Source of the DNA: Candidatus Poribacteria bacterium
GTDB lineage: Bacteria; Poribacteria; WGA-4E; WGA-3G
DNA length: 63,280 nt
Assembly: GCA_022822275.1 (NCBI GenBank)
Contig: JAJEBZ010000043.1
Span: 1-63,280 of the forward strand
Direction: 5' to 3'
In this document: in pieces, positions 1 through 63,280 of the stretch
Numbering within the stretch: the first letter of the stretch is position 1
Layout: each line of letters opens with the position of its first letter
The notes under the pieces: model-generated
Database searches by the model: none
Told to the model about the DNA's origin: nothing
What the model saw: only the letters and a program-made list of their open reading frames with translations
Position numbers and translations under genes: made by a program

Positions 1-1
1 C

Positions 2-556
2 GGACTTGCTGATAGTTTTGTCATCGGTTATATCGGTAGACTAATTCAGATGAAAGGTGTTGATACACTTATTGAAGCGGCTGCAACACTCAACTTCCCT
101 TATAAACTCTTGCTCGTTGGTCAGGGAGAAGACAAACCAAAACTTCTTGAGTTAGCAGAAACACATCAAATTGCAGATAAAATTGTTTGGATTGATGTCG
201 TCCCGCCCGAAGAAGTTCCCGATTATCTCAACTGCATGGATACCCTTGTTTTGCCTTCCCGCACAACACCAGAATGGGTTGAGTTTTTCGGCAGAGTTTT
301 GATAGAGGGTATGGCGTGTGAAGTGCCAGTCATCGGATCAGACTCAGGTGAAATCCCACAAGTCATAGGTGATGCTGGTTTAGTCTTCCCAGAAGGAGAA
401 GCAGCTGCTTTAGCAGAAAAGATAAGCCAGATTGCATCCGATCCAACGCTTTGCCAAACCCTCCAAAAACGTGGTTTGGAACGGGTGCAGAATTTTACAT
501 GGGAAACAATAGCACAACGCACTTATGAAGTGTATCAAGAACTGTTAGCAGATTAG
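2..556 (+). CDS. Glycosyltransferase family 1 (GT4-like), C-terminal part; the 5' end lies outside the window
   Basis: Frame is open from base 2 (..FVIGYIGRLIQMKGVD..). EGMACEVPVIGSDSGEIPQVI matches the GT1/GT4 E-x7-E donor-binding region. Stop at 554-556. Confidence 0.85.
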   Translation, partial: GLADSFVIGYIGRLIQMKGVDTLIEAAATLNFPYKLLLVGQGEDKPKLLELAETHQIADKIVWIDVVPPEEVPDYLNCMDTLVLPSRTTPEWVEFFGRVLIEGMACEVPVIGSDSGEIPQVIGDAGLVFPEGEAAALAEKISQIASDPTLCQTLQKRGLERVQNFTWETIAQRTYEVYQELLAD

Positions 557-558
557 TT

Positions 559-718
559 TATAGTAAAACATATAATTAATGGGGAACTTTTGTAGCACAA
601 ACTGTTAGTTTGTGCAGATGCGGACACAAACTAACAGTTTGTGCTACAACACCCTCGGTAGGTTCGGTTTCCTAACCGAACCTAACATAATGTCCAATTA
701 ATTCTAAAGTCTACTATA
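559..718. repeat. MITE-like palindromic element, TATAGT family, copy 1
   Basis: Imperfect terminal inverted repeats: TATAGTAAAACATATAATTAATGGGGA ... ATGTCCAATTAATTCTAAAGTCTACTATA. Internal hairpins GTAGCACAAACTGTTAGTTTGTGC/GCACAAACTAACAGTTTGTGCTAC and GGTTCGGTTTCCTAACCGAACC. A near-identical copy lies at 9897-10056. Confidence 0.7.
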
Positions 719-780
719 AATGCGATAGGTTTACTTCACTGCAATCAAAACATGAGAACAATAGAAGCATCTGGGAAGAA

Positions 781-864
781 TGCCCCCGACTGGACTCGAA
801 CCAGCATGCCAATTAAGGCACAGGTCCTTAACCTGCTGTGTATACCAAATTCCACCACAGGGGC
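781..864 (-). tRNA. tRNA-Leu, type II with long variable arm; the anticodon loop reads UUAAGGA, so the anticodon appears to be AAG; no encoded CCA
   Basis: Reverse complement folds as acceptor GCCCCTG/CGGGGGC, D arm GTGG..ACAC with GG in the loop, anticodon stem GCAGG/CCTGT, variable arm GCC-TTAATT-GGC, and T arm GCTGG-TTCGAGT-CCAGT. Folded by hand. Confidence 0.85.
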
Positions 865-891
865 ATTTTAGACGTTTAGCACTTACTATAA

Positions 892-920
892 AGTATACCT
901 CTAAATAGGTAGAAAGTCAA
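892..920 (-). promoter_or_regulatory. Predicted sigma70-type promoter of tRNA-Leu
   Basis: Minus strand reads TTGACT, a 17 nt spacer, then TATACT, ending about 27 nt upstream of the tRNA 5' end. Confidence 0.5.
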
Positions 921-930
921 ATTTATTGCG

Positions 931-1127
931 GGTGTGTAAAGTTTTTGTCATCCTTTGTGTGCGGAATCACGGATTACGCGGATTTCACGGAGTGCGCGGA
1001 GAAGACCTCTGCATCTAATTGTCCTGCTTAGAGCACACTTATCCGCTGCCGGACGATCTCAGGCCGGTATCTTATCCGCGCACTCCGTGTAATCCGTGTA
1101 ATCCGTGAAATCCGCGATTCCGCACAC
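931..1127. repeat. Palindromic intergenic element: GGTGTGTAAAGTTTTTG border motif plus a long GTAATCCG-type hairpin
   Basis: Border motif at 931-947. Arms GTGTGCGGAATCACGGATTACGCGGATTTCACGGAGTGCGCGGA (957-1000) and TCCGCGCACTCCGTGTAATCCGTGTAATCCGTGAAATCCGCGATTCCGCACAC (1075-1127) are inverted repeats. Related copies at 18639-18869 and a fragment at 36975-37012. Confidence 0.7.
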
Positions 1128-1540
1128 AAAAAACCTATGAACAATCCCTCAAATCTATTAGATAGCTATTGGAAATCCCAATAAACAATCGCCAAAAAAC
1201 TACAAACCCTATCAAAAATCACATATAATAACTTAATCTTCATTCAGTTTGTGCTACAAAATGCCAAACCAACAAACTGGTCCAAAACATAAACAAAAAT
1301 ACACAACAAAAAAACGATAAAAAAGCCATTTAGTTGTTTTTTTTTAATTTCGCAAAAAATAAAAACCCTGCATAAACCCATACCACGACAAGATCGAGAA
1401 CACTTATGAAAAAATTACAAAAAACGCAAAAAAAACAACTAAAAAATTCCACGATTGAGATAGAGTTCACAAACAGAAACATTTTCTACCTACAGAAAAA
1501 GCAAAAACAGGGTTGAAAACACCTACTAAAACAGTACATT
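1128..1540 (+). other. Long A-rich, G-poor non-coding tract, upstream of and co-oriented with the gene at 1704
   Basis: Many A5-A8 runs and very few G. No ORF of 60 aa or more in any frame. Shares TTGGAAATCCCAATAA with the tract at 14190-14395 (reverse strand). A possible TTGACT-17-TATTCT promoter lies at about 1574-1602. Confidence 0.5.
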
Positions 1541-1703
1541 TCAACCATTGAATGTCTCTGAGTGCTATAGTTATTTTCTTGACTTTTGAGTGTATTGGTG
1601 TTATTCTCTAATTGCGTTTAGGATTTGAAATCGCATTTATTAACTCTATAGACTTTTAGCCACTTTTTTACTGTCTGACAGCAAAATATTACGAGGAATA
1701 ATA

Positions 1704-2270
1704 ATGGAAAAACTACACGAAAACCCGTTTGTTGTCCATGAACTGGAACGTATTCTCAAAGAAGATTATCCATTCTTGGAATATAGTGAGCAGGTGTCTA
1801 AAAAATTGTCAGAAGATTTTTTGGAGCGAGTGAGAAGTGATGAACTATATGTCCGAGTAATACCCAAAATGGAGCGGACAGAACGTAACGGAAGTGTTAT
1901 TGAAGATATAAGTGATAAGTTATCCCAAGTGACACAAATACAGTTTATGTCAACAGTATGCCCTCCAGCACGGTACTACAAAAGCGGTTATGAAAGCTCT
2001 CGGCAAAATGTAGATACTGAGTGGACTGCGTTTCGTTTATACAAAGCAATGATAAACCAAGACCCCAACATTCACCACGGAGCAACAGTATTTATCGGCA
2101 CTCGGGTGCCGATACAGTCGCTAATTCACCATCTAAAAGCAGGAGATAGCCTTGATGACTTTCTTGATGGGTTCACTTCTGTGTCGGAAGATCAGGCAAT
2201 CGCATTTTTAGAGTTCGCGTTGACAACAGCAATTGAAGCATACGCACAACAAGATAGGAAATCAAAGTGA
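1704..2270 (+). CDS. DUF433-domain protein (antitoxin-like) with a ~120 aa N-terminal extension of unknown function
   Basis: C-terminus HHGATVFIGTRVPIQSLIHHLKAGDSLDDFLDGFTSVSEDQAIAFLEFA fits the DUF433/COG2442 pattern. GAGGA ribosome-binding site before the ATG. Confidence 0.7.
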   Translation: MEKLHENPFVVHELERILKEDYPFLEYSEQVSKKLSEDFLERVRSDELYVRVIPKMERTERNGSVIEDISDKLSQVTQIQFMSTVCPPARYYKSGYESSRQNVDTEWTAFRLYKAMINQDPNIHHGATVFIGTRVPIQSLIHHLKAGDSLDDFLDGFTSVSEDQAIAFLEFALTTAIEAYAQQDRKSK

Positions 2271-2271
2271 C

Positions 2272-2406
2272 ATGCGCGTTCTACTTGACGAAAACTTAAA
2301 CTGGCGATTGATCGGAAATATGTACCATCTACGAGATCGGATTCCTCTAAAGATTTACTGGTGGAAAGGGCACGGAAAACCTAAACTTTTACAAGAACTA
2401 AAATAA
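2272..2406 (+). pseudogene. Truncated DUF5615/COG4634-like (PIN-like toxin) remnant, 44 codons
   Basis: ATG lies 1 nt after the DUF433 stop. The product starts MRVLLDENLNWRL, the typical DUF5615 N-terminus, then ends after 44 aa. My recollection is that intact family members are over 100 aa. Confidence 0.45.
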
Positions 2407-2423
2407 TATAGAAGGAGATAATA

Positions 2424-2960
2424 ATGAAATTGCGTTTTTGTGAATCCGAAATACCATACTATGCAAAGCGGTTCCTTGAATATTTTTCTAATTACGAGGC
2501 ACAATTCGAGCTTGAACAAGAATTAACAAATAAAACTCTGGTTGACAAAGTGCAACAACAAGAATATCTTGACCTAAACTTATTGAAAAAGGTTGCATAC
2601 TGGAAGTCGCCAAGGCGTGCTGATCGCATCGATTTAAATAGTGAAAGCGATGTAAAAGAAATTACGCACTACGCATTTACAACCCAAAGCGAACGCGTCA
2701 GATACGGGATATTACAACTTCTGGATGGTGTTAGGTTACCAATAGCCTCTGTGATCCTTCAATTCTATCACAAAGAACCTTATCCAATTATAGATGTCCG
2801 TGCTTTGTGGTCTATTGGGATAGATAAAAAAGGTAATAATTATCCATTCCCATTCTGGCAGAAGTATGTGGCTTTTTGTAGAGACCTTGCCAAAAGAAAC
2901 AACGTTGATATGCGAACCTTGGATAGAGCACTCTGGCAGTATTCAAGAGAAAACCAATAA
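2424..2960 (+). CDS. Hypothetical protein; possible helix-hairpin-helix / OGG-fold-like motif
   Basis: GGAGA ribosome-binding site. LLDGVRLPIASVILQFYHKEPYPIIDVRALW resembles the GV-x-P-x-AS-x-IL..P..YPI-D segment of HhH-type proteins. No catalytic residues could be assigned. Confidence 0.55.
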   Translation: MKLRFCESEIPYYAKRFLEYFSNYEAQFELEQELTNKTLVDKVQQQEYLDLNLLKKVAYWKSPRRADRIDLNSESDVKEITHYAFTTQSERVRYGILQLLDGVRLPIASVILQFYHKEPYPIIDVRALWSIGIDKKGNNYPFPFWQKYVAFCRDLAKRNNVDMRTLDRALWQYSRENQ

Positions 2961-2976
2961 TGAAAGGAAATTCGAC

Positions 2977-3489
2977 ATGACAGATCATAACACTTGGACA
3001 GCAGAGACGTTTCTCTACGATAAATTATTAACGGCACGAGCTCTAACTTCTGGTCGTAGAGGAAGCTCACCTATTGATGTCTATGATAGCTATCGGCAAA
3101 GAGATGTCGACATAGACACCTTATGCAATCTGGGGGCTGACATTATGACTATTGTTGAAGCATCCGGGTTAGAAGGTATTGAACCACACTTTCTGAAATG
3201 GTGCGTTTGGTGGCGTTTAAAAAATCAAAATCTCTTTGGTATACACATTACTTCAACAAAACCCCGATTGATGTTTGAGGGTTTATGGTGGGAATACTTA
3301 AGAGACGTTTGTTCAGAGTATGAGTTCACGCCTTATAGGCAATTTCAAGCAGAAGTCTGTCAACGGGATGTAACAGTGCAAGAGCTTGAGGGTGCTTTTA
3401 TAGACAAATTGTGCGATGTAGTATCTGAACAAGATGTCGATTTGGTTGATCACTTAAATAATCTTACAATCAATTGGGCAAAGCGGTAG
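2977..3489 (+). CDS. Hypothetical protein (170 aa, Trp-rich)
   Basis: An internal ATG at 2977 preceded by GAAAGGAAA avoids the overlap created by the 2866 start. No recognisable motif. Confidence 0.55.
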   Translation: MTDHNTWTAETFLYDKLLTARALTSGRRGSSPIDVYDSYRQRDVDIDTLCNLGADIMTIVEASGLEGIEPHFLKWCVWWRLKNQNLFGIHITSTKPRLMFEGLWWEYLRDVCSEYEFTPYRQFQAEVCQRDVTVQELEGAFIDKLCDVVSEQDVDLVDHLNNLTINWAKR

Positions 3490-3638
3490 CGAAATCCGAG
3501 AAAAGTGTGAGGTAATATAATGCAAGCATTGGCACAGATTGAAAGAAAAACAGAATTACAACTCACCGATGAGGTTAAACTACGTATTGGTATTGCGCGG
3601 TATATCCCTTAGGATCAACGCATAGGAACACAAAACAG

Positions 3639-6572
3639 ATGCAAAATTCTGACCCAGCATTAGAACAACTTATCACGAAAGAAATTGAGGGAGAAGTGCG
3701 CTTTGACGCATACTCAAAAGCACTATACAGCACGGATGCAAGCCTCTACCAAATAGAACCCATCGGTGTTGTTGTTCCCAAACACAAACAAGATGTCATC
3801 AAGACAATCCAGATCGCTGCTGAACACAAAATCCCTATACTGCCTCGCGGTGGCGGAACAAGTCTTGCAGGACAGTGTGTCGGCAAAGCAATTGTCATAG
3901 ACATGTCCAAATACATGAATCAGTTGATTGAAGTAAACGCAGCTGAACACTGGGCGCGCGTTGAACCGGGAATCGTTCTTGACGAATTAAATCATCAACT
4001 CAAACCACATGGACTCATGTATGCTCCCGATGTAGCGACCAGTAGTCGCGCAAACGTCGGCGGTACCATCGGCAATAACTCTGCGGGGTCACACTCTCTC
4101 ATATACGGCAAGACAATTGATCATGTGATGTCGTTAGACCTTGTTCTTGCAAACGGAGATGAAATCACTGCTGCCCCACTATCCTTCCCGGAAGTCGCAG
4201 CCAAAAAGGAAGGTAATACCTTAGAAGCACAAATCTATAGAGAACTCTGCAGAATTTGCGATGAGAATGCAGATGAAATTCGTAAACGTTATCCCCGAAT
4301 TTTACGTAGAGTCGCAGGTTATAACCTTGATGAATATGTCTCGGATGCCGGTTCAAAAGAGGTAACCCCCTACCGTCGTGACGGATGCGATGCCCACCGT
4401 CCTTTCAGTCTCTCGAAAATTGTTGTCGGGTCCGAAGGCACTTTAGCAACCACTGTTGAGGCGAAAGTTAATCTTGTTCCCATTCCCAAAATGACCTGTC
4501 TATGCGTTGTTCATTTTAAGTCGCTCATCGCTGCTATGGAGGCAATGCAACCCATCTTAGACTGCAAGCCAACCGCAGTAGAACTCATTGACAAAACAAT
4601 TCTGGGAATGGCACAAGGCTCTTTGGAATTCTCACGATTAACAAGCTTTATTCAAGGTGAACCGGAAGCACTGTTGGCAGTGGAATTTTACGGAGAAACC
4701 GAAACTGAACTACACGAACAAATTGATCATCTCGAAAAGACCTTGAAAAGAGCTGAATTCGGATATGCGTATGTGCGATGTTTTACTGCAGAAGAAAAAG
4801 CACGTGTCTGGGAAACACGAAAAGCGGGGCTCGGTTTATTGATGGGAATGAAAGGCGATGCAAAACCGATCGGCTTTGTGGAGGATGCTGCTGTCCCTAT
4901 AAAAAACTTACCTGAATACGTCCGCAGATTCGATGAAATCGTCACACGTCATGACACAACCGCCTCTTACTACGCACATGCAAGCGTTGGATTACTACAC
5001 AACAGACCCGTAATCAATCTCAAATCCGAATCAGATATCCAAAAAATGCATAACATCGCACGCGAGGTACGAGACCTACTTATGGACCTAAACGGTGCAA
5101 TGAGTGGAGAACATGGAGATGGACTTGTCCGAAGTGAATGGATTGAAAGCATGTTCGGTCCTAAGATTTACCAAGCACTCCGTGAAGTCAAAAACGCTTT
5201 TGATCCTGACGGAATTATGAACCCAGGCAAAATCATTGATCCCCCACCGATGACAGAAAACCTACGTTTCGGTGCAAAATACAATACCATCAAAATTGAT
5301 ACATACTTTGATTTCTCATCACAAGACGGTTTCGGCAGATCCATTGAAATGTGCAACGGTGTCGGTGCGTGCCGAAAAACATTGACAGGTACCATGTGTC
5401 CCTCCTTCATCGCAACACGCGAAGAGGAACACTCAACACGCGGGCGCGCAAACGCACTACGGCTGGTGATCTCCGGTGCTTTACCCCACACTGACTTAAC
5501 AAGTCAACGTCTATATGATGTCCTTGACTTGTGCCTCGGTTGCAAAGCATGCAAGGCAGAATGTCCCTCTAATGTTGACATGGCGAAAATAAAATACGAA
5601 GTGCTTGCACATTACCGAAAGGCAAACGGACTCCCGCTCCGAAATAGACTTTTTGGTGAAATCGGTTCACTTGCAGTTCTCGGCTCAACATTCGCGCCAG
5701 TCTCCAATTGGGCAACGAACAACCCACTTTCCAAGTGGATAGCAGAAAAACTGATGGGGATCGATCAACGCAGGGATATGCCTACCTTTGTCCATCAAAC
5801 CTTTGAAAAATGGTTCAGTAAACGAAAATCAACGCAAACTTCCGACAAAAAAGTTGTGCTATTTCACGACACCTTTATGAACTATAGTGAACCAGATATC
5901 GGCAAAGCAGCCACACACGTTTTAGAATCCGCAGGTTATGAAGTCATCCTACCAAAGAAAAAATGTTGTGGTAGACCGCTTATCTCTGAAGGTATGCTTG
6001 ACAGAGCGATAGAAAACGCTAACCATAATATTGAACAACTCCAAACTTACGTTGAAGCAGGAATACCAATTGTAGGATGTGAACCGAGTTGCACCTCCGC
6101 TTTGACCGATGATTATGTTGATCTTATTGGAACAGCAAGAGCAAAACGCGTTGCTGAGTCTACATACGCGCTTGAGGAGTTTCTACTTCATGAGCATGAA
6201 AAAGGCGAACTCACACTCACTTATGAAACAGAACCACGCGATATTCTATTGCACGGACACTGCCACCAGCGAGCACTGTCAGGCATCAACCCAGTATTGA
6301 ATATGCTTGAATTACCAAAAGCACACAATGTCACTGTCATCGATTCCAGTTGCTGCGGTATGGCGGGCTCATTCGGTTATGAAAAGTCACACTACGATAT
6401 CTCTATGAATATTGGTGAACTACGACTTTTCCCACACATCCGAGAAAAAACAGGAGAATATACACTGACAGCGTCAGGTTTCTCCTGCAGACATCAAATA
6501 GAACACGGAACCGGTATCTTACCAAAGCACCCAATTGAAGTACTAAGTGAAGCAATTAAAACCAATATATAA
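3639..6572 (+). CDS. FAD-linked oxidase fused to 4Fe-4S/CCG domains (YdiJ / GlcD-GlcF-fusion type 2-hydroxyacid dehydrogenase)
   Basis: N-terminal FAD-binding PCMH pattern (PRGGGTSLAGQ), central FAD-oxidase C domain, ferredoxin-type Cys clusters (CxxCxxCxxxCP, e.g. CLGCKACKAECP) and two C-terminal CCG motifs (KKCCGRP, SCCGMAG). Confidence 0.85.
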   Translation: MQNSDPALEQLITKEIEGEVRFDAYSKALYSTDASLYQIEPIGVVVPKHKQDVIKTIQIAAEHKIPILPRGGGTSLAGQCVGKAIVIDMSKYMNQLIEVNAAEHWARVEPGIVLDELNHQLKPHGLMYAPDVATSSRANVGGTIGNNSAGSHSLIYGKTIDHVMSLDLVLANGDEITAAPLSFPEVAAKKEGNTLEAQIYRELCRICDENADEIRKRYPRILRRVAGYNLDEYVSDAGSKEVTPYRRDGCDAHRPFSLSKIVVGSEGTLATTVEAKVNLVPIPKMTCLCVVHFKSLIAAMEAMQPILDCKPTAVELIDKTILGMAQGSLEFSRLTSFIQGEPEALLAVEFYGETETELHEQIDHLEKTLKRAEFGYAYVRCFTAEEKARVWETRKAGLGLLMGMKGDAKPIGFVEDAAVPIKNLPEYVRRFDEIVTRHDTTASYYAHASVGLLHNRPVINLKSESDIQKMHNIAREVRDLLMDLNGAMSGEHGDGLVRSEWIESMFGPKIYQALREVKNAFDPDGIMNPGKIIDPPPMTENLRFGAKYNTIKIDTYFDFSSQDGFGRSIEMCNGVGACRKTLTGTMCPSFIATREEEHSTRGRANALRLVISGALPHTDLTSQRLYDVLDLCLGCKACKAECPSNVDMAKIKYEVLAHYRKANGLPLRNRLFGEIGSLAVLGSTFAPVSNWATNNPLSKWIAEKLMGIDQRRDMPTFVHQTFEKWFSKRKSTQTSDKKVVLFHDTFMNYSEPDIGKAATHVLESAGYEVILPKKKCCGRPLISEGMLDRAIENANHNIEQLQTYVEAGIPIVGCEPSCTSALTDDYVDLIGTARAKRVAESTYALEEFLLHEHEKGELTLTYETEPRDILLHGHCHQRALSGINPVLNMLELPKAHNVTVIDSSCCGMAGSFGYEKSHYDISMNIGELRLFPHIREKTGEYTLTASGFSCRHQIEHGTGILPKHPIEVLSEAIKTNI

Positions 6573-6605
6573 AATGTTATCAGTGACATTACTAAGGAAA
6601 ATAAT

Positions 6606-8045
6606 ATGGCAAAAATATTTGAACCACTTGACGACTTTAAAACTGTTGACTTACCCGAAAAACAGCTACCATTTTGGAAAATAGCTGGCCCAGGTGCTAT
6701 CTTAGTTGGCTTATCTATTGGGGCAGGGGAAATTGTAATATGGCCCCGAATCGCCTCACAATACGGCGGTAGTATGGTCTGGGCAGCTGTCCTCGGTGTT
6801 TTTCTACAACTCTGGATCAACTTTGAAGTCGGCAGATGGACAATAGCAACTGGCGAAACAGTCTACACTGGTTATAGCCGTATTTGGCGTGGTTTTGCAC
6901 CACTGTTTATCTTGCTCACCGTTGTGGGGTGGATCGCCCCCGGTTGGGCACGCGCATCCGGCCTCGCACTCAAAGCACTCCTCATTGGACCTAATGGTTG
7001 GGGTTCAGATACTTTCTGGACAGTCGTTACATTCGCAGCTGTCGCTCTAATTCTATTCGGTCCAAAAATGGTTTACAAATCTGTAGAAAACACGGTAGAA
7101 CTGCTGGTCGCAATTGTTACAATCGGACTGATCCTGGTCGTCATCGCTGTAGGTTCGCTTGATACATGGAAAGAATTGGGAGCTGGTCTAATAAACGTTG
7201 GACATGTAGCAGAAGGAATGAATATCAAGGACCTTTTTATTGCAGTGGTTTTCGCTGGGGCAGGAGGCACTGCAAACCTATTTTATACTTTCTACCTTCG
7301 AGACAAAGATATCGGTATGGGCGCGCGTTTGCCGTCACTCTTAAATCCCCTACGAGGACGAGACGAAACCGTACCTTCAACAGGATACCTATTTGAAGAA
7401 ACCGAAGAAAACAAACATCGATTCGCTGCATGGTGGAAGTATATAAAACAGGACCAAATGCTATTCTTTTGGGCACTCAATACCATCACCATGATGCTAT
7501 TCATTTTTGGAGCTCTCGCTGTTTTACACCCAAAAGGTATTGTACCACAAGCAGGACAACTCATCTATGACGAAGCAAATATACTAAAAGACATCTGGGG
7601 AATGCCAGGGCAATATATCTTTTTACTCGTCGGTGTGGCAACGCTTTTTGGAACACAACTCGCACTCGTTGACGGTGTCGGAAGGTCCATATCTGATATA
7701 ATCTATACCAACTTTAAGGGGGCAAAAAAACGCACTCTAAGCTGGTGGTATCTGCTTGTAATAGGTATATGGATCGTCGCTGGATGTGTGATAACTTTTG
7801 TGATGGAACAGTTAAACGTAAGCGAGCTCGGATTCCTTTTCAGCGCAGCATATATGGGGGGTTTTGCTATGGCAATTTATGTCCCACTTACGTTATATAT
7901 GAATAGACGTTATTTACCAAGTTTCGCCAAACCCAAAAAAATATCAACAACAATGATGTTGATCGCTTCGGCTGTATATATTGGCTTCGCTATTTCAAGT
8001 ATTGTATGGGAAATTAACCGACTCACTGGAGGAATAAATGGATAA
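6606..8045 (+). CDS. Nramp-superfamily-like polytopic membrane transporter, substrate unknown
   Basis: About 11-12 hydrophobic segments. GPGAILVGLSIGAGEIVIWPRIASQYG..LWINFEVGRWTIATGET resembles Nramp-related transporters but lacks the canonical DPGN motif. Confidence 0.55.
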   Translation: MAKIFEPLDDFKTVDLPEKQLPFWKIAGPGAILVGLSIGAGEIVIWPRIASQYGGSMVWAAVLGVFLQLWINFEVGRWTIATGETVYTGYSRIWRGFAPLFILLTVVGWIAPGWARASGLALKALLIGPNGWGSDTFWTVVTFAAVALILFGPKMVYKSVENTVELLVAIVTIGLILVVIAVGSLDTWKELGAGLINVGHVAEGMNIKDLFIAVVFAGAGGTANLFYTFYLRDKDIGMGARLPSLLNPLRGRDETVPSTGYLFEETEENKHRFAAWWKYIKQDQMLFFWALNTITMMLFIFGALAVLHPKGIVPQAGQLIYDEANILKDIWGMPGQYIFLLVGVATLFGTQLALVDGVGRSISDIIYTNFKGAKKRTLSWWYLLVIGIWIVAGCVITFVMEQLNVSELGFLFSAAYMGGFAMAIYVPLTLYMNRRYLPSFAKPKKISTTMMLIASAVYIGFAISSIVWEINRLTGGING

Positions 8046-8859
8046 GAACTCACAAAAAAACTTTTTTGAGAAAGAAGGTTATCTCGTTGTCGAAAATTTA
8101 TTGTCACCTGCAGAGGTAGAGGAATGCCAAGCAGAGATTCAACTACTACATGAGTTTGCCGCAGGGCAAGAATCGGAAGCAGAAAAGGAACGCGCTGATG
8201 TCGCACGCAGGCACGTACAACGTGAACCTTTCGCACAAGACGAAACACAAGGTGACAAATTACCTGTACTGCGAAAAGCAGAAAATACGCGCCAATACTC
8301 AGATGTGTTTAAGAATTTGGCACAACACCCAAACCTTATCGCAGTCCTTCAAAACCTTATCGGAGAAGACCTGATCCTCTTCAGAAGCACATTGATGTTC
8401 AAACCCGCTTACCACGGCTCATCACACGGACTACACCAAGATTCAGCATATTGGCCAATGGAACCACCGAGATTAGTAACCGTCAGTATTGCCCTCAACG
8501 ATGCTAACATAGATAACGGTTGTTTCAAAGTTGTACCGCGTAGTCACTTATGGGGTGTACAAGAGTGGGGTGGAATCGCACGACAACAAGATGCCGAACT
8601 CACCGATCGAAAGGATGTTGCAAAGCAGCAGATGGACGTACCACTTTCGGCAGGCAGCGCGTTGTTCTTCCACAGCCTAATGGTGCACGGTTCCGGCCCA
8701 AACGCTTCACCCCGACCGAGAAACACCGCACTTTACGCATATTTTTCACCAGAAGTCAGGTATGTTACCAAAGACGGTAGAGGTGAGCGCACATTCCCTG
8801 TCGTAGCAGGCCTCGACGGAAAAACCGAAATCACTTTTACTGCACAGAAAGCATCATAG
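8038..8859 (+). CDS. Phytanoyl-CoA dioxygenase (PhyH) family Fe(II)/2OG oxygenase
   Basis: FFEKEGYLVVENLL start, HQD metal motif (GLHQDSAYWP), VPRSH and distal HGSGPN. The ATG overlaps the upstream stop by 8 nt. Confidence 0.8.
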   Translation: MDKNSQKNFFEKEGYLVVENLLSPAEVEECQAEIQLLHEFAAGQESEAEKERADVARRHVQREPFAQDETQGDKLPVLRKAENTRQYSDVFKNLAQHPNLIAVLQNLIGEDLILFRSTLMFKPAYHGSSHGLHQDSAYWPMEPPRLVTVSIALNDANIDNGCFKVVPRSHLWGVQEWGGIARQQDAELTDRKDVAKQQMDVPLSAGSALFFHSLMVHGSGPNASPRPRNTALYAYFSPEVRYVTKDGRGERTFPVVAGLDGKTEITFTAQKAS

Positions 8860-8877
8860 ATATACAAGTGCAAAAAA

Positions 8878-8920
8878 TTGGGTGTGTACACACAAGGCAC
8901 ACATCCAATTTCTTCTCTTA
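8878..8920. terminator. Possible bidirectional terminator hairpin between convergent genes
   Basis: TTGGGTGTG ... CACATCCAA stem with one mismatch, followed by TTTCTTCTCTT. Confidence 0.35.
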
Positions 8921-9014
8921 TACCAAATTAACACGAAGCGTAGCGCGAGGTCTCTGTGCCTCGCAATACTGACCTTATCAGAAAAATAATAATCCCGTTA
9001 ACTTGGTATTATAT

Positions 9015-9764
9015 CTACGCTACAACAGTATTACGCAGGACACCAACACTTTCAATCTCAACTTCAACAACATCACCAGACTTCAAGGCAGTTGTCGTCC
9101 CCGGTGTTCCAGTAAAAACCGCATCCCCCGGTTCCAAAGTGATCGCTTGCGAGATGAAACTAACAATCACTGGGACAGGAAAAATAAGATCGCCAGTCGT
9201 CTGAGACTGAACCACTTCACCATTGATACGCGTCTCTAATTGTAGATCGTTGTAGTCAACATCAGTAGCAATAACCGGTCCTATAGGTCCAAAGGTATCA
9301 GATGCTTTCGCACGCCACCATTGTAAATCATTTTGCTGCCATGTCCGCGCACTCACGTCATTACCACAGGTAACCCCTAAGATGTTTTTTTCTGCTTCTT
9401 CGGGAGTTGCCTTCTGTGTCCGTTCCTTAATTATCACAACCAATTCGCCTTCTGCATGCACATCAGCATCACCCTCTGGCAACACAATATCCCCTTCAGG
9501 ATCATTGATACATGAGGGTGTCTTGATAAAGATTTCCGGATTTTTCGGTTCAGACGCATCACCTAAATGACTCCGATAATTCAAACCAACCGCTAATACC
9601 TTAGACGGCATCGTAGGTGCAAGCAGTTTCACATCCTCTAAAGCAACAGTATCCCCAGTTTCATTATATTCAGTAAATGGACATGCATCCAACACGCGCA
9701 AATGACTTCCTGCAACAATTCCATATCCAATTTTTCCATTCAAATCATATCGTGCTAATTTCAT
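9015..9764 (-). CDS. Fumarylacetoacetate hydrolase (FAH) family protein
   Basis: GLNYRSH, EGELVVII, GVTCGNDVSAR, KASDTFGPIGP and GDAVFTGTPGT motifs. Start moved to MKLARYD (9764), which is preceded by GGAGG. Confidence 0.85.
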   Translation of the reverse strand: MKLARYDLNGKIGYGIVAGSHLRVLDACPFTEYNETGDTVALEDVKLLAPTMPSKVLAVGLNYRSHLGDASEPKNPEIFIKTPSCINDPEGDIVLPEGDADVHAEGELVVIIKERTQKATPEEAEKNILGVTCGNDVSARTWQQNDLQWWRAKASDTFGPIGPVIATDVDYNDLQLETRINGEVVQSQTTGDLIFPVPVIVSFISQAITLEPGDAVFTGTPGTTTALKSGDVVEVEIESVGVLRNTVVA

Positions 9765-9896
9765 AATAATTCCTCCAACATAATTCTTGCATGAATACAC
9801 CATTTTGTCAATTGTTTTACAATCAATGGCAGGTTATTTAGTTTTAGGTATTTTGGTCGTTTTTTATCATAATCGTTAATATTCGGAATATGCAGA

Positions 9897-10056
9897 TATA
9901 GTAAAACTTATAATTATTTGGACATTTCTGTACCGCAAACTGTCAGTTTGCGTCTCATTATGCACAAACTAACAGTTTGTGCTACAACACCCCTGGTATG
10001 TTCGGTTTCCTAACGGAACCGAACATAATGTCCAATTAATTCTAAAGTCTACTATA
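9897..10056. repeat. MITE-like palindromic element, TATAGT family, copy 2
   Basis: Collinear with 559-718, including the terminal inverted repeats and both internal hairpins. Confidence 0.7.
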
Positions 10057-10105
10057 TAGTGTGATTTTCATGCTATATCTGCTATACTTCCCCTTAGTTT
10101 TGGTA

Positions 10106-12586
10106 CTAATTCCGTTTGGCAAAAACGGCATACCAAAACCAGCAGCGCGTGCCATCTGTCTTCAGAGTAATCGCACCGAGTTGATCTGTTCGTAACTGAA
10201 CACAATTACGTTCCTGATACCGCGCTACGACTTCAGCATGCGGCAATTGAAACTGATTTCTTTGTCCCAAAGAAAAGATAGCATAACGCGGTTGAACAGC
10301 ATTCAAGAACGTTGCACTGCTTGAAGTCCGGCTGCCGTGATGCGGAACTTTTATCACATCTGACCTTAAATCTTGCTGAGATTCAATCAATCGGTTTTCG
10401 GCTTTCGTTTCAATATCACCCGTGAACAGGATGTCTACTTCCCCATAACTGAGCTTTATGACAAGTGAGTCATCATTCTTATCATCGTCCCATAGATCAG
10501 TGGACGCAGCATCAATTGGATGCAGGAGATTCAACGTGGCGGTCGGTGTTAGTTCTATTTCATCCTTATATGAGAAATCATAAGGTATGTCCCGTTGCTT
10601 TGCAATGCTCCGTATTTGACGATGGGTTTGGGAATCAAGTGGCATATCGGGTATCCCAAGTACCTGCTTTACCTTATAGTTTTGCAAGATATATGCAAGT
10701 CCGCCGCCGTGGTCAATGTCTGGATGCGTGAGTACCACCAAATCCAGTTCCCGTATGCCGTGTGCATCAAGATAAGGTTCAATGATTCGTTTCCCAACGT
10801 CATATTCAATCTCTCGCTGTCTTTCTTCATCGTAATATGAACGTTGGACACCGCCATCAACCAACATTGTTTTCCCATCAGGAAATCTGACGAATGCGGC
10901 ATCCCCCTGTCCCACATCAAGCGTGACCACCTCTAACAGCCGACCTTTTTCATGAAGTGCACTGTCCCAAACCCAGACAGCTACAACCGATAACCCGATA
11001 AGACTTGCGACTCGCCACTGCTTATACACAAACCGCCAATGTGCAATGCCCAAACATACCGCAATGTAGAGCACGATAAGACCTAATGTCGGTGGTGCAA
11101 CCTTCATAATGCCCCAGTTCTGCCCAAAAATGCCGATGAGTTTGAGAAAAATGAAGAAAAGTGCATGGTTAACCAAAGCGAACAGTTTCGCCAGCGGAAG
11201 CCAGATAAACCCCACACAAACCGATGCCATTCCGACACCAACGATTAAGGAGACAAGTCCAACAGCAAACGGACCTACGATGATACCAAGTGGATATGCT
11301 CTATAAAAGTGAAAAGCGATAAGCACTCCCGTGCCAAGCTGCGCTGCGAATGTCACCAAATAGGATAACACCAGCCATTTCAGAACGGTGTTTTTGAGTT
11401 TGCGTCCAAAGCTGACATCCTCGGATTCGAGAGTTTCCCACATGTGTCGTAAAGGTCTCTCCATTTTAGGCACAAAATAGACAATGGCAGCGACCGCAAC
11501 AAACGACAACTGAAAACCGACATCCCACACCTGAGTTGGGTTTAGTAAGAGTAGTATCAAGGCAGCAACTGCAAGTAGGTTGAAAACATCAGCATCGCGA
11601 TCAATGATGGTTGCAAATAGGTAGAGGGTTGCCATGAGCGCAGCACGGAAAACAGATGGACGGAAACCGACTAAACCCGCATAGATAACGATTGCACCGA
11701 TCGTCAGGAGACATACCACTTTCTCAGGCACCCGAAATGATGTCATCGGAATACGGAGCACAGACAACCCAAGATAACAAAACAGCGCAATGAGTCCAAC
11801 ATGCAGACCTGACACTGCTAACACGTGAAAAGTGCCACTGTTCCGAAAGATTTCCAACGTCTCCGAAGGCACATCTCCCCGTTTTCCAAGTAGAATCCCT
11901 TTTAGCAATTGGGCATGCAGTGCTTCATCCTCTATAGACGTAGTTTGTTCCCTTGAATACGCGGTATCAATAACCCGTTCTGTTTTGTGGCGGAGGGTTT
12001 CTATCCAACGTAACGGAGGAAATCCAGCTTGTTCACCAACGTGTAGTAGTCCTTGATGATATATTATTCCAGTCACATCTTTTCTGGCAAGAAAGGCTCG
12101 ATAGTCAAAACCACCTGGATTTCGTTGTGCATTAGGTTGACGCAAAACGCCTGTGAGTGTGATGTGTTTGCCGTATCGGAGTGGAAGCAGCTCCTGAAAC
12201 CTGATGAGGAACTTTGCGGATACCTGTTGTGATGGGTCTGATAGTAGCTGCACATGTCCAGCTGCATAACACGCGTCCCAATTCTCGCCACGTTCCGGTT
12301 GATAGGTAGTTTCACCTGAAAAACTGACAGGTTGGTCAAAAAAATGGGAGGGGATTTCGGGAACGGTGGCAAGTTCCAGTCTCAACATACCGCAAGCAAA
12401 CACAGCAACATGCAACAAAATGTAACAGAGATACTTTATCCGATTTCGCAACAAGATGCTGCCGACAAAGCAGATTAACACGGACAACCATAACCACAGG
12501 ATCGGAACTGCTATATACCCGCCTGTTATGATGCCAAGTAGAAACGGGATGAGGAAATAGAGCGCGGGACGCGGTTTAAGGTTCAC
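10106..12586 (-). CDS. comEC: ComEC/Rec2 DNA internalisation channel with C-terminal metallo-beta-lactamase domain
   Basis: Multi-pass membrane core with SGLHVG. C-terminal MBL motifs LDVGQGDA and VLTHPDIDHGGG, then VPHHGS. Confidence 0.9.
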   Translation of the reverse strand: MNLKPRPALYFLIPFLLGIITGGYIAVPILWLWLSVLICFVGSILLRNRIKYLCYILLHVAVFACGMLRLELATVPEIPSHFFDQPVSFSGETTYQPERGENWDACYAAGHVQLLSDPSQQVSAKFLIRFQELLPLRYGKHITLTGVLRQPNAQRNPGGFDYRAFLARKDVTGIIYHQGLLHVGEQAGFPPLRWIETLRHKTERVIDTAYSREQTTSIEDEALHAQLLKGILLGKRGDVPSETLEIFRNSGTFHVLAVSGLHVGLIALFCYLGLSVLRIPMTSFRVPEKVVCLLTIGAIVIYAGLVGFRPSVFRAALMATLYLFATIIDRDADVFNLLAVAALILLLLNPTQVWDVGFQLSFVAVAAIVYFVPKMERPLRHMWETLESEDVSFGRKLKNTVLKWLVLSYLVTFAAQLGTGVLIAFHFYRAYPLGIIVGPFAVGLVSLIVGVGMASVCVGFIWLPLAKLFALVNHALFFIFLKLIGIFGQNWGIMKVAPPTLGLIVLYIAVCLGIAHWRFVYKQWRVASLIGLSVVAVWVWDSALHEKGRLLEVVTLDVGQGDAAFVRFPDGKTMLVDGGVQRSYYDEERQREIEYDVGKRIIEPYLDAHGIRELDLVVLTHPDIDHGGGLAYILQNYKVKQVLGIPDMPLDSQTHRQIRSIAKQRDIPYDFSYKDEIELTPTATLNLLHPIDAASTDLWDDDKNDDSLVIKLSYGEVDILFTGDIETKAENRLIESQQDLRSDVIKVPHHGSRTSSSATFLNAVQPRYAIFSLGQRNQFQLPHAEVVARYQERNCVQLRTDQLGAITLKTDGTRCWFWYAVFAKRN

Positions 12587-12637
12587 GACTATTTGTATGA
12601 CTTATGTTTACGTGTCAGAACAAGACGGTAATTGTTG

Positions 12638-13618
12638 TTATGAACATTGGACAACTTTACCTGTTTGTGCGGATTGGTAGGCGGCAGCTAAGATCGCATT
12701 TGCTTTCAGTCCATCGTTACCACTGGCGATCGGTGCAGTGCCTGTCGCAACACACTCCGCAAAATGCTCAAACTGGTGTTGATATAGGTCTTCATATTGG
12801 GAGGCAATGACCTGCTTCTCCCCATTGAAGTGCGTATGGATTTTCCATCCATCATCGTTCAGGACGGTGACTGCACCTTCTGTGCCGTAGAGTTCCAGCA
12901 CGATGTCACACTGTGCGACAGAAAAACTCATATCCGTAAAGCCTTGTGCGCCATTCTCATAACGCATTAGAATACCACCAGTTTCTTCCACCTGATAGTT
13001 ATGGATATTGCTATCGCAAAATGCCGTGACCTCTGTGACCTCACCGATAAGGTATCGCAACATATCAACGCTATGCGGTCCTAAGTCCATCATACAACCG
13101 CCACCGCCTTTGTCCGGTTGTGCACGCCATTCGTCAGCGGACAATAGGTATTTTTTGAGAAACGGCATCCTGCCATGCACTATCTGTCCAAGCTTGTCCT
13201 CTCTAACCCAGTTTCTAATCTGTTGAAAGCAGGAGTGGAATCGGAACAGGAGGCAGACCTGTAGATGTACATTGTTTACATCACAAGCATCGATCATCCG
13301 TTTGCATTCTTCGGTGTTGAGTGCCATCGGTTTATCGCAGAGGACGTGCAGTCCGCGTTCTGCGGCGGCGATGACCTGCTCACAATGGAGATTGACAGGC
13401 GTTGAGACATAGACTGCATCCAGATCGGCATCGGAGAGTAGGTCGTCAACACTACTGTATGCTTTTGTTGCGTTGTGTTCTGTTGCCAGTTGTTGTGCGC
13501 GTGTTGCGTTTCGTGAGAAGAGTGCGTGGAGTTCTGCTCCTGACGCTTTGTGGATAGCGGGCATTGTTCTACGTTGCGCGACACTGCCTGCACCGAGAAC
13601 GCCCCATTTTAATGTCAT
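12638..13618 (-). CDS. Gfo/Idh/MocA family NAD(P)-dependent oxidoreductase
   Basis: N-terminal Rossmann motif WGVLGAGSVAQRR, and EKP-like CDKPMA. Confidence 0.85.
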   Translation of the reverse strand: MTLKWGVLGAGSVAQRRTMPAIHKASGAELHALFSRNATRAQQLATEHNATKAYSSVDDLLSDADLDAVYVSTPVNLHCEQVIAAAERGLHVLCDKPMALNTEECKRMIDACDVNNVHLQVCLLFRFHSCFQQIRNWVREDKLGQIVHGRMPFLKKYLLSADEWRAQPDKGGGGCMMDLGPHSVDMLRYLIGEVTEVTAFCDSNIHNYQVEETGGILMRYENGAQGFTDMSFSVAQCDIVLELYGTEGAVTVLNDDGWKIHTHFNGEKQVIASQYEDLYQHQFEHFAECVATGTAPIASGNDGLKANAILAAAYQSAQTGKVVQCS

Positions 13619-13650
13619 TTATATGACTCCTTGTGTTTTTAATCGCTCAA

Positions 13651-13919
13651 TTAATTTTTCTTGTGTGCCTTTGCCTTTTGTTGCGTTACACGTGTGGCAA
13701 AGTAGTTGCAGGTTCTATACCATCCATCTTTAACATCCTCATTCGTCCAGATGTCCTTAAATTCTGCCCCCTCTGCTGGTGAACCGATAGGTGCTTTCCA
13801 CTGTTTACCCGAATAAAAGGGGGGTCAAGATAGATAAGGTCCACTGTTTGAGAATCTATACCTCGCATAATGTCAAGATTATCCGCTATAAAAAAGGTTC
13901 TGTTTTTAACGTTCATCAC
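13651..13919 (-). pseudogene. Frameshifted and truncated N4/N6 DNA methyltransferase remnant (motif IV region only)
   Basis: MMNVKNRTFFIADNLDIMRGIDSQTVDLIYLDPPF, then a frame change. The adjacent frame continues QWKAPIGSPAEGAEFKDIWTNEDVKDGW, typical of beta-class MTases, and then stops. No motif I region follows. Confidence 0.6.
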
Positions 13920-14017
13920 AGCAACTCCGACATGTATAGATTGTGCAGGCTTTCACATTGCTAATAACATATCATATTCTTCAAATGAAATCAAGGGGAT
14001 TGTGGGGTGTGGAACAA

Positions 14018-14410
14018 GGGTGTGTAAAGTTTTTGCACAGAAGTACAAACTTTTGCTCATTTTTTGTGCTGCTTACAATAGAATTATGTATTCAATTTTG
14101 GGTTGCTCTGATTGTCCATTTCTTACCACGTGGTAAGAAATTTCATACCATGGTAAGATTTGCAAATTGGATTTTAATCCAGTCGTAGTAAGGTCTGAAA
14201 GGTGTTTTTTTCGAAAATACATATTTTTTTCTGAGTTTTTTATTTTTTCTTGAATTTCGTGTGATTTTTTGTTGCGTTTTTATTGTTATATTATACATTA
14301 TTTTAGGGTGAAGAAAATATTTTTTTAGTGTTTGGTTATTGGGATTTCCAATAAGTTTCATGTGTATTTGGATTTATTGAAAAATTCAGTACAACAACTT
14401 TACACACCCC
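14018..14410 (-). repeat. Composite ~390 bp MITE-like element bounded by inverted GGTGTGTAAAGTT motifs
   Basis: GGGTGTGTAAAGTTTTTG at 14018-14035 and its inverse AACTTTACACACCCC at 14397-14410. The interior holds a T/G-rich tract (A/C-rich on the minus strand) and a ~105 bp block shared with 54421-54530. Confidence 0.65.
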
Positions 14411-14464
14411 AAGGGACTGTGGATAGTTGTCTGAATCTCGCATAATCCGCAATTCAGATTTCGG

Positions 14465-14494
14465 TTGACATCAGCTAATCTTGCATGTTATTAT
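14465..14494 (+). promoter_or_regulatory. Predicted sigma70-type promoter of the TPR-UPF0175 gene
   Basis: TTGACA, an 18 nt spacer, then TATTAT, about 35 nt before the start codon. Confidence 0.4.
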
Positions 14495-14528
14495 TACCTT
14501 CAAAAAACTCACGTTGTGCGGGTGAAAA

Positions 14529-15986
14529 GTGATGCTACAACCGAACTCGAATCTTTCTGCTGCCGGCAGCGCATACAACCATATAGGTAAGCCTAACATA
14601 GCACTTGGAGAGTATATAGAGACAGCAACTGGCACTAATGATGAAGCGGATGCGTACAACAAACGTGGTATTGCTTATTGTAAAAACGGTGACTATGACC
14701 GGGGAATCGTACAGTTTAACGAAGCGATCATATTGTCCCCGGAATTTGCCGGAGCCTATCACAATCGGGGACTTGCTTACATCAACAAAAGTGAGTTTAA
14801 TGATGCTATCAGAGACTTCAGTAGGGTGATAGAATTAAAAGAGGACTTTGGTGGGGCAAGATCCCGGGATTTTGAACTTGTTGTCCCTGCTTACATGGGG
14901 CGTGGTTTGGCTTACCATGAATGGGGCAGGTTTCACCGAGCAGTTGATGACTTTAGCAAAGTCCTAAGTCTCACACCGGACGACCCAGCTGCCTACTATA
15001 ACCGCGGGTTGGCTTACCGCAATCTGCAGGTTTTTGAGAAAGCCATCCAAGACTTTAGCAAGGCAATAAGTCTAAAACCCGATGCGGCTGCCTATACCCA
15101 GCGCGGTATAACCTACCACAACAAGGGTGACATAGACAAGGCGATTGAAGACTATAACGCTGCCATAGCGTTGGATGCAGGATTTGCAGAGACTTGGACA
15201 GAACGCGGCAAAGCTTACCGTGATAAAGGCGAGGTAGACAAGGCAATTGAAGATTACAACAAAGCGATCGAACTCAAACCCGAATTTGCTGAGCCCTATA
15301 CCTACCGCGGCACCATCTATACCACACAGGGCAAGATAAACAAGGCGATTGAAGATTACAACAAAGCGATCGCGTGCAACCCAGATTTTGCTGAAGCATA
15401 CCTCAATCGGGGACAGGCTTACTACGTTAAAGGCGAATTGGACAAGGCGATTGAAGATTACGATAAGGCAATACAACTCAATCCAGAACTGGTGGAGGCA
15501 TACACACATCGGGGCAACGCGTATCGTGCCAAAGTTGAGTTAGACAAGGCAGTTGCGGATTATACTGAAGTACTAAAACTCAGACCGAAGGTTGCCGAAT
15601 ACTATTACACACGAGGCGAAGCGTGGCTGCTTGCGAAAGATTGGGAAGAAGCGAAAACCGACTTGACAGTTGCCCTCCTACAAGACGTAGATGTTGCGGA
15701 TGTGTTTCACAGGACCTACGGGAGCATAGATGCCTTTGAACAAAAAATAGGTGAGCGTTTGCCAAAAGAGATTGCGGATCTGTTGACACCACGCAGCGAG
15801 CCGTTTGAAATTGATAAAGAGGCGCGGATAGCATTAGGCATGAAGTATTACGGAGAAGATATACTTAGCAGCGGCCTGGCCTCAAAACTTGCAGGTATCC
15901 CACGCGTGGAATTCATATTTCTGATGGGGGTTTACGGACTCTCACCGTTTGGCGATGAAGAAGAGTACGCCAAGAGCGGATTTTAA
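14529..15986 (+). CDS. TPR-repeat protein with a C-terminal UPF0175 (COG2886) antitoxin-like domain
   Basis: About 10 TPR units (repeated AIEDYNKAI.L.P.FAEAY..RG.AY). Last ~60 aa, ARIALGMKYYGEDILSSGLASKLAGIPRVEFIFLMGVYGLSPF, fit UPF0175. Start is GTG 14529 or ATG 14532. Confidence 0.8.
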   Translation: MMLQPNSNLSAAGSAYNHIGKPNIALGEYIETATGTNDEADAYNKRGIAYCKNGDYDRGIVQFNEAIILSPEFAGAYHNRGLAYINKSEFNDAIRDFSRVIELKEDFGGARSRDFELVVPAYMGRGLAYHEWGRFHRAVDDFSKVLSLTPDDPAAYYNRGLAYRNLQVFEKAIQDFSKAISLKPDAAAYTQRGITYHNKGDIDKAIEDYNAAIALDAGFAETWTERGKAYRDKGEVDKAIEDYNKAIELKPEFAEPYTYRGTIYTTQGKINKAIEDYNKAIACNPDFAEAYLNRGQAYYVKGELDKAIEDYDKAIQLNPELVEAYTHRGNAYRAKVELDKAVADYTEVLKLRPKVAEYYYTRGEAWLLAKDWEEAKTDLTVALLQDVDVADVFHRTYGSIDAFEQKIGERLPKEIADLLTPRSEPFEIDKEARIALGMKYYGEDILSSGLASKLAGIPRVEFIFLMGVYGLSPFGDEEEYAKSGF

Positions 15987-15989
15987 AGA

Positions 15990-16484
15990 ATGCCGATACA
16001 GCCAGTTATTAGCAATACAAGTCCGCTTATTGGACTTTTGGGAATCAATTGCCTTCCGTTATTGCAAGATCTCTACACAGAGGTGTGGATTCCAAGAGAA
16101 GTTGAAGAAGAGTTTTTAGCAGCAGATAAAACATTCTATCAGGAAGTACTCAACAAAGCACCGTGGATTAAAGTTGTAGATGTGACAAATCCCCAAAACG
16201 CTATAATTTATCAAGGTATTATTGACGCTGGAGAAGCCGAAGTTTTAGCACTTGCAGTTGAACATAATGCCCGGCTTGTTATTCTTGATGAAAATAAAGG
16301 GAGACAGAGAGCCACACAAATTGGATTAAAGGTCAAGGGCACATTAGGTGTTTTGTTGGAGGCAAAGGAAGAGGGTTTGATTGTTGCTATCAAACCGCTT
16401 TTAATTCAGTTGCGGGCTAACGGGATACGTCTGAGTGAATCGCTCATCAATAAAGTCTTACAAAAAGCAGGTGAGATAGATTAG
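15990..16484 (+). CDS. DUF3368 (COG2405) PIN-like nuclease, putative toxin
   Basis: ISNTSPLIGLLGINCLPLL..., AGEAEVLALAVEHNARLVILDENKGR, GTLGVLLEAKEEGLI. Starts 3 nt after the upstream stop. Confidence 0.75.
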   Translation: MPIQPVISNTSPLIGLLGINCLPLLQDLYTEVWIPREVEEEFLAADKTFYQEVLNKAPWIKVVDVTNPQNAIIYQGIIDAGEAEVLALAVEHNARLVILDENKGRQRATQIGLKVKGTLGVLLEAKEEGLIVAIKPLLIQLRANGIRLSESLINKVLQKAGEID

Positions 16485-16518
16485 TTGAACTTACTATCAA
16501 AACTATTCAGCGCACCCC

Positions 16519-17304
16519 TTAACTAAACAGTAGTAAATGTATGCCTGTTGCGAATAGGACGATTAACACGATTCTGGAAAAGTCGCTTTCTGAGAAACGA
16601 TTATTCAGGAATACACCGACCTGTACACCGAGTCCAACAAATGGCAGTAGTGCTAAGGCTTCAACGATGATTTCCACCGAGAATAGGCCGAGTTGGAAAT
16701 AAGCGGGAATCTTTGCCAGATTGATGAAGAAGTAGAGTAATGTGGTTGTTGCGACGAATGTGCGGTTACCTAATCTTTGTGGTAGCAGATACATGACGAT
16801 AACCGGTCCAGCCATGTGTGCCAGTGTTGAGAATATGCCAGCGATGCTGCCTAATAAGACCCCGTGCCAGACTTTGAACTGTATTACTGGTGTTTGATCT
16901 GTGGAATCTGGATCGGCGGGTTGCCTTATGCGTGTCCGGACAAATTCTAATACTGCAAATAAACAGGCAATACCTCCAATAATTTTCTTGAGTTGGACAT
17001 CTGATATGTCTTTTAGGATGAAACTCGCTATCGTGATGCCGATGATTGCGCCGGGCACAATACGTCTTATGCTTTGACGATGCCACTGTTTCCAGTAGTG
17101 TCCGAACGAGATAACATCTGTTGAAAAGAGTAAGGGGAGCATGAGTGCGACGACGTTTGTTGCTGGTCGGAATTGTGTGAATAGCGGTACGACTATCATG
17201 CCGACACCGCCCCCGAAACCTGCTTTGCTAACGCCTGTCAACCATGTCCCAAAACAGAGAATTATTATTTCGTAGATAAGGTTTCTCCCGATACTGTTTG
17301 ACAA
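16519..17304 (-). CDS. TauE/SafE (DUF81) family anion exporter
   Basis: About 8 TM segments; GFGGGVGMIVVPLF and a second-half repeat typical of DUF81. Confidence 0.75.
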   Translation of the reverse strand: MSNSIGRNLIYEIIILCFGTWLTGVSKAGFGGGVGMIVVPLFTQFRPATNVVALMLPLLFSTDVISFGHYWKQWHRQSIRRIVPGAIIGITIASFILKDISDVQLKKIIGGIACLFAVLEFVRTRIRQPADPDSTDQTPVIQFKVWHGVLLGSIAGIFSTLAHMAGPVIVMYLLPQRLGNRTFVATTTLLYFFINLAKIPAYFQLGLFSVEIIVEALALLPFVGLGVQVGVFLNNRFSESDFSRIVLIVLFATGIHLLLFS

Positions 17305-17446
17305 GTTGTGCGATTTATGATAACGGATATTGTCGGTTTTGTCAAGAGGGTTATTGGGTAGGGGTGTGTAAAGTTTTTGTACAAGTATTTACTTGAAGAG
17401 AAATCTGGCGAGGTATATATAAAATGGTATCCTTTCCTAATAATCC

Positions 17447-17566
17447 AGGACTTCCGCAATACCTCTTAAAGTCCCCTTGATAAGGGGGATTTAGGGGGTT
17501 AAATACCTAAAATAACGACTTTTTAACCCCCCTAACCCCCTTATCAAGGGGGGATGCGTAAGTCCT
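17447..17566. repeat. Palindromic element, AGGACTTACGCA family, copy 1
   Basis: AGGACTTCCGCA ... CTTAAAGTCCCCTTGATAAGGGGGATTTAGGGGGTTAAA ... TTTAACCCCCC..CTTATCAAGGGGGG..TGCGTAAGTCCT. Second copy at 49913-50032. Confidence 0.65.
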
Positions 17567-17629
17567 AATAATCATAAACAAAGAGAAGATACCTATGTCA
17601 ATTAGCACAAGTCGTTATATTATTTCGTA

Positions 17630-17660
17630 GGCGGGGAATGCCTAAACGGCATTCCCCGCC
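17630..17660. repeat. Perfect 13-bp-stem hairpin GGCGGGGAATGCC-TAAAC-GGCATTCCCCGCC
   Basis: Seen directly. A related half-site, GAATGCCATTTAGGCATTCCCCGCC, occurs inside the element at 26148-26280. It lies just past the stop of the 17678-18631 gene but lacks a U-tract. Confidence 0.5.
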
Positions 17661-17677
17661 CACAAGTTTAACGTGGA

Positions 17678-18631
17678 CTATCCACTGGTAGTTACCGCAG
17701 CAACAATTGCCTCAGCGACCACCTCTGCCGCAAGTATACCAACAGTATTGATACTGCTCCCCGCATGTGCACCTGTTGCAAGCGTAAAAAGCGTATCACC
17801 ATCAAACATTGTATGTGAAGGGCGAATTGCACGTGCCATGCCGTCGTGTGCCATCTCAGCAACCCGCGTCGCTTCTGCGACAGAAAGCACCGCATTTGTC
17901 GCAACAACACCTATGGTCGTATTCGTGCCGGGAACAACATTTGCATCTAAAAGTCGTTCCGTGATGTCCACCAAACAACCGTTTTCTTTACCACCTGCAA
18001 CTATCTCACCTGTAGTAGGAGACACAACGTTCCCCAATGCATTCACAACCGTCAGAGCAGCAACGATTAGACCGTTATCAAGTCGTTTGCATGCTGATCC
18101 CACCCCTCCGATGGAAGGCGTAACACCCGGTGCTTTTCCCACAGTTGCTCCTGTTCCAGCACCGACAACTCCCATCGCAACAGGTTCGGACGTGGCATCA
18201 AAACACGCCTGATAACCCATTTCTCTATTTGGACGCACCTTTGCATCACCAACAAATAGGTCAAAAATGACGGCAGCTGGAACGATCGGCACACGGACGT
18301 TTCCTGAACCAAATCCAACGCCTTTTTCCTCAAGGTATTGGACGACACCGCCTGCAGCATCTAATCCGAAGGCACTTCCACCTGTCAACAGGATTGCATG
18401 TACTTTCTGAATTAAACGTCCGGGACGAATTGATTCTGTTTCTCGCGAGCCGGGGGCAGCCCCGCGCACATCAACGCCTGCTGTTGCTCCTGCTGGACAA
18501 AGGATAACGGTACATCCTGTCCGCGCAGTTGCATCAGTAGCATGCCCGACCTGTATTCCTTCAATTGCAGTAAGCGTCTGGTTTGTTGGTGTCATACTCA
18601 TAACTATAACGGATTTATCTTTATTCCGCAA
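17678..18631 (-). CDS. DmpA/BapA (peptidase S58, P1) family aminopeptidase
   Basis: LTAIEGIQVGHATD..TGCTVIL, and GTNTTIGVVATNA, the self-processing Ntn site region. The true start may be MSMTPT. Confidence 0.8.
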   Translation of the reverse strand: MRNKDKSVIVMSMTPTNQTLTAIEGIQVGHATDATARTGCTVILCPAGATAGVDVRGAAPGSRETESIRPGRLIQKVHAILLTGGSAFGLDAAGGVVQYLEEKGVGFGSGNVRVPIVPAAVIFDLFVGDAKVRPNREMGYQACFDATSEPVAMGVVGAGTGATVGKAPGVTPSIGGVGSACKRLDNGLIVAALTVVNALGNVVSPTTGEIVAGGKENGCLVDITERLLDANVVPGTNTTIGVVATNAVLSVAEATRVAEMAHDGMARAIRPSHTMFDGDTLFTLATGAHAGSSINTVGILAAEVVAEAIVAAVTTSG

Positions 18632-18638
18632 GCGATAA

Positions 18639-18869
18639 GGTGTGTAAAGTTTTTGTCACCTTTTTTGTCAGAATCGCAGATTTCGCGGATTAGGTTCTGA
18701 ATCGCAGATTGCGCGGATTACGCGGAAGGCGCGGAAAAGACTGCTGCAACAAATCTTATTGCTGAGATGATGCATCTACTATACTATATACCCTCATGCA
18801 GGTATCTTCTCCGTGTAATCTGTGTAATCCGTGATTCTGACAACATACATGCCAAAAACTTTACACTCC
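18639..18869. repeat. Palindromic element bounded by GGTGTGTAAAGTTTTTG / CAAAAACTTTACACTCC, with GTAATCCG-type arms
   Basis: Border motifs at 18639-18655 and inverted at 18853-18869. Inner arms GAATCGCAGATT(T/G)CGCGGATTA and GTGTAATCTGTGTAATCCGTGATTC. It fills a divergent promoter region. Confidence 0.7.
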
Positions 18870-18965
18870 CCTTACTGTCAGGGTTATTGTAAAACTTCTT
18901 GACACTTTTCTGCTTTACATGGTATTTTTTAATATCCTAAACCTATTTTTAGACGAGGTGAGAAC

Positions 18966-20714
18966 TTGAGTATTGTTGTTCACGTCACGCACGAAGCCAT
19001 CCAAAAAATGGGGGGTATCGGAGCAGTATTGGAAGGGTTGCTAACAACACACAGCTACAACGAAGGGGTGGAGCGTACCTTTCTCGTCGGTCCGCTTTTT
19101 TCTGGTGCCGATTTAAAAGCGTTGGATTCAGTGTTGTATCACGCAGCAGAAGGTATTCGAACAACACCACACGCTGAGGCACTGAGTGATATTGAAAAGA
19201 CTTACCATGTGGAAATTGTCTATGGACAAAGACGGTTTGAAAGTAAGGACCCCCAGATTACTATACTTGCAGATGTTCTGTTGATCAATGTTTCTAATAG
19301 CAATGTAGAGTTGGCGGGGCAGTTCAAGTGGCTGCTCTATGAACATTTTGGCATTGAATCAAGTCGTTACGAGAGTCAATGGGAATTTGAGGAATATGTA
19401 CGTCTTGCAGAACCCGCTTATGGTGCGCTACGGGTACTCATCGGTGAAGAAACTAAATCCCCAGTGTATATTATATCACATGAGTTTATGGGGATGCCGC
19501 TTGCACTCAAAACGCAGATTGAACGGAAGAACGGAAACGGCGCAGCAAACATGCGTACTATCTTTTATGCTCATGAAGTGGCAACGATACGACCCATCGT
19601 TGAAGGACATCCCGGTCATGATGTGCGTTTTTATAATGCGTTAAATCGGGCAAAAACAGAGGGAATGTTGATCCGAGATGTGTTCGGTGATCCGTTCTGG
19701 TATTATAAACACGCGTTGATTGACAAAGCACACCTCTGTGATACGATCTTTGCTGTCGGCGATCTCGTTGTGGATGAACTCCGTTTTCTGGCACAACCGT
19801 TTGAGTCGTATCCTATCAATCTTGTCTACAACGGAATTCCTGCGTTTAAGATGAGTATAGAGGATAAGTTAGCGTCAAAAGCGCGTCTTCAAAAGTATGC
19901 GAGAACACTTCTTGACTATCGTCCCGATTATGTTTTCACGCATGTTACACGGCTTGTCAAAAGTAAAGGATTGTGGCGTGATCTTCAAGTACTGACGCAT
20001 TTGGATTCCCTGCTTGCATCCAATGACAAAACTGCTGTGCTATTTATACTCTCAACAGAAATTGCTACCGGTCGACCACACGAGGACATCCGTGAAATGG
20101 AACGCGAATATGGTTGGCCTGTCCATCATAAAATCGGTTATCCTGATTTGGTCGGTGCTGAGATTGAATTGAATAACGGCATCTCTGCTTTTAATCTGCA
20201 GTCTAAAGCTATTAAGGTTGTTTTTGTCAATCAATTTGGTTGGGATCAAGCGTCTTGTGGCACGCGAATGCCTATTGATATGGAGTTTATGGACATCCGT
20301 AAGGGGAGTGATGCAGAATTTGGACAGTCAATTTATGAACCTTTCGGAATTGCACAAGTGGAACCGCTCAGTTTTGGTGCGATCTGTGTTGTTAGCAATG
20401 TCTGTGGTTGTTGTGGTTTCATTCAACGTGCTACAGACAACAACGAGGTACCAAATGTCGTTATCGCTGACTATACTCACCTGAATTCAGCTCCGAAGTC
20501 GTTAGAAGATGTCTTGAACATCGGTTTGGCGGAACGAACGCAGATTGAAGTTGAAAATAGCCGTGACATCGCAGCGAAACTGCTGGGGCGTTTACCACGA
20601 AAACAACGTGACGTTGAGGATATGATTAAAGAAGGCTATGAGATTGCCTCCCGTATGAGTTGGGAGGTCGTTGTGAAGGATTATTTCTTGCCCGGATTGA
20701 AACAGACATTATAA
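18966..20714 (+). CDS. Glycosyltransferase, glycogen-synthase (GT3)-like
   Basis: TTG start. N-terminus VHVTHEAIQKMGGIGAVLEGLLT resembles the E-V-x-N-K-V-GGI-x-T-V motif of GT3 glycogen synthases. Family assignment is tentative. Confidence 0.5.
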   Translation: MSIVVHVTHEAIQKMGGIGAVLEGLLTTHSYNEGVERTFLVGPLFSGADLKALDSVLYHAAEGIRTTPHAEALSDIEKTYHVEIVYGQRRFESKDPQITILADVLLINVSNSNVELAGQFKWLLYEHFGIESSRYESQWEFEEYVRLAEPAYGALRVLIGEETKSPVYIISHEFMGMPLALKTQIERKNGNGAANMRTIFYAHEVATIRPIVEGHPGHDVRFYNALNRAKTEGMLIRDVFGDPFWYYKHALIDKAHLCDTIFAVGDLVVDELRFLAQPFESYPINLVYNGIPAFKMSIEDKLASKARLQKYARTLLDYRPDYVFTHVTRLVKSKGLWRDLQVLTHLDSLLASNDKTAVLFILSTEIATGRPHEDIREMEREYGWPVHHKIGYPDLVGAEIELNNGISAFNLQSKAIKVVFVNQFGWDQASCGTRMPIDMEFMDIRKGSDAEFGQSIYEPFGIAQVEPLSFGAICVVSNVCGCCGFIQRATDNNEVPNVVIADYTHLNSAPKSLEDVLNIGLAERTQIEVENSRDIAAKLLGRLPRKQRDVEDMIKEGYEIASRMSWEVVVKDYFLPGLKQTL

Positions 20715-20751
20715 TGTCTTAATTTGTTTAATTGTAAAGGAACTAACGTGT

Positions 20752-21612
20752 ATGAAAAAAGTACGTGATTCTAATGATCCAATGCCACTGGCTCCAGATG
20801 AGAAATTGATGACACCTGAACAAAAGTTCTTCTTTGATCTTCGAGGTTGGATTTTATTACCATCAGTATTATCAGTTTCTGAAATAGAAGATATGAAAGC
20901 GGAAGTGTACGCAGGTGCAAAACACTGTTATCAAGGCGCACTCCAGAATTTACTTGACCATCCTGCTATTGTAGGGATTCTAAACGAAATCCTTGCTGAT
21001 GAACGATTTATCTTTGACGATTGCTACGGCTTTCGGTGTGAGAATTCGATCACAACGGTCAGGAAGCCTGGCTGGACTACCTATTCTGATAGAGGCACTG
21101 CCGTACCACATGTCGTGCGACCTCCGCAACAAGCAAATGCAATGCGGTATCAGGTGGCAGGTGGAAAGATATTTGCAGGACTCACACGTGTGATTTGGGA
21201 ACTTGAAGAGGTGAAAGCTGGACAGGGTGGGACTACTTTTCTAAGTGGGTCTCATAAGGCACATTTCAACTATGGCGGACCGGATCCAAACCGTCCGAAT
21301 ATTAGTGAATCTCCTTGGGAGGATAAAATAAAGGGCATGATGGAGGACTATAGTTGTCCCCCTGGGTCAGTACTTATTTTTACTGAGAGTGTTATACATG
21401 CTACCAACAACTGGACGAACCCCGACAATCCGCGTTGTGCTGTGTTTAATTGTTACAACTCAATCTGGGCTCAATGGTTTCGCTTGAATCTAAGTCATGA
21501 AATAATAGAAAAGATGCCAGAAAAACGCCAATCCTTATTCCGTGGAACTTGGGCAATCGGTGGGGGGCCTGGTGGAAACCGTCAGTATTCATTGGATAAT
21601 ACGACCAAATAA
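20752..21612 (+). CDS. PhyH-like dioxygenase-fold protein, tandem paralog 1
   Basis: EQKFFFDLRGWILLP, LSGSHKAHF, FTESVIHATNNW. The position aligned to HxD reads HVV. Confidence 0.6.
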   Translation: MKKVRDSNDPMPLAPDEKLMTPEQKFFFDLRGWILLPSVLSVSEIEDMKAEVYAGAKHCYQGALQNLLDHPAIVGILNEILADERFIFDDCYGFRCENSITTVRKPGWTTYSDRGTAVPHVVRPPQQANAMRYQVAGGKIFAGLTRVIWELEEVKAGQGGTTFLSGSHKAHFNYGGPDPNRPNISESPWEDKIKGMMEDYSCPPGSVLIFTESVIHATNNWTNPDNPRCAVFNCYNSIWAQWFRLNLSHEIIEKMPEKRQSLFRGTWAIGGGPGGNRQYSLDNTTK

Positions 21613-21649
21613 TTCACCAAATAATTCTAAGACTATTGAAGGAGATATA

Positions 21650-22489
21650 ATGTCAAAAGAAATGTTAAATGATGTACCTGTGCCAATGACTGAAGAACAG
21701 AAGTTTTTCTTTGATCTTCGCGGTTGGATTTTATTACCATCAATATTATCGGACTCGGAAATCGAAGAGATGAAGGGGGAAGTATATGCGGGCGCAAGAC
21801 AAAGTTATCAGGGCTCTCTTCAGAACTTACTTGACCACCCTGCGATTGTTGGTGTTCTGAATGAAATCCTATCTGAAACCCCTTTTGTACGCGATGATTG
21901 CTACGGATTTCGTTGTGAAGGGTCTTTTACCACTGTCCGAGAACCCGGTTGGAGCAAGTCTTCACGAGGTGACAACGGTTTGCCTCACGTCGTGCGTCCT
22001 CCACAACAAGCAAATGCAATGCGGTATCAAGTTGCTGGCGGAAAGATATTCGCTGGATTGACACGTGTTGTTTGGGAACTTGAAGAGGTGAAAGCAGGAC
22101 AAGGCGGCACCTCTTTTCTGAGTGGGTCTCATAAGGCACATTTTAACTATGGCGGACCTGACCCTTACCGTCCGAACATCAGTGAATCACCGTGGGAGAA
22201 TAGCATGCGTGGGATGATGGATGAATATAGCTGCCCACCCGGTTCAGTCGTCATCTTCACTGAAAGTCTTGTGCATGCAGCAAACGACTGGACGAATCCT
22301 GACAATCCACGCTGTGCGGTTTTTAATTGCTACAATTCAATTTGGGCACAGTGGCATCGGTTAAATTTGAGTCATGAAATCATTGAGACGATGCCGCCGA
22401 AAAGACAATCACTGTTCCGCGGGACATGGGCGATTGGGGGCGGTCCTGGTGGAAATCGTGCGTATTCTTTAGAGAATAATACTACGTGA
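21650..22489 (+). CDS. PhyH-like dioxygenase-fold protein, tandem paralog 2
   Basis: Start moved to MSKEMLND (ATG 21650), preceded by GAAGGAGA. By eye, roughly four-fifths identical to paralog 1. Confidence 0.6.
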   Translation: MSKEMLNDVPVPMTEEQKFFFDLRGWILLPSILSDSEIEEMKGEVYAGARQSYQGSLQNLLDHPAIVGVLNEILSETPFVRDDCYGFRCEGSFTTVREPGWSKSSRGDNGLPHVVRPPQQANAMRYQVAGGKIFAGLTRVVWELEEVKAGQGGTSFLSGSHKAHFNYGGPDPYRPNISESPWENSMRGMMDEYSCPPGSVVIFTESLVHAANDWTNPDNPRCAVFNCYNSIWAQWHRLNLSHEIIETMPPKRQSLFRGTWAIGGGPGGNRAYSLENNTT

Positions 22490-22690
22490 TTCAATAGAGC
22501 TTAGAGAGCAATAAGAAGCCACATCTACTGAAAAATGTACACAAAAATGCCAGAGTGTCTGGCTCTGGCAACCCAACATAGACATACCTTGAAGGTAGAG
22601 GTCACGGTTGGCTGTCCCTAGCTTTCCCAGTGGAAAAGCACCGTCCATACGGCACGTATTCGGGCAAAGGTATACTATTTATTAGTTGTA

Positions 22691-23042
22691 ACTATAGTTT
22701 GGACAGTTTTCATCTCGTCCAAGTTGGGTATTCAACGAAACGTCTATTTTCTATAGGTTTCGCATATTCGTGAAACTGACGAAAATGCTGCACTCCAGCG
22801 GAGTGCTATGTTTATAGAAAACGGTATACCCACATTCTCGCACTCCAGCGGAGTGCTATGTGCGGCACCTACATACCGCTCCGCTGGAGCGGAGGTGTCG
22901 GTTGACAATGTAACTATAAACATATTGCTCCGCTGGAGCAAAGAGGGTTTCCGTTATGTTCGTTGTGTCTTGATTTGGTAATATAGACGGTAAACCAATT
23001 TCTTATCAACTCATGTTTGGAAAAAATTGTCCAAACTATAGT
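22691..23042. repeat. MITE-like element with 20-bp terminal inverted repeats and internal CTCCGCTGGAG palindromes
   Basis: ACTATAGTTTGGACAGTTTT (22691-22710) versus AAAATTGTCCAAACTATAGT (23023-23042). Inside, GCACTCCAGCGGAGTGCTATGT occurs twice, plus two inverted CTCCGCTGGAGC copies. Confidence 0.6.
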
Positions 23043-23085
23043 AATTGTAACACAAAAAACTTTGTCAAGTTTTTGCCGAGGTAAC

Positions 23086-23298
23086 TTAACCACCCTGAAC
23101 TGCACGAATTATCTCCACAACACTCCCATCTTCAAGAATGAATGTTTCCCACTTGGATTTCGGTATTACCTCTCTATCCACAGCAACAGCAATGCCTGAC
23201 TTTAGCGGATTCATATTTAGTTGTTTAATCAATTCTGTGATGTTCAAATTCGGCTGAACCTTTTTATCTTCACCATTTATAAGTATTTGCATATTCAA
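23086..23298 (-). CDS. thiS: Sulfur-carrier protein ThiS
   Basis: 70 aa with a ubiquitin-like pattern, ending in VQGG. Confidence 0.85.
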   Translation of the reverse strand: MNMQILINGEDKKVQPNLNITELIKQLNMNPLKSGIAVAVDREVIPKSKWETFILEDGSVVEIIRAVQGG

Positions 23299-23306
23299 AC
23301 CCTATG

Positions 23307-24443
23307 TTATTTCGTAAACCTATCCAATTGAAATAATTCTATTGTGTGAGATGTTTCACCAGTGACAATCAAATTTGCAATTTCATAAGCAGTAAGTGGG
23401 GTTAGTAAGATACCGTTGCGATAGTGTCCAGTGGCATATATCAGATTTTGAATAGGTGTCTTGCCAAGTATAGGTGCGTTATCTCTGCTACCGGGACGTA
23501 ATCCTGCCCATGTTTCCAAGATGGGCAATTCATATATGCCGGGGACGACTTCCCATGCCCCGCGAAGCAACTCAAACATACCCCCTGCGGTGAGACGGGT
23601 ATCAAATCCCATCTCCTCACTCGTTGCTCCTACGATAAGTCTGTTATCTTCACGTGGGACTAAATACACCGAAGTGGGATACTTTGCCCGAACGGTTCGG
23701 ATAACCGTCTTTATTGCAACGCCTCCCTCCATCTGTAATGCCAACATCTGTCCTTTGACAGGGCGTACTGGCGGACACATAGCATCCGGTATGCCTCCAA
23801 CCTGTGCGGACCAACACCCCGCAGAGAGCACGCACACATCACTTTCATGAATTCCATTTTTCGCCTGAGCTCCAATGGCAATTCCGTTTTCAATGACGAT
23901 TTTTTCAATAGGTGTGTTTTCATATAAGACACCTCCGCATCTCTGATAGGCACGTTGTAATGCCGTTAGCATCAATCTGTTATCTACCTGATAATCTGTT
24001 GCACAGTGAATTGCAGCGGTAACGCGCGAAGAAAGTGCGGGTTCAATTTCTCGCACGTCCCGACCAGTCAACCAATTCACATCTAAACCTAAGTTCTGCT
24101 GTGCATCAAAGAGGTGGTGTAGCTGCTGTGCATCATCCTCATCTAAACCGACTATTAGCGTGCCTTCGACCCGATAGCCGATGGACATATCAGCATCTGC
24201 TTCTAATTCCTCAACCCATTTTGGGTAAAGTGCTAAACTCTTGCAGCCTAATTCCAATAGTTCAGATTCTTCGGTATGTGCTTCTGCAAGTGGTGCAAGC
24301 ATCCCCGCTGCAGCCCATGACGCGCCACGTCCAGCACGGTTCTGTTCAAAGATAGCAACAGATGCACCCAACTTCGCAAGCTGCCAACCGATACCCAGCC
24401 CTATCACACCACCACCGATGATGCATATCTCTTTATCTGTCAT
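23307..24443 (-). CDS. thiO: Glycine oxidase ThiO (FAD-dependent)
   Basis: MTDKEICIIGGGVIGLGIGWQLAKLG dinucleotide fold, DAO-family body, position next to thiS. Start moved to 24443, overlapping the upstream stop by 11 nt. Confidence 0.85.
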   Translation of the reverse strand: MTDKEICIIGGGVIGLGIGWQLAKLGASVAIFEQNRAGRGASWAAAGMLAPLAEAHTEESELLELGCKSLALYPKWVEELEADADMSIGYRVEGTLIVGLDEDDAQQLHHLFDAQQNLGLDVNWLTGRDVREIEPALSSRVTAAIHCATDYQVDNRLMLTALQRAYQRCGGVLYENTPIEKIVIENGIAIGAQAKNGIHESDVCVLSAGCWSAQVGGIPDAMCPPVRPVKGQMLALQMEGGVAIKTVIRTVRAKYPTSVYLVPREDNRLIVGATSEEMGFDTRLTAGGMFELLRGAWEVVPGIYELPILETWAGLRPGSRDNAPILGKTPIQNLIYATGHYRNGILLTPLTAYEIANLIVTGETSHTIELFQLDRFTK

Positions 24444-26016
24444 TTTCTTTTGCAGATTTCGCTTCCTCTTCTTCATCAATTAAGTTGACAAACAGATCTT
24501 CTGCCTTAACCGATTTGGAAATCAACCCTTTTTCAAGTGCAAATTTCGTGAATGCGTCCCACTTCTCTTTGGATTGGATCTGTGTTGTAGCAAATAAATC
24601 CAGAGTATCCTTGAATGCCATTTCTTCCAGTTTTTTGTTAGCTTCAGGATTTGCTTTTAAAAACATTTGCAATGCAGCTTCAGGATTCTTCTTTGTCCAT
24701 TCAATCGCATCCTGAATTGCCATCATGAGTTTTTTAGCGGTTTCAGGATGTTCTTCTAAATACTCATCATTCGTGATTATCACTAACTCGTAATAGTCAG
24801 GTATACCGTGTTCCTCAAGCGGGAAAAAGTCTGCTTCAGCCCCTTCCAGTTTTAGCATGTTGATCTCATAGTTACGAAATGGACCGATCACAGCATGGAT
24901 CTGACCACTCAGCAGCGGTGCCAAGATATTTGTACCAACGCTAATCAGTTCGTAATCATCTTTCTTTAATCCCGCATTCTCCGCAATTGCCTTGAACAGA
25001 AGCACATCCAAAGGCGCGACTGTATACCCGATTTTCTTTCCTTTGAAATCAGCAGGGGTCTTAATTCCTGTTTTCTTTAAAAAACTTATCGTGTTCAGCG
25101 GATGATCAACAAGTAATCCTATGGATTTCACAGGTAATTCCACTTCGCTTGCGCGAGCAATCGTAACACTTTGCTGATAACTTACTGCAAACGGTGCTTT
25201 TCCAGCTGCCACAAGTTTTATCGGCGCATCCGGATCCCCACCCCAACGTAAATCTACATCTAATCCGTAAGCAGCAAAGAGCCCTTTTTGTTGTGCAACA
25301 TAAAGCGGGACGTGATCTATATTTGGCAACCACTCCAAAAGCAAAGTCACCTTCTCTCTTTCAGATTGAGGAACTTGGTAACTCGCTTTTACAGCAGCAT
25401 CCACACCGACGAACATACTCCAGTTTCCCCAAGATTGACTTACCTTCACCAGCATCAAGTTATCACCCTTTTTCAGGTTAACTTGAAACATATCATTATA
25501 ACCCCCTGAACCTCGGTCAATTGGGTTTTTATGGACCACTTCACCGTTGAGCCACACTTTTATAGAGTCATCACTGCCAACACTCATCGTCACATCATTC
25601 TGAGCACTTGCAGATTCAAGCGTAATCAAACCATAAGCTGAATAATCTAACACTTCACCATCTGTCCAATCCAATTTCTCAAAGAGATCTGTAAGGTTAT
25701 CAACCTCACCAAAGAAAGCATAAGTGTTTTCAAACCCATTGAAGCGAAGTTCACTGAGTGTCCACGCATATTTGCCAACGAAGTCACCAGCTATTGCTCC
25801 GTTATTTGCAACATCTATCTCTGTGATGTCACCGTCGCTGGCAACTGCAAGAGAATCCACATCGGTGGATTTGGCACCACCCTGATCTGGTTCGGTTGGG
25901 GCGATCATCCAAAGCCAAGGGCCGGATATATATTCTTGAGCATTGCAAGGAGACAAACAGAACATTGAAACCGCAAAAAGTGTAAAGTAAAGAATAAAAC
26001 AAAACCTCGTTTTCAT
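24433..26016 (-). CDS. NMT1/THI5-like (ThiY-type) periplasmic substrate-binding protein with an extra ~240 aa N-terminal beta-sandwich-like domain
   Basis: Signal peptide MKTRFCFILYFTLFAVSMFCLSPCNAQ after an AGGAGG site. C-terminal half LLLEWLPNIDHVPLYVAQQKGLFAAYGLDV fits NMT1/ThiY. N-terminal half (SIKVWLNGEVVH..GDNLMLVKVSQSWGNWSMFVG) looks LamG/lectin-like. Confidence 0.75.
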   Translation of the reverse strand: MKTRFCFILYFTLFAVSMFCLSPCNAQEYISGPWLWMIAPTEPDQGGAKSTDVDSLAVASDGDITEIDVANNGAIAGDFVGKYAWTLSELRFNGFENTYAFFGEVDNLTDLFEKLDWTDGEVLDYSAYGLITLESASAQNDVTMSVGSDDSIKVWLNGEVVHKNPIDRGSGGYNDMFQVNLKKGDNLMLVKVSQSWGNWSMFVGVDAAVKASYQVPQSEREKVTLLLEWLPNIDHVPLYVAQQKGLFAAYGLDVDLRWGGDPDAPIKLVAAGKAPFAVSYQQSVTIARASEVELPVKSIGLLVDHPLNTISFLKKTGIKTPADFKGKKIGYTVAPLDVLLFKAIAENAGLKKDDYELISVGTNILAPLLSGQIHAVIGPFRNYEINMLKLEGAEADFFPLEEHGIPDYYELVIITNDEYLEEHPETAKKLMMAIQDAIEWTKKNPEAALQMFLKANPEANKKLEEMAFKDTLDLFATTQIQSKEKWDAFTKFALEKGLISKSVKAEDLFVNLIDEEEEAKSAKENDR

Positions 26017-26147
26017 CAAAAGTCCTCCTACTTTCAGGAATGGAGATTCAGTTTCTGACAGGTTGTGTGCCTGCATTCTGAAACCGAACTTCAATTATTG
26101 AATTTCATAATTTTTAAAATATTTCTGATCTTTGCATTATATCAATC

Positions 26148-26280
26148 TTATAGTGAAATCCAAAAATATAGGCACACCCCCGGTAGGTGCGGTTAGGAAA
26201 CCGCAAATCAACGGTATGAATGCCATTTAGGCATTCCCCGCCTACCAGGGATGTAAAAGTAATTATAGATTTCACTATAA
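26148..26280. repeat. MITE-like palindromic element, TATAGTGAAATC ends
   Basis: TTATAGTGAAATC ... GATTTCACTATAA termini. Inner hairpins CCCGGTAGG/CCTACCAGGG, GCGGTTAGGAAACCGC and GAATGCC/GGCATTC. Confidence 0.6.
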
Positions 26281-26318
26281 TAGTCTAATACCTTCGCTAA
26301 AAATCTTTGAATACCTTA

Positions 26319-27083
26319 TTAGGTATTTGATATATTTCTCTGATGTTGTCGCCACGGCATGGCAAACCGTTCCAGCAACGACATTATTACAAACAAACCC
26401 AAACCCATCAACGTTAGGCAAAATATAGCTGCGAATACGAGTGAAGTCCGAAATTGGGCGTTTGAATACTCCATCAGAAATCCAAGTCCTTCACTCGCTC
26501 CAACCCATTCCCCAATTACTGCACCAATCGTAGAGATGGAGATCCCAATCTTTGCTCCTGAGAAGATAAATGGCAATGCAGATGGAATCCGCACTTTCCA
26601 TAGAATCTGCCATCGCGTTGCACGAAGAATTCGAAAAATGTTCACCATATCAGGATCTGTTGACTTCAAGCCGTCCATGGTGTTAAGCACGATTGCAAAA
26701 AACACGATTATTGCCGCCATAACAACTTTTGACGCGATGCCGAACCCAAACCAAGTCACTAACAATGGGGCAATTGCAAACACAGGTACAGTTTGTGAAC
26801 CGATAACATAAGGGTAAAAGGCTCTCTCCAATATTGGAAATTCAAACATAAACACTGCTAAAGGAATTCCTACGGTAATTGCCAATAAGAACCCCAAAAG
26901 CATTTCTTGTAATGTCACCCAAGAATGTCTCAACAACGATTCGCGTTCTTCAAATACTGTCACCAATATTTCGGTAGGGGCAGGTAAAATGAAACGTTTT
27001 ATATCAAATAAGTAAACTGCTGCTTCCCATATTCCCAATACTGCTAACAGGATTGCCACTGGCAACACATATTTGCTAAACAT
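26319..27083 (-). CDS. ABC transporter permease, NitT/TauT (ThiX-like) family
   Basis: 6 TM segments and an EAA-like loop (DGLKSTDPDMVNIFRILRATRWQILWKVRIPSALP). First gene after the TPP riboswitch. Confidence 0.8.
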   Translation of the reverse strand: MFSKYVLPVAILLAVLGIWEAAVYLFDIKRFILPAPTEILVTVFEERESLLRHSWVTLQEMLLGFLLAITVGIPLAVFMFEFPILERAFYPYVIGSQTVPVFAIAPLLVTWFGFGIASKVVMAAIIVFFAIVLNTMDGLKSTDPDMVNIFRILRATRWQILWKVRIPSALPFIFSGAKIGISISTIGAVIGEWVGASEGLGFLMEYSNAQFRTSLVFAAIFCLTLMGLGLFVIMSLLERFAMPWRQHQRNISNT

Positions 27084-27100
27084 CCATTTTTGTTCCTAAC

Positions 27101-27152
27101 AAAAAAACCGTCTTCCGTTTTTGGTATAAGAAACATGCCAAAAAGGAAGCGG
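27101..27152 (-). terminator. Intrinsic terminator acting as the riboswitch expression platform
   Basis: Minus strand reads CCGCTTCCTTTTTGG ... CCAAAAACGGAAGACGG followed by TTTTTTT, located between the aptamer and the permease start. Confidence 0.55.
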
Positions 27153-27239
27153 CTCGGCATCTCTATTTAGAAATGCAAAATTACAGAGAAAACTGATATT
27201 CTCCACAATTCCATAGTCGCAGCGGTTAGTTGCCGGTCT

Positions 27240-27330
27240 TCTTTTTATTTCCCTACGCTGGCATGATCCAGATCAGGTTCAATGGGTGTTTTCTCAGCTC
27301 TTTTTCAGTGAAGAGCACCCCTTAAGTATA
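27240..27330 (-). promoter_or_regulatory. TPP (THI-box) riboswitch aptamer
   Basis: Minus strand reads GGGGTGCTCTTCACTGAAAAAGAGCTGAGAAAACACCCATTGAACCTGATCTGGATCATGCCAGCGTAGGGAA. It contains the conserved CUGAGA, ACCUGAUCUGGAU(A/C)AUGCCAGCG and AGGGAA blocks. Confidence 0.9.
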
Positions 27331-27340
27331 TTACAACTCT

Positions 27341-27370
27341 ATTATAACACATATCTTGCATTATAAGCAA
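27341..27370 (-). promoter_or_regulatory. Predicted promoter of the thi operon
   Basis: Minus strand reads TTGCTT, an 18 nt spacer, then TGT-TATAAT (extended -10), ending about 15 nt before the aptamer. Confidence 0.5.
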
Positions 27371-27471
27371 TGATAAAATTCGGTGATGTGTGTAAAAACT
27401 TTGCTATTATACCTTTAAGCATGTTAAAATAAAGATATAGAAAAACTAACGAACCAAAGAATTTAGCGATA

Positions 27472-27828
27472 ATGGGAAAACACTATAAAATTGCACTATT
27501 AGTATATATAAGTTTCATACTGATTCTAATCTGTATCATAATCGGGGTAATAGTAAAATATTCACAATATGGCTCAATCCCAGATACAATGGAAATGGTA
27601 GATTTCCAAGGCATCCTTTTATCATTTTTGGGGGCAGTCGTTCTCTGTCTAATCAGTGTTTTGTTGACCTTCAACTTAGCTCGGACATGGGCAAAAGAAC
27701 AACCAGAAAATACTAAAAACATCTTTCGCCTTGCCTTAATTACCAACATAATGCTAATCGTTATCATAGGTGGTTTGGAAGCTGGTATTATCATTTTACG
27801 GACACTATGGACTATCGGTTATTTTTAG
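27472..27828 (+). CDS. Small membrane protein, 3-4 TM segments, unknown function
   Basis: Hydrophobic segments only; no motif. Confidence 0.45.
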   Translation: MGKHYKIALLVYISFILILICIIIGVIVKYSQYGSIPDTMEMVDFQGILLSFLGAVVLCLISVLLTFNLARTWAKEQPENTKNIFRLALITNIMLIVIIGGLEAGIIILRTLWTIGYF

Positions 27829-28084
27829 TTTGCATTTGTGTAGGATTTGTGATATAATATCATAATTAATATATTGACAGGTTATTTCCGATTGCGGAAA
27901 TAGCGGATATTCACATATTTTCAGGATTGGTATAAAATCGTAACAGACGTATAAACAATGTAAATGTAAGATTTAGGGAAGTGTAGGAAATATCGGGAAT
28001 CTTCTGAGCATATACTAATAGATGGTCCTATCCTGCACTGCTAAGCATTCAGAACCAACAACTAACTACTTGGGGGTGTGAAAA

Positions 28085-28630
28085 ATACACTATAGAGGCA
28101 GACGTAATCAGAAAACGAAGGAAAGACAGACACGTTCAAATTACCAAATTCGTGCTAAAGAGATTTTGCTGATTGACCACGAAAACAAGCAGGTCGGAGT
28201 AATGACACCACGCGAAGCGATGGACCGTGCCGAAGAAGTCGGTTTAGACCTCGTTGAAGTCTCACCGAATGCAAACCCACCCGTTTGTAAAATTATGGAC
28301 TACGGCAAATATCAATACGAAAAGAATAAGCGCGCAAGGGAAGCACGAAAAAAGCAGACCAAGATTGTTCTAAAAGAGATGCAGTTCCGACCCGATACTG
28401 CTGAACATGATTACCAATTCAAAAAACGTCACGTAGAAGATTTTTTGAAGAACGGGTGGAAGGTCAGAGCCACTGTACGCTTTCGCGGCAGAGAACTCCT
28501 TCACACGCAATTAGGGAAAAATATGCTGGCACGCTTGGTAGAAGATCTTGCTGAACTCGCTGAGGTTGAGCAACCTCCAAAGATGGAAACACGCGTGATG
28601 TCCATGCTCTTAACCCCGAAATCTTCGTAG
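28085..28630 (+). CDS. infC: Translation initiation factor IF-3, probably starting at a non-canonical ATA codon
   Basis: NYQIRAKEILLIDHENKQVGVMTPREAMDRAEEVGLDLVEVSPNANPPVCKIMDYGKYQYEK. The conserved N-terminus lies upstream of the first TTG/ATG. The frame opens at 28082, and ATA at 28085 follows GGGGGTG. Confidence 0.85.
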   Translation: MHYRGRRNQKTKERQTRSNYQIRAKEILLIDHENKQVGVMTPREAMDRAEEVGLDLVEVSPNANPPVCKIMDYGKYQYEKNKRAREARKKQTKIVLKEMQFRPDTAEHDYQFKKRHVEDFLKNGWKVRATVRFRGRELLHTQLGKNMLARLVEDLAELAEVEQPPKMETRVMSMLLTPKSS

Positions 28631-28726
28631 ATTACAGTCTATTATGTAGTTTTATACATAGACTGTAACACTGTCTATAGTAAGCAGAATTAACTCGCGT
28701 CACGCCATCAGCAAAGGGAAAATGTA

Positions 28727-28918
28727 ATGCCGAAAATGAAAACACATAAGGGCGCAGCCAAACGTTTTAAATTTACTGCTAAAGGAAAAATACGCCGCAA
28801 TCGCGCATACGCCGGACACTTGTTCATCTCAAAATCCGCAAAACGTAAACGCAGATTAAGACAACCTGCACTGGTTCACCCCAGCAATGAAAAACGTTTG
28901 AAACGCTTGATTTATTAG
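28727..28918 (+). CDS. rpmI: 50S ribosomal protein L35
   Basis: MPKMKTHKGAAKRFKFTAKGKIRR. Confidence 0.95.
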   Translation: MPKMKTHKGAAKRFKFTAKGKIRRNRAYAGHLFISKSAKRKRRLRQPALVHPSNEKRLKRLIY

Positions 28919-28927
28919 GAGTTATAA

Positions 28928-29275
28928 ATGCCACGAGTCAAAACAGGGAATGTCCGACGAAAACGCCGGAAACGCATACTAAAGCATTCCAAAGGCTATC
29001 GCGGTGGAAGAAACAACCTTAAACGTACTGCTATGGAAGCAGTTCAGAAAGGATGGAACCACGCCTACGCACATAGACGCACACGAAAACGCGATTTTAG
29101 ACGACTTTGGATCATACGAATAAACGCCGCTGCAAGACTACACGGTCTCTCATACAGTCGCTTTATACACGGTCTCAAAAACGCTGGCGTAGAATTGGAC
29201 AGAAAAGTACTCGCAGACATCGCAGTCCACGACGCAGATGGGTTTGGACAGCTTGTCGCACTCGCAAAAGGGTAA
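28928..29275 (+). CDS. rplT: 50S ribosomal protein L20
   Basis: [26 protein letters not shown]. Confidence 0.95.
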
Positions 29276-29316
29276 ATTCGTACGATAACACTTGCAAATA
29301 GAACTTTGATGTAATA

Positions 29317-29575
29317 GGCTGTGAAGAGACAAAGTAGGTTGTTGATCCCTCTCAAAAAGAGATGCCGTGCCATTGGCTGGAAGCACGGTTTTGAGAGCAA
29401 CAACTGAATTTCATCTTGGAGCCAAAAAAATATATAATGAAGCGGACAGATTAGATCAATCTGTCAAGCGGGGTGGTACCGCGGAAGTAGATGCCTGTCG
29501 CTTTCGTCCCTAACTGTGCCTCAAGTAAGATATTGAGGCAGCGGGACAGCGTGACGGGCGTTATCTATTTATAAG
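29317..29575 (+). promoter_or_regulatory. T-box leader RNA, apparent Phe (UUC) specifier, upstream of pheST
   Basis: T-box sequence AAGCGGGGTGGTACCGCGG at 29466-29484. Stem I has a GA/K-turn-like GTGAAGA, an AGAGA bulge at about 29358, and a distal hairpin CGTGCC..GGAAGCACG. TTC at 29410-29412 is followed by A in an internal loop (TGAATTTCA). Confidence 0.7.
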
Positions 29576-29581
29576 GGAATT

Positions 29582-30598
29582 ATGAAAAAGGAATTAGAAG
29601 CGATTCAAGCAGAAGTATTACAAGCATTAAAACAGATAAATACACAAGATCAACTTGAATCGCTTAGAATAGAATACTTCGGACGCAAGGGAAAACTCAC
29701 AGATGTCATGAAGGGCATGGGAAAACTCTCAAAAGAGGAACGTCCCATCATCGGAAAACTCGCAAATGAGATCCGTTCCTCGCTATCTGACGCATTTGAA
29801 GCAGCAAAAACTGCATTGGATAGTAAACAACAGGGACAACAACTCAAAGCAGAATCAGTTGACATCACACTCCCTGGAAGAAAACCCACGCTTGGTAAAG
29901 CACATCCTGTCATGCAAATATTACAACGCATTGAAGAAATTTTCATGCAAATGGGGTTTCAAGTCGTGACAGGACCAGAGGTGGAAACTGAACACTATAA
30001 CTTTGACGCACTCAATACACCACCAGACCATCCTGCGCGAGACCTGCACGATACCTTCTATCTAACAGATGGACACCTTCTGCGGACACATAATTCACCT
30101 GTCCAGATACGGGCAATGGAAAATCAACAACCACCTATCCGTATCATTGTTCCCGGTAAAGCCTACCGCGTAGATTACGATGTCTCCCACACGCCAATGT
30201 TCCATCAAGTTGAAGGATTGCTGGTAGATAGGCACGTTACTTTCAGCGAATTGAAAGGGGTTTTGGTCTCATTTGCACGTCAAATGTTTGGTGATCAGAC
30301 ACAGATGCGTTTCAGACCACATTTCTTCCCATTCACTGAACCCAGCGCAGAAGTTGACATCTCATGCACCGTTTGTCAAGGGAAGGGATGTCGGAGTTGC
30401 GGACATACTGGTTGGATCGAAATCTTGGGAGCTGGTGCTGTTGACCCAGAAGTGTTCCGTGCTGTCAACTATGACCCTGAGGAAGTTACAGGTTTCGCAT
30501 TTGGAATGGGAGTAGAACGAATCGCAAACCTACAGTTCCGAATTCCCGATATTCGCACATTCTATGAAAACGATCTACGCTTCCTTAATCAATTTTAA
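29582..30598 (+). CDS. pheS: Phenylalanine--tRNA ligase alpha subunit
   Basis: Class II motifs (HPARD, FRPHFFPFTEPS, GFAFGMGVERI). Confidence 0.95.
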   Translation: MKKELEAIQAEVLQALKQINTQDQLESLRIEYFGRKGKLTDVMKGMGKLSKEERPIIGKLANEIRSSLSDAFEAAKTALDSKQQGQQLKAESVDITLPGRKPTLGKAHPVMQILQRIEEIFMQMGFQVVTGPEVETEHYNFDALNTPPDHPARDLHDTFYLTDGHLLRTHNSPVQIRAMENQQPPIRIIVPGKAYRVDYDVSHTPMFHQVEGLLVDRHVTFSELKGVLVSFARQMFGDQTQMRFRPHFFPFTEPSAEVDISCTVCQGKGCRSCGHTGWIEILGAGAVDPEVFRAVNYDPEEVTGFAFGMGVERIANLQFRIPDIRTFYENDLRFLNQF

Positions 30599-30649
30599 TT
30601 GAGAGTGGTTTAAAACCTTGCTTTTTCTTCCTATGACGAAGGACTTATT

Positions 30650-33076
30650 ATGAACATTACCCTAAATTGGCTAAAAAACTACATAGATTTTGATTTTACT
30701 GCAGAACAACTCGCTGAAAAACTTACGATGTTGGGAGTTGAAGTTGAAACTATCAAACAACTCGGCATAGCGATAGATGGTGTAGTTGTAGGAAAAGTAA
30801 TATCCATCAGACCGCATCCTAATGCTGATAAACTTGTCCTCTGTCAGGTAGACATTGGCAAAGAGGATAAACTACAGATTGTCTGCGGTGCTCCAAATGT
30901 ACGCGATGGAATGGTCGCTCCTGTCGCAACAATTGGCACTGAATTGCACTCAGGCGTATTTATCAAAAGTGCAAAAATACGCGGTGAAGAATCTTATGGA
31001 ATGCTTTGCTCAGAGAAGGAGTTGGGTATCTCTCCCGACGCAGCAGGACTTATGGAGTTAGCCCCCGAGCTTTCTATCGGCACACCACTGGCAGAAGCAT
31101 TAGGTTTGGACGATACAGTATTAGAACTTGAGATTACACCCAACCGTCCAGATTGTCTCAGCTTGATTGGCGTTGCACGTGAGGTGCGAGCAGAAACTGG
31201 AAACGAGTTAAGACACCCACAGATTGAACTCAATGAAAGTGACACTGAAACACAAGGTGTCACATCGGTAACAATAGATGACCCTGAACTGTGCCCTCGT
31301 TACGCAGCGCGTATCATAAAAGACGTTAAAGTCGGTGAATCCCCTGATTGGCTAAAACAACGGCTGGAATCTGTCGGAATCGCTGTAATAAACAATATCG
31401 TTGATATAACAAACTATGTCTTAATGGAATATGGGCAACCCCTCCACGCATTCGATTATCACAAACTCAATGAAAATAGAATCGTCGTACGTCGTGCTGC
31501 AGAAGGTGAAAGGATTACCACCCTTGACGAGTATGAACGCAAACTAACACCCGATATGTTAGTCATCGCTGATGCTGAAAAACCTGTTGCTGTGGCAGGT
31601 GTAATGGGAGGTCATGAGACAGAAATCACCGACTCAACTTGTGATGTGCTGCTGGAAAGTGCATATTTTTCACCATCAAGCATTCGATCAACTGCTAAGA
31701 CTATGGGATTAAACACAGAAGCTTCATATAGATTTGAACGCGGCGCAGACCCAGAAAATGTTATCCTCGCTCTCAACCGCGCAGCACAACTCATCGCAGA
31801 ATTAGCCGGAGGCACTATCTGCAAAGGTATTGTCAATGTCTATCCAGGCAAACAAGAACCTATTCAGATTCAACTTTGTCCTGAACGTGTGAATTTCATA
31901 TTGGGAACCGAACTTGAAACAACTGAAATAGAGCAGATTTTAAGTCGGTTAGGGTTTGGGATCAAAATGGTGCAACAAGAAGGTCTCGACCAGGAGGCCG
32001 CTCCTACAGAAGATAACGTGTTTCAGGTCACCGTCCCTTCATTCCGTGTTGATATTACCCGGGAAATTGATCTAATTGAAGAGGTAGCGCGTGTATACGG
32101 CTATGACAACATTCCCACCACACTACCTAAAGGTGACATCCCCGTACCAGTACCAAACAAACTCGCTGAAGTCCGTAGACGTATCAAGAACTTTTTACTC
32201 AGTTCTGGTATGATGGAAGCAATAAACTACAGTTTCGTCCACCCAAACTGCTTTGAAAAGATAAGGTTATCAGAGGGCAATCCACTTCGCGAGGCATTAA
32301 AACTTCAAAATCCATTAAGTCCAGAGATGTCCATTTTGAGATCAACTCTGATACCGAGTCTGCTAAATAACGCACAGCACAACCATAACCATCAGATAAA
32401 TAATATCGCACTTTTTGAGATTTCTACTGTATTCGTTCAAGATAAAGAACCGACACGCGTTTCTGGAATACTCGCCGGTGAAATCGGTGGCGGTGTCTAC
32501 GGGAATCCATACAAACATCCTGATTTCTTTGACATCAAAGGAATAGCTGAAGGTGCACTTGAGGTTTGCGGAATAACTGATTATGCATTCAAACTAACAG
32601 ATGAACCAACCTTCCATCCTTGGCGTAATGCCGAACTGTTGTTAGATAGCAAACGAATCGGTATCCTTGGAGAAGCACATCCTGAAGTACTGGAAAATTA
32701 CGAACTACCCTATAAGGCGTATCTCTTTGAACTTGACCTTAACGCTCTTACAGAGGCAGCCGATTTTGCTAAACAATTCAAGCCGATACCTATCTATCCA
32801 AGTATACAACGTGACCTTGCAATTGTCGTTGATAAAGAGATGCAGTCGGATTTGCCAATAGATATAATCTATTCTACCGGTGGGAAGCTCGTGGAATCGG
32901 TCAAACTCTTTGACGTATATATTGGCGATCAAGTACCCGATGGCAAAAAAAGTCTTGCCTATACCATCATGTATCATTCCGCAACTGAGACCTTGACTGA
33001 TAAAGTTGTGAATGACCTACACGATAAGGTGATTAGAAAACTAAATCAAGAACTTAATGCAGAGCTGAGAATGTAG
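30650..33076 (+). CDS. pheT: Phenylalanine--tRNA ligase beta subunit
   Basis: MNITLNWLKNYIDF start, tRNA-binding, B3/4, B5 and FDX-ACB regions; 808 aa. Confidence 0.95.
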   Translation: MNITLNWLKNYIDFDFTAEQLAEKLTMLGVEVETIKQLGIAIDGVVVGKVISIRPHPNADKLVLCQVDIGKEDKLQIVCGAPNVRDGMVAPVATIGTELHSGVFIKSAKIRGEESYGMLCSEKELGISPDAAGLMELAPELSIGTPLAEALGLDDTVLELEITPNRPDCLSLIGVAREVRAETGNELRHPQIELNESDTETQGVTSVTIDDPELCPRYAARIIKDVKVGESPDWLKQRLESVGIAVINNIVDITNYVLMEYGQPLHAFDYHKLNENRIVVRRAAEGERITTLDEYERKLTPDMLVIADAEKPVAVAGVMGGHETEITDSTCDVLLESAYFSPSSIRSTAKTMGLNTEASYRFERGADPENVILALNRAAQLIAELAGGTICKGIVNVYPGKQEPIQIQLCPERVNFILGTELETTEIEQILSRLGFGIKMVQQEGLDQEAAPTEDNVFQVTVPSFRVDITREIDLIEEVARVYGYDNIPTTLPKGDIPVPVPNKLAEVRRRIKNFLLSSGMMEAINYSFVHPNCFEKIRLSEGNPLREALKLQNPLSPEMSILRSTLIPSLLNNAQHNHNHQINNIALFEISTVFVQDKEPTRVSGILAGEIGGGVYGNPYKHPDFFDIKGIAEGALEVCGITDYAFKLTDEPTFHPWRNAELLLDSKRIGILGEAHPEVLENYELPYKAYLFELDLNALTEAADFAKQFKPIPIYPSIQRDLAIVVDKEMQSDLPIDIIYSTGGKLVESVKLFDVYIGDQVPDGKKSLAYTIMYHSATETLTDKVVNDLHDKVIRKLNQELNAELRM

Positions 33077-33143
33077 GTAATTGCCTGAACAAGGATTTCC
33101 CTCATGACAAGATATAACTTGAGATGACTCGACAAAGACCATT

Positions 33144-33857
33144 ATGCAGGCACACCGAATTAAAAACCTATTCTCTGCAATCGCTCGACACTACGATTTC
33201 CTAAACTCACTACTAAGTCTGCGATTTGACCGTAGGTGGAGACGAGAAACGGTCAAAGTAAGCAGTGTTACACCAACAAGCAAGGTGCTTGATGTCTGCA
33301 CTGGAACAGGTGAACTTGCACTTGCTTATGCCGACAAAATTGCATCCAGCAATTCTGTCATCGGTTCAGACTTCTGTTATGAGATGTTAGTTGTTGGAAA
33401 GGAAAAGGTGAGACGGCAAGATCGTCAACACATCTTTATTCCGATTGAAGCGGATACACTTTCACTGCCTTTTCAAGATAACACATTTGACATTGTCTCG
33501 GTCGGCTTCGGTATACGGAATGTATCTGACCTGAAATTAGGTATAAAGGAGATGGCACGCGTCGCTGTTCCAGGTGGAAGAATCGCAATCTTAGAGTTTA
33601 CACAACCTGTCAATCCAGTGTTTCGCAGCATTTACTATTTCTATTTTACGAAAATGCTACCGTTCATTGGGAATTGCATATCGCGCAGCAAGGACGATGC
33701 TTATGGGTATCTTCCACGTTCTGTCATGCAGTTCCCCGACTGCGATGCATTGAAACAGACCATGGAGCAGTGTGGATTAACAGACGTGCAGTATTTTCGG
33801 AAAACTTTGGGTATCGTTGCGATTCATGTTGGGAAAAAACGAGTATTTGATCCGTAA
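33144..33857 (+). CDS. ubiE: Demethylmenaquinone / ubiquinone C-methyltransferase (UbiE/MenG)
   Basis: LFSAIARHYDFLNSLLSLRFDRRWRRE and the SAM motif VLDVCTGTGELA. Confidence 0.85.
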   Translation: MQAHRIKNLFSAIARHYDFLNSLLSLRFDRRWRRETVKVSSVTPTSKVLDVCTGTGELALAYADKIASSNSVIGSDFCYEMLVVGKEKVRRQDRQHIFIPIEADTLSLPFQDNTFDIVSVGFGIRNVSDLKLGIKEMARVAVPGGRIAILEFTQPVNPVFRSIYYFYFTKMLPFIGNCISRSKDDAYGYLPRSVMQFPDCDALKQTMEQCGLTDVQYFRKTLGIVAIHVGKKRVFDP

Positions 33858-33934
33858 AACAAGAAACTATCAAGGCTTCAATTCTTACAGAAATACATTT
33901 GTTTAAAATTACATATAGGGTGTGGCAAGTGCTT

Positions 33935-34198
33935 TTATCCAACGGCTACAGCATATTCGGTTAACGCAGGTTGTCTCTTTTTCGCGCGTTTGGCAATCTC
34001 GACGAGCTCCCTGACAGTCACAATTAATGCGTCTACCGTTTCTGGCGTGAAGGAGGGTTCTCCATCTTCGGGGCAGACCCATGCCCAAACATTCTGTACC
34101 TTGACAGATACGCCATCTTCACTATATTCAAATACTGTCTGCTGCCACACTTTTTCTGTGTTGTGTTCAGTGCAGATTGGAGGTGGTTTGGATGTCAT
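33935..34198 (-). CDS. Small hypothetical protein, MqsA/YgiT-like zinc-ribbon topology with degenerate ligands
   Basis: C-x2-H ... CPEDGE spacing resembles the MqsA N-terminal ribbon. Weak. Confidence 0.3.
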   Translation of the reverse strand: MTSKPPPICTEHNTEKVWQQTVFEYSEDGVSVKVQNVWAWVCPEDGEPSFTPETVDALIVTVRELVEIAKRAKKRQPALTEYAVAVG

Positions 34199-34268
34199 AA
34201 ATTATTCCTTGCAGTGAAATAATACTGTTTTAATTTAACACATTTTGTAAATTTTTGCAAAATAAAAT

Positions 34269-35210
34269 TTACCGATTAGCCAAGCGTTCCACATGTGCCA
34301 CAACAGATTCGGAGATACCCTCTAAACTATACCCACCCTCTAACGCAGATACAACATTGCCAGAAGCAATCTCATCCGCAACATCAAGTACCAAATCCGT
34401 CAGAATTGAAAATCCATCTGCAGTTAGATTGATCTGTGCAAGTGGATCAAGGTAATGTGCATCAAATCCTGCGGAGATAAGAATAAATTCTGGTGAATAA
34501 TCCTGTAATGCAGGTATCAGCACATCTTCAAAAATTGTTATATATTCGTCATCACCAATGTCTGATGACATCTGTACGTTGAGTGTTGTCCCGGGTGCCT
34601 TCACACTGCCCCGTTCATAGTTTGAACCAGTTCCCGGGTAGAGTGGATATTGATGAATAGAAAAGAAGAAAACCGTTTCATCATCGTAAAAAATGTCTTG
34701 CGTGCCGTTGCCGTGGTGTACATCCCAATCCACTATTGCGACCTTTCCAACACCGTGTTCTCTTTGAAGATAACGGGCTGCAATTGCGATGTTATTAAAC
34801 AAGCAAAACCCCATACTATGACCGGGCGTCGCGTGGTGTCCGGGTGGACGCACCATCGCAAAAGCATTTTTCGCTTTCTTAGTAACTACTGCATCGGCAG
34901 CACACAGGACACCACCTGTTGAAAGCAGGGCAATATCATAAGAAGCATGCCCAACCGGGGTATCATGAGTCAGTGGAACTTCTGCTTCACAAAATTGGCG
35001 TATGTGTTCGCTATATCCCTGATGATGTGCATAAGCAATCTGTTCAACACTTGCGGGAGTAGGGTCAAGGTGAATCAGTTGCTCCCAAACATCGCTTTGT
35101 TGGAGTGCAGCAAGACTTGCTCTGAGTCGGTCAGGTCGCTCAGGATGTTCCGGACCAGTGTCGTGTTTCAGGTAGTCTGGGTGATAGATGAACGCTGTTT
35201 TTTGTGGCAT
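34269..35210 (-). CDS. Histone deacetylase family (AcuC/HDAC-like) amidohydrolase
   Basis: RPPGHHA, and the IVDWDVHHGNGTQ signature. Confidence 0.9.
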   Translation of the reverse strand: MPQKTAFIYHPDYLKHDTGPEHPERPDRLRASLAALQQSDVWEQLIHLDPTPASVEQIAYAHHQGYSEHIRQFCEAEVPLTHDTPVGHASYDIALLSTGGVLCAADAVVTKKAKNAFAMVRPPGHHATPGHSMGFCLFNNIAIAARYLQREHGVGKVAIVDWDVHHGNGTQDIFYDDETVFFFSIHQYPLYPGTGSNYERGSVKAPGTTLNVQMSSDIGDDEYITIFEDVLIPALQDYSPEFILISAGFDAHYLDPLAQINLTADGFSILTDLVLDVADEIASGNVVSALEGGYSLEGISESVVAHVERLANR

Positions 35211-35245
35211 GATGTTGGGAATTTTTAAACTAACTTTATCATAAA

Positions 35246-35578
35246 CTATTGAGCGTTACATGCTGTTTTATTTACCGCACGCAGGTCAACTTCTTTACGC
35301 AAGCGTGAATTTACGTCGTTGTCTCGATGGACACAGATACAATTAACACCGTAACTGTTTACACAATACCACTTTTCGTGGTTTGGTATTCTCTCCTTCA
35401 GCGAATCAGTTTGACCAATGTATAGAAATGTGTGTGTGGCCCTCCCGTCCGGGTCTTCATCACGTTTAGAGAAAATATAAACTGCACCGACAGAATTGAA
35501 TATTGTATCCGTAGAGAAAACTTCAAAGGCATAAGTTCCAAATTTGCCTTCAAATGTCGCATCAGATATTTTTCCCAT
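35246..35578 (-). CDS. GIY-YIG-like nuclease domain protein
   Basis: GAVYIF ... FLYIGQTDSLKERIPNHEKW resembles GIY..YIG..R..H/E..N, but with a long spacer. Confidence 0.5.
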   Translation of the reverse strand: MGKISDATFEGKFGTYAFEVFSTDTIFNSVGAVYIFSKRDEDPDGRATHTFLYIGQTDSLKERIPNHEKWYCVNSYGVNCICVHRDNDVNSRLRKEVDLRAVNKTACNAQ

Positions 35579-35708
35579 GTTCCTATACCCTAATTTTGAT
35601 GTTAGAAACTATTCCAATTAAGTATAAAATCATTATACTAAGACAACATTGTAACACATCTAAAACTGATATTCAAGAGGGACTGACAATGTTCTCACAA
35701 TATATTGA

Positions 35709-36071
35709 TTATATGGTAGCAGTAGAATTTACAGACCATTCAAATTCCCAAGTTTGTGAGGCAATAGCAAAAGGTTCGTACTGGCGTATTACCTTGTCAT
35801 GGTTAATACCTAAGGGATTTTCTTCTCTTTTAATTCCTTCCTCTAAGTGTTCAGAAGTAAGTAAAGAAGGCTTAGGTTGAGGAATTACATCTCCATGCTG
35901 TTTTGCGGTTTCTATCCAGCATAAGATGGCATCCCTTCCATTTGCAATCGCTTCGTCAATTGTGTCACCATCTGATATACAACCTGGCAAGTCAGGAAAT
36001 TCAATCAGATAACCTCCTCCTTCTTCTGTAGTTAATATATTTATTTTAGGTGGGTATCCTATTTCATTCAT
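35709..36071 (-). CDS. hicB: HicB family antitoxin
   Basis: GGGYLIEFPDLPGCISDGDTIDEAIANGRDAILCWIETAKQHGDVIPQP. Confidence 0.8.
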   Translation of the reverse strand: MNEIGYPPKINILTTEEGGGYLIEFPDLPGCISDGDTIDEAIANGRDAILCWIETAKQHGDVIPQPKPSLLTSEHLEEGIKREENPLGINHDKVIRQYEPFAIASQTWEFEWSVNSTATI

Positions 36072-36348
36072 GATTTTCCTCCAACTGATCGATCATTGTA
36101 ACAAGTTTTCGAATATATACCGGTTTTATTGGTCGGTGATCAGGAATAGTCAATTTAGTGCCTGAATCGTGTCGTAGTGTGACATGACTGCTTCCACGTT
36201 TTGGACGGTTTATTGATAAACCATATCGCCTCGCAAGTGTTTCAACATCTCTCATCCGCCAATCATTGCGCGGATTCTGTCTCATTCGATCCAATAATTT
36301 ATCTCGGCGCATAGAAATAAATCTCCACACAACATCAATTTCTTGCAC
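36064..36348 (-). CDS. hicA: HicA family mRNA interferase toxin
   Basis: RRYGLSINRPKRGSSHVTLRHDSGTKLTIPDHRPIKPVYIRKL. Overlaps hicB by 8 nt. The likely start is the internal MRRDKL at 36312. Confidence 0.7.
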   Translation of the reverse strand: MQEIDVVWRFISMRRDKLLDRMRQNPRNDWRMRDVETLARRYGLSINRPKRGSSHVTLRHDSGTKLTIPDHRPIKPVYIRKLVTMIDQLEENHE

Positions 36349-36474
36349 CGTTGTCGTGTTGGTAATTCAGTTTAATTCCTTCTTAAATCAATTTATTAAT
36401 GAAGACGATGTTAAAATCGTACCATGTTCAAATGTAATTGTCAACTTAGATTTGTTTATACACACACGATAATC

Positions 36475-36750
36475 TCAACCCCGCATACGTCTAACCCGTG
36501 CGGGGGTGTCATCCCCGAATATCAGACGAAAGAATACAAAGATATGTTCACTATAACCGGAGTTATGTGCATAAGCAATCTGTTCAACACTTGCGGGAGT
36601 AGGGTCAAGGCGAATCAGTTGCTCCCAAACATCGCTTTGTTGGAGTGCAGCAAGACTTGCTCTGAGTCGGTCAGGTCGCTCAGGATGTTCCGGACCAGCA
36701 TCGTGTTTCAGGTAGTCTGGATGATAGATGAACGCGGTTTTTTGTGGCAT
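36475..36750 (-). pseudogene. Duplicated 5' fragment of the HDAC-family gene (codons 1 to ~70)
   Basis: MPQKTAFIYHPDYLKHDAGPEHPERPDRLRASLAALQQSDVWEQLIRLDPTPASVEQIAYAH is nearly identical to the N-terminus of 34269-35210, then diverges and stops. Confidence 0.8.
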
Positions 36751-37030
36751 GTTTTCTTTCTTCGTTGTCTGTAGATTAAGATGCTGTCATTTTATCCAAA
36801 TTCCATTTTGTTTTCAAATACTTTTTGGTTTTCAGAATCATAAGAATTTAAGAAACACTCTTATGAGAGGGGTTTTTAACCCAGACTTGTAGTTTCAGCA
36901 CAAGATAATCCTGTCCATCTGGAAATCCTGAAATCCTGGTTCAGACAATTAACTAAGATACTACGAATATACCAAGTTGATAACCCGTGAAATCTGTGTA
37001 ATCCGCGATTCAGACAAGTTCTGAAAAACC

Positions 37031-37059
37031 TTGCCAAAAGCACGATAAACTGTTAATAT
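37031..37059 (+). promoter_or_regulatory. Predicted promoter of the methyltransferase gene; would give a near-leaderless mRNA
   Basis: TTGCCA, a 17 nt spacer, then TAATAT, ending 8 nt before the ATG at 37068. No Shine-Dalgarno sequence is visible. Confidence 0.45.
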
Positions 37060-37067
37060 CTAATCCA

Positions 37068-38558
37068 ATGAAAAATCAGATTGGACAAGTCTTTACCCCC
37101 ATCAAATGGGCAGAATGGCTCATCAGTAAATGGAATATCTTTGACGCGTGGCTTGACGGCGCACATCTATGCGACCCAACAGCAGGACAAGGTGTATTTG
37201 TCATAGCAATGCTGAAGATCGCGCAAAAAAATGGGGTACCTATTACTGCTGAACGTCTATCACGTCTAACCCTCATTGAGATGGTACCATCTCATCTTGA
37301 GCACTTTCAAAGAAAAGTTCAGCAAGACTACGGTATTAATTTTCCACCACCTCAAATCTATCGCCAAGATATAATCACTGAGACACATAAACGTCAATAC
37401 GACATCCTCATCGGCAACCCACCGTGGGCAAACTTTGGAGATTTACCCGACGGTTACAAAACTCAACTCAAACCCTATTTTATTAGGGAAGGACTTGTTC
37501 AGTATAAACAGCGGACATTGTTAGGTTCCTCTCGTGTTGATATAGCGGCATTGGTACTGAAGGTTGCGTTGGGAAAACTACTAAAACAGAATGGGACTGG
37601 TTATTTCTATCTACCCACATCTTTATTCTTTGGAGATGGTGCACATGCTGGATTTAGAAATTATCATGCAAATCAAAGAATGTTCACAATAGATTCTGTC
37701 CATGAATTTACGACAACCAAAGTGTTTAATGGGGTTAGTACCGCTTACTGCTGTGCAAAATTCCAAATTGATACTAAACAGAAATTCCCATTAACCTATT
37801 TCAAGGAAGTCGATGGAAAGTGGATAGAACATCAAGCAGGACCATTTAAAAATTCTACAGATCCGTGGCGGATCGTTCAAAACCTTGATGAAATCAATTT
37901 AGATGAAAAACTTGAGATTAAGTTATCTTTAGAGCAAAAACCGCGACAAGGTGTGAATACATGTGGGGCAAATCGTGTATTTATTTTTGACGGCAAACCT
38001 AAACATCTACCTGAAGAATTCCTGTTTCCACTTGCAACAAAAGAGATTTGGCGACAACATCAATCATCACCACACAAGTGGATTCTGCTGCCATACTCCA
38101 AGGATACGGGAAAACCGCTATCTTGGGATCAGATCAAAAAAATTGACACATTGAGAAACTATCTACAGAACTTTCAAGGGACTTTACAGCACAGAAAAGG
38201 TTCATTATTACGATCATTTATGAAAAATGGGAATTGGTGGGCATTACTTGGAGTTGGACCTTATGCCTTTGCACCATACAAAGTAATATGGCAAGCTTAT
38301 GGAAAAAACCATTTTACACCAATTGTGTTAAGCAGTATCAACGGGCAAATGTGGCAAGGCAATCAGGCGATGCACGCATTTATACCGTGCTGGCGCGAAG
38401 ACGATGCACATAGGATAAAGACAGCACTTGAAAATCCAGAGATTCCGATGCTTCTACAACAACTAAATGGGGCGGGAAAATGCAACTGGGCACAACCGGG
38501 GAAAATTAAGAAAATATTGTCCTTTAGTGAATCAGGATTTGGGAGTTTGTTCGGATAA
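37068..38558 (+). CDS. N6-adenine DNA methyltransferase, Eco57I/TaqI-like gamma class, with a C-terminal target-recognition region; no nuclease domain
   Basis: GQVFTP (motif X), CDPTAGQGVFVIA (motif I), DILIGNPPWANF (motif IV). Confidence 0.8.
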   Translation: MKNQIGQVFTPIKWAEWLISKWNIFDAWLDGAHLCDPTAGQGVFVIAMLKIAQKNGVPITAERLSRLTLIEMVPSHLEHFQRKVQQDYGINFPPPQIYRQDIITETHKRQYDILIGNPPWANFGDLPDGYKTQLKPYFIREGLVQYKQRTLLGSSRVDIAALVLKVALGKLLKQNGTGYFYLPTSLFFGDGAHAGFRNYHANQRMFTIDSVHEFTTTKVFNGVSTAYCCAKFQIDTKQKFPLTYFKEVDGKWIEHQAGPFKNSTDPWRIVQNLDEINLDEKLEIKLSLEQKPRQGVNTCGANRVFIFDGKPKHLPEEFLFPLATKEIWRQHQSSPHKWILLPYSKDTGKPLSWDQIKKIDTLRNYLQNFQGTLQHRKGSLLRSFMKNGNWWALLGVGPYAFAPYKVIWQAYGKNHFTPIVLSSINGQMWQGNQAMHAFIPCWREDDAHRIKTALENPEIPMLLQQLNGAGKCNWAQPGKIKKILSFSESGFGSLFG

Positions 38559-38716
38559 GACTTCTCTATCAACCGTTATACCAGGAGAAAACACAACTTA
38601 TGCAAAACGAACTCATGCTACTAAAAACTATACACACTCAATAAACACTTTTCACTTGTGAAATCATGCACAATGTGCTAAACTTATTCCAAAATACAAG
38701 GCAGGAGGAGAATTAA

Positions 38717-40024
38717 ATGGTTCAAGCCAAACCCCCACGTGCATTTCATGTCATGACAAAACCCATCGGACCCATCTGCAACTTAGATTGCGAATACTGC
38801 TTTTATCTGGATAAAGAGAAATTATATCCTGAAGCCCGTTCATTTCGTATGCAAGACGATACTTTGGAAAAATACGTCAAGCAGTATATTGAGGCGCAAC
38901 AAGTAAACGAAGTTACGTTTGCGTGGCAAGGTGGCGAACCTACACTGATGGGTGTGGATTTTTTCCGGCAAGTTGTCCGATATCAATATAAATATAGACG
39001 CCCCGGCATGACCATACAGAATACATTCCAAACTAACGCTACACTACTTGACGATGAATGGGGACAATTTTTCAAACAGAACAAATTCCTAATTGGCATA
39101 AGTATAGACGGTCCACCAGAGATACACGATAAATACAGGTATGACAAACGCGGTCGTCCTTCATCACATCAGGTAATACGCGGATTGGAAATATTACAGA
39201 AGCATAAGGTTGACTATAACGTGCTTTGTGTCGTCAACAGACACAACGCTGATTATCCTAAAGAGGTGTATTCATATTTCAAAGGTCTTGGCGTGGAGTT
39301 TATGCAATTTATTCCTGCAGTTGAGCATTTTGATGGCGAAAATGTGTCCCCCCGCTCTGTCACAGCAAAGCAATACGGGAAATTCCTATCCACTATTTTT
39401 GATGAGTGGGTGGTAAGTGACATTGGTAAAATATTCGTCCAAATTTTTGATGTCGCATTAGAAGCCTGGTTGGGGTATAACCCAAGTCTCTGTGTCTTCA
39501 ACGAAACGTGTGGCGATGCAATGGCTATTGAGCATAACGGTGATCTCTATTCCTGCGACCATTACGTCACACCTGACTACTTCATCGGCAACATTGAAGA
39601 GACCTCAATTGCAGACATGGTAGATTCACCGTTTCAACGCAAATTTGGCACTGATAAACGCGACACACTCCCAGAATATTGCAAGAAATGTGAAGTCAAA
39701 TTCGTCTGCAATGGGGGCTGCCCTAAAAATAGAATTATCAAGACACCAGATGGAGAGGAAGGTCTTAACTATCTCTGTGAGGGGTATAAGCATTTTTTCA
39801 AACACATTGATGAACCGATGAAACTCATGGCTGAGGCTCTTCAGGCAGGTAAACCCGCAAATAGTATTATACCCATTGTGCGGGAACGTCAACGAGGAAA
39901 AAGAAGAAGTACTCCTGTTAAAGCACAGACAATTTCAACCTTATCGCAGAAAGTTGGGCGAAACTCGCCTTGCCCGTGTGGCAGTGGACGAAAATACAAA
40001 CAGTGTTGTCTGAATAAAACATAG
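38717..40024 (+). CDS. Anaerobic sulfatase-maturating enzyme (radical SAM + SPASM) with a C-terminal SEC-C motif
   Basis: CNLDCEYCFY radical-SAM cluster, QGGEPTL, SPASM cysteines (CDHY.., CKKCEVKFVCNGGCPKNR), tail SPCPCGSGRKYKQCC. Confidence 0.85.
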   Translation: MVQAKPPRAFHVMTKPIGPICNLDCEYCFYLDKEKLYPEARSFRMQDDTLEKYVKQYIEAQQVNEVTFAWQGGEPTLMGVDFFRQVVRYQYKYRRPGMTIQNTFQTNATLLDDEWGQFFKQNKFLIGISIDGPPEIHDKYRYDKRGRPSSHQVIRGLEILQKHKVDYNVLCVVNRHNADYPKEVYSYFKGLGVEFMQFIPAVEHFDGENVSPRSVTAKQYGKFLSTIFDEWVVSDIGKIFVQIFDVALEAWLGYNPSLCVFNETCGDAMAIEHNGDLYSCDHYVTPDYFIGNIEETSIADMVDSPFQRKFGTDKRDTLPEYCKKCEVKFVCNGGCPKNRIIKTPDGEEGLNYLCEGYKHFFKHIDEPMKLMAEALQAGKPANSIIPIVRERQRGKRRSTPVKAQTISTLSQKVGRNSPCPCGSGRKYKQCCLNKT

Positions 40025-40046
40025 TCAGTACCTGAATTGATTACTT

Positions 40047-41291
40047 GTGAAGGAACACGTTACTACTATGCATCAAATACAGAGTGATCTGGTTTCCTTC
40101 CGTGAATTAGTTCCTGAAATCAGTGACACAGGTTATTTGACACACGCAATTTTCTATTACCCTGCAAAGTTCATACCGCAAGTCGTTAGGTATGCAATTA
40201 ACACTTACACAAAGGAAGGAGACTGGATTATTGATCCGTTTGCCGGTTCAGGAACAGTTGGATTAGAGGCATATTTGTGCAAACGCAACGCAGTATTACT
40301 TGACCTGAATCCGCTGTTGAATCATATTATCCCACTAAAAATATGTCCCTACAAAGAACGATTAAAAAAAGGACATTTATTTGAGCTGTTAGAAGAAATG
40401 GTGCAATCAGCACATCATTTCATTCCTTCATGGTCGAATGTGGATTATTGGTATCCCCCTGAAATGTTGGAAGTACTTTCAAAATACTGGGGTTACATCA
40501 AAAATATTGACCGGTCTCCATATACACAGATTGTTGAATCCGCATTGCTAAAAACCAGTAAACACTTCTCTTATGCAGAACACCGAATACCCAAACTATA
40601 CAGATCAAAACGGAAGAAAAGTTATATTGAAGACCTGCTGAAAACAGAATGGAAAGATAAACTGAAAGAGATGGTTTACACGGTATCTTTAAAAACCTTA
40701 CAAGACATCAACAACTTCATTAGCATAACACCAAAACACAAGAATAGGGTTGAGTACAAAGGGGGAATTGATTCATCCCACTATCAAGTCGGTCATGCAT
40801 GTGATGCACTAATTACATCACCGCCCTATCTACAAGCACAAGAATATATCCGCACAGCAAAAATGGACCTGTTCTGGTTAGGTTTTGAGGAAGAAGAAAT
40901 CCGAAAATTAGCACGACTTGAAATACCGTATCGTAAAGCAGATAGAATCATACAGGCAAAAACATTAGACTCTGTCAGAACCGTTTTAGAACGAAAAGAC
41001 CTTATAAACTTATTAGATTCCTATTTCTGCCACACCATCAACGCACTTGAAAATTCAATGAATTCTCTCAAATCTAACGCAACCGCCTGCATCTTCGTAG
41101 GCAACCCTTCAATTGATGGCATAAAGGTAGAAATCTGGAGAATTCTAATGGAATACTTTACACAACGTGGATTCATATTTGAGAAAGTCTATGAAGATAA
41201 AATAAAAACAAGACAACTGTTTGGGGCAAGGAAAAACAAGAACCCCGATGGAATGAAATCAGAATACTTACTGATATTAAGAAAGGCATAA
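40047..41291 (+). CDS. SAM-dependent N4/N6-type methyltransferase (motif I before motif IV, alpha-like order)
   Basis: YPAKFIPQVVRYAINTYTKEGDWIIDPFAGSGTVGLEA (motif I), then DALITSPPYLQAQEY (motif IV) ~200 aa later. Start is GTG 40047 or ATG 40068. Confidence 0.7.
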   Translation: MKEHVTTMHQIQSDLVSFRELVPEISDTGYLTHAIFYYPAKFIPQVVRYAINTYTKEGDWIIDPFAGSGTVGLEAYLCKRNAVLLDLNPLLNHIIPLKICPYKERLKKGHLFELLEEMVQSAHHFIPSWSNVDYWYPPEMLEVLSKYWGYIKNIDRSPYTQIVESALLKTSKHFSYAEHRIPKLYRSKRKKSYIEDLLKTEWKDKLKEMVYTVSLKTLQDINNFISITPKHKNRVEYKGGIDSSHYQVGHACDALITSPPYLQAQEYIRTAKMDLFWLGFEEEEIRKLARLEIPYRKADRIIQAKTLDSVRTVLERKDLINLLDSYFCHTINALENSMNSLKSNATACIFVGNPSIDGIKVEIWRILMEYFTQRGFIFEKVYEDKIKTRQLFGARKNKNPDGMKSEYLLILRKA

Positions 41292-41300
41292 AGGAGATTT

Positions 41301-42812
41301 ATGGATAACACCAGGCCGAACATATTGCTAATCACAAGTGACCAACAACATTGGAACACATTGGGATGTCTAAACCCAGAAATTCAGACACCCCATTTAG
41401 ATGCGATGGCACAGGATGGTACCCTCTTCCATCGCGCCTACTGTCCAAACCCAACATGCACACCAACCCGCGCCTCCATCATCACAGGAAAGTATCCCAG
41501 CCAACACGGTGCATGGTCCCTCGGAACAAAGCTCTTGGAAAATGAACATACCGTCGGTGAAGATTTCATAGACGCAGGCTACAGGACTGCTCTTGTTGGA
41601 AAGGCACATTTCCAACCCTTGCGCGGTTCTGATGAATTCCCATCTCTGGAATCTTATCCTATTCTACAAGATTTGGATTTCTGGAGAAATTTCAGCGATC
41701 CGTTCTATGGATTCGAGCATGTGGAACTGGCGCGGAATCATGCCGATGAAGCACACGTCGGTCAACATTACGCAATATGGATGGAAGAAAAAGGCTGCAC
41801 AAATTGGCGTGACTATTTTTCACCTCCTACTGGCAACGCTAAGGGACAATACAGAAAATGGCCAATCCCTGAAGAATTTCACTATGATACCTGGATTGCA
41901 GAACGCACAAACGCACTCATGGAACAATATCAGCAGAACGGAGAGAATTTTTTCTTGTGGGCAAGTTTCTTCGATCCGCACCCGAAATACCTCGTGCCTG
42001 AACCGTGGGACACCATGTATGATCCAGAAGCATTAACAGTTCCATCTGTAACAGAAGGTGAACATGACAATAATCCGCCGCATTTCCAGATGACACAACA
42101 ACGCAAACCGGACTTCTCCGAATGGCGTGAAACAGGAAAAGGTATTCACGGCTTCAGGTCCCACCTACGAGATAGGGATGAACTTGCAAAGGACATTGCT
42201 GTCTATTACGGCATGGTGAGTCTGATGGATAAGTATATCGGTGAAATCTTGGGAAAACTTGATGAACTCGGTCTTGCGGATAACACGCTTGTAGTCTTCA
42301 CATCTGACCATGGACACTTCTATGGACAGCATGGACTCATTGCAAAAGGGGCATTTCATTACGAAGATGTGATACGCGTGCCTTTTCTCGTACGGTATCC
42401 GGGTGTTGTTCCTGCAGGAAAACAATCTGACGCATTGCAGACATTAGTAGATTTAGCTCCAACTTTCCTCAGTGCTGCTGGGATTGACATTCCACTACAG
42501 ATGACTGGCGTAGACCAGACATCTGTTTGGTCCGGACAGGAAGAGCATGCTCGCGACCATATCATCGTTGAAAACCACCATGAACCAACAACTGTTCACG
42601 TAAAGACTTATGTGGATGACCGGTATAAACTTACCGTTTATTACAATCGGGATTATGGAGAGCTGTTTGACATGCATGAGGATCCGGGTGAAATCAATAA
42701 TCTATGGAATTCACCTGAACATGCTGAATTAAAAGCAGAGTTAGTGATGAAACTATTGTTCGCGGAAATGGGAAAAGAGTCGCTGCCTGTTCCGAGAACA
42801 TCAGGAGCATAA
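41301..42812 (+). CDS. Cys-type sulfatase (formylglycine-dependent), no obvious signal peptide
   Basis: NILLITSDQQ, CTPTRASIITGKYPSQHG (C-x-P-x-R), FTSDHGHFYG. Confidence 0.9.
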   Translation: MDNTRPNILLITSDQQHWNTLGCLNPEIQTPHLDAMAQDGTLFHRAYCPNPTCTPTRASIITGKYPSQHGAWSLGTKLLENEHTVGEDFIDAGYRTALVGKAHFQPLRGSDEFPSLESYPILQDLDFWRNFSDPFYGFEHVELARNHADEAHVGQHYAIWMEEKGCTNWRDYFSPPTGNAKGQYRKWPIPEEFHYDTWIAERTNALMEQYQQNGENFFLWASFFDPHPKYLVPEPWDTMYDPEALTVPSVTEGEHDNNPPHFQMTQQRKPDFSEWRETGKGIHGFRSHLRDRDELAKDIAVYYGMVSLMDKYIGEILGKLDELGLADNTLVVFTSDHGHFYGQHGLIAKGAFHYEDVIRVPFLVRYPGVVPAGKQSDALQTLVDLAPTFLSAAGIDIPLQMTGVDQTSVWSGQEEHARDHIIVENHHEPTTVHVKTYVDDRYKLTVYYNRDYGELFDMHEDPGEINNLWNSPEHAELKAELVMKLLFAEMGKESLPVPRTSGA

Positions 42813-42898
42813 TTCATTGATGGTAGTTATACATTGTGGTATACTATTACGGAAGTTTTACAATATAAGGCAATTAACCCATACTGCATTTAGAATCT

Positions 42899-43633
42899 TT
42901 GTTGCTTTTAGGAGATGGTATGATGATGCGAAAAATACAGTCTGCACCGACAATCTACTATCCCGAATCAGACGGTAAACCTATGGCAGAAACAGATAAA
43001 CATCGCGATTTAATGGTAGCTTTCATTCAGATGCTGCAATACTATTTCAGGAATAAACCGGTTTATGTTTCGGGAAACCTATTGATGTATTACGAACAAG
43101 GTAATATCAAGAAATGTGTTGCGCCGGATGTCTTCGTCGTTTTTGGTGTATCCAAGAAACGCCGCCGCACCTATCTAACATGGGAAGAAGGGAACACACC
43201 AGATTTTGTTCTGGAACTCGCAAGTCCAAGCACTTTTAGAGAGGATATGCGTAGGAAAAAGGATCTCTATGCGTCTGTTCTCAGAGTCAAGGAATACTAT
43301 ATTTACGATCCTTATGGTGAGATAAACCCGTATTTTATTGGGTTTCGGTTAATAGATGGCGAGTATCAAGAGATAGATTTTATCAATGAGCGTTTAGTGT
43401 CCGAGGTGTTAGATTTGGAACTCGGTGAACATAATGGTATTTTGAGGTTATATGACCCACGCGCTGAACAATGGCTGCAACCCCCACCAGAACGGGTAGC
43501 AGACGCTGAAGAACGCGCACAAACTGCTGAAGAACGCGCACAACAAGAAGCTGCTGCCAGACAAAACCTTGAAGCAGAACTTGCTAAAGCACTATTGGAA
43601 ATTGAACAACTACGTGAAAAGTCGGGTAGTTAA
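42899..43633 (+). CDS. Uma2 (DUF820) family endonuclease with a C-terminal coiled-coil tail
   Basis: YPESDGKPMAETDKHRDLM, APDVFVVFGV, PDFVLELASPST (PD-(D/E)xK-like), then AEERAQTAEERAQQEAAARQNLEAELA. Confidence 0.8.
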   Translation: MLLLGDGMMMRKIQSAPTIYYPESDGKPMAETDKHRDLMVAFIQMLQYYFRNKPVYVSGNLLMYYEQGNIKKCVAPDVFVVFGVSKKRRRTYLTWEEGNTPDFVLELASPSTFREDMRRKKDLYASVLRVKEYYIYDPYGEINPYFIGFRLIDGEYQEIDFINERLVSEVLDLELGEHNGILRLYDPRAEQWLQPPPERVADAEERAQTAEERAQQEAAARQNLEAELAKALLEIEQLREKSGS

Positions 43634-43692
43634 GGACAAACTTCTTGGTTAAATCAAGTTTCAGTTGTTCCAGGTTCCTGCGAAATAAACGG

Positions 43693-44517
43693 CTAATATC
43701 TGCGTTTCCAGTGCCAACTATCACTTCCAGAGATTAGCGGACGAATGTCTTCGGGGAGTGTCTCAATAAAATCTGGGCTCACCTCATTGCCAGGCCATTC
43801 ACGTACCATCGGCGGTGTATAACCAGCAATTAAGATAACCCTTTCCTTATCGCTTCGTATAGCAGTGGTGCTGTGAATAAGTGCTTCCGCAAAAAGTAAC
43901 ACTGAACCCGCAGATGCTTCTACTTGATGGATGAGTTTATCATCAGAGAGTGCAGCTTCGATCATCTCATTCTGTTTCCATGTCAAGCGGTGGCTGCCCG
44001 GAATCACACAAGTTCCTCCGTCATCAGGCCCTACATCAGTCAGATATGCCAACGTTTTCACAAAGATACAATGAAATTTATCCTGTTCCATATAGGTACC
44101 CCAACCGTGCTTTGTGCCACGATGGAAACCGGTTGGGTTGTAACGTCGGTTGTGAAGTTCCTCTAAATCTTGATCTGGATTCCTTCTGTTGATAATAGCC
44201 TCTGTCTCTTCAAGGCGGACTTTACCACCGACGACCTCCTCCACAAGCGGAACAAGTTTAGGATGGGCAGCATATTCCAGCAACGCAGGATCGTATTCAA
44301 CGAGATTCCCCATGTGTGCATGGTGTTCACCACGCCAATTGCAATATACTCTTGTGCTGTCAAGATTCTCAGACGCTTTAATTCTGTAAAGCGCGTCCTT
44401 CATTCGCTCAATTTCATCAGTGGTAAGGACGTTCGCCAACAGAACAAACCCATATATATCAAAGTGCAACCTTTGTGCAGATGTGAGATGCACATTTCCA
44501 TTGTCCATAGCCATCAC
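43693..44517 (-). CDS. PhyH-family Fe(II)/2OG oxygenase-like protein with HRG in place of HxD
   Basis: LTSAQRLHFDIYGFVLLANVL, GFHRGTKHG, VIPGSHRL, EALIHSTTAI. Confidence 0.7.
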   Translation of the reverse strand: MMAMDNGNVHLTSAQRLHFDIYGFVLLANVLTTDEIERMKDALYRIKASENLDSTRVYCNWRGEHHAHMGNLVEYDPALLEYAAHPKLVPLVEEVVGGKVRLEETEAIINRRNPDQDLEELHNRRYNPTGFHRGTKHGWGTYMEQDKFHCIFVKTLAYLTDVGPDDGGTCVIPGSHRLTWKQNEMIEAALSDDKLIHQVEASAGSVLLFAEALIHSTTAIRSDKERVILIAGYTPPMVREWPGNEVSPDFIETLPEDIRPLISGSDSWHWKRRY

Positions 44518-44555
44518 CTAAATCGTGTGGAATAGTGTTTGAATGGGTTGCCCTA

Positions 44556-45371
44556 TTACCATACGGATGTTCTTTTGATATTTCCCCAAGTTGTTGCAAG
44601 TTTCCCTTGCGGGTCAACATCAAGATTCAAAGGTTCACTCCCTTCATAGATCAGCAAATCATCTACATAACCCGGTGAAAAAATTCCATAGACATGAAAA
44701 GCAACCCATTGCACAGTTGGATTTACTGCAGCATTCCGAAAAGCAAGCCCATTATATCCTCTATCTTTTAGAGCTTGGTCTCTATCGTTTCCAATGTACA
44801 TTTCAAATTCACTTTTGTCAACATTGGCAACTACACGCACGTATTTCCATGTATCCGTTTCAAAATCGTCAATAGGCACCCATGTAGCACCGTTATAGAG
44901 TCGTACTGTGTTATTGTCCCAATTTATATACACCCCACCATCATTTACCCTGATACTATCAGAAGAAACGACTTTGAAATTGAATGAACGGCCTCCACTT
45001 GCAATATAAACCCAAAATTCAACTGAAATAACAGGATTATCGGTTTCTATCGGTACACCAATTGTATCATCATTGGCACCCCCTAAAATTGCAAGAGATT
45101 TATTATCGGTCTTAACTTGTTCAGTTGACACTTCCATCATCTCTGCCAGTACTTCCCAATCATTAGGTGGATTTCCAACAGTGTCTTTCTCAAACCCAGT
45201 TTGTAAAAACACCTCTTGTGCATTTACCGTTGATATAACGTAAAAACTCAAAGTAAATAGCACAAAGAGTATTGATACCACCACAAGATGAGTCGGTCTT
45301 GCGGTGGTTGTTTCATTTCTAATGCGAACATGATTTTTATACATTGTCTCCTCCTTGAGAGTCATTTTCAA
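44556..45371 (-). CDS. Secreted/anchored LamG-like (concanavalin-type) domain protein, paralog A
   Basis: N-terminal hydrophobic anchor, then ..VISVEFWVYIASGGRSFNFKVV..GGVYINW..TWKYVRVVANV..YVDDLLIYEG. Jelly-roll-like pattern. Confidence 0.55.
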   Translation of the reverse strand: MKMTLKEETMYKNHVRIRNETTTARPTHLVVVSILFVLFTLSFYVISTVNAQEVFLQTGFEKDTVGNPPNDWEVLAEMMEVSTEQVKTDNKSLAILGGANDDTIGVPIETDNPVISVEFWVYIASGGRSFNFKVVSSDSIRVNDGGVYINWDNNTVRLYNGATWVPIDDFETDTWKYVRVVANVDKSEFEMYIGNDRDQALKDRGYNGLAFRNAAVNPTVQWVAFHVYGIFSPGYVDDLLIYEGSEPLNLDVDPQGKLATTWGNIKRTSVW

Positions 45372-45408
45372 GAACTATCATTGCATGCAATCCATAAAAG
45401 AATTGATT

Positions 45409-46200
45409 TTATCTAAATGGGGATTGTTTTTTGACTTGTCCCCAAAAAGTTGTCAGTTTTCCTTTTGGTTCAACAGGTGTTAGAGATGGTGGATCCGCAC
45501 CTTCGTAAACGAATAGGTCATCAACGAATCCTTGTGCGACTGTGGAATAAACATGAAATGAAACCCACTGTGCAGTAGGATTTTCAGCGGCATTCCGGAA
45601 AGCAAGTCCTGAAATCGGATCAGCTAACAAAACTGCTTCACGATCATCACCAACATAGTAATCAAAAACACTATTGGTAGCGTCAGCGACAATACGCACA
45701 TATTTCCAAGTTTCAAAAGGGAAGTCACCAACTGCGACCCAAGCGGACCCGTCGTATAATCGGGTTGCGTTGGCATTCCAGTTGAGATAGACACCGCCAT
45801 CGTTAACGCCAACCGCATCATTTGTAACTACTTTGAAATTAAATGACCTACCAGCACCTTTGACGTATGCCCAAAATTCTACTGAGATGATGGGGTTTTC
45901 TGTTTCTATTGCCACCCCTACATTATCGTCATTGTCTCCCAAAATACCGAGTGCTTTCTCACCATTTTTAACAGTGTCGGCTGACACGACTATCTGAGAC
46001 CCTCTTACCGCCCAATCTGTTGGCGCAGCACCGAGATCGAATTCCTCAAATCCGGTTTCAACTAAGACCGTCTGAGCAGTTGTAGTCTGTACCAGAAATA
46101 GACAAAAAACGATTAAAACTAAAAAAGACATTGAAAAAACAGAGTTGTGGTATTTCCCACATGTTAATGTTGACATATTTCGATCAAGATATTGGTTCAT
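45409..46200 (-). CDS. Secreted/anchored LamG-like domain protein, paralog B
   Basis: Collinear with paralog A (IISVEFWAYVKGAGRSFNFKVV..GGVYLNW..TWKYVRIVADA..FVDDLFVYEG). Confidence 0.55.
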   Translation of the reverse strand: MNQYLDRNMSTLTCGKYHNSVFSMSFLVLIVFCLFLVQTTTAQTVLVETGFEEFDLGAAPTDWAVRGSQIVVSADTVKNGEKALGILGDNDDNVGVAIETENPIISVEFWAYVKGAGRSFNFKVVTNDAVGVNDGGVYLNWNANATRLYDGSAWVAVGDFPFETWKYVRIVADATNSVFDYYVGDDREAVLLADPISGLAFRNAAENPTAQWVSFHVYSTVAQGFVDDLFVYEGADPPSLTPVEPKGKLTTFWGQVKKQSPFR

Positions 46201-46209
46201 TTGATCCTC

Positions 46210-46971
46210 CTAAATTAAGGTTATAAGTTTTTCGTTATTAGTGATTGAATTTACTAAACAATAATAGATGTATCTATAACTATTAATTTTACCTGAATAT
46301 ACAGGATAAGAAATTTGAATTTCCAACCATTCTATTCCCACGCACGCCCTGAGACCTTCAACAAACACTTGAAAACTATTCGATCTATTACGACTCGGTT
46401 TCATGTGATGTGCTATGTTTTGTGCGACTTCAATTTTTGGAATTTTTTCAACATAATCTCGAGTTTTTATTAGTAAACGTTCTAATGCTTCGTACGTCCC
46501 ACCAGTAATCGCATCGGGATCTCGGTACTTTTTCTGATATTGAAGGTTTTTGGATACACTGGGATATGCTTCATGTAATGCCTCTATGTCACCAAAAAAC
46601 CATGCCTCTAATTCCTCTATGGCTAATCGATTCACTACTTGAAAATCACCGTTTGGAAGAGTCCTTGATTTTGTCACAAGACCTGATTGATGCGCTGCAT
46701 TTTCTAATTGTGTCTTGAGTTCTTGGCAATTTTTTCGATCTTCATCAATTAGCACCACAATCCGCCAATCAGCTGGCATCCATTTTGAGTAACCTTTCAA
46801 CCGTGCCGAAAGTTTTTTTAGCAAATCTGGTTTTCCGTTAAAAACATGAAAGTTATAACTGACATCATCGGGAAGTATCTTAGGTAGTATTAACTTTAAT
46901 GTGACTTCGGCAGAACGTTCTTCCAATAGGAATTCAATATGCATGTTTTTATACCTTTGGACCTCCTGCAT
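46210..46971 (-). CDS. DUF4276-like protein (possible Toprim-like effector), partner of the upstream ATPase
   Basis: [52 protein letters not shown]. Start is either 46971 (23-nt overlap with the ATPase) or MHIEF at 46944 (4 nt after its stop). Confidence 0.6.
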
Positions 46972-48157
46972 TAGTCAAAGGATCTCCGAATTCAAAGTAC
47001 CCTTCCATCCAAAGTTCCCCCAACTTCGCCCCTTCGTCCAAAAACTCCTTGATTCCCTGCATGTCAGAGGTGCGTTTACATACCGTAAATCCGTTATCAT
47101 CTCGATAAAGCACCCATACCTCATTTGCACGAAATTCGTTAACAAAGTGCGGCGAATGGGTTGTAATCATGAGTTGGGACAATGCTGTAACCTTATGACA
47201 TTCCTCAGCTAATCCGGATAACAAGCGAGGGTGTAGATAGTTTTCAGGTTCTTCAATACCAATTAACTGCGGTGGTTCTGGGTCATATAATAAGGTCAAA
47301 TAAGACAACATTTTCAGCGTTCCATCAGAAGCAAACTTTGCCAAAATGGGATGATCAAACGGTGCGTCTTTTATTTGTAACAATAACCTTCCATCTGCCA
47401 TGATTTCAGCATCTACTTTCTCTAAACGAGGGACTCTTTGAGATAATATTGATAGAATCTTCTTCAAACGCGGTTGATATTGCTCTTTTAAATATTGAAT
47501 AACATTTGGCAAATTATCACCTGATTCGGATAATCTTTCTTGAGGTCCGGCTTCAGGAACACCTCGTGTCGCATCTGCAGAAAGATAGGAAAGGTGCCAT
47601 CCTGTAATAAAGCGACGCAATGCACTGACACGTGGATGCCTCGCTAATTGTCCCAATGTGCTTACAGCAAGCATTGATGGGTCATCAAGTTGTTCATTGA
47701 TTCGCTCTTCTCCTTCATCAGGTGTTTCACCACCTATTACACGACCAGCACCTTCTTGAAAATCAAGAAAGCGAAAAGGTTTTCCTCTACTACCACGTCG
47801 CCATTGCAACCATTCAGCATCAACATAAGGTCCTTTTTTGCCTTCATAAATAGATAAATGGTAAGTGATAATTGGTGTCTTAGGTTTTTCACGATATTTC
47901 AGTTCAAATTCAATTGGTTCATTGCTTCCGCGTGTCCTTAACTCTTTAAAACGACCTCTCTTGTCCCATGCTCTTCGCATCCCCTCCGTGAAACATTCTG
48001 CAAGAAATGCAAAGACATCAAAAAGCGTTGATTTTCCGCTACCGTTTGAACCTAAAAAGGCTGTTAATGGTGTGATTTTTTTTAATTCTACATCACGTAA
48101 TGCGCGATAATTTTTCACTCGTAATGATTCAATGCGAGGTACAGTTTGTTGTGGCAT
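46949..48157 (-). CDS. ABC-type (AAA_21/AAA_15-like) ATPase
   Basis: [28 protein letters not shown] (Walker A), [13 protein letters not shown] (Walker B / D-loop), MITTHSPHF (H-loop). Confidence 0.8.
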
Positions 48158-48206
48158 TATTTACCTCAAATACCTAATTGTCTTAATTACACTTTTCTTA
48201 TACTGT

Positions 48207-48986
48207 TTACGGCATCCAGATATTCCACTCTCCTTTTTTCTGCCATGCGCGGCAATCATAGCACAGGCACATAAAACGAATTGCGAAACGAGGCGAAGTA
48301 TCAACATTCATCGTACCAGCATGCGGCAATAGGTGATGAAAAAAGAGGACATCTCCTTGTTTAGCGACAACTTCCATCGGTTCACCTAAATCCAACTCTG
48401 TAAACTGGGCACGCATATCATGAACATGGTCAGAAAACTTTGGATTCTTTTTCCGAAATGCCCGAATCCGTTCTGGTCCTTCAGGCCAAATCATTGTCGT
48501 GCCTTGATGCTGCTTTGCATCAGTAAGATATGTTAAGCTGGTCGCTCGGAATGTGCCAGGGTCCAATCGTAAATCCCGAAAGTCTCCATCGAGATGGGGT
48601 GTAGGAGGTTTCCACTTCGCATTTATTGGAAATTGATTAATTGCCCAAATACCATCAGGTTCATGACTCTTACAGTGTGGGATAGACGGATATTTTTGAG
48701 CAAGTTGTTTTAGGACATCAAGATAATCTGGTGTGCAACATGCTAACACGTCTGGATGTGTTAAACCGTATAGTTCAACCCGCTTCCCTTTTGCGAGTTT
48801 TTCTATATAGAAACCTGTGAGAAATGGCCGTTTGAAGTGTTGCCATGTATCAGGAGCATCAGCATCCATACCCAGCGAATGCCACATCGCTTGTTCCGCT
48901 TTTTGGATAGTGTCAATCGGAATCAAACCAGAAAGTAGTAAAAATCCCTGTTCGTCAAAGTGCCTTAGTTGTGAAGTAGATAGCAT
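48207..48986 (-). CDS. PhyH-family Fe(II)/2OG oxygenase
   Basis: LSTSQLRHFDEQGFLLLSGLI, PHLDGDF (HxD), FFHHLLPHAGTMN. Confidence 0.7.
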   Translation of the reverse strand: MLSTSQLRHFDEQGFLLLSGLIPIDTIQKAEQAMWHSLGMDADAPDTWQHFKRPFLTGFYIEKLAKGKRVELYGLTHPDVLACCTPDYLDVLKQLAQKYPSIPHCKSHEPDGIWAINQFPINAKWKPPTPHLDGDFRDLRLDPGTFRATSLTYLTDAKQHQGTTMIWPEGPERIRAFRKKNPKFSDHVHDMRAQFTELDLGEPMEVVAKQGDVLFFHHLLPHAGTMNVDTSPRFAIRFMCLCYDCRAWQKKGEWNIWMP

Positions 48987-49005
48987 TCTATGTGCCTTAT
49001 AAAAC

Positions 49006-49845
49006 TCAGACTATAGTAAGTTTTGAAACATCAGTATTGGGTTCAGGGAATTTCATTTTCAAGTTTTCAAGGGTTTTGACAATGCGTTCAGTGATGACAA
49101 GGTCTCGGTACCATTTTTTATTTGCAGGAATTATATACCAAGGTGCCCATTCAGTACTACATTTCTCAAGAACGACTTCATACGCCTGCATGTATTTCTC
49201 CCAGTAGGTGCGTTCGTAGAAATCACCTTCGTTGACCTTCCAATGCTTTGAAGGCGTGTTTATGCGGGATTCAAGCCGTTCCTTTTGTTCATCTTTTGAT
49301 ATATTTAGGAAAAACTTCAAGATTACCGTTCCATTTTCCACAAGCATTCTTTCAAAATCATTGATTTGTTGGTAACGTTTTTCCCAAACTGACTTCGGAA
49401 CGAGATCGTGAACACGAACCACCAGTACATCCTCATAATGTGACCGGTTGAAAATTCCAATCTTGCCTTTCCGCGGCACAGATTTATGTACTCGCCACAA
49501 GTAATCACGGGAAAGTTCATCTACTGTGGGTGCTTTAAAATTTACAACTTCACAACCCTGCACGTTGATACCTGCCATTACTTTCCTAATGGTACCATCT
49601 TTGCCGCATGTGTCCATACCTTGCAAAATAATAAGCAGAGCATGTTTACCTTCTGCGTACAGTATTTCCTGAAGTTCAAGCAATTCTTTATGTAGTTTTT
49701 TCAAAGGTTTTTTCGCATCATCTTTTTTATTGTAAGAACCAGTATTATCGGGATTACGATTAGATGAACGACTCTTTTTTCCACCACCTATAAGGCTGAT
49801 ACTTTCTCCTGGTTTTACAATAAAAGGTTGTTCCATAATACACAC
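49006..49845 (-). CDS. ppk2: Polyphosphate kinase 2 (PPK2) family protein
   Basis: ALLIILQGMDTCGKDGTIRKV (P-loop), RDYLWRVHKSVPRKGKIGIFNRSHYEDV, WYIIPANKKW. Confidence 0.9.
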   Translation of the reverse strand: MCIMEQPFIVKPGESISLIGGGKKSRSSNRNPDNTGSYNKKDDAKKPLKKLHKELLELQEILYAEGKHALLIILQGMDTCGKDGTIRKVMAGINVQGCEVVNFKAPTVDELSRDYLWRVHKSVPRKGKIGIFNRSHYEDVLVVRVHDLVPKSVWEKRYQQINDFERMLVENGTVILKFFLNISKDEQKERLESRINTPSKHWKVNEGDFYERTYWEKYMQAYEVVLEKCSTEWAPWYIIPANKKWYRDLVITERIVKTLENLKMKFPEPNTDVSKLTIV

Positions 49846-49912
49846 TCCATTAGATTCTATGTAGTTTTATTTGCAAAATAAAAAGTGTTAGTCAATTTAT
49901 CAAATACTTAAC

Positions 49913-50032
49913 AGGACTTACGCATTTTCTCTTAAAGTCCCCTTGATAAGGGGGACTTAGGGGGTTAAATCGCTAAAATAACGCCTTTTTAACCCCCCTT
50001 ATCAAGGGGGGGATGGGGGATGCGTAAGTCCT
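49913..50032. repeat. Palindromic element, AGGACTTACGCA family, copy 2
   Basis: Collinear with 17447-17566; termini AGGACTTACGCA / TGCGTAAGTCCT. Confidence 0.65.
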
Positions 50033-50113
50033 GCCTAATTCAAATTCACAATATCGCGTGTGCGGTAACTCGGGGTTAGAAACCCCTCGGACGATTTATG
50101 AGATAGGTTGTAA

Positions 50114-50156
50114 AATTGTAGGGACAACCGGGAACTTCCGTATTGTCCCTACAATT
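50114..50156 (-). terminator. Perfect 14-bp-stem hairpin just downstream of the 50176-53664 gene
   Basis: AATTGTAGGGACAA, 15 nt loop, TTGTCCCTACAATT. Only a weak T-tract on the minus strand. Confidence 0.4.
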
Positions 50157-50175
50157 ATTTATAAAATAGAAATTC

Positions 50176-53100
50176 CTATTTCGCTAATGACTCATAATAG
50201 TTATCAACAAGTTTGCGGTATTCAGGTGGGACATCTTCTTTTGCAACTTGCGTCAATTGCTTTTTCTCTTGAAGTTGATTCAAACGTTCCTCTAAAGCGG
50301 ATTCTAACTTCTGTAAAGACCGTATTGCAAGTTCATAATTCGGTAAGGGACGTGAACGATTACTTCTTGATGGCGGCTGCATGGAATCCAGCATTTCAAG
50401 CCACAACTCTTTTATCTCGCGATACGATTCAACACCACCACGCGCCATTTCAGTATCGTTTTCTGTTTGCCCTTCCTGTCCGGGTTGTTGTCCCTCCTGT
50501 CCGGGTTGTTGTCCTTCCTGAGCATTTTGCATGGCTTCTTGGGCTTCTTGCATACGTTCTGTCAATTGTTGATTCTGCTCAGCAAGTTGTTGTTCACGTT
50601 GCTGTTGTTCTTCGCTCTGTTCTTGTCCTTCCATCCCCTCTTGTTCACGCTGCATATCTTGCATCTGCTCTTCAAAGGTTTCAAGTTGTTCAAGGGCAGC
50701 TTCAAGTTGCTCTTCTTCGGTTTGTGCCATATTGGCCCTCGCTTGTTGAAGATCCGCTTGTGCTTGTTCAAGTGTTTCAACAACTTCCTGTTGATTCAAA
50801 TCAGCAGATTGTAAACTACGCCATTGCAATGCACGCTGTGCTGTTGCCATATCCTCTGCAGTCTGTTCTTGTGAAAGTCTTTCAGAGGCATCAGCAACAT
50901 TTTCAGCAGCTTCAGGATTTTCCTGATTCAACTGTTCTTGAAGATTATCCAAGTTCTCCTCAAGTGACTCTAAGTCACGTTGAAGTTGCCGCTGTTGATT
51001 AGCAAGTTCGGAGGCTTGCCGATAATCCTCAGTACTCATCCCACCTTGTTGCTGAGACCGATTTCTCAGTTCTTGTGTCTGCTGTTGTACTTGAGATTGT
51101 TCCTCAGTCATCTGTTGAAGTTGCTGTGCTGCTCTTTCTAATGCGTTATCTGTAAATTCAGCAGATGCTTTTTCAAGTTGTTCAATCGCTTCCTCAAGTC
51201 TTTCTTCAGCCTTTTCACCCTTTGCAGCACTCATTTGGGGTTGCTGCTGTTGCATCCCTTGCGATGCTTGTTGCATCTGTTCACTCGCTTGCTGCATGGA
51301 CTGTCCTGCTTGTGCAAGACGTTGTTGTTGTGGATCTTGTGCATTACCCTGCATTTGACCGAGTTGTTGCGACATCTGTTGTGCTTGTTGTGACAACTGC
51401 CCCTGTTGTTGACTGTTCTGTTGCATATCGCTTGGAGAGGGTTGATCTTGTCTACCCATCTCTTGACTCTGTTCATTCAGATTCTGTTGTTGTTCCAGCA
51501 TTTCACGTGCTTGGTCCAACATCTGCTGCGTCTGTTCCTGCAATTGCTCATCAAGTTCTTCTTGGTTCTGCTCCAACTCGTTCTGCAAGTCCTCCAATTC
51601 CATCTCAAGATTTTCAGCCATCTGAGGTTGGTTTGACCTTGCTTGCTGCAGAACTTTGGGCATTTCAAGATCCACTTTAATCAGCAATTCAAGTGCAGCT
51701 TGTTCAGGTGGAATTGCTTCCATAGGTTTGGTAGCATTTAACTCATCCATCGCTTCACCCATTTTGTCAACTGCCTCCTCAAGGTTCATCATAATTTCTG
51801 GAGGTATAGATTGTTCCTGCATCTGCATGCTGAAGTTATCTACTACCTCTTGCGTTTTATCCTTGACTTCACCCTGTTTTTCCGCAGTTTTCTTAACATC
51901 TGATGCAAATTCTTCTGTAGCAATTTCCGGTTGGCTGTTAACATGAGTCCAAGTTTCCCGAATCACCTGCTTCTGAAGAGCGATCAATCCTGGCATAGGG
52001 TTAGGCATGCCTTCCATATCCATAGGTTCTTGATCCTCATATCTCCGATTGAAAGGTTTGACCTCTATGAAGTAAATATCACTTCTTGCTTCACTCGGTC
52101 CTGTTAACGTATTATTGTCAACCGCATGTGCATAGTAAGAAATGACTTGACCAGGTTCAATGTCAAATTCCTCCAGATAAAACGTATAGGTCCCGCTGCG
52201 CACCTTTTTACCTGATTGCATATCTGTTGCCTCTACTGCAAACTCACCTGTCGCTTCTAATGCAACCTCTTTCAATTCCCCCGCACCTATGCGATACTTC
52301 AGATTAAGCTCTTCAACGCCAAAATCATCCGTAGCCTCAGCAACGATTTTAACCTCTTCCAGTTTTGTCGCTTTCACATCGCGCCCGGGTTCCTTAACAA
52401 CCACTTTCGGGGGTTTATCAGGTATCGCTTTGATAGAATATTCAATTGGAATTTCATTGTGGAATTCATCAATACAGAATAGGTCTACAGTGTATTTGCC
52501 ATTTTCGGTGACTTCAATTGTTGTCGTGAGTGTATTTCCATCTGCAATAGTCATCTCAAGAGAATTTGTAGAAGCGGTATCACTTTCACCAACATCTTCA
52601 GTTGTAGCAGCTTTCTTCTTACTTTGCATGGTGAACGTGGCTTTCTGGATTGCCTTATTCGTAGTAAATCTAATTTCTGCTGAAGTGCCGACAATCGCCT
52701 TAATATCGCCACTACCTTGCTGAACAACTGGGGATAAATCTGTATATTCAGGATAGGTATAAGAAACAGAAACATCCTCTACACGCGGCATCTCAAAGAC
52801 TTCTACAGTAAAACTTTCAGATGTCGTCTCATTCGCTACAACGTAATACTCCATCTCCTTTTCAATATTGAAAATCTCATAAGCAAAACCCCGTTTGTCA
52901 TCAGGATTCTGCAACATATTGATTTCCTGCTTGCTACCTTCGTCTTCTGCCGTTGGTGGATTGTCCTTATCATAGTAGGCCAAGACAACCTTATCTGCAT
53001 CTTTACCTGTTACAGTTACTTTAATGGGTAAACTCTTGCCGCGAAGGATACGAGCGTCCCCTGGGGTAACATCAACCTTAGTTGTCATTATTGGGTCGGT

Positions 53101-53664
53101 CTTTTCCCACGGCACAAGCAACCGCATCAGACTCGTCTGAGTTTCTGTTGGAAAAAGAAGTGTTAGTAAACCACAAGCAGCAATCACTAATGCAGCAATG
53201 CCGACATACTTGCGTGTTCTACTGTGGTCAACCGTGGCTTTGAAATCAATGCCTTTAATACGATCAACGGTATCCGTAAGCAAACGTTGAAGCATGTGTG
53301 CCTCAATCGGATCATCAGTCTCTCTTGAGCCAAATTGGACAGCACTCACGAGACGATCTTCAAGGTCCGGATGACTCTGTTCAACGTTAAGTGCAACATC
53401 CCGAAGACTCAGCGCAGCTCTAATCGGAACAATCAAGTGTCTATACAAAAGGTAAATAGTTGCACCAACGATCCCTACCAACAATACGATCCGAACCGCA
53501 CTTGGAAGCGGCATCAACCAATCTACAATTGAACCCCCTACCAGAATTGCCAACAATCCTATCAGGACTATCGCAGCCCCAGTCCAGAACAGGCTTCGTT
53601 TCCACACACGCCGCGCAGCTAATATCTTCGTTTGTAGTTCTGTATATTCTTCTCTTCTTTCCAT
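50176..53664 (-). CDS. DUF4175-like membrane-anchored protein with a ~450 aa Gln/Glu-rich coiled-coil region
   Basis: Two N-terminal TM segments, a beta-rich middle and a Q/E low-complexity region. The C-terminal PPEYRKLVDNYYESLAK recalls proteins I remember from Bat/MoxR-vWA type operons; this is a family recollection and is unverified. Confidence 0.6.
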   Translation of the reverse strand: MERREEYTELQTKILAARRVWKRSLFWTGAAIVLIGLLAILVGGSIVDWLMPLPSAVRIVLLVGIVGATIYLLYRHLIVPIRAALSLRDVALNVEQSHPDLEDRLVSAVQFGSRETDDPIEAHMLQRLLTDTVDRIKGIDFKATVDHSRTRKYVGIAALVIAACGLLTLLFPTETQTSLMRLLVPWEKTDPIMTTKVDVTPGDARILRGKSLPIKVTVTGKDADKVVLAYYDKDNPPTAEDEGSKQEINMLQNPDDKRGFAYEIFNIEKEMEYYVVANETTSESFTVEVFEMPRVEDVSVSYTYPEYTDLSPVVQQGSGDIKAIVGTSAEIRFTTNKAIQKATFTMQSKKKAATTEDVGESDTASTNSLEMTIADGNTLTTTIEVTENGKYTVDLFCIDEFHNEIPIEYSIKAIPDKPPKVVVKEPGRDVKATKLEEVKIVAEATDDFGVEELNLKYRIGAGELKEVALEATGEFAVEATDMQSGKKVRSGTYTFYLEEFDIEPGQVISYYAHAVDNNTLTGPSEARSDIYFIEVKPFNRRYEDQEPMDMEGMPNPMPGLIALQKQVIRETWTHVNSQPEIATEEFASDVKKTAEKQGEVKDKTQEVVDNFSMQMQEQSIPPEIMMNLEEAVDKMGEAMDELNATKPMEAIPPEQAALELLIKVDLEMPKVLQQARSNQPQMAENLEMELEDLQNELEQNQEELDEQLQEQTQQMLDQAREMLEQQQNLNEQSQEMGRQDQPSPSDMQQNSQQQGQLSQQAQQMSQQLGQMQGNAQDPQQQRLAQAGQSMQQASEQMQQASQGMQQQQPQMSAAKGEKAEERLEEAIEQLEKASAEFTDNALERAAQQLQQMTEEQSQVQQQTQELRNRSQQQGGMSTEDYRQASELANQQRQLQRDLESLEENLDNLQEQLNQENPEAAENVADASERLSQEQTAEDMATAQRALQWRSLQSADLNQQEVVETLEQAQADLQQARANMAQTEEEQLEAALEQLETFEEQMQDMQREQEGMEGQEQSEEQQQREQQLAEQNQQLTERMQEAQEAMQNAQEGQQPGQEGQQPGQEGQTENDTEMARGGVESYREIKELWLEMLDSMQPPSRSNRSRPLPNYELAIRSLQKLESALEERLNQLQEKKQLTQVAKEDVPPEYRKLVDNYYESLAK

Positions 53665-54109
53665 TATATTCTCCTCTTTTCACATCAACTCTTATTTTAA
53701 TAGGTTTTCAACTACTTGTGCATTATTACATTTTATTCTTATGAAACAGTTTTGCATGCACAATTATCATCAGAAGCAGGCACGGTTTTGACTCAATCAA
53801 TACCACATGCAGTAGTTAGACAAGTGTTAATTCGGCATACGGATATATTAGAATCAAGTGAGTTTTGGTTTTGCTGAACGCGTCTGTCTATTTAATGTTA
53901 ACCCTAAACAGTAATTCAAGTTCCAAATTAGTTTTTTCGGCAAAAAGTAGTATGCTGAATCTTTAATATATAAGACCTAATTGTAACCAAAAAGTTGGAA
54001 AATTGGTTTGCTTATATAGAATGATAAATGAATAATGAATACAATGTACAGCCTTGAATAATAATATAACAGAAAAAGTTAACTTTAAGCAAGCGTTTTT
54101 TGCAGAAAA

Positions 54110-54640
54110 AGGTGTGTAAAGTTTTTTGGCACCTCACACTATTGGATATATATTGAATATATATTGGATATATATTGTTCCCAATCCCGATTAAGTTAGA
54201 ATAATCCTTCACGATCACTTATAATATTATGGCAAAAATACAAACATATAACATTCAAAATAATGAAAACACAATGCAAACATTCAAAACTACAATAAAC
54301 CTGACTCACAATGGACAGAAAATAAATCAAAAAAACATCAATATAAACGGACAAAAAAAGGGACAAATTCCAAAAAGCTAATTAAAAAAATTGCAATTTG
54401 CAAAAAAACCTTAGTCAGCCCTTACCACAACTGGATTAAAAGCAAATTTGCAAATCTTACCATGGTATGAAATTTCTTACCACGTGGTAAGATTTGCAAA
54501 ATCAGAGCAACCCAAAATTGAATGTATTTATCGGTAAAAAAAAACACTAAAAACTTGTCAAATAGGTTAGTAAAGTTTGCCCTATTTGACTTTAAGTTAA
54601 ACTGATTAAACACCTTCACCGATTTCACGTCAAAATGAAT
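54110..54640 (+). repeat. Composite intergenic element: GGTGTGTAAAGTTTTTT border, AT tandem repeats, A-rich tract, palindrome block
   Basis: Border motif at 54110-54126. TGGATATATAT/TGAATATATAT x3 at about 54143-54178. A-rich, G-poor tract at 54230-54420. The block at 54421-54530 is an inverted copy of 14085-14190. Confidence 0.55.
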
Positions 54641-54762
54641 ACCCGTTCTAATCCACAGAACGAGAAAGTTTTTCCTGGAGGATTCTCACCATTCGCAGTC
54701 TATTCGGTCTAAAAAAATACGTCAAACGATACCGATACGCCATACTGTTTAGTTTCATTTTA

Positions 54763-56454
54763 GTGATTCTAACCAATGGGTTGCTGCTAATTAGTCCAAT
54801 AATACTACGAGTATTTTTCAATGAGTTGGAACAGGATTTCAGGGACCCAGATTTTTCAATATCTCAAAGACGTGTTTTATTTTTTGCAGCCTTAATATTT
54901 GGTGTTGCACTCGTCGGTGGTGTTTTCCGTTTCGGGCAACGGCGTATTATCCAAGGAGTAGCAAGGCAGATAGAATTCCATCTGCGGGCAGACTTTTTTC
55001 TCCACCTTCAAAAACTCTCTGCCTCATATTTTGACAACATCCGAACAGGCGATCTGATGACGCGTGCCACAAGCGATCTGAACGCAATAAGAATGGTGCT
55101 GAGTAGTGCTATCATTTATACTGCTGATGCAATAGTGTTTTTTGGGTTTGCACTTGTGATTATGGTTCGCATTGATACATCCTTGACTCTTGTTGCCTTG
55201 TTACCGTATCCAATTCTTGCGTTTATTATACGGCTACTTGGTAAACACATTCACGCTCATTACGAACGCATACAAGAGGCGTTTTCTACGATGAATACCA
55301 AGGTGCAAGAGAACTTATCAGGTGTACGTGTCGTCAAAGCGTATACGCTGGAGGCGAATGAGGTTGAACATTTCAAGGAATTGAATCAAGAGTTTGTACA
55401 TCGAAACCATAAACAGATACGTTTGATGACCTTTTTCTTCCCACTGTTTCGTTTTTTGCCGGGAATAGGTGGGGTTGTACTTCTATGGATGGGGGGAGTC
55501 CATGTGATTCAGGAGAAAATAACACTGGGTGACTTTGTTGCTTTCAACGCTTATCTCATGATGCTTGTGCGTCCAATGATAATGCTGGGGTTTATTGTGA
55601 ATACCTTTGAACGTGGTGCTGCATCAATGGGTAGGATAAACGCAATTCTGAGTGAAAAACCAGAAATATATGATGGTGAAAACGTTCAATATAATAAAAA
55701 AAGCATTGAAGGTGAAATAACTTTAAAACACCTGAATTTCAGTTATCCTGATGGGCAACCTGTTTTAAAAGACATTAACCTAACTATACAAAAAGGCACT
55801 ACACTTGCGATTGTTGGAGGTACAGGTTCAGGGAAATCAACGCTTGTAAATCTCATTCCACGTATTCGGCAAGCAGAACGTGGCACTATATTTATTGATG
55901 GTGTGGATATTCAGGATATACCCCTAAACGTTCTCCGTTCCAATATCGGTTTTGTTGAACAGGAACCCTTCCTGTTTTCTGACTACTTGAGGTATAATAT
56001 AGCCTATGGTGTTGAGGCACCGAACGATGATGAAATTAGGGATGCTGCACATACAGCAGACCTGTTGGCACAAATTGAGGAGTTTCCTGATGGATTGCAG
56101 ACCTTCCTTGGTGAACGGGGTATGACGATTTCAGGTGGACAACGACAACGGAGCGCGCTTGCGCGGGCTATTTTGATAAAACCAAAAATCCTTATCCTTG
56201 ATGACGCATTTGCCAATGTGGATACACAAACAGAGGATACAATACTCAGCAGACTTTCAGAAATTATGAAAGATCGAACGACAATACTTATTTCACATAG
56301 AATTTCTACGGTAAAAAATGCGGATCATATCATCGTATTGAACGATGGGAGTATTGTTGAGTCTGGAACACATGAACAACTCCTTGACAAGCGCGGTATT
56401 TATGCGGGTATATATGAAACGCAACTGTTGCAGGATGAACTTGAAGAACTATAG
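54763..56454 (+). CDS. ABC exporter, fused permease-ATPase (MdlA/MsbA-like half transporter); the true N-terminus probably lies upstream of the GTG
   Basis: Six TM segments, GGTGSGKST, ISGGQRQR, ILILDDA. The in-frame upstream sequence from 54652 (IRSLFGLKKYVKRYRYAILFSF) looks like the genuine N-terminus but contains no canonical start codon. Confidence 0.85.
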   Translation: MILTNGLLLISPIILRVFFNELEQDFRDPDFSISQRRVLFFAALIFGVALVGGVFRFGQRRIIQGVARQIEFHLRADFFLHLQKLSASYFDNIRTGDLMTRATSDLNAIRMVLSSAIIYTADAIVFFGFALVIMVRIDTSLTLVALLPYPILAFIIRLLGKHIHAHYERIQEAFSTMNTKVQENLSGVRVVKAYTLEANEVEHFKELNQEFVHRNHKQIRLMTFFFPLFRFLPGIGGVVLLWMGGVHVIQEKITLGDFVAFNAYLMMLVRPMIMLGFIVNTFERGAASMGRINAILSEKPEIYDGENVQYNKKSIEGEITLKHLNFSYPDGQPVLKDINLTIQKGTTLAIVGGTGSGKSTLVNLIPRIRQAERGTIFIDGVDIQDIPLNVLRSNIGFVEQEPFLFSDYLRYNIAYGVEAPNDDEIRDAAHTADLLAQIEEFPDGLQTFLGERGMTISGGQRQRSALARAILIKPKILILDDAFANVDTQTEDTILSRLSEIMKDRTTILISHRISTVKNADHIIVLNDGSIVESGTHEQLLDKRGIYAGIYETQLLQDELEEL

Positions 56455-56468
56455 AGAGGAATCTGTCT

Positions 56469-58289
56469 ATGTTTGGCATGGGTAGCGACCTATATGAATA
56501 TAGTGACGAAGAACAGGATCTTGGAAAAGTCTACGATTGGGATCTGATGAAGCGTTTGCTTACATATCTCAAACCCTATACTTTTCAATTGTTTTTCATT
56601 GCCTTTCTTATGATAGGAACGACTCTTTCGCGTTTAGTTGGTCCCTATTTGATGCAAATTGCAATTGATAGTCATATTATCCCTCGTGAGTTAGAAGGTT
56701 TGGGGTTAATCGCTACTTTTCTTGTTCTTGCCTTGATTGGTGAGTTTGTGTTTGCGTACTTTGAAGAATATCGTATCCAAATGATCGGACAACATGTCAT
56801 GCACGATCTACGTCAAACGCTTTTTTCACACCTACAACGTTTGGACGTGCAGTATTTTGACAAAAATCCGGTAGGTAGATTGATGACACGCGTCATGGGT
56901 GATGTTCAGGTACTAAACGAACTTTTTACATCTGGTGTCATTACGGTATTTGGAAATTTGCTGAGTATTCTGGGTATAATGGTAGCGATGTTATTATACA
57001 ACTGGAAACTGGCGTGTGTTACATTCGCGGTTATTCCGATTATCTTCGGAGCGACACTTGTCTACCAAATATACTCACGTCGTGCTTTCCGTGAACAACG
57101 CAAGCAGCTGGCACGAATCAACGCATTTCTGCAGGAAAACATCGTTGGTATGACGACTATGCAGTTATTTACACAGGAACGCAGAAGTTATCACCGTTTT
57201 AACGAACGCAACCGTAGATATCTTGCAGCAAACCTTCGTAGCATTTTTTACTTTTCAATATTCCATCCTATGATAGAAGTAACTGCATCCCTTGCGACAG
57301 CAGTGATCATCTGGTATGGCGGTGGGCAGATTGTGCAAGGGGCATTGACTTTTGGTGTGTTGGTGGCGTTTATCAGATATGCAGAACGTTTCTTCTGGCC
57401 GATACGCGAACTTAGCGAAAAATATACTATCTTCCAAAACGCAATGGCTTCCTCAGAACGAATATTCCAGCTTTTGGACACGGAACCGACTATTGTTTCC
57501 ACTGTGGACAAAAGCGGTACAGATACACTGAAAGGTGAGATTGAGTTCCGGAATGTCTGGTTTGCATATAATGATGAAGATTATGTGCTGAAAGATGTGT
57601 CTTTCAAGGTGAAACCGGGAGAGAAGGTCGCACTTGTGGGACACACTGGGGCAGGAAAAACCTCTATCATCAACCTATTATGCCGTTTCTATGAAATTAA
57701 TAAAGGGCAGATTCTGATTGATGGTGTAGACCTAAGAGAGATGAATTTGGAAGAACTGCGGAGTGCTATTAGTATCGTGCAGCAGAACATTTTTCTGTTC
57801 TCCGATTCCATTGAACGGAATATTAGTTTAGGTGATTCATCAATATCATCAGAGAAGGTTGTACGCGCTGCAGAAGATGTGCATTTGGATCGGTTTGTCC
57901 AAAAGATGTCTGATGTTTATGACACCGAGATCAAAGAGGATGGCGGGGGACTATCTGTTGGACAGAAACAGCTGGTTGCATTTGCACGTGCTTTAGCTTC
58001 CGATCCGAGTATTCTTATTCTTGACGAGGCGACTTCAAGTGTTGACACCGAAACAGAAATATTGATTGAAGATGCACTCAGTCGTCTGATGGAAGAGCGG
58101 ACATCTGTTGTCATTGCACACCGACTATCTACTATCCAGAACGCAGATAGAATCATCGTGATGCATCGCGGGGAAATTCGTGAGACCGGAACGCATAATG
58201 AGCTGTTACAAAAGGAGGGTATCTATTATCGGTTGTATCAACTGCAATACAAAGGACAAGAAGGCAAAACGTGTAGAGGTGTTTTTTAG
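56469..58289 (+). CDS. ABC exporter, fused permease-ATPase (MdlB-like partner)
   Basis: GHTGAGKTS, LSVGQKQL, ILILDEATS. Confidence 0.9.
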   Translation: MFGMGSDLYEYSDEEQDLGKVYDWDLMKRLLTYLKPYTFQLFFIAFLMIGTTLSRLVGPYLMQIAIDSHIIPRELEGLGLIATFLVLALIGEFVFAYFEEYRIQMIGQHVMHDLRQTLFSHLQRLDVQYFDKNPVGRLMTRVMGDVQVLNELFTSGVITVFGNLLSILGIMVAMLLYNWKLACVTFAVIPIIFGATLVYQIYSRRAFREQRKQLARINAFLQENIVGMTTMQLFTQERRSYHRFNERNRRYLAANLRSIFYFSIFHPMIEVTASLATAVIIWYGGGQIVQGALTFGVLVAFIRYAERFFWPIRELSEKYTIFQNAMASSERIFQLLDTEPTIVSTVDKSGTDTLKGEIEFRNVWFAYNDEDYVLKDVSFKVKPGEKVALVGHTGAGKTSIINLLCRFYEINKGQILIDGVDLREMNLEELRSAISIVQQNIFLFSDSIERNISLGDSSISSEKVVRAAEDVHLDRFVQKMSDVYDTEIKEDGGGLSVGQKQLVAFARALASDPSILILDEATSSVDTETEILIEDALSRLMEERTSVVIAHRLSTIQNADRIIVMHRGEIRETGTHNELLQKEGIYYRLYQLQYKGQEGKTCRGVF

Positions 58290-58393
58290 AGTATATGTAT
58301 GCTAAATTGTAGTTGTGTCAAAACGACAACCTACTTCTACCTATAGAAATGATCTATTCTGCGGCGAGGGTCAGGTTTATCCATAATCCTGGG

Positions 58394-61300
58394 TTAGTAA
58401 ACTATCTCTAGATCACTCAAGGGCCTAGCGGGACCGACTTGCTTGAGGAGATCTTTGAGGTAATTTACAGGAACAGCATAATTTAGATTTTGTCCGCCGC
58501 CTCTGTAACCAACAGAAACTCCTATAACCTCACCCTTGTTGTTTAGAACAGGACCGCCACTGTTTCCCCCAGAAATCGGAGCGGTCATCATGAGCAATTT
58601 GTGAGGTGTATCATTTCGCTGGACATCACTTACCAGTTCTGAACTATTGTTTATAAATGCCCTAATACTTTCAACCCATTGGATACTACTTATCTGACCA
58701 TCTGAAACTACGTTTACTAAACCTAATGGGTTACCCACGGGGTAAACAGTATCTCCCTGATTGACCTCATCACTGTTTCCAAGCGGGATCGGTTTTACAC
58801 CAAAAGCCCTAACTTTCAGAATTGCCAAATCTCTATCGGGATCGACTACCGTATAACCAACTATAGCGTATTTCCTGTTTGTTCCAACCAATCTGGCACT
58901 CCCTTTTTCTAGTGGATGGATAGAAACAACTTTATCTTTTCCATCATCTTTTTTATTCCAGGGAAAATACGAAGGTTCGGATTTAACAACATGATAGTTA
59001 GTTGCAATCAAGCTATGATCAACAAAAAAACCACTACCGGATCCAACTCTACCCTCAATTCGCTTGCCACTCTCATATTCCAATATCCCTTCCATTTCTA
59101 TGAACACCGTAGAACCAGAAGCTATTTCGGCAACATCCTGGGCAGTCAATTCCGTGCCAATTTTGGATTTTTCCGACGAGTCGAATTTGCCTAATGCGTT
59201 TGCGGAACTCTTTAGGCGTTCCGCTTTATCCCCCAGGTTGCGACGGGCCTTCTCTATCTTATCCCGAGCAGTTTTGATCATTTCTTTAAACTTTTGAAGT
59301 TCAAACTTTTCAAACTTTTCATGCTCGCGCCCTGCTCTCTTCAAGAATTCCTCAAATTTATCAATCGCTTTTTTAAACTGATTTGTGGCGAAATAGGAAT
59401 TGCCTGCATAATAGTAGGCAGTTTGAATGCAGTAGTCAAACTGCTCTTTAGGGACGTTCGATACATCAATGTTTGGGTTATCAACGAGAGGTCTAAAAAT
59501 TGAATCAAACAACTTTATGGATTCTTGGTACGCTTCAACCGATTTATTGGGTGTCGTCCCCTTTTCATAGCAGAAACCTTCGTAATATTTCCCTCGTAAT
59601 TTGATGAGTTCTAGTCTTGGGTACTGTTTCGTAGGATATCCCTGTAACTTGGCATATTCTTCTGCAGCTTTATCGTATGCAGCTTTATCATTCTGCTTAA
59701 GTTCTTCACGGAGTATATCAGCGAATTTAAATTGTGCTTCTGCGGAAAGAATTAATTCATGATCATTAAGCTCGTTGATATTGCCAAGCTCGTTGATGTA
59801 GGTAGTGGCGAAGGTTTCCAATTCGTCTTTGCGACCAAGTTTGCGGAGTGCCACCATAGCATCATACAAAGCAAAAGGGGCAAGTGGATCTTTTCGAAGG
59901 TCCTGCTCATCACCTGCCGGTTTTGTCAAAATACGCGCATACGCATTGAAGGCTTTTTCAAAATCTTTTTTTATAGAGAAGGCCTCACCGATCTCACTAT
60001 AACTTGCCGCAATGAGGTTTCCCCACAGTGGAAACCCATCGTCCATAATTAAACTAAAGTAAACTGGTTTTCCTTCGGCATGATTTGCAATGATGCTTTC
60101 GCAAGCACGAATTGTCTTGTCTACCCTTTTCTCTTTCCTATGGATATAAGCAATCAGCAGCCTAGCCATCAAAACCTGTTCACTCTCCGGATATTTTTGT
60201 AATAGCATATCGTAAACATTACTTGCTTTTTCAAAATTACCCTGATTGTAATAAGTATGTCCAATCTGCAATTGGATTTCGGCTTTACTATGGTTTGGAC
60301 TCTCCGGGCTATGCAAGGCGCGATTGTAGTTGAAGCGAGCAAGTTCATAGTCATTCTTACTATCGGCATAAAAAGCTCCCAGGTCAAAATACGCGTCAGT
60401 GATATGTTCACTGTCAGGGAATCGCGTCATAAACTCCGTATATCGCCCTAGTGCTTCATCATTATCCCTAAGTTGTTTTAAGCAGTAAGCGGTTTTATAC
60501 ATTGCTTCTGCCTGAAGATCGATATCGTTTTTAAACTCTGCGGTAGTCAACTTATCAAATCTGAGATAGGCTTGATTATGATTCTTCTGATCGAGGTATG
60601 ACTGTGCAATTAAACGCTGTGCTTCACTTTTAAGGCTTTTAAGATCAGAACCAGGAAAAGTAAGAAAATTTTTAAGTGATTTCCGAGAGATTTTATATTC
60701 TTCTAAGTGATAGTTGGTCTCACCAATGAGATACGTTGCGATGGCTACAAGTTTACTTTTAGGGAATACATCAACTAAGGCAGTAAAGGCTCGCAAAGCC
60801 CCTTTGTAGTTTTGTTGGTTACGGTTTTCATACCCGATTAAGTACAAATCAGTGTCTAGTATAGAAAAAGTGGGATTTTCTTTGAATAGGTCGTCTGACA
60901 GCTTCTGAAGAGTATGATCGGCCTGATCATAGTTCTGCTCTTTATAACTAACTTTCAAAATTTCGCTCAAATCTCGTTGTATAGCCCAATCAAACCTGCC
61001 AGGAAAGTCCTTTAAGGTTTTCTCGTACCATTCCAAAGCTTGGTTAAAATTATCGGGATTTTCCCTGCCTGCTATAATTGCTTGTATGTCCAAATTATCC
61101 GAACTTTTTGGCATTTCATCCTTTCTATCGTTCTCTGTTGGTTTGGCACTGAGTTTGTAATAGGCCTTACCAATCCGATAGGAGGATTTTGAAAGGGCAT
61201 ATTTTTCTGAATGTTTGTCAAGGACACTTTTGTACCCAGCAATGGCATCTTCCCACCTCTCCATAGCGAAATAAACGTCGGCAATACCCACTTTTGCGTT

Positions 61301-62005
61301 GGCAAGATTGAGTTTTGCTTCGGCTATCTCATCGCTTTTTGAATCTTCTTTCGATTCCAATTCAAAAGAGGCAATTGCATTATCAGAAGTAGCGATTGCA
61401 TTTTCAAAAATGGTAATCGCATTTTGATAATCTTCTTGTTGATGATAGATTCGCCCAATGCGAAGTTGGATTTCGGCCTGGCGGTTTAAATCCTGCGTAC
61501 TTTTCAAGGAAAGTTCGTAATTTTTAAGTGCAGCCTCATAGTTTTGCTGTCTGTTATAAGTTGCTCCTTGATTAAAATAAGCAAGCGTGAAGTATTCACT
61601 TTGACTTTCAGGAAAACGGTTCACTAAGGCCTCATACTGTTTAAGTGCTTCATCATCTCTACCAACTTGTCCTAGACAATAAGCAGTTCTAAACATCGTT
61701 TCTTCTAAGTAATCATTTTCCGGGAATTTGTCAATGAACTCTTGAAGGGTAGATAAAGCCTGTTCGTAATTTTCCAGTTTTCGGTAGTAAGTCCACCCAA
61801 TGAGATACAGCGCACGTTCTTTTACAGAAGCTTTGGTTGATATTTTAAGTACTTGGTTATATTTGGCGATCGCGCCCTCGTAATTTTCTTGAGCATATAA
61901 AGTTTCTGCTTCTTCAAAAGACTTGTCAGCCTCGCTGGCACACCCCATTAAAAAGACCGAGAGTGTAAAACAATTTATTATTAAAAGCATGCGTGTGACT
62001 TTCAT
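58394..62005 (-). CDS. Lipoprotein with ~900 aa of TPR repeats and a C-terminal trypsin-like (S1) serine protease domain
   Basis: Lipobox LMGC; numerous TPR units. C-terminus GSGSGFFVDHSLIATNYHVV (His), DLAILKV (Asp), GGNSGGPVLN (Ser). Confidence 0.85.
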   Translation of the reverse strand: MKVTRMLLIINCFTLSVFLMGCASEADKSFEEAETLYAQENYEGAIAKYNQVLKISTKASVKERALYLIGWTYYRKLENYEQALSTLQEFIDKFPENDYLEETMFRTAYCLGQVGRDDEALKQYEALVNRFPESQSEYFTLAYFNQGATYNRQQNYEAALKNYELSLKSTQDLNRQAEIQLRIGRIYHQQEDYQNAITIFENAIATSDNAIASFELESKEDSKSDEIAEAKLNLANAKVGIADVYFAMERWEDAIAGYKSVLDKHSEKYALSKSSYRIGKAYYKLSAKPTENDRKDEMPKSSDNLDIQAIIAGRENPDNFNQALEWYEKTLKDFPGRFDWAIQRDLSEILKVSYKEQNYDQADHTLQKLSDDLFKENPTFSILDTDLYLIGYENRNQQNYKGALRAFTALVDVFPKSKLVAIATYLIGETNYHLEEYKISRKSLKNFLTFPGSDLKSLKSEAQRLIAQSYLDQKNHNQAYLRFDKLTTAEFKNDIDLQAEAMYKTAYCLKQLRDNDEALGRYTEFMTRFPDSEHITDAYFDLGAFYADSKNDYELARFNYNRALHSPESPNHSKAEIQLQIGHTYYNQGNFEKASNVYDMLLQKYPESEQVLMARLLIAYIHRKEKRVDKTIRACESIIANHAEGKPVYFSLIMDDGFPLWGNLIAASYSEIGEAFSIKKDFEKAFNAYARILTKPAGDEQDLRKDPLAPFALYDAMVALRKLGRKDELETFATTYINELGNINELNDHELILSAEAQFKFADILREELKQNDKAAYDKAAEEYAKLQGYPTKQYPRLELIKLRGKYYEGFCYEKGTTPNKSVEAYQESIKLFDSIFRPLVDNPNIDVSNVPKEQFDYCIQTAYYYAGNSYFATNQFKKAIDKFEEFLKRAGREHEKFEKFELQKFKEMIKTARDKIEKARRNLGDKAERLKSSANALGKFDSSEKSKIGTELTAQDVAEIASGSTVFIEMEGILEYESGKRIEGRVGSGSGFFVDHSLIATNYHVVKSEPSYFPWNKKDDGKDKVVSIHPLEKGSARLVGTNRKYAIVGYTVVDPDRDLAILKVRAFGVKPIPLGNSDEVNQGDTVYPVGNPLGLVNVVSDGQISSIQWVESIRAFINNSSELVSDVQRNDTPHKLLMMTAPISGGNSGGPVLNNKGEVIGVSVGYRGGGQNLNYAVPVNYLKDLLKQVGPARPLSDLEIVY

Positions 62006-62169
62006 CGTATATCTCCTTTTTCTTTGGAAAGTGTAGCAGAAATCTACTTAACTTTACAGCGTTCCCAAATAGGGCAGTATAAATATAAAACATTTCAATA
62101 ACGAGATTGAAATCTATCTCTATGGATAAAGCGATAGGTAGTAACACTCGAGTTTGGTATCCCAAGTCT

Positions 62170-62883
62170 CTACTTGCAATTTGCTATTTTTCCCTTTAAT
62201 GCTTCTGCGCCTTTATGCTTGCCTGTCGGAGCAAGCTCAATAGCTCTTTTCGCATGATCACAAGCATCTTTAAAGTCTGCCTCCCTACGTTTAGCCAATC
62301 TATAGTAAGCACGAGCAAGGTAATAATGAGCATCTGAAGACTCATTACCCTTTATCACTTCTTTTAATGCATCTTTTGCTTGGTGATACAGACTCACTGC
62401 TTCCTTGGTTTTTCCTGAATCCTCTTTGATAACACCGAATTCGAGAGAAACACGTCCAAGTTCAAAATAGGTACGGATAGATGGTTCTCTGCTTTTGATT
62501 AACGCCTCGTGTTTTTCCTTAAGTTGCCGGTGTCCCGTTTTCTCGGTTGCCAGTTCCCGCCGAGTGCCAGCGTGTGCCGTTTCCTCGGTTGCAAGTTCCC
62601 GCCGAGTGCCAGCGTGTGCCGTTTCCTCGGTTGTAAGTTCCCGCCGAGTGCCAGCGTGTGCCGTTTCCTCGGCTGCAAGTTCCCGCCGAGTTCCAGCGTG
62701 TGCCGTTTCCTCGGTTGCAAGTTTCTGCCGAGTGCCAGCGTGTGCCGTTTTCTCGGTTGCAAGTTCTTCTAGAGTATGATTGTGTACCACTACGAGTTTG
62801 TTGTACCGTATTTCCCAAATGGACGGTCCACACCCACAAATAACAAATAACAGCATCACGGATAACCACCTATTTATTAACAT
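62170..62883 (-). CDS. Putative lipoprotein with a 14-aa tandem repeat array and a C-terminal TPR-like region
   Basis: Start moved to MLINRWLSVMLLFVICGCG (ATG 62883 after a GGAGG site). ~5 copies of LATEETAHAGTRRE. The end resembles TPR (YYLARAYYRLAKRREA). Confidence 0.6.
   Translation of the reverse strand: MLINRWLSVMLLFVICGCGPSIWEIRYNKLVVVHNHTLEELATEKTAHAGTRQKLATEETAHAGTRRELAAEETAHAGTRRELTTEETAHAGTRRELATEETAHAGTRRELATEKTGHRQLKEKHEALIKSREPSIRTYFELGRVSLEFGVIKEDSGKTKEAVSLYHQAKDALKEVIKGNESSDAHYYLARAYYRLAKRREADFKDACDHAKRAIELAPTGKHKGAEALKGKIANCK
62537..62765. repeat. 42-bp tandem repeat, ~5.4 copies, in frame within the lipoprotein gene
   Basis: Unit GTTTCCTCGGTTGCAAGTTCCCGCCGAGTGCCAGCGTGTGCC starts at 62537, 62579, 62621, 62663 and 62705, with a partial unit at 62747. 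1-4 substitutions per unit relative to the unit-2 sequence shown. Confidence 0.9.
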
Positions 62884-63158
62884 AAACTTCTTTACCTCCA
62901 AGAATATGAAACCTAACTTGTAACAAATTAGGTAAAAAGAAAATAACCTCAATTTCATGTTCTGCCTCGTAAGCAGAACATGCATCAATGTCAATAAAAT
63001 TTCGCGAAAATGTCTGAATTTCTTAAAACTTAAAAGCGAGTTGCTCAATCTCCATTTCCGAGTGCAACCTAAAACCAAATATTTCTGGAGGCATCAACTC
63101 ATTATGGGTGCTATTCCGCGACAGTAAATATAAATTCACAACTAGTGGTCTGTCTATA

Positions 63159-63280
63159 CTAAAAGTTTGGGTATAGATGTTTTAATTTGACCCGTGCATC
63201 TTCTGTTGTAAATTGCCAATCTACTTGTTTTTGTTCTGCATTTCGCCTTTTTTGCCACGCTTTTGTCTCTCTACGAAGTG
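63159..63280 (-). mobile_element. 3' end of a transposase gene (IS630-like tail motif); the rest lies outside the window
   Basis: Minus frame reads ..LRRETKAWQKRRNAEQKQVDWQFTTEDARVKLKHLYPNF then stop. From memory, the W-x-F-T-x-x-D-A-R-x-K-L-K-x-L-Y-P ending is typical of IS630-type transposases. Confidence 0.45.

Follow-up and report, generated by a model that had tools for sequence, protein, structure and literature searches.

Two adjacent genes on the minus strand of a Candidatus Poribacteria contig form a core member of HEC-01, a candidate anti-phage system that is already known and catalogued in PADLOC, and that occurs here as a stand-alone copy in sponge-symbiont Poribacteria. The window (the whole 63,280-nt stretch of DNA analysed) contains an ABC-type ATPase gene followed by a gene for a DUF4276 protein. 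This ATPase–DUF4276 pair is inherited as a unit and stands alone in the window; the overall reading, in which it would act through a sensor/nuclease mechanism by analogy with better-characterized systems, we consider fairly probable. For a genome scan the value of the locus is mainly negative, since it belongs among the known candidate defence systems rather than the discoveries, and there is little in it that is new in kind; what is new is the adjacency of the two genes at 80 of 80 loci, the embedding of 42 of 82 loci in restriction-modification (RM) operons, a lineage of the pair lodged in a row of non-defence genes, the purifying selection acting on both genes and the conservation of an acidic site in the partner.

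Gene models and identity of the pair

The ATPase gene occupies positions 46949 to 48157 (402 aa) and is followed, in the same direction on the minus strand, by a partner whose longest ORF runs from 46210 to 46971 (253 aa). Both ORFs are intact and lie at the coordinates given in an earlier interpretation made without database searches (the sequence-only reading), and every motif that it quoted was located in the two proteins. The same reading described overlapping genes and a partner of about 245 aa, and these boundaries have been revised. The two genes abut: most homologues and the HMMs place the partner start at MHIEF (ATG at 46944), 4 nt past the ATPase stop codon (TAA, 46951-46949), with AAAC as the spacer (46945 to 46948), and a 23-nt overlap with the ATPase gene arises only if the partner begins at the ATG of the longest ORF (46971). 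The conserved length of the partner is 205 aa, and the 253-aa ORF with its 23-nt overlap was rejected as a real gene model because homologues begin at MHIEF and finish near CVG. Most Poribacteria loci have the same inter-gene spacing (a tblastn gap of 10 nt), and tight coupling of the two genes is plausible even though they do not overlap. A scan for promoters and terminators between 43.4 and 54.8 kb gave counts no better than chance, and operon boundaries therefore cannot be called.

The match of the ATPase to Pfam AAA_21 (2e-26) and that of the partner to Pfam DUF4276 (7e-29) are far above chance, and the ATPase also matches AAA_15 (3e-21). The PADLOC profile for HEC-01A (PDLC04182) matches the ATPase at 2.5e-168 (558 bits), with aa 7–392 corresponding to profile positions 2–404 of 406, and the profile for HEC-01B (PDLC04202) matches the partner at 5.8e-87, with aa 10–211 of the long ORF corresponding to positions 1–201 of 204. 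With both profiles matched over their full length, PADLOC classes the pair as HEC-01, and the novelty initially claimed for it is lost. The broader proposal of a split OLD/PARIS-like candidate conflict system agrees with PADLOC and the literature, with the synteny and with the conserved acidic site described below.

HEC-01 (Hma-embedded candidate 01) was discovered inside Hma and consists of an ABC-type ATPase together with a TOPRIM partner with a metal site like that of BpOLD (PADLOC-DB v2; Payne et al., bioRxiv 10.1101/2024.01.29.577857). Phage tests of the system have been published twice, with conflicting results: in the first, HEC-01 tested alone protected against none of the phages used (Payne et al.), whereas a representative cloned alone in a cold-seep study made E. 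coli B resistant to one or more of T7, T5 and T4. The statement in the sequence-only reading that DUF4276 proteins have no experimentally defined function consequently needs to be narrowed to their biochemical role, as phage-test and deletion data exist. The window pair resembles published HEC-01 in its gene order (an ABC ATPase, then a TOPRIM-like DUF4276 protein) and in the embedding of its relatives in DNA-modification systems. It differs in that the window copy lies outside Hma or RM genes, in a Poribacteria row of PPK2, PhyH and secreted-protein genes, and in having a 39-aa tail on the B protein. Embedding in a DNA-modification system is the setting of the family's discovery and is not demanded by the PADLOC model.

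The HEC-01A ATPase

HEC-01A (46949 to 48157) is an ABC-type (AAA_21/AAA_15) ATPase in which the Walker A motif or P-loop (GSNGSGKST, aa 36–44; 48026 to 48052) is kept as GxNGSGKST in 77–78 of 78 homologues. An S-D-G motif resembling the ABC signature (aa 277–279; 47321 to 47329) is invariant in all 79 aligned sequences, as are E302, E303, P304, E305, N306, H309 and P310 of the Walker B/D-loop segment (aa 298–310; 47228 to 47266), for which the homologue alignment gives the consensus hhGhEEPENxLHP; the invariant Glu302 stands where an Asp is usual in Walker B. The H-loop (TTHSP, aa 332–336; 47150 to 47164) has invariant T333, H334 and S335, and the complete set of ABC ATPase features (Walker A, signature-like motif, Walker B/D-loop and H-loop) is present and invariant, or nearly so, in the 78 homologues. 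Among proteins of solved structure, those closest in sequence are an OLD-family nuclease (6p74, 1.6e-7), PtuA, retron ATPases and Rad50.

The N-terminus of the ATPase also shows weak similarity to RecF and SMC proteins. This similarity is one of the points in favour of a cellular role for the pair, in nucleic-acid maintenance comparable to that of the RecF ABC ATPase and the RecR Toprim protein, or as a domesticated component of the Poribacteria PPK2/PhyH/secreted-protein row. Against such a role, the RecF matches span the P-loop region only, and the DUF4276 protein lacks the zinc-finger and HhH modules of RecR. The genomic evidence bearing on this alternative, which seems quite unlikely overall, is considered together with the gene neighbourhood.

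The HEC-01B protein and its acidic site

HEC-01B (46330 to 46944; 205 codons, MHIEF...CVGIE) is a DUF4276 protein predicted to be a Toprim-like metal-dependent nuclease. A Glu after strand β1 and a DxD after strand β3 are the defining arrangement of Toprim domains. In HEC-01B, E8-E9 (46918 to 46923) directly follow β1, at the position of the Toprim 'conserved Glu', and E8 is found in 99 of 100 diverse cluster representatives possessing an N-terminus. The DxD, D67-E68-D69 (46738 to 46746), lies at the end of β3, with D67 in 110/112 sequences, D69 in 105/112 and a variable middle residue. A third acidic cluster follows β4 (aa 110–119; 46588 to 46617); E111 is present in 109/112 sequences, E113, W115 and G118 in all 112, and D119 in 107/112. 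The acidic residues E8, D67xD69, E111, E113 and D119 are near-invariant over 111 diverse clusters of <50% mutual identity.

The AF2 model of the protein, which is good over residues 1–204, has a β1-α1-β2-α2-β3-α3-β4 core with a C-terminal half that is helical, and its strands and helices alternate as they would in a Toprim three-layer α/β fold. A 125-aa core was predicted again (pLDDT 84.6) to keep the helical half from dominating the Foldseek comparison. In both models, β1 comprises residues 2–7, with E8 right behind it, and β3 extends over residues 60–65 in the full-length model or 60–68 in the truncated core model. The expectation that structure comparison would retrieve Toprim proteins was not borne out: Foldseek searches of the PDB with the full model and the core yielded no match at E <= 1e-3, with Toprim proteins missing from the 50 best entries, and a search of BFVD with the full model found nothing at E <= 1e-3. 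The best matches had folds of a generic flavodoxin-like or Rossmann-like kind (PTS EIIA, lumazine synthase and a designed Rossmann protein), which we take, following SCOP, to have 2-1-3-4-type sheets; 2-1-3-4 is also the strand order of the four-stranded parallel sheet in the Toprim fold.

HHalign placed the diverse DUF4276 alignment in register with the Toprim domain of P2 Old (E8 on E398, D67xD69 on D453xD455), at a weak score (P = 0.016, a score reached by 4 of 200 column shuffles), and P weakened to 0.054 once OLD homologues of 33–38% identity from viral contigs had been added. Nothing relevant was found when profiles from the close and diverse DUF4276 alignments were searched against PDB sequences, and a Pfam scan of 103 diverse DUF4276 members at E <= 5 retrieved no Toprim family; the sole recurrent secondary match was to DUF3226, in five members, and a literature search found no mention of DUF3226. 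The P2 Old Toprim fragment itself is a poor query, a homologue search returning just three near-identical fragments and phmmer missing even the solved OLD structures. In the literature, DUF4276 has been assigned to the Toprim superfamily and equated with Mad4, and RloB has likewise been recently recognised as a Toprim relative (Menshen, NAR 2025).

The Toprim reading of the partner, as first proposed, thus holds for the placement and conservation of the Glu and DxD residues, while neither Foldseek nor HHalign gave a significant Toprim match. The assignment therefore leans on where the motifs lie, on the topology and on structural comparisons in the literature, and HEC-01B is best described as a predicted Toprim protein. 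The Foldseek results, the insignificant HHalign, Pfam and PDB profile links and the recurrence of DUF3226 alone would also fit a protein that is not a nuclease, either one with a metal site for nucleotide or second-messenger hydrolysis or for phosphotransfer, or a simple adaptor, with a likeness to Toprim that arose by convergence in a generic three-layer α/β fold. This possibility is judged decidedly unlikely, given the near-invariant Glu after β1 and DxD after β3, the agreement in register with P2 Old, the parallel between the OLD/AriA-type ATPase partner and known ATPase–Toprim systems, and two independent published structure comparisons that point to Toprim (Payne et al.; Menshen, NAR 2025).

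Synteny, genomic context and selection

The ATPase gene lies directly upstream from the DUF4276 gene, on the same strand, in all 80 related genomic loci, which come from Poribacteria, Elusimicrobia, Planctomycetota, Acidobacteria, cyanobacteria and Methanosarcinales; the supposition that the two families would be syntenic in other genomes therefore proved correct without exception. The two proteins have also diverged together, with a Mantel correlation between ATPase and DUF4276 distances of r = 0.77 (maximum of 999 permutations, 0.13). The two genes, in other words, form an obligate unit that co-diverges, and the residues of its near-invariant Glu/DxD/ExE...D site are those to mutate.

When two loci from viral contigs are added to the 80 genomic ones, the pair is found between hsdS (upstream) and hsdR (immediately downstream) of a type I RM system in 42 of 82 loci, whereas about half of the 82 have no detectable type I RM genes. 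At other loci, the neighbours are RM genes of type III or type IIG, or genes resembling mad3/mad8. In Poribacteria, the RM-embedded loci often also hold Schlafen/AlbA_2, MNT/HEPN-like and bSEFIR genes, and the hsdS–hsdR interval is a hot spot in which Schlafen-like, MNT/HEPN-like and bSEFIR genes gather. As to defence islands, association with which the sequence-only reading proposed to check, half or so of the relatives lie inside type I RM operons, but the window copy is outside any island: hsdM, hsdS and hsdR are absent from the whole 63-kb window, and the immediate neighbours of the pair (PPK2, two PhyH dioxygenases, two secreted paralogues and DUF4175) have no PADLOC matches. The window copy belongs to a stand-alone lineage that includes seven other species-level Poribacteria genomes (eight in total), in which the pair always lies between PPK2/PhyH and the two secreted paralogues, co-directional and with short intergenic gaps. 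RM-embedded and stand-alone copies occur together in some genomes (loci L001 with L023, and L003 with L024).

This distribution raises the question of autonomy. Rather than an autonomous defence system, the pair might be an accessory module of DNA-modification-based systems, as Mad3-Mad4 are in MADS, that needs flanking RM or Hma genes for sensing or licensing, in which case the window copy would be an orphan, either inert or with another role. Such dependence would account for the frequent location between hsdS and hsdR, for the coexistence of embedded and stand-alone copies in some genomes, and for the discovery of HEC-01 inside Hma and its failure to protect when alone (Payne et al.). The MADS system of Pseudomonas aeruginosa offers a parallel, as its Mad3-Mad4 pair combines an AAA_15/21-type ABC ATPase with a DUF4276 protein, sits in an RM-like operon and contributes, through both proteins, to phage resistance: deletion of mad3 or mad4 weakens phage defence, both genes being needed for full protection, and loss of mad5 kills the cells except when mad2 or mad3 has been removed as well, implying that the pair is functionally coupled to the RM-like genes. 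The window ATPase matches mad3 models (8e-28 in PADLOC, 1e-31 in NCBIfam), but its 110.6 bits fall far below the MAD3 equivalog cut-off of 420, and its partner matches only HEC-01-labelled PADLOC models at E <= 0.1. Membership of MADS was rejected on the MAD3 cut-off and on the failure to find the mandatory mad6-8 among the flanking genes. Dependence on flanking genes is also at odds with the protection of E. coli B by an HEC-01 cassette on its own in the cold-seep study, with the many loci lacking detectable type I RM genes and with the retention of the stand-alone lineage in eight species-level genomes under strong purifying selection; it is therefore regarded as possible, though rather unlikely.

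Both genes have dN/dS values of 0.02–0.15, including in comparisons with saturated dS, which indicates strong purifying selection. In group A, the ATPase is 84–91% identical, with a dN/dS of 0.02–0.05, and the flanking genes are 73–77% identical. Together with the fixed co-directional place among non-defence genes in eight genomes and the near absence of the family from viral contigs (two matches among 2.9 million), this pattern is what a cellular role of the kind outlined above would be expected to give. The identity of the ATPase across phyla (67–91%) is, moreover, higher than is usual among defence genes. The family nevertheless has a patchy, cross-phylum distribution that includes archaea (55–60% identity for DUF4276, 67–77% for the ATPase) and therefore points to horizontal spread rather than to a housekeeping gene; RM operons are the dominant context across phyla, and membership of the PADLOC family is unambiguous. 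Speculatively, and with little confidence, the stand-alone Poribacteria lineage, in which the ATPase is better conserved than the housekeeping genes around it, could be an HEC-01 module that left an RM operon and became fixed as a core immune sensor of sponge symbionts, independent of RM, or was co-opted for a cellular function. If so, it would constitute a natural experiment on how embedded ATPase–Toprim modules turn autonomous. The lineage, being naturally RM-free, could serve for testing the autonomy of HEC-01.

Relation to other ATPase–Toprim systems and proposed mechanism

The ATPase+TOPRIM systems listed in the PARIS paper include Mad3-4 and AbiL, and AAA_21/AAA_15 and DUF4276 families also appear in its tree; the AriA ATPase of PARIS has the TOPRIM nuclease AriB as its partner. 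The window pair resembles PARIS in combining an AAA_15/21 ABC ATPase with a separate small protein bearing a Toprim-type acidic site, in the co-evolution of the two genes as a unit and in a plausible link to anti-restriction. It differs in its effector, DUF4276 rather than the DUF4435 of AriB (neither Pfam nor PADLOC gave a DUF4435 or AriB match at E <= 0.1, in line with the distinction drawn from the sequence), in the coverage of its ATPase, of which the AriA HMM matches just aa 173–340 (4.5e-28) whereas the HEC-01A match is full length, and in its carriers, PARIS being common on phage satellites and the HEC-01-type pair nearly absent from viral contigs. Membership of PARIS was rejected, given the absence of AriB/DUF4435 and the fact that AriA is not the best assignment for the ATPase.

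OLD and GajA share with the pair an ABC ATPase and Toprim-type chemistry, and the Glu/DxD register of DUF4276 aligns with that of P2 Old, but the domains are fused in OLD/GajA and split here into two ORFs with a stop codon between them, and the nuclease part shows no significant similarity to OLD in sequence or profile. Gabija also has the helicase GajB, and no UvrD-like helicase is present among the window neighbours. The unfused ATPase and Toprim proteins and the absence of a helicase among the neighbours led to the rejection of OLD/Gabija membership. AbiL is similar in its ATPase, the AbiLi HMM matching that of the window at 3.3e-27, and different in its partner, AbiLii, which is an RloB protein. 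PrrC is a classic ABC-ATPase-led effector within a type I RM operon (Payne et al.), the usual position of HEC-01-type pairs, but is a single polypeptide with an anticodon-nuclease domain.

By analogy with PARIS, OLD/Gabija and PrrC, the most likely mechanism would have HEC-01A form an oligomer that acts as an infection sensor and holds the predicted DUF4276 nuclease inactive, and a phage cue would then alter the nucleotide state of the ATPase and free or activate the nuclease. Given that hsdS and hsdR usually flank the family, the cue could plausibly be an anti-restriction protein or a restriction complex that is failing. The activated nuclease would presumably cut tRNA or DNA, and infection would be aborted. 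In PARIS, AriA reportedly releases AriB, which is said to cleave tRNA.

Stop-loss tail of the partner gene

DNA alignment with a near-identical metagenomic contig (L100) and with the closest genome (L001) shows that the end of the long partner ORF is a stop-loss extension of 39 extra codons across the intergenic spacer (46210 to 46329). Codon 206 is TGG here (46329-46327) and TAG in both of the other sequences; TAG is ancestral, and the change to TGG is private to this assembly. Taken with the lack of an RM partner within the window, the stop loss could be read as the first sign of pseudogenisation in a decaying relic. The two frames are intact, however, with full-length HMM coverage and every catalytic motif present, dN/dS against the closest relative is 0.12–0.15, and an assembly error could account equally well for the one-base difference, all of which makes decay highly improbable. 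Homologues stop 0–6 residues beyond CVG, and the 39-codon tail is modelled as disordered (AF2 pLDDT 25–33). The tail terminates at a TAG (46212-46210), which shares bases with the next gene's Shine-Dalgarno sequence.

Assignment to the HEC-01 family

The two genes lie on the minus strand, an ATPase open reading frame of 402 aa (46949-48157; Pfam AAA_21, 2e-26, and AAA_15) and a partner whose longest open reading frame is 253 aa (46210-46971; Pfam DUF4276, 7e-29), and on sequence grounds both are real genes. They almost certainly belong to HEC-01, as a core member: the ATPase matches the PADLOC model HEC-01A (PDLC04182) at 2.5e-168 over nearly the full profile, and the partner matches HEC-01B (PDLC04202) at 5.8e-87 over profile positions 1-201 of 204. 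The other matches of the ATPase (AriA, mad3, AbiLi, Old) are much weaker or partial. For one PADLOC sub-model pair the matches are crossed, the ATPase matching the model named HEC-01B (PDLC04144, 3.3e-119) and the DUF4276 protein the model named HEC-01A (PDLC04143, 7.8e-35), so the A and B labels appear to be swapped there.

HEC-01 was defined from Hma systems, in which it lies embedded, and pairs an ABC ATPase with a TOPRIM protein; HEC-01B shares the metal site of BpOLD, and the system gave no protection against the phage panel used (Payne et al., bioRxiv 10.1101/2024.01.29.577857). In a later cold-seep study, E. coli B carrying one cloned HEC-01 representative was protected from one or more of the phages T7, T5 and T4. 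DUF4276 and RloB have been placed in the Toprim superfamily, DUF4276 being Mad4 of MADS (Menshen paper, NAR 2025), and Mad3-4 and AbiL are counted among the ABC-ATPase + TOPRIM systems (PARIS paper). Resistance conferred by MADS is lowered by mad3 and by mad4 deletions. An earlier sequence-only reading had described the small partner as lacking any experimentally defined function, which holds biochemically, where its function is still undefined, but not genetically, given the mad4 deletion and the phage tests of HEC-01. As a finding this is already known: family, domain assignment and candidate function have all been published and are covered by PADLOC-DB, a standard annotation resource. The novel points are modest, namely the strict synteny and residue statistics, an hsdS-hsdR hot spot in Poribacteria, a conserved lineage free of restriction-modification (RM) genes, and a private stop-loss tail.

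The proposal of a split OLD/PARIS-type system agrees with the presence of an ABC ATPase and a separate DUF4276 protein, and with HEC-01 membership; on present evidence, the pair operates like such a system. Membership of the named systems themselves is ruled out. PARIS is likewise split, into the ABC ATPase AriA and AriB, but its DUF4435 effector has no counterpart in the pair and the AriA match is partial. In OLD/Gabija the domains are fused, with a helicase in Gabija, whereas here they are separate and without a helicase. MADS has a DUF4276 protein in Mad4, but the ATPase scores 110 bits against the NCBIfam MAD3 cut-off of 420, and mad6-8 are absent from the flanking genes.

Gene structure and conserved residues

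The ATPase motifs quoted earlier are all present, GSNGSGKST at aa 36-44, the 12-residue Walker B/D-loop segment at aa 299-310 and TTHSP at aa 332-336, as are those of the partner. The genes had been thought to overlap; in fact they abut, with the partner start placed at ATG 46944, 4 nt past the ATPase TAA stop (46951-46949), because most homologues and the Pfam and PADLOC profiles start at MHIEF. This spacing is identical in most Poribacteria relatives. The partner length, put at about 245 aa, also needed correction, the conserved length being 205 aa. Codon 206 is TGG (46329-46327) in the window and TAG in both the closest genome (L001) and L100, a metagenomic contig of almost identical sequence, the downstream spacer being otherwise unchanged, for which reason the last 39 codons (46210-46329) are read, from this DNA comparison, as a single-base TAG-to-TGG stop loss running through AT-rich intergenic spacer. 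The TAG that closes the tail falls within the following gene's Shine-Dalgarno site, and the tail itself is disordered in the AlphaFold model (pLDDT 25-33); the TGG may reflect true strain variation or a mistake in the assembly.

Across 78 ATPase homologues, little or no variation occurs at the residues of the Walker A, S-D-G, Walker B/D-loop and H-loop motifs. Glu stands in for the usual Walker B Asp (h-h-G-h-E-E-P-E, E302-E303 at 47252-47257); as this holds in 79 of 79 aligned sequences, it characterizes the family and is no defect. The ATPase is 87% identical to that of L001 (L001:6826-7998), with a dS of 0.68, against 92-97% amino acid identity and a dS of 0.17-0.54 for the flanks, yet it is 90-91% identical to those of more distant genomes of the same stand-alone lineage, where the flanks reach 73-77%. 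This divergence, out of step with the flanks, suggests allele exchange of the ATPase at a fixed locus.

In the partner, the acidic residues, counted over 111 clusters mutually less than 50% identical, are near-invariant, as the Toprim-like reading had implied: E8 in 99/100 clusters with an N-terminus, D67 in 110/112, D69 in 105/112, E111 in 109/112, E113 in 112/112 and D119 in 107/112. The AlphaFold2 model, confident over residues 1-204 (pLDDT 84.6 for the isolated core), runs beta1 (2-7), alpha1, beta2 (29-34), alpha2, beta3 (60-65), alpha3, beta4 (from 103) and a helical half, with Glu8 after beta1 and D67xD69 at the end of beta3. A Glu after beta1 and a DxD ending beta3 are reportedly the arrangement by which Aravind et al. 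defined Toprim domains in 1998. Foldseek searches of the PDB with full and core models gave nothing at E <= 1e-3, the top matches being generic three-layer alpha/beta folds, and neither Foldseek against BFVD nor profile searches of PDB sequences gave any match. HHalign against the Toprim region of P2 Old paired E8 with E398 and D67xD69 with D453xD455 (P = 0.016, equalled by 4 of 200 column shuffles); a broader choice of OLD sequences weakened this to P = 0.054. As no significant Toprim link was reproduced in these searches, the case for Toprim in the modelled partner draws on where the motifs sit, on the topology and on two structure comparisons in the literature. A metal enzyme other than a nuclease would also account for the acidic site and the generic fold matches; set beside the Toprim-type motif placement, it seems very unlikely. 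DUF3226 (Pfam) gave weak matches in 5 of 103 diverse DUF4276 proteins (best E 6e-4), as the sole recurrent secondary family, and no mention of it was found in the literature searched.

Linkage and selection

A word-indexed search returned 3657 partner homologues, and an exhaustive profile search 1801 clusters at 50% identity (E <= 1e-3), 282 of them reaching E <= 1e-30; the closest homologues and best genome matches are from Candidatus Poribacteria, which very likely places the window in a genome of that group. With one genome per species, at least 517 loci were found; in all of the best 80, which also span Elusimicrobia, Planctomycetota, Acidobacteria, Microcoleus and Methanosarcinales, the ATPase is directly upstream on the same strand, bearing out the expectation of constant adjacency. 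Distances for the two proteins co-vary (Mantel r = 0.77; maximum 0.13 in 999 permutations), and dN/dS values of 0.02-0.05 (ATPase) and 0.08-0.15 (partner), which include comparisons with saturated synonymous sites, indicate purifying selection (0.12 and 0.15 against L001). A decaying relic, to which the stop loss in the window might point, is barely credible for a pair so constrained and with intact motifs.

RM-embedded relatives and possible function

Poribacteria relatives show two main arrangements, RM-embedded and stand-alone. At about 30 loci (e.g. L012:1346-11720, L013, L024) the pair lies within a type I RM operon, typically ordered hsdM, Schlafen/AlbA_2, an NTase-substrate-binding gene and NTase (MNT/HEPN-like), hsdS, bSEFIR/TIR, HEC-01A, HEC-01B and hsdR; the embedded set varies, and some tens of bases separate the HEC-01B stop from the start of hsdR. 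For this type I RM family only, the hsdS-pair-hsdR position recurs in 42 of 82 loci across phyla, including one of two viral contigs. Other related loci adjoin type III or type IIG RM genes or mad3/mad8-like genes, and some have no PADLOC-labelled neighbours. The Poribacteria hsdM-to-hsdR interval holds several embedded genes together (a Schlafen/AlbA_2 + HATPase_c_4 protein, the MNT/HEPN-like pair, bSEFIR/TIR and the HEC-01 pair), and the NTase-substrate-binding/NTase pair is partly fused to hsdS. Six loci (L014, L023, L026, L027, L033, L037) keep the embedded genes, with hsdM and hsdR lost or reduced to short remnants.

A defence role is likely. By analogy with PARIS (AriA with AriB), OLD/Gabija and PrrC, the pair is probably a phage-triggered sensor and nuclease that aborts infection: an ATPase oligomer would restrain the DUF4276 nuclease, a phage cue would alter its nucleotide state, and the nuclease, activated or released, would cut tRNA or DNA. 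What triggers the system and what it cuts are guesswork; the position in RM operons makes an anti-restriction protein, or a restriction complex that has been compromised, a plausible cue. The same positioning, and the embedding in Hma systems, would suit an accessory module dependent on its RM or Hma host, like Mad3-4 in MADS, to which we give a minor share of the probability, since stand-alone copies, including that of the window, persist.

The stand-alone lineage

The stand-alone arrangement is common to the window and seven related loci (L001, L002, L003, L005, L007, L008, L041), in the order DUF4175, PPK2, PhyH, HEC-01A, HEC-01B, two secreted paralogues, PhyH and, on the opposite strand, sulfatase. 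Two genomes hold both arrangements (L001 with L023; L003 with L024), which marks the stand-alone copy as a paralogous lineage of its own. PADLOC gave no match to the named row neighbours in the window, no type I RM gene was found in the whole 63 kb, and a promoter/terminator scan of the region stayed at chance level. Residence in this non-defence row might suit a domesticated or housekeeping nucleic-acid role (cf. RecF/RecR); beside the RM-operon context that dominates across phyla, its chance is slim, if slightly better than that of a non-nuclease metal enzyme. Nuclease-based defence remains the preferred reading.

The conflict-type genes nearest to the pair are a Uma2-family putative endonuclease matching PDC-S03 (42899-43633), an N6/N4 DNA methylase (40047-41291) and an Eco57I/type IIG-like methylase fragment (37068-38558) with a radical-SAM/SPASM protein (SEC-C motif, weak pVip similarity; 38717-40024), which together form a loose cluster at 37068-43633, and a HicB-like antitoxin with HicA toxin (35709-36348, minus strand), about 10 kb away. 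The methylase and Uma2 genes are shared with L001 only. Within the row, flanked by PhyH-family dioxygenases (43693-44517 and 48207-48986), the tandem paralogues, each some 265 aa long (44556-45371 and 45409-46200, minus strand), start 9 nt after the pair, carry N-terminal hydrophobic, signal-like segments and have no Pfam or PADLOC match. The row has been kept in 8 Poribacteria genomes, where these paralogues evolve fast (48-88% identity, against 83-97% for the flanks). The DUF4175 membrane protein (1162 aa; 50176-53664, minus strand) is kept at 73-96% identity in all loci of the lineage that reach that far, and its C-terminal half is very long, Gln/Glu-rich, of low complexity and coiled-coil-like.
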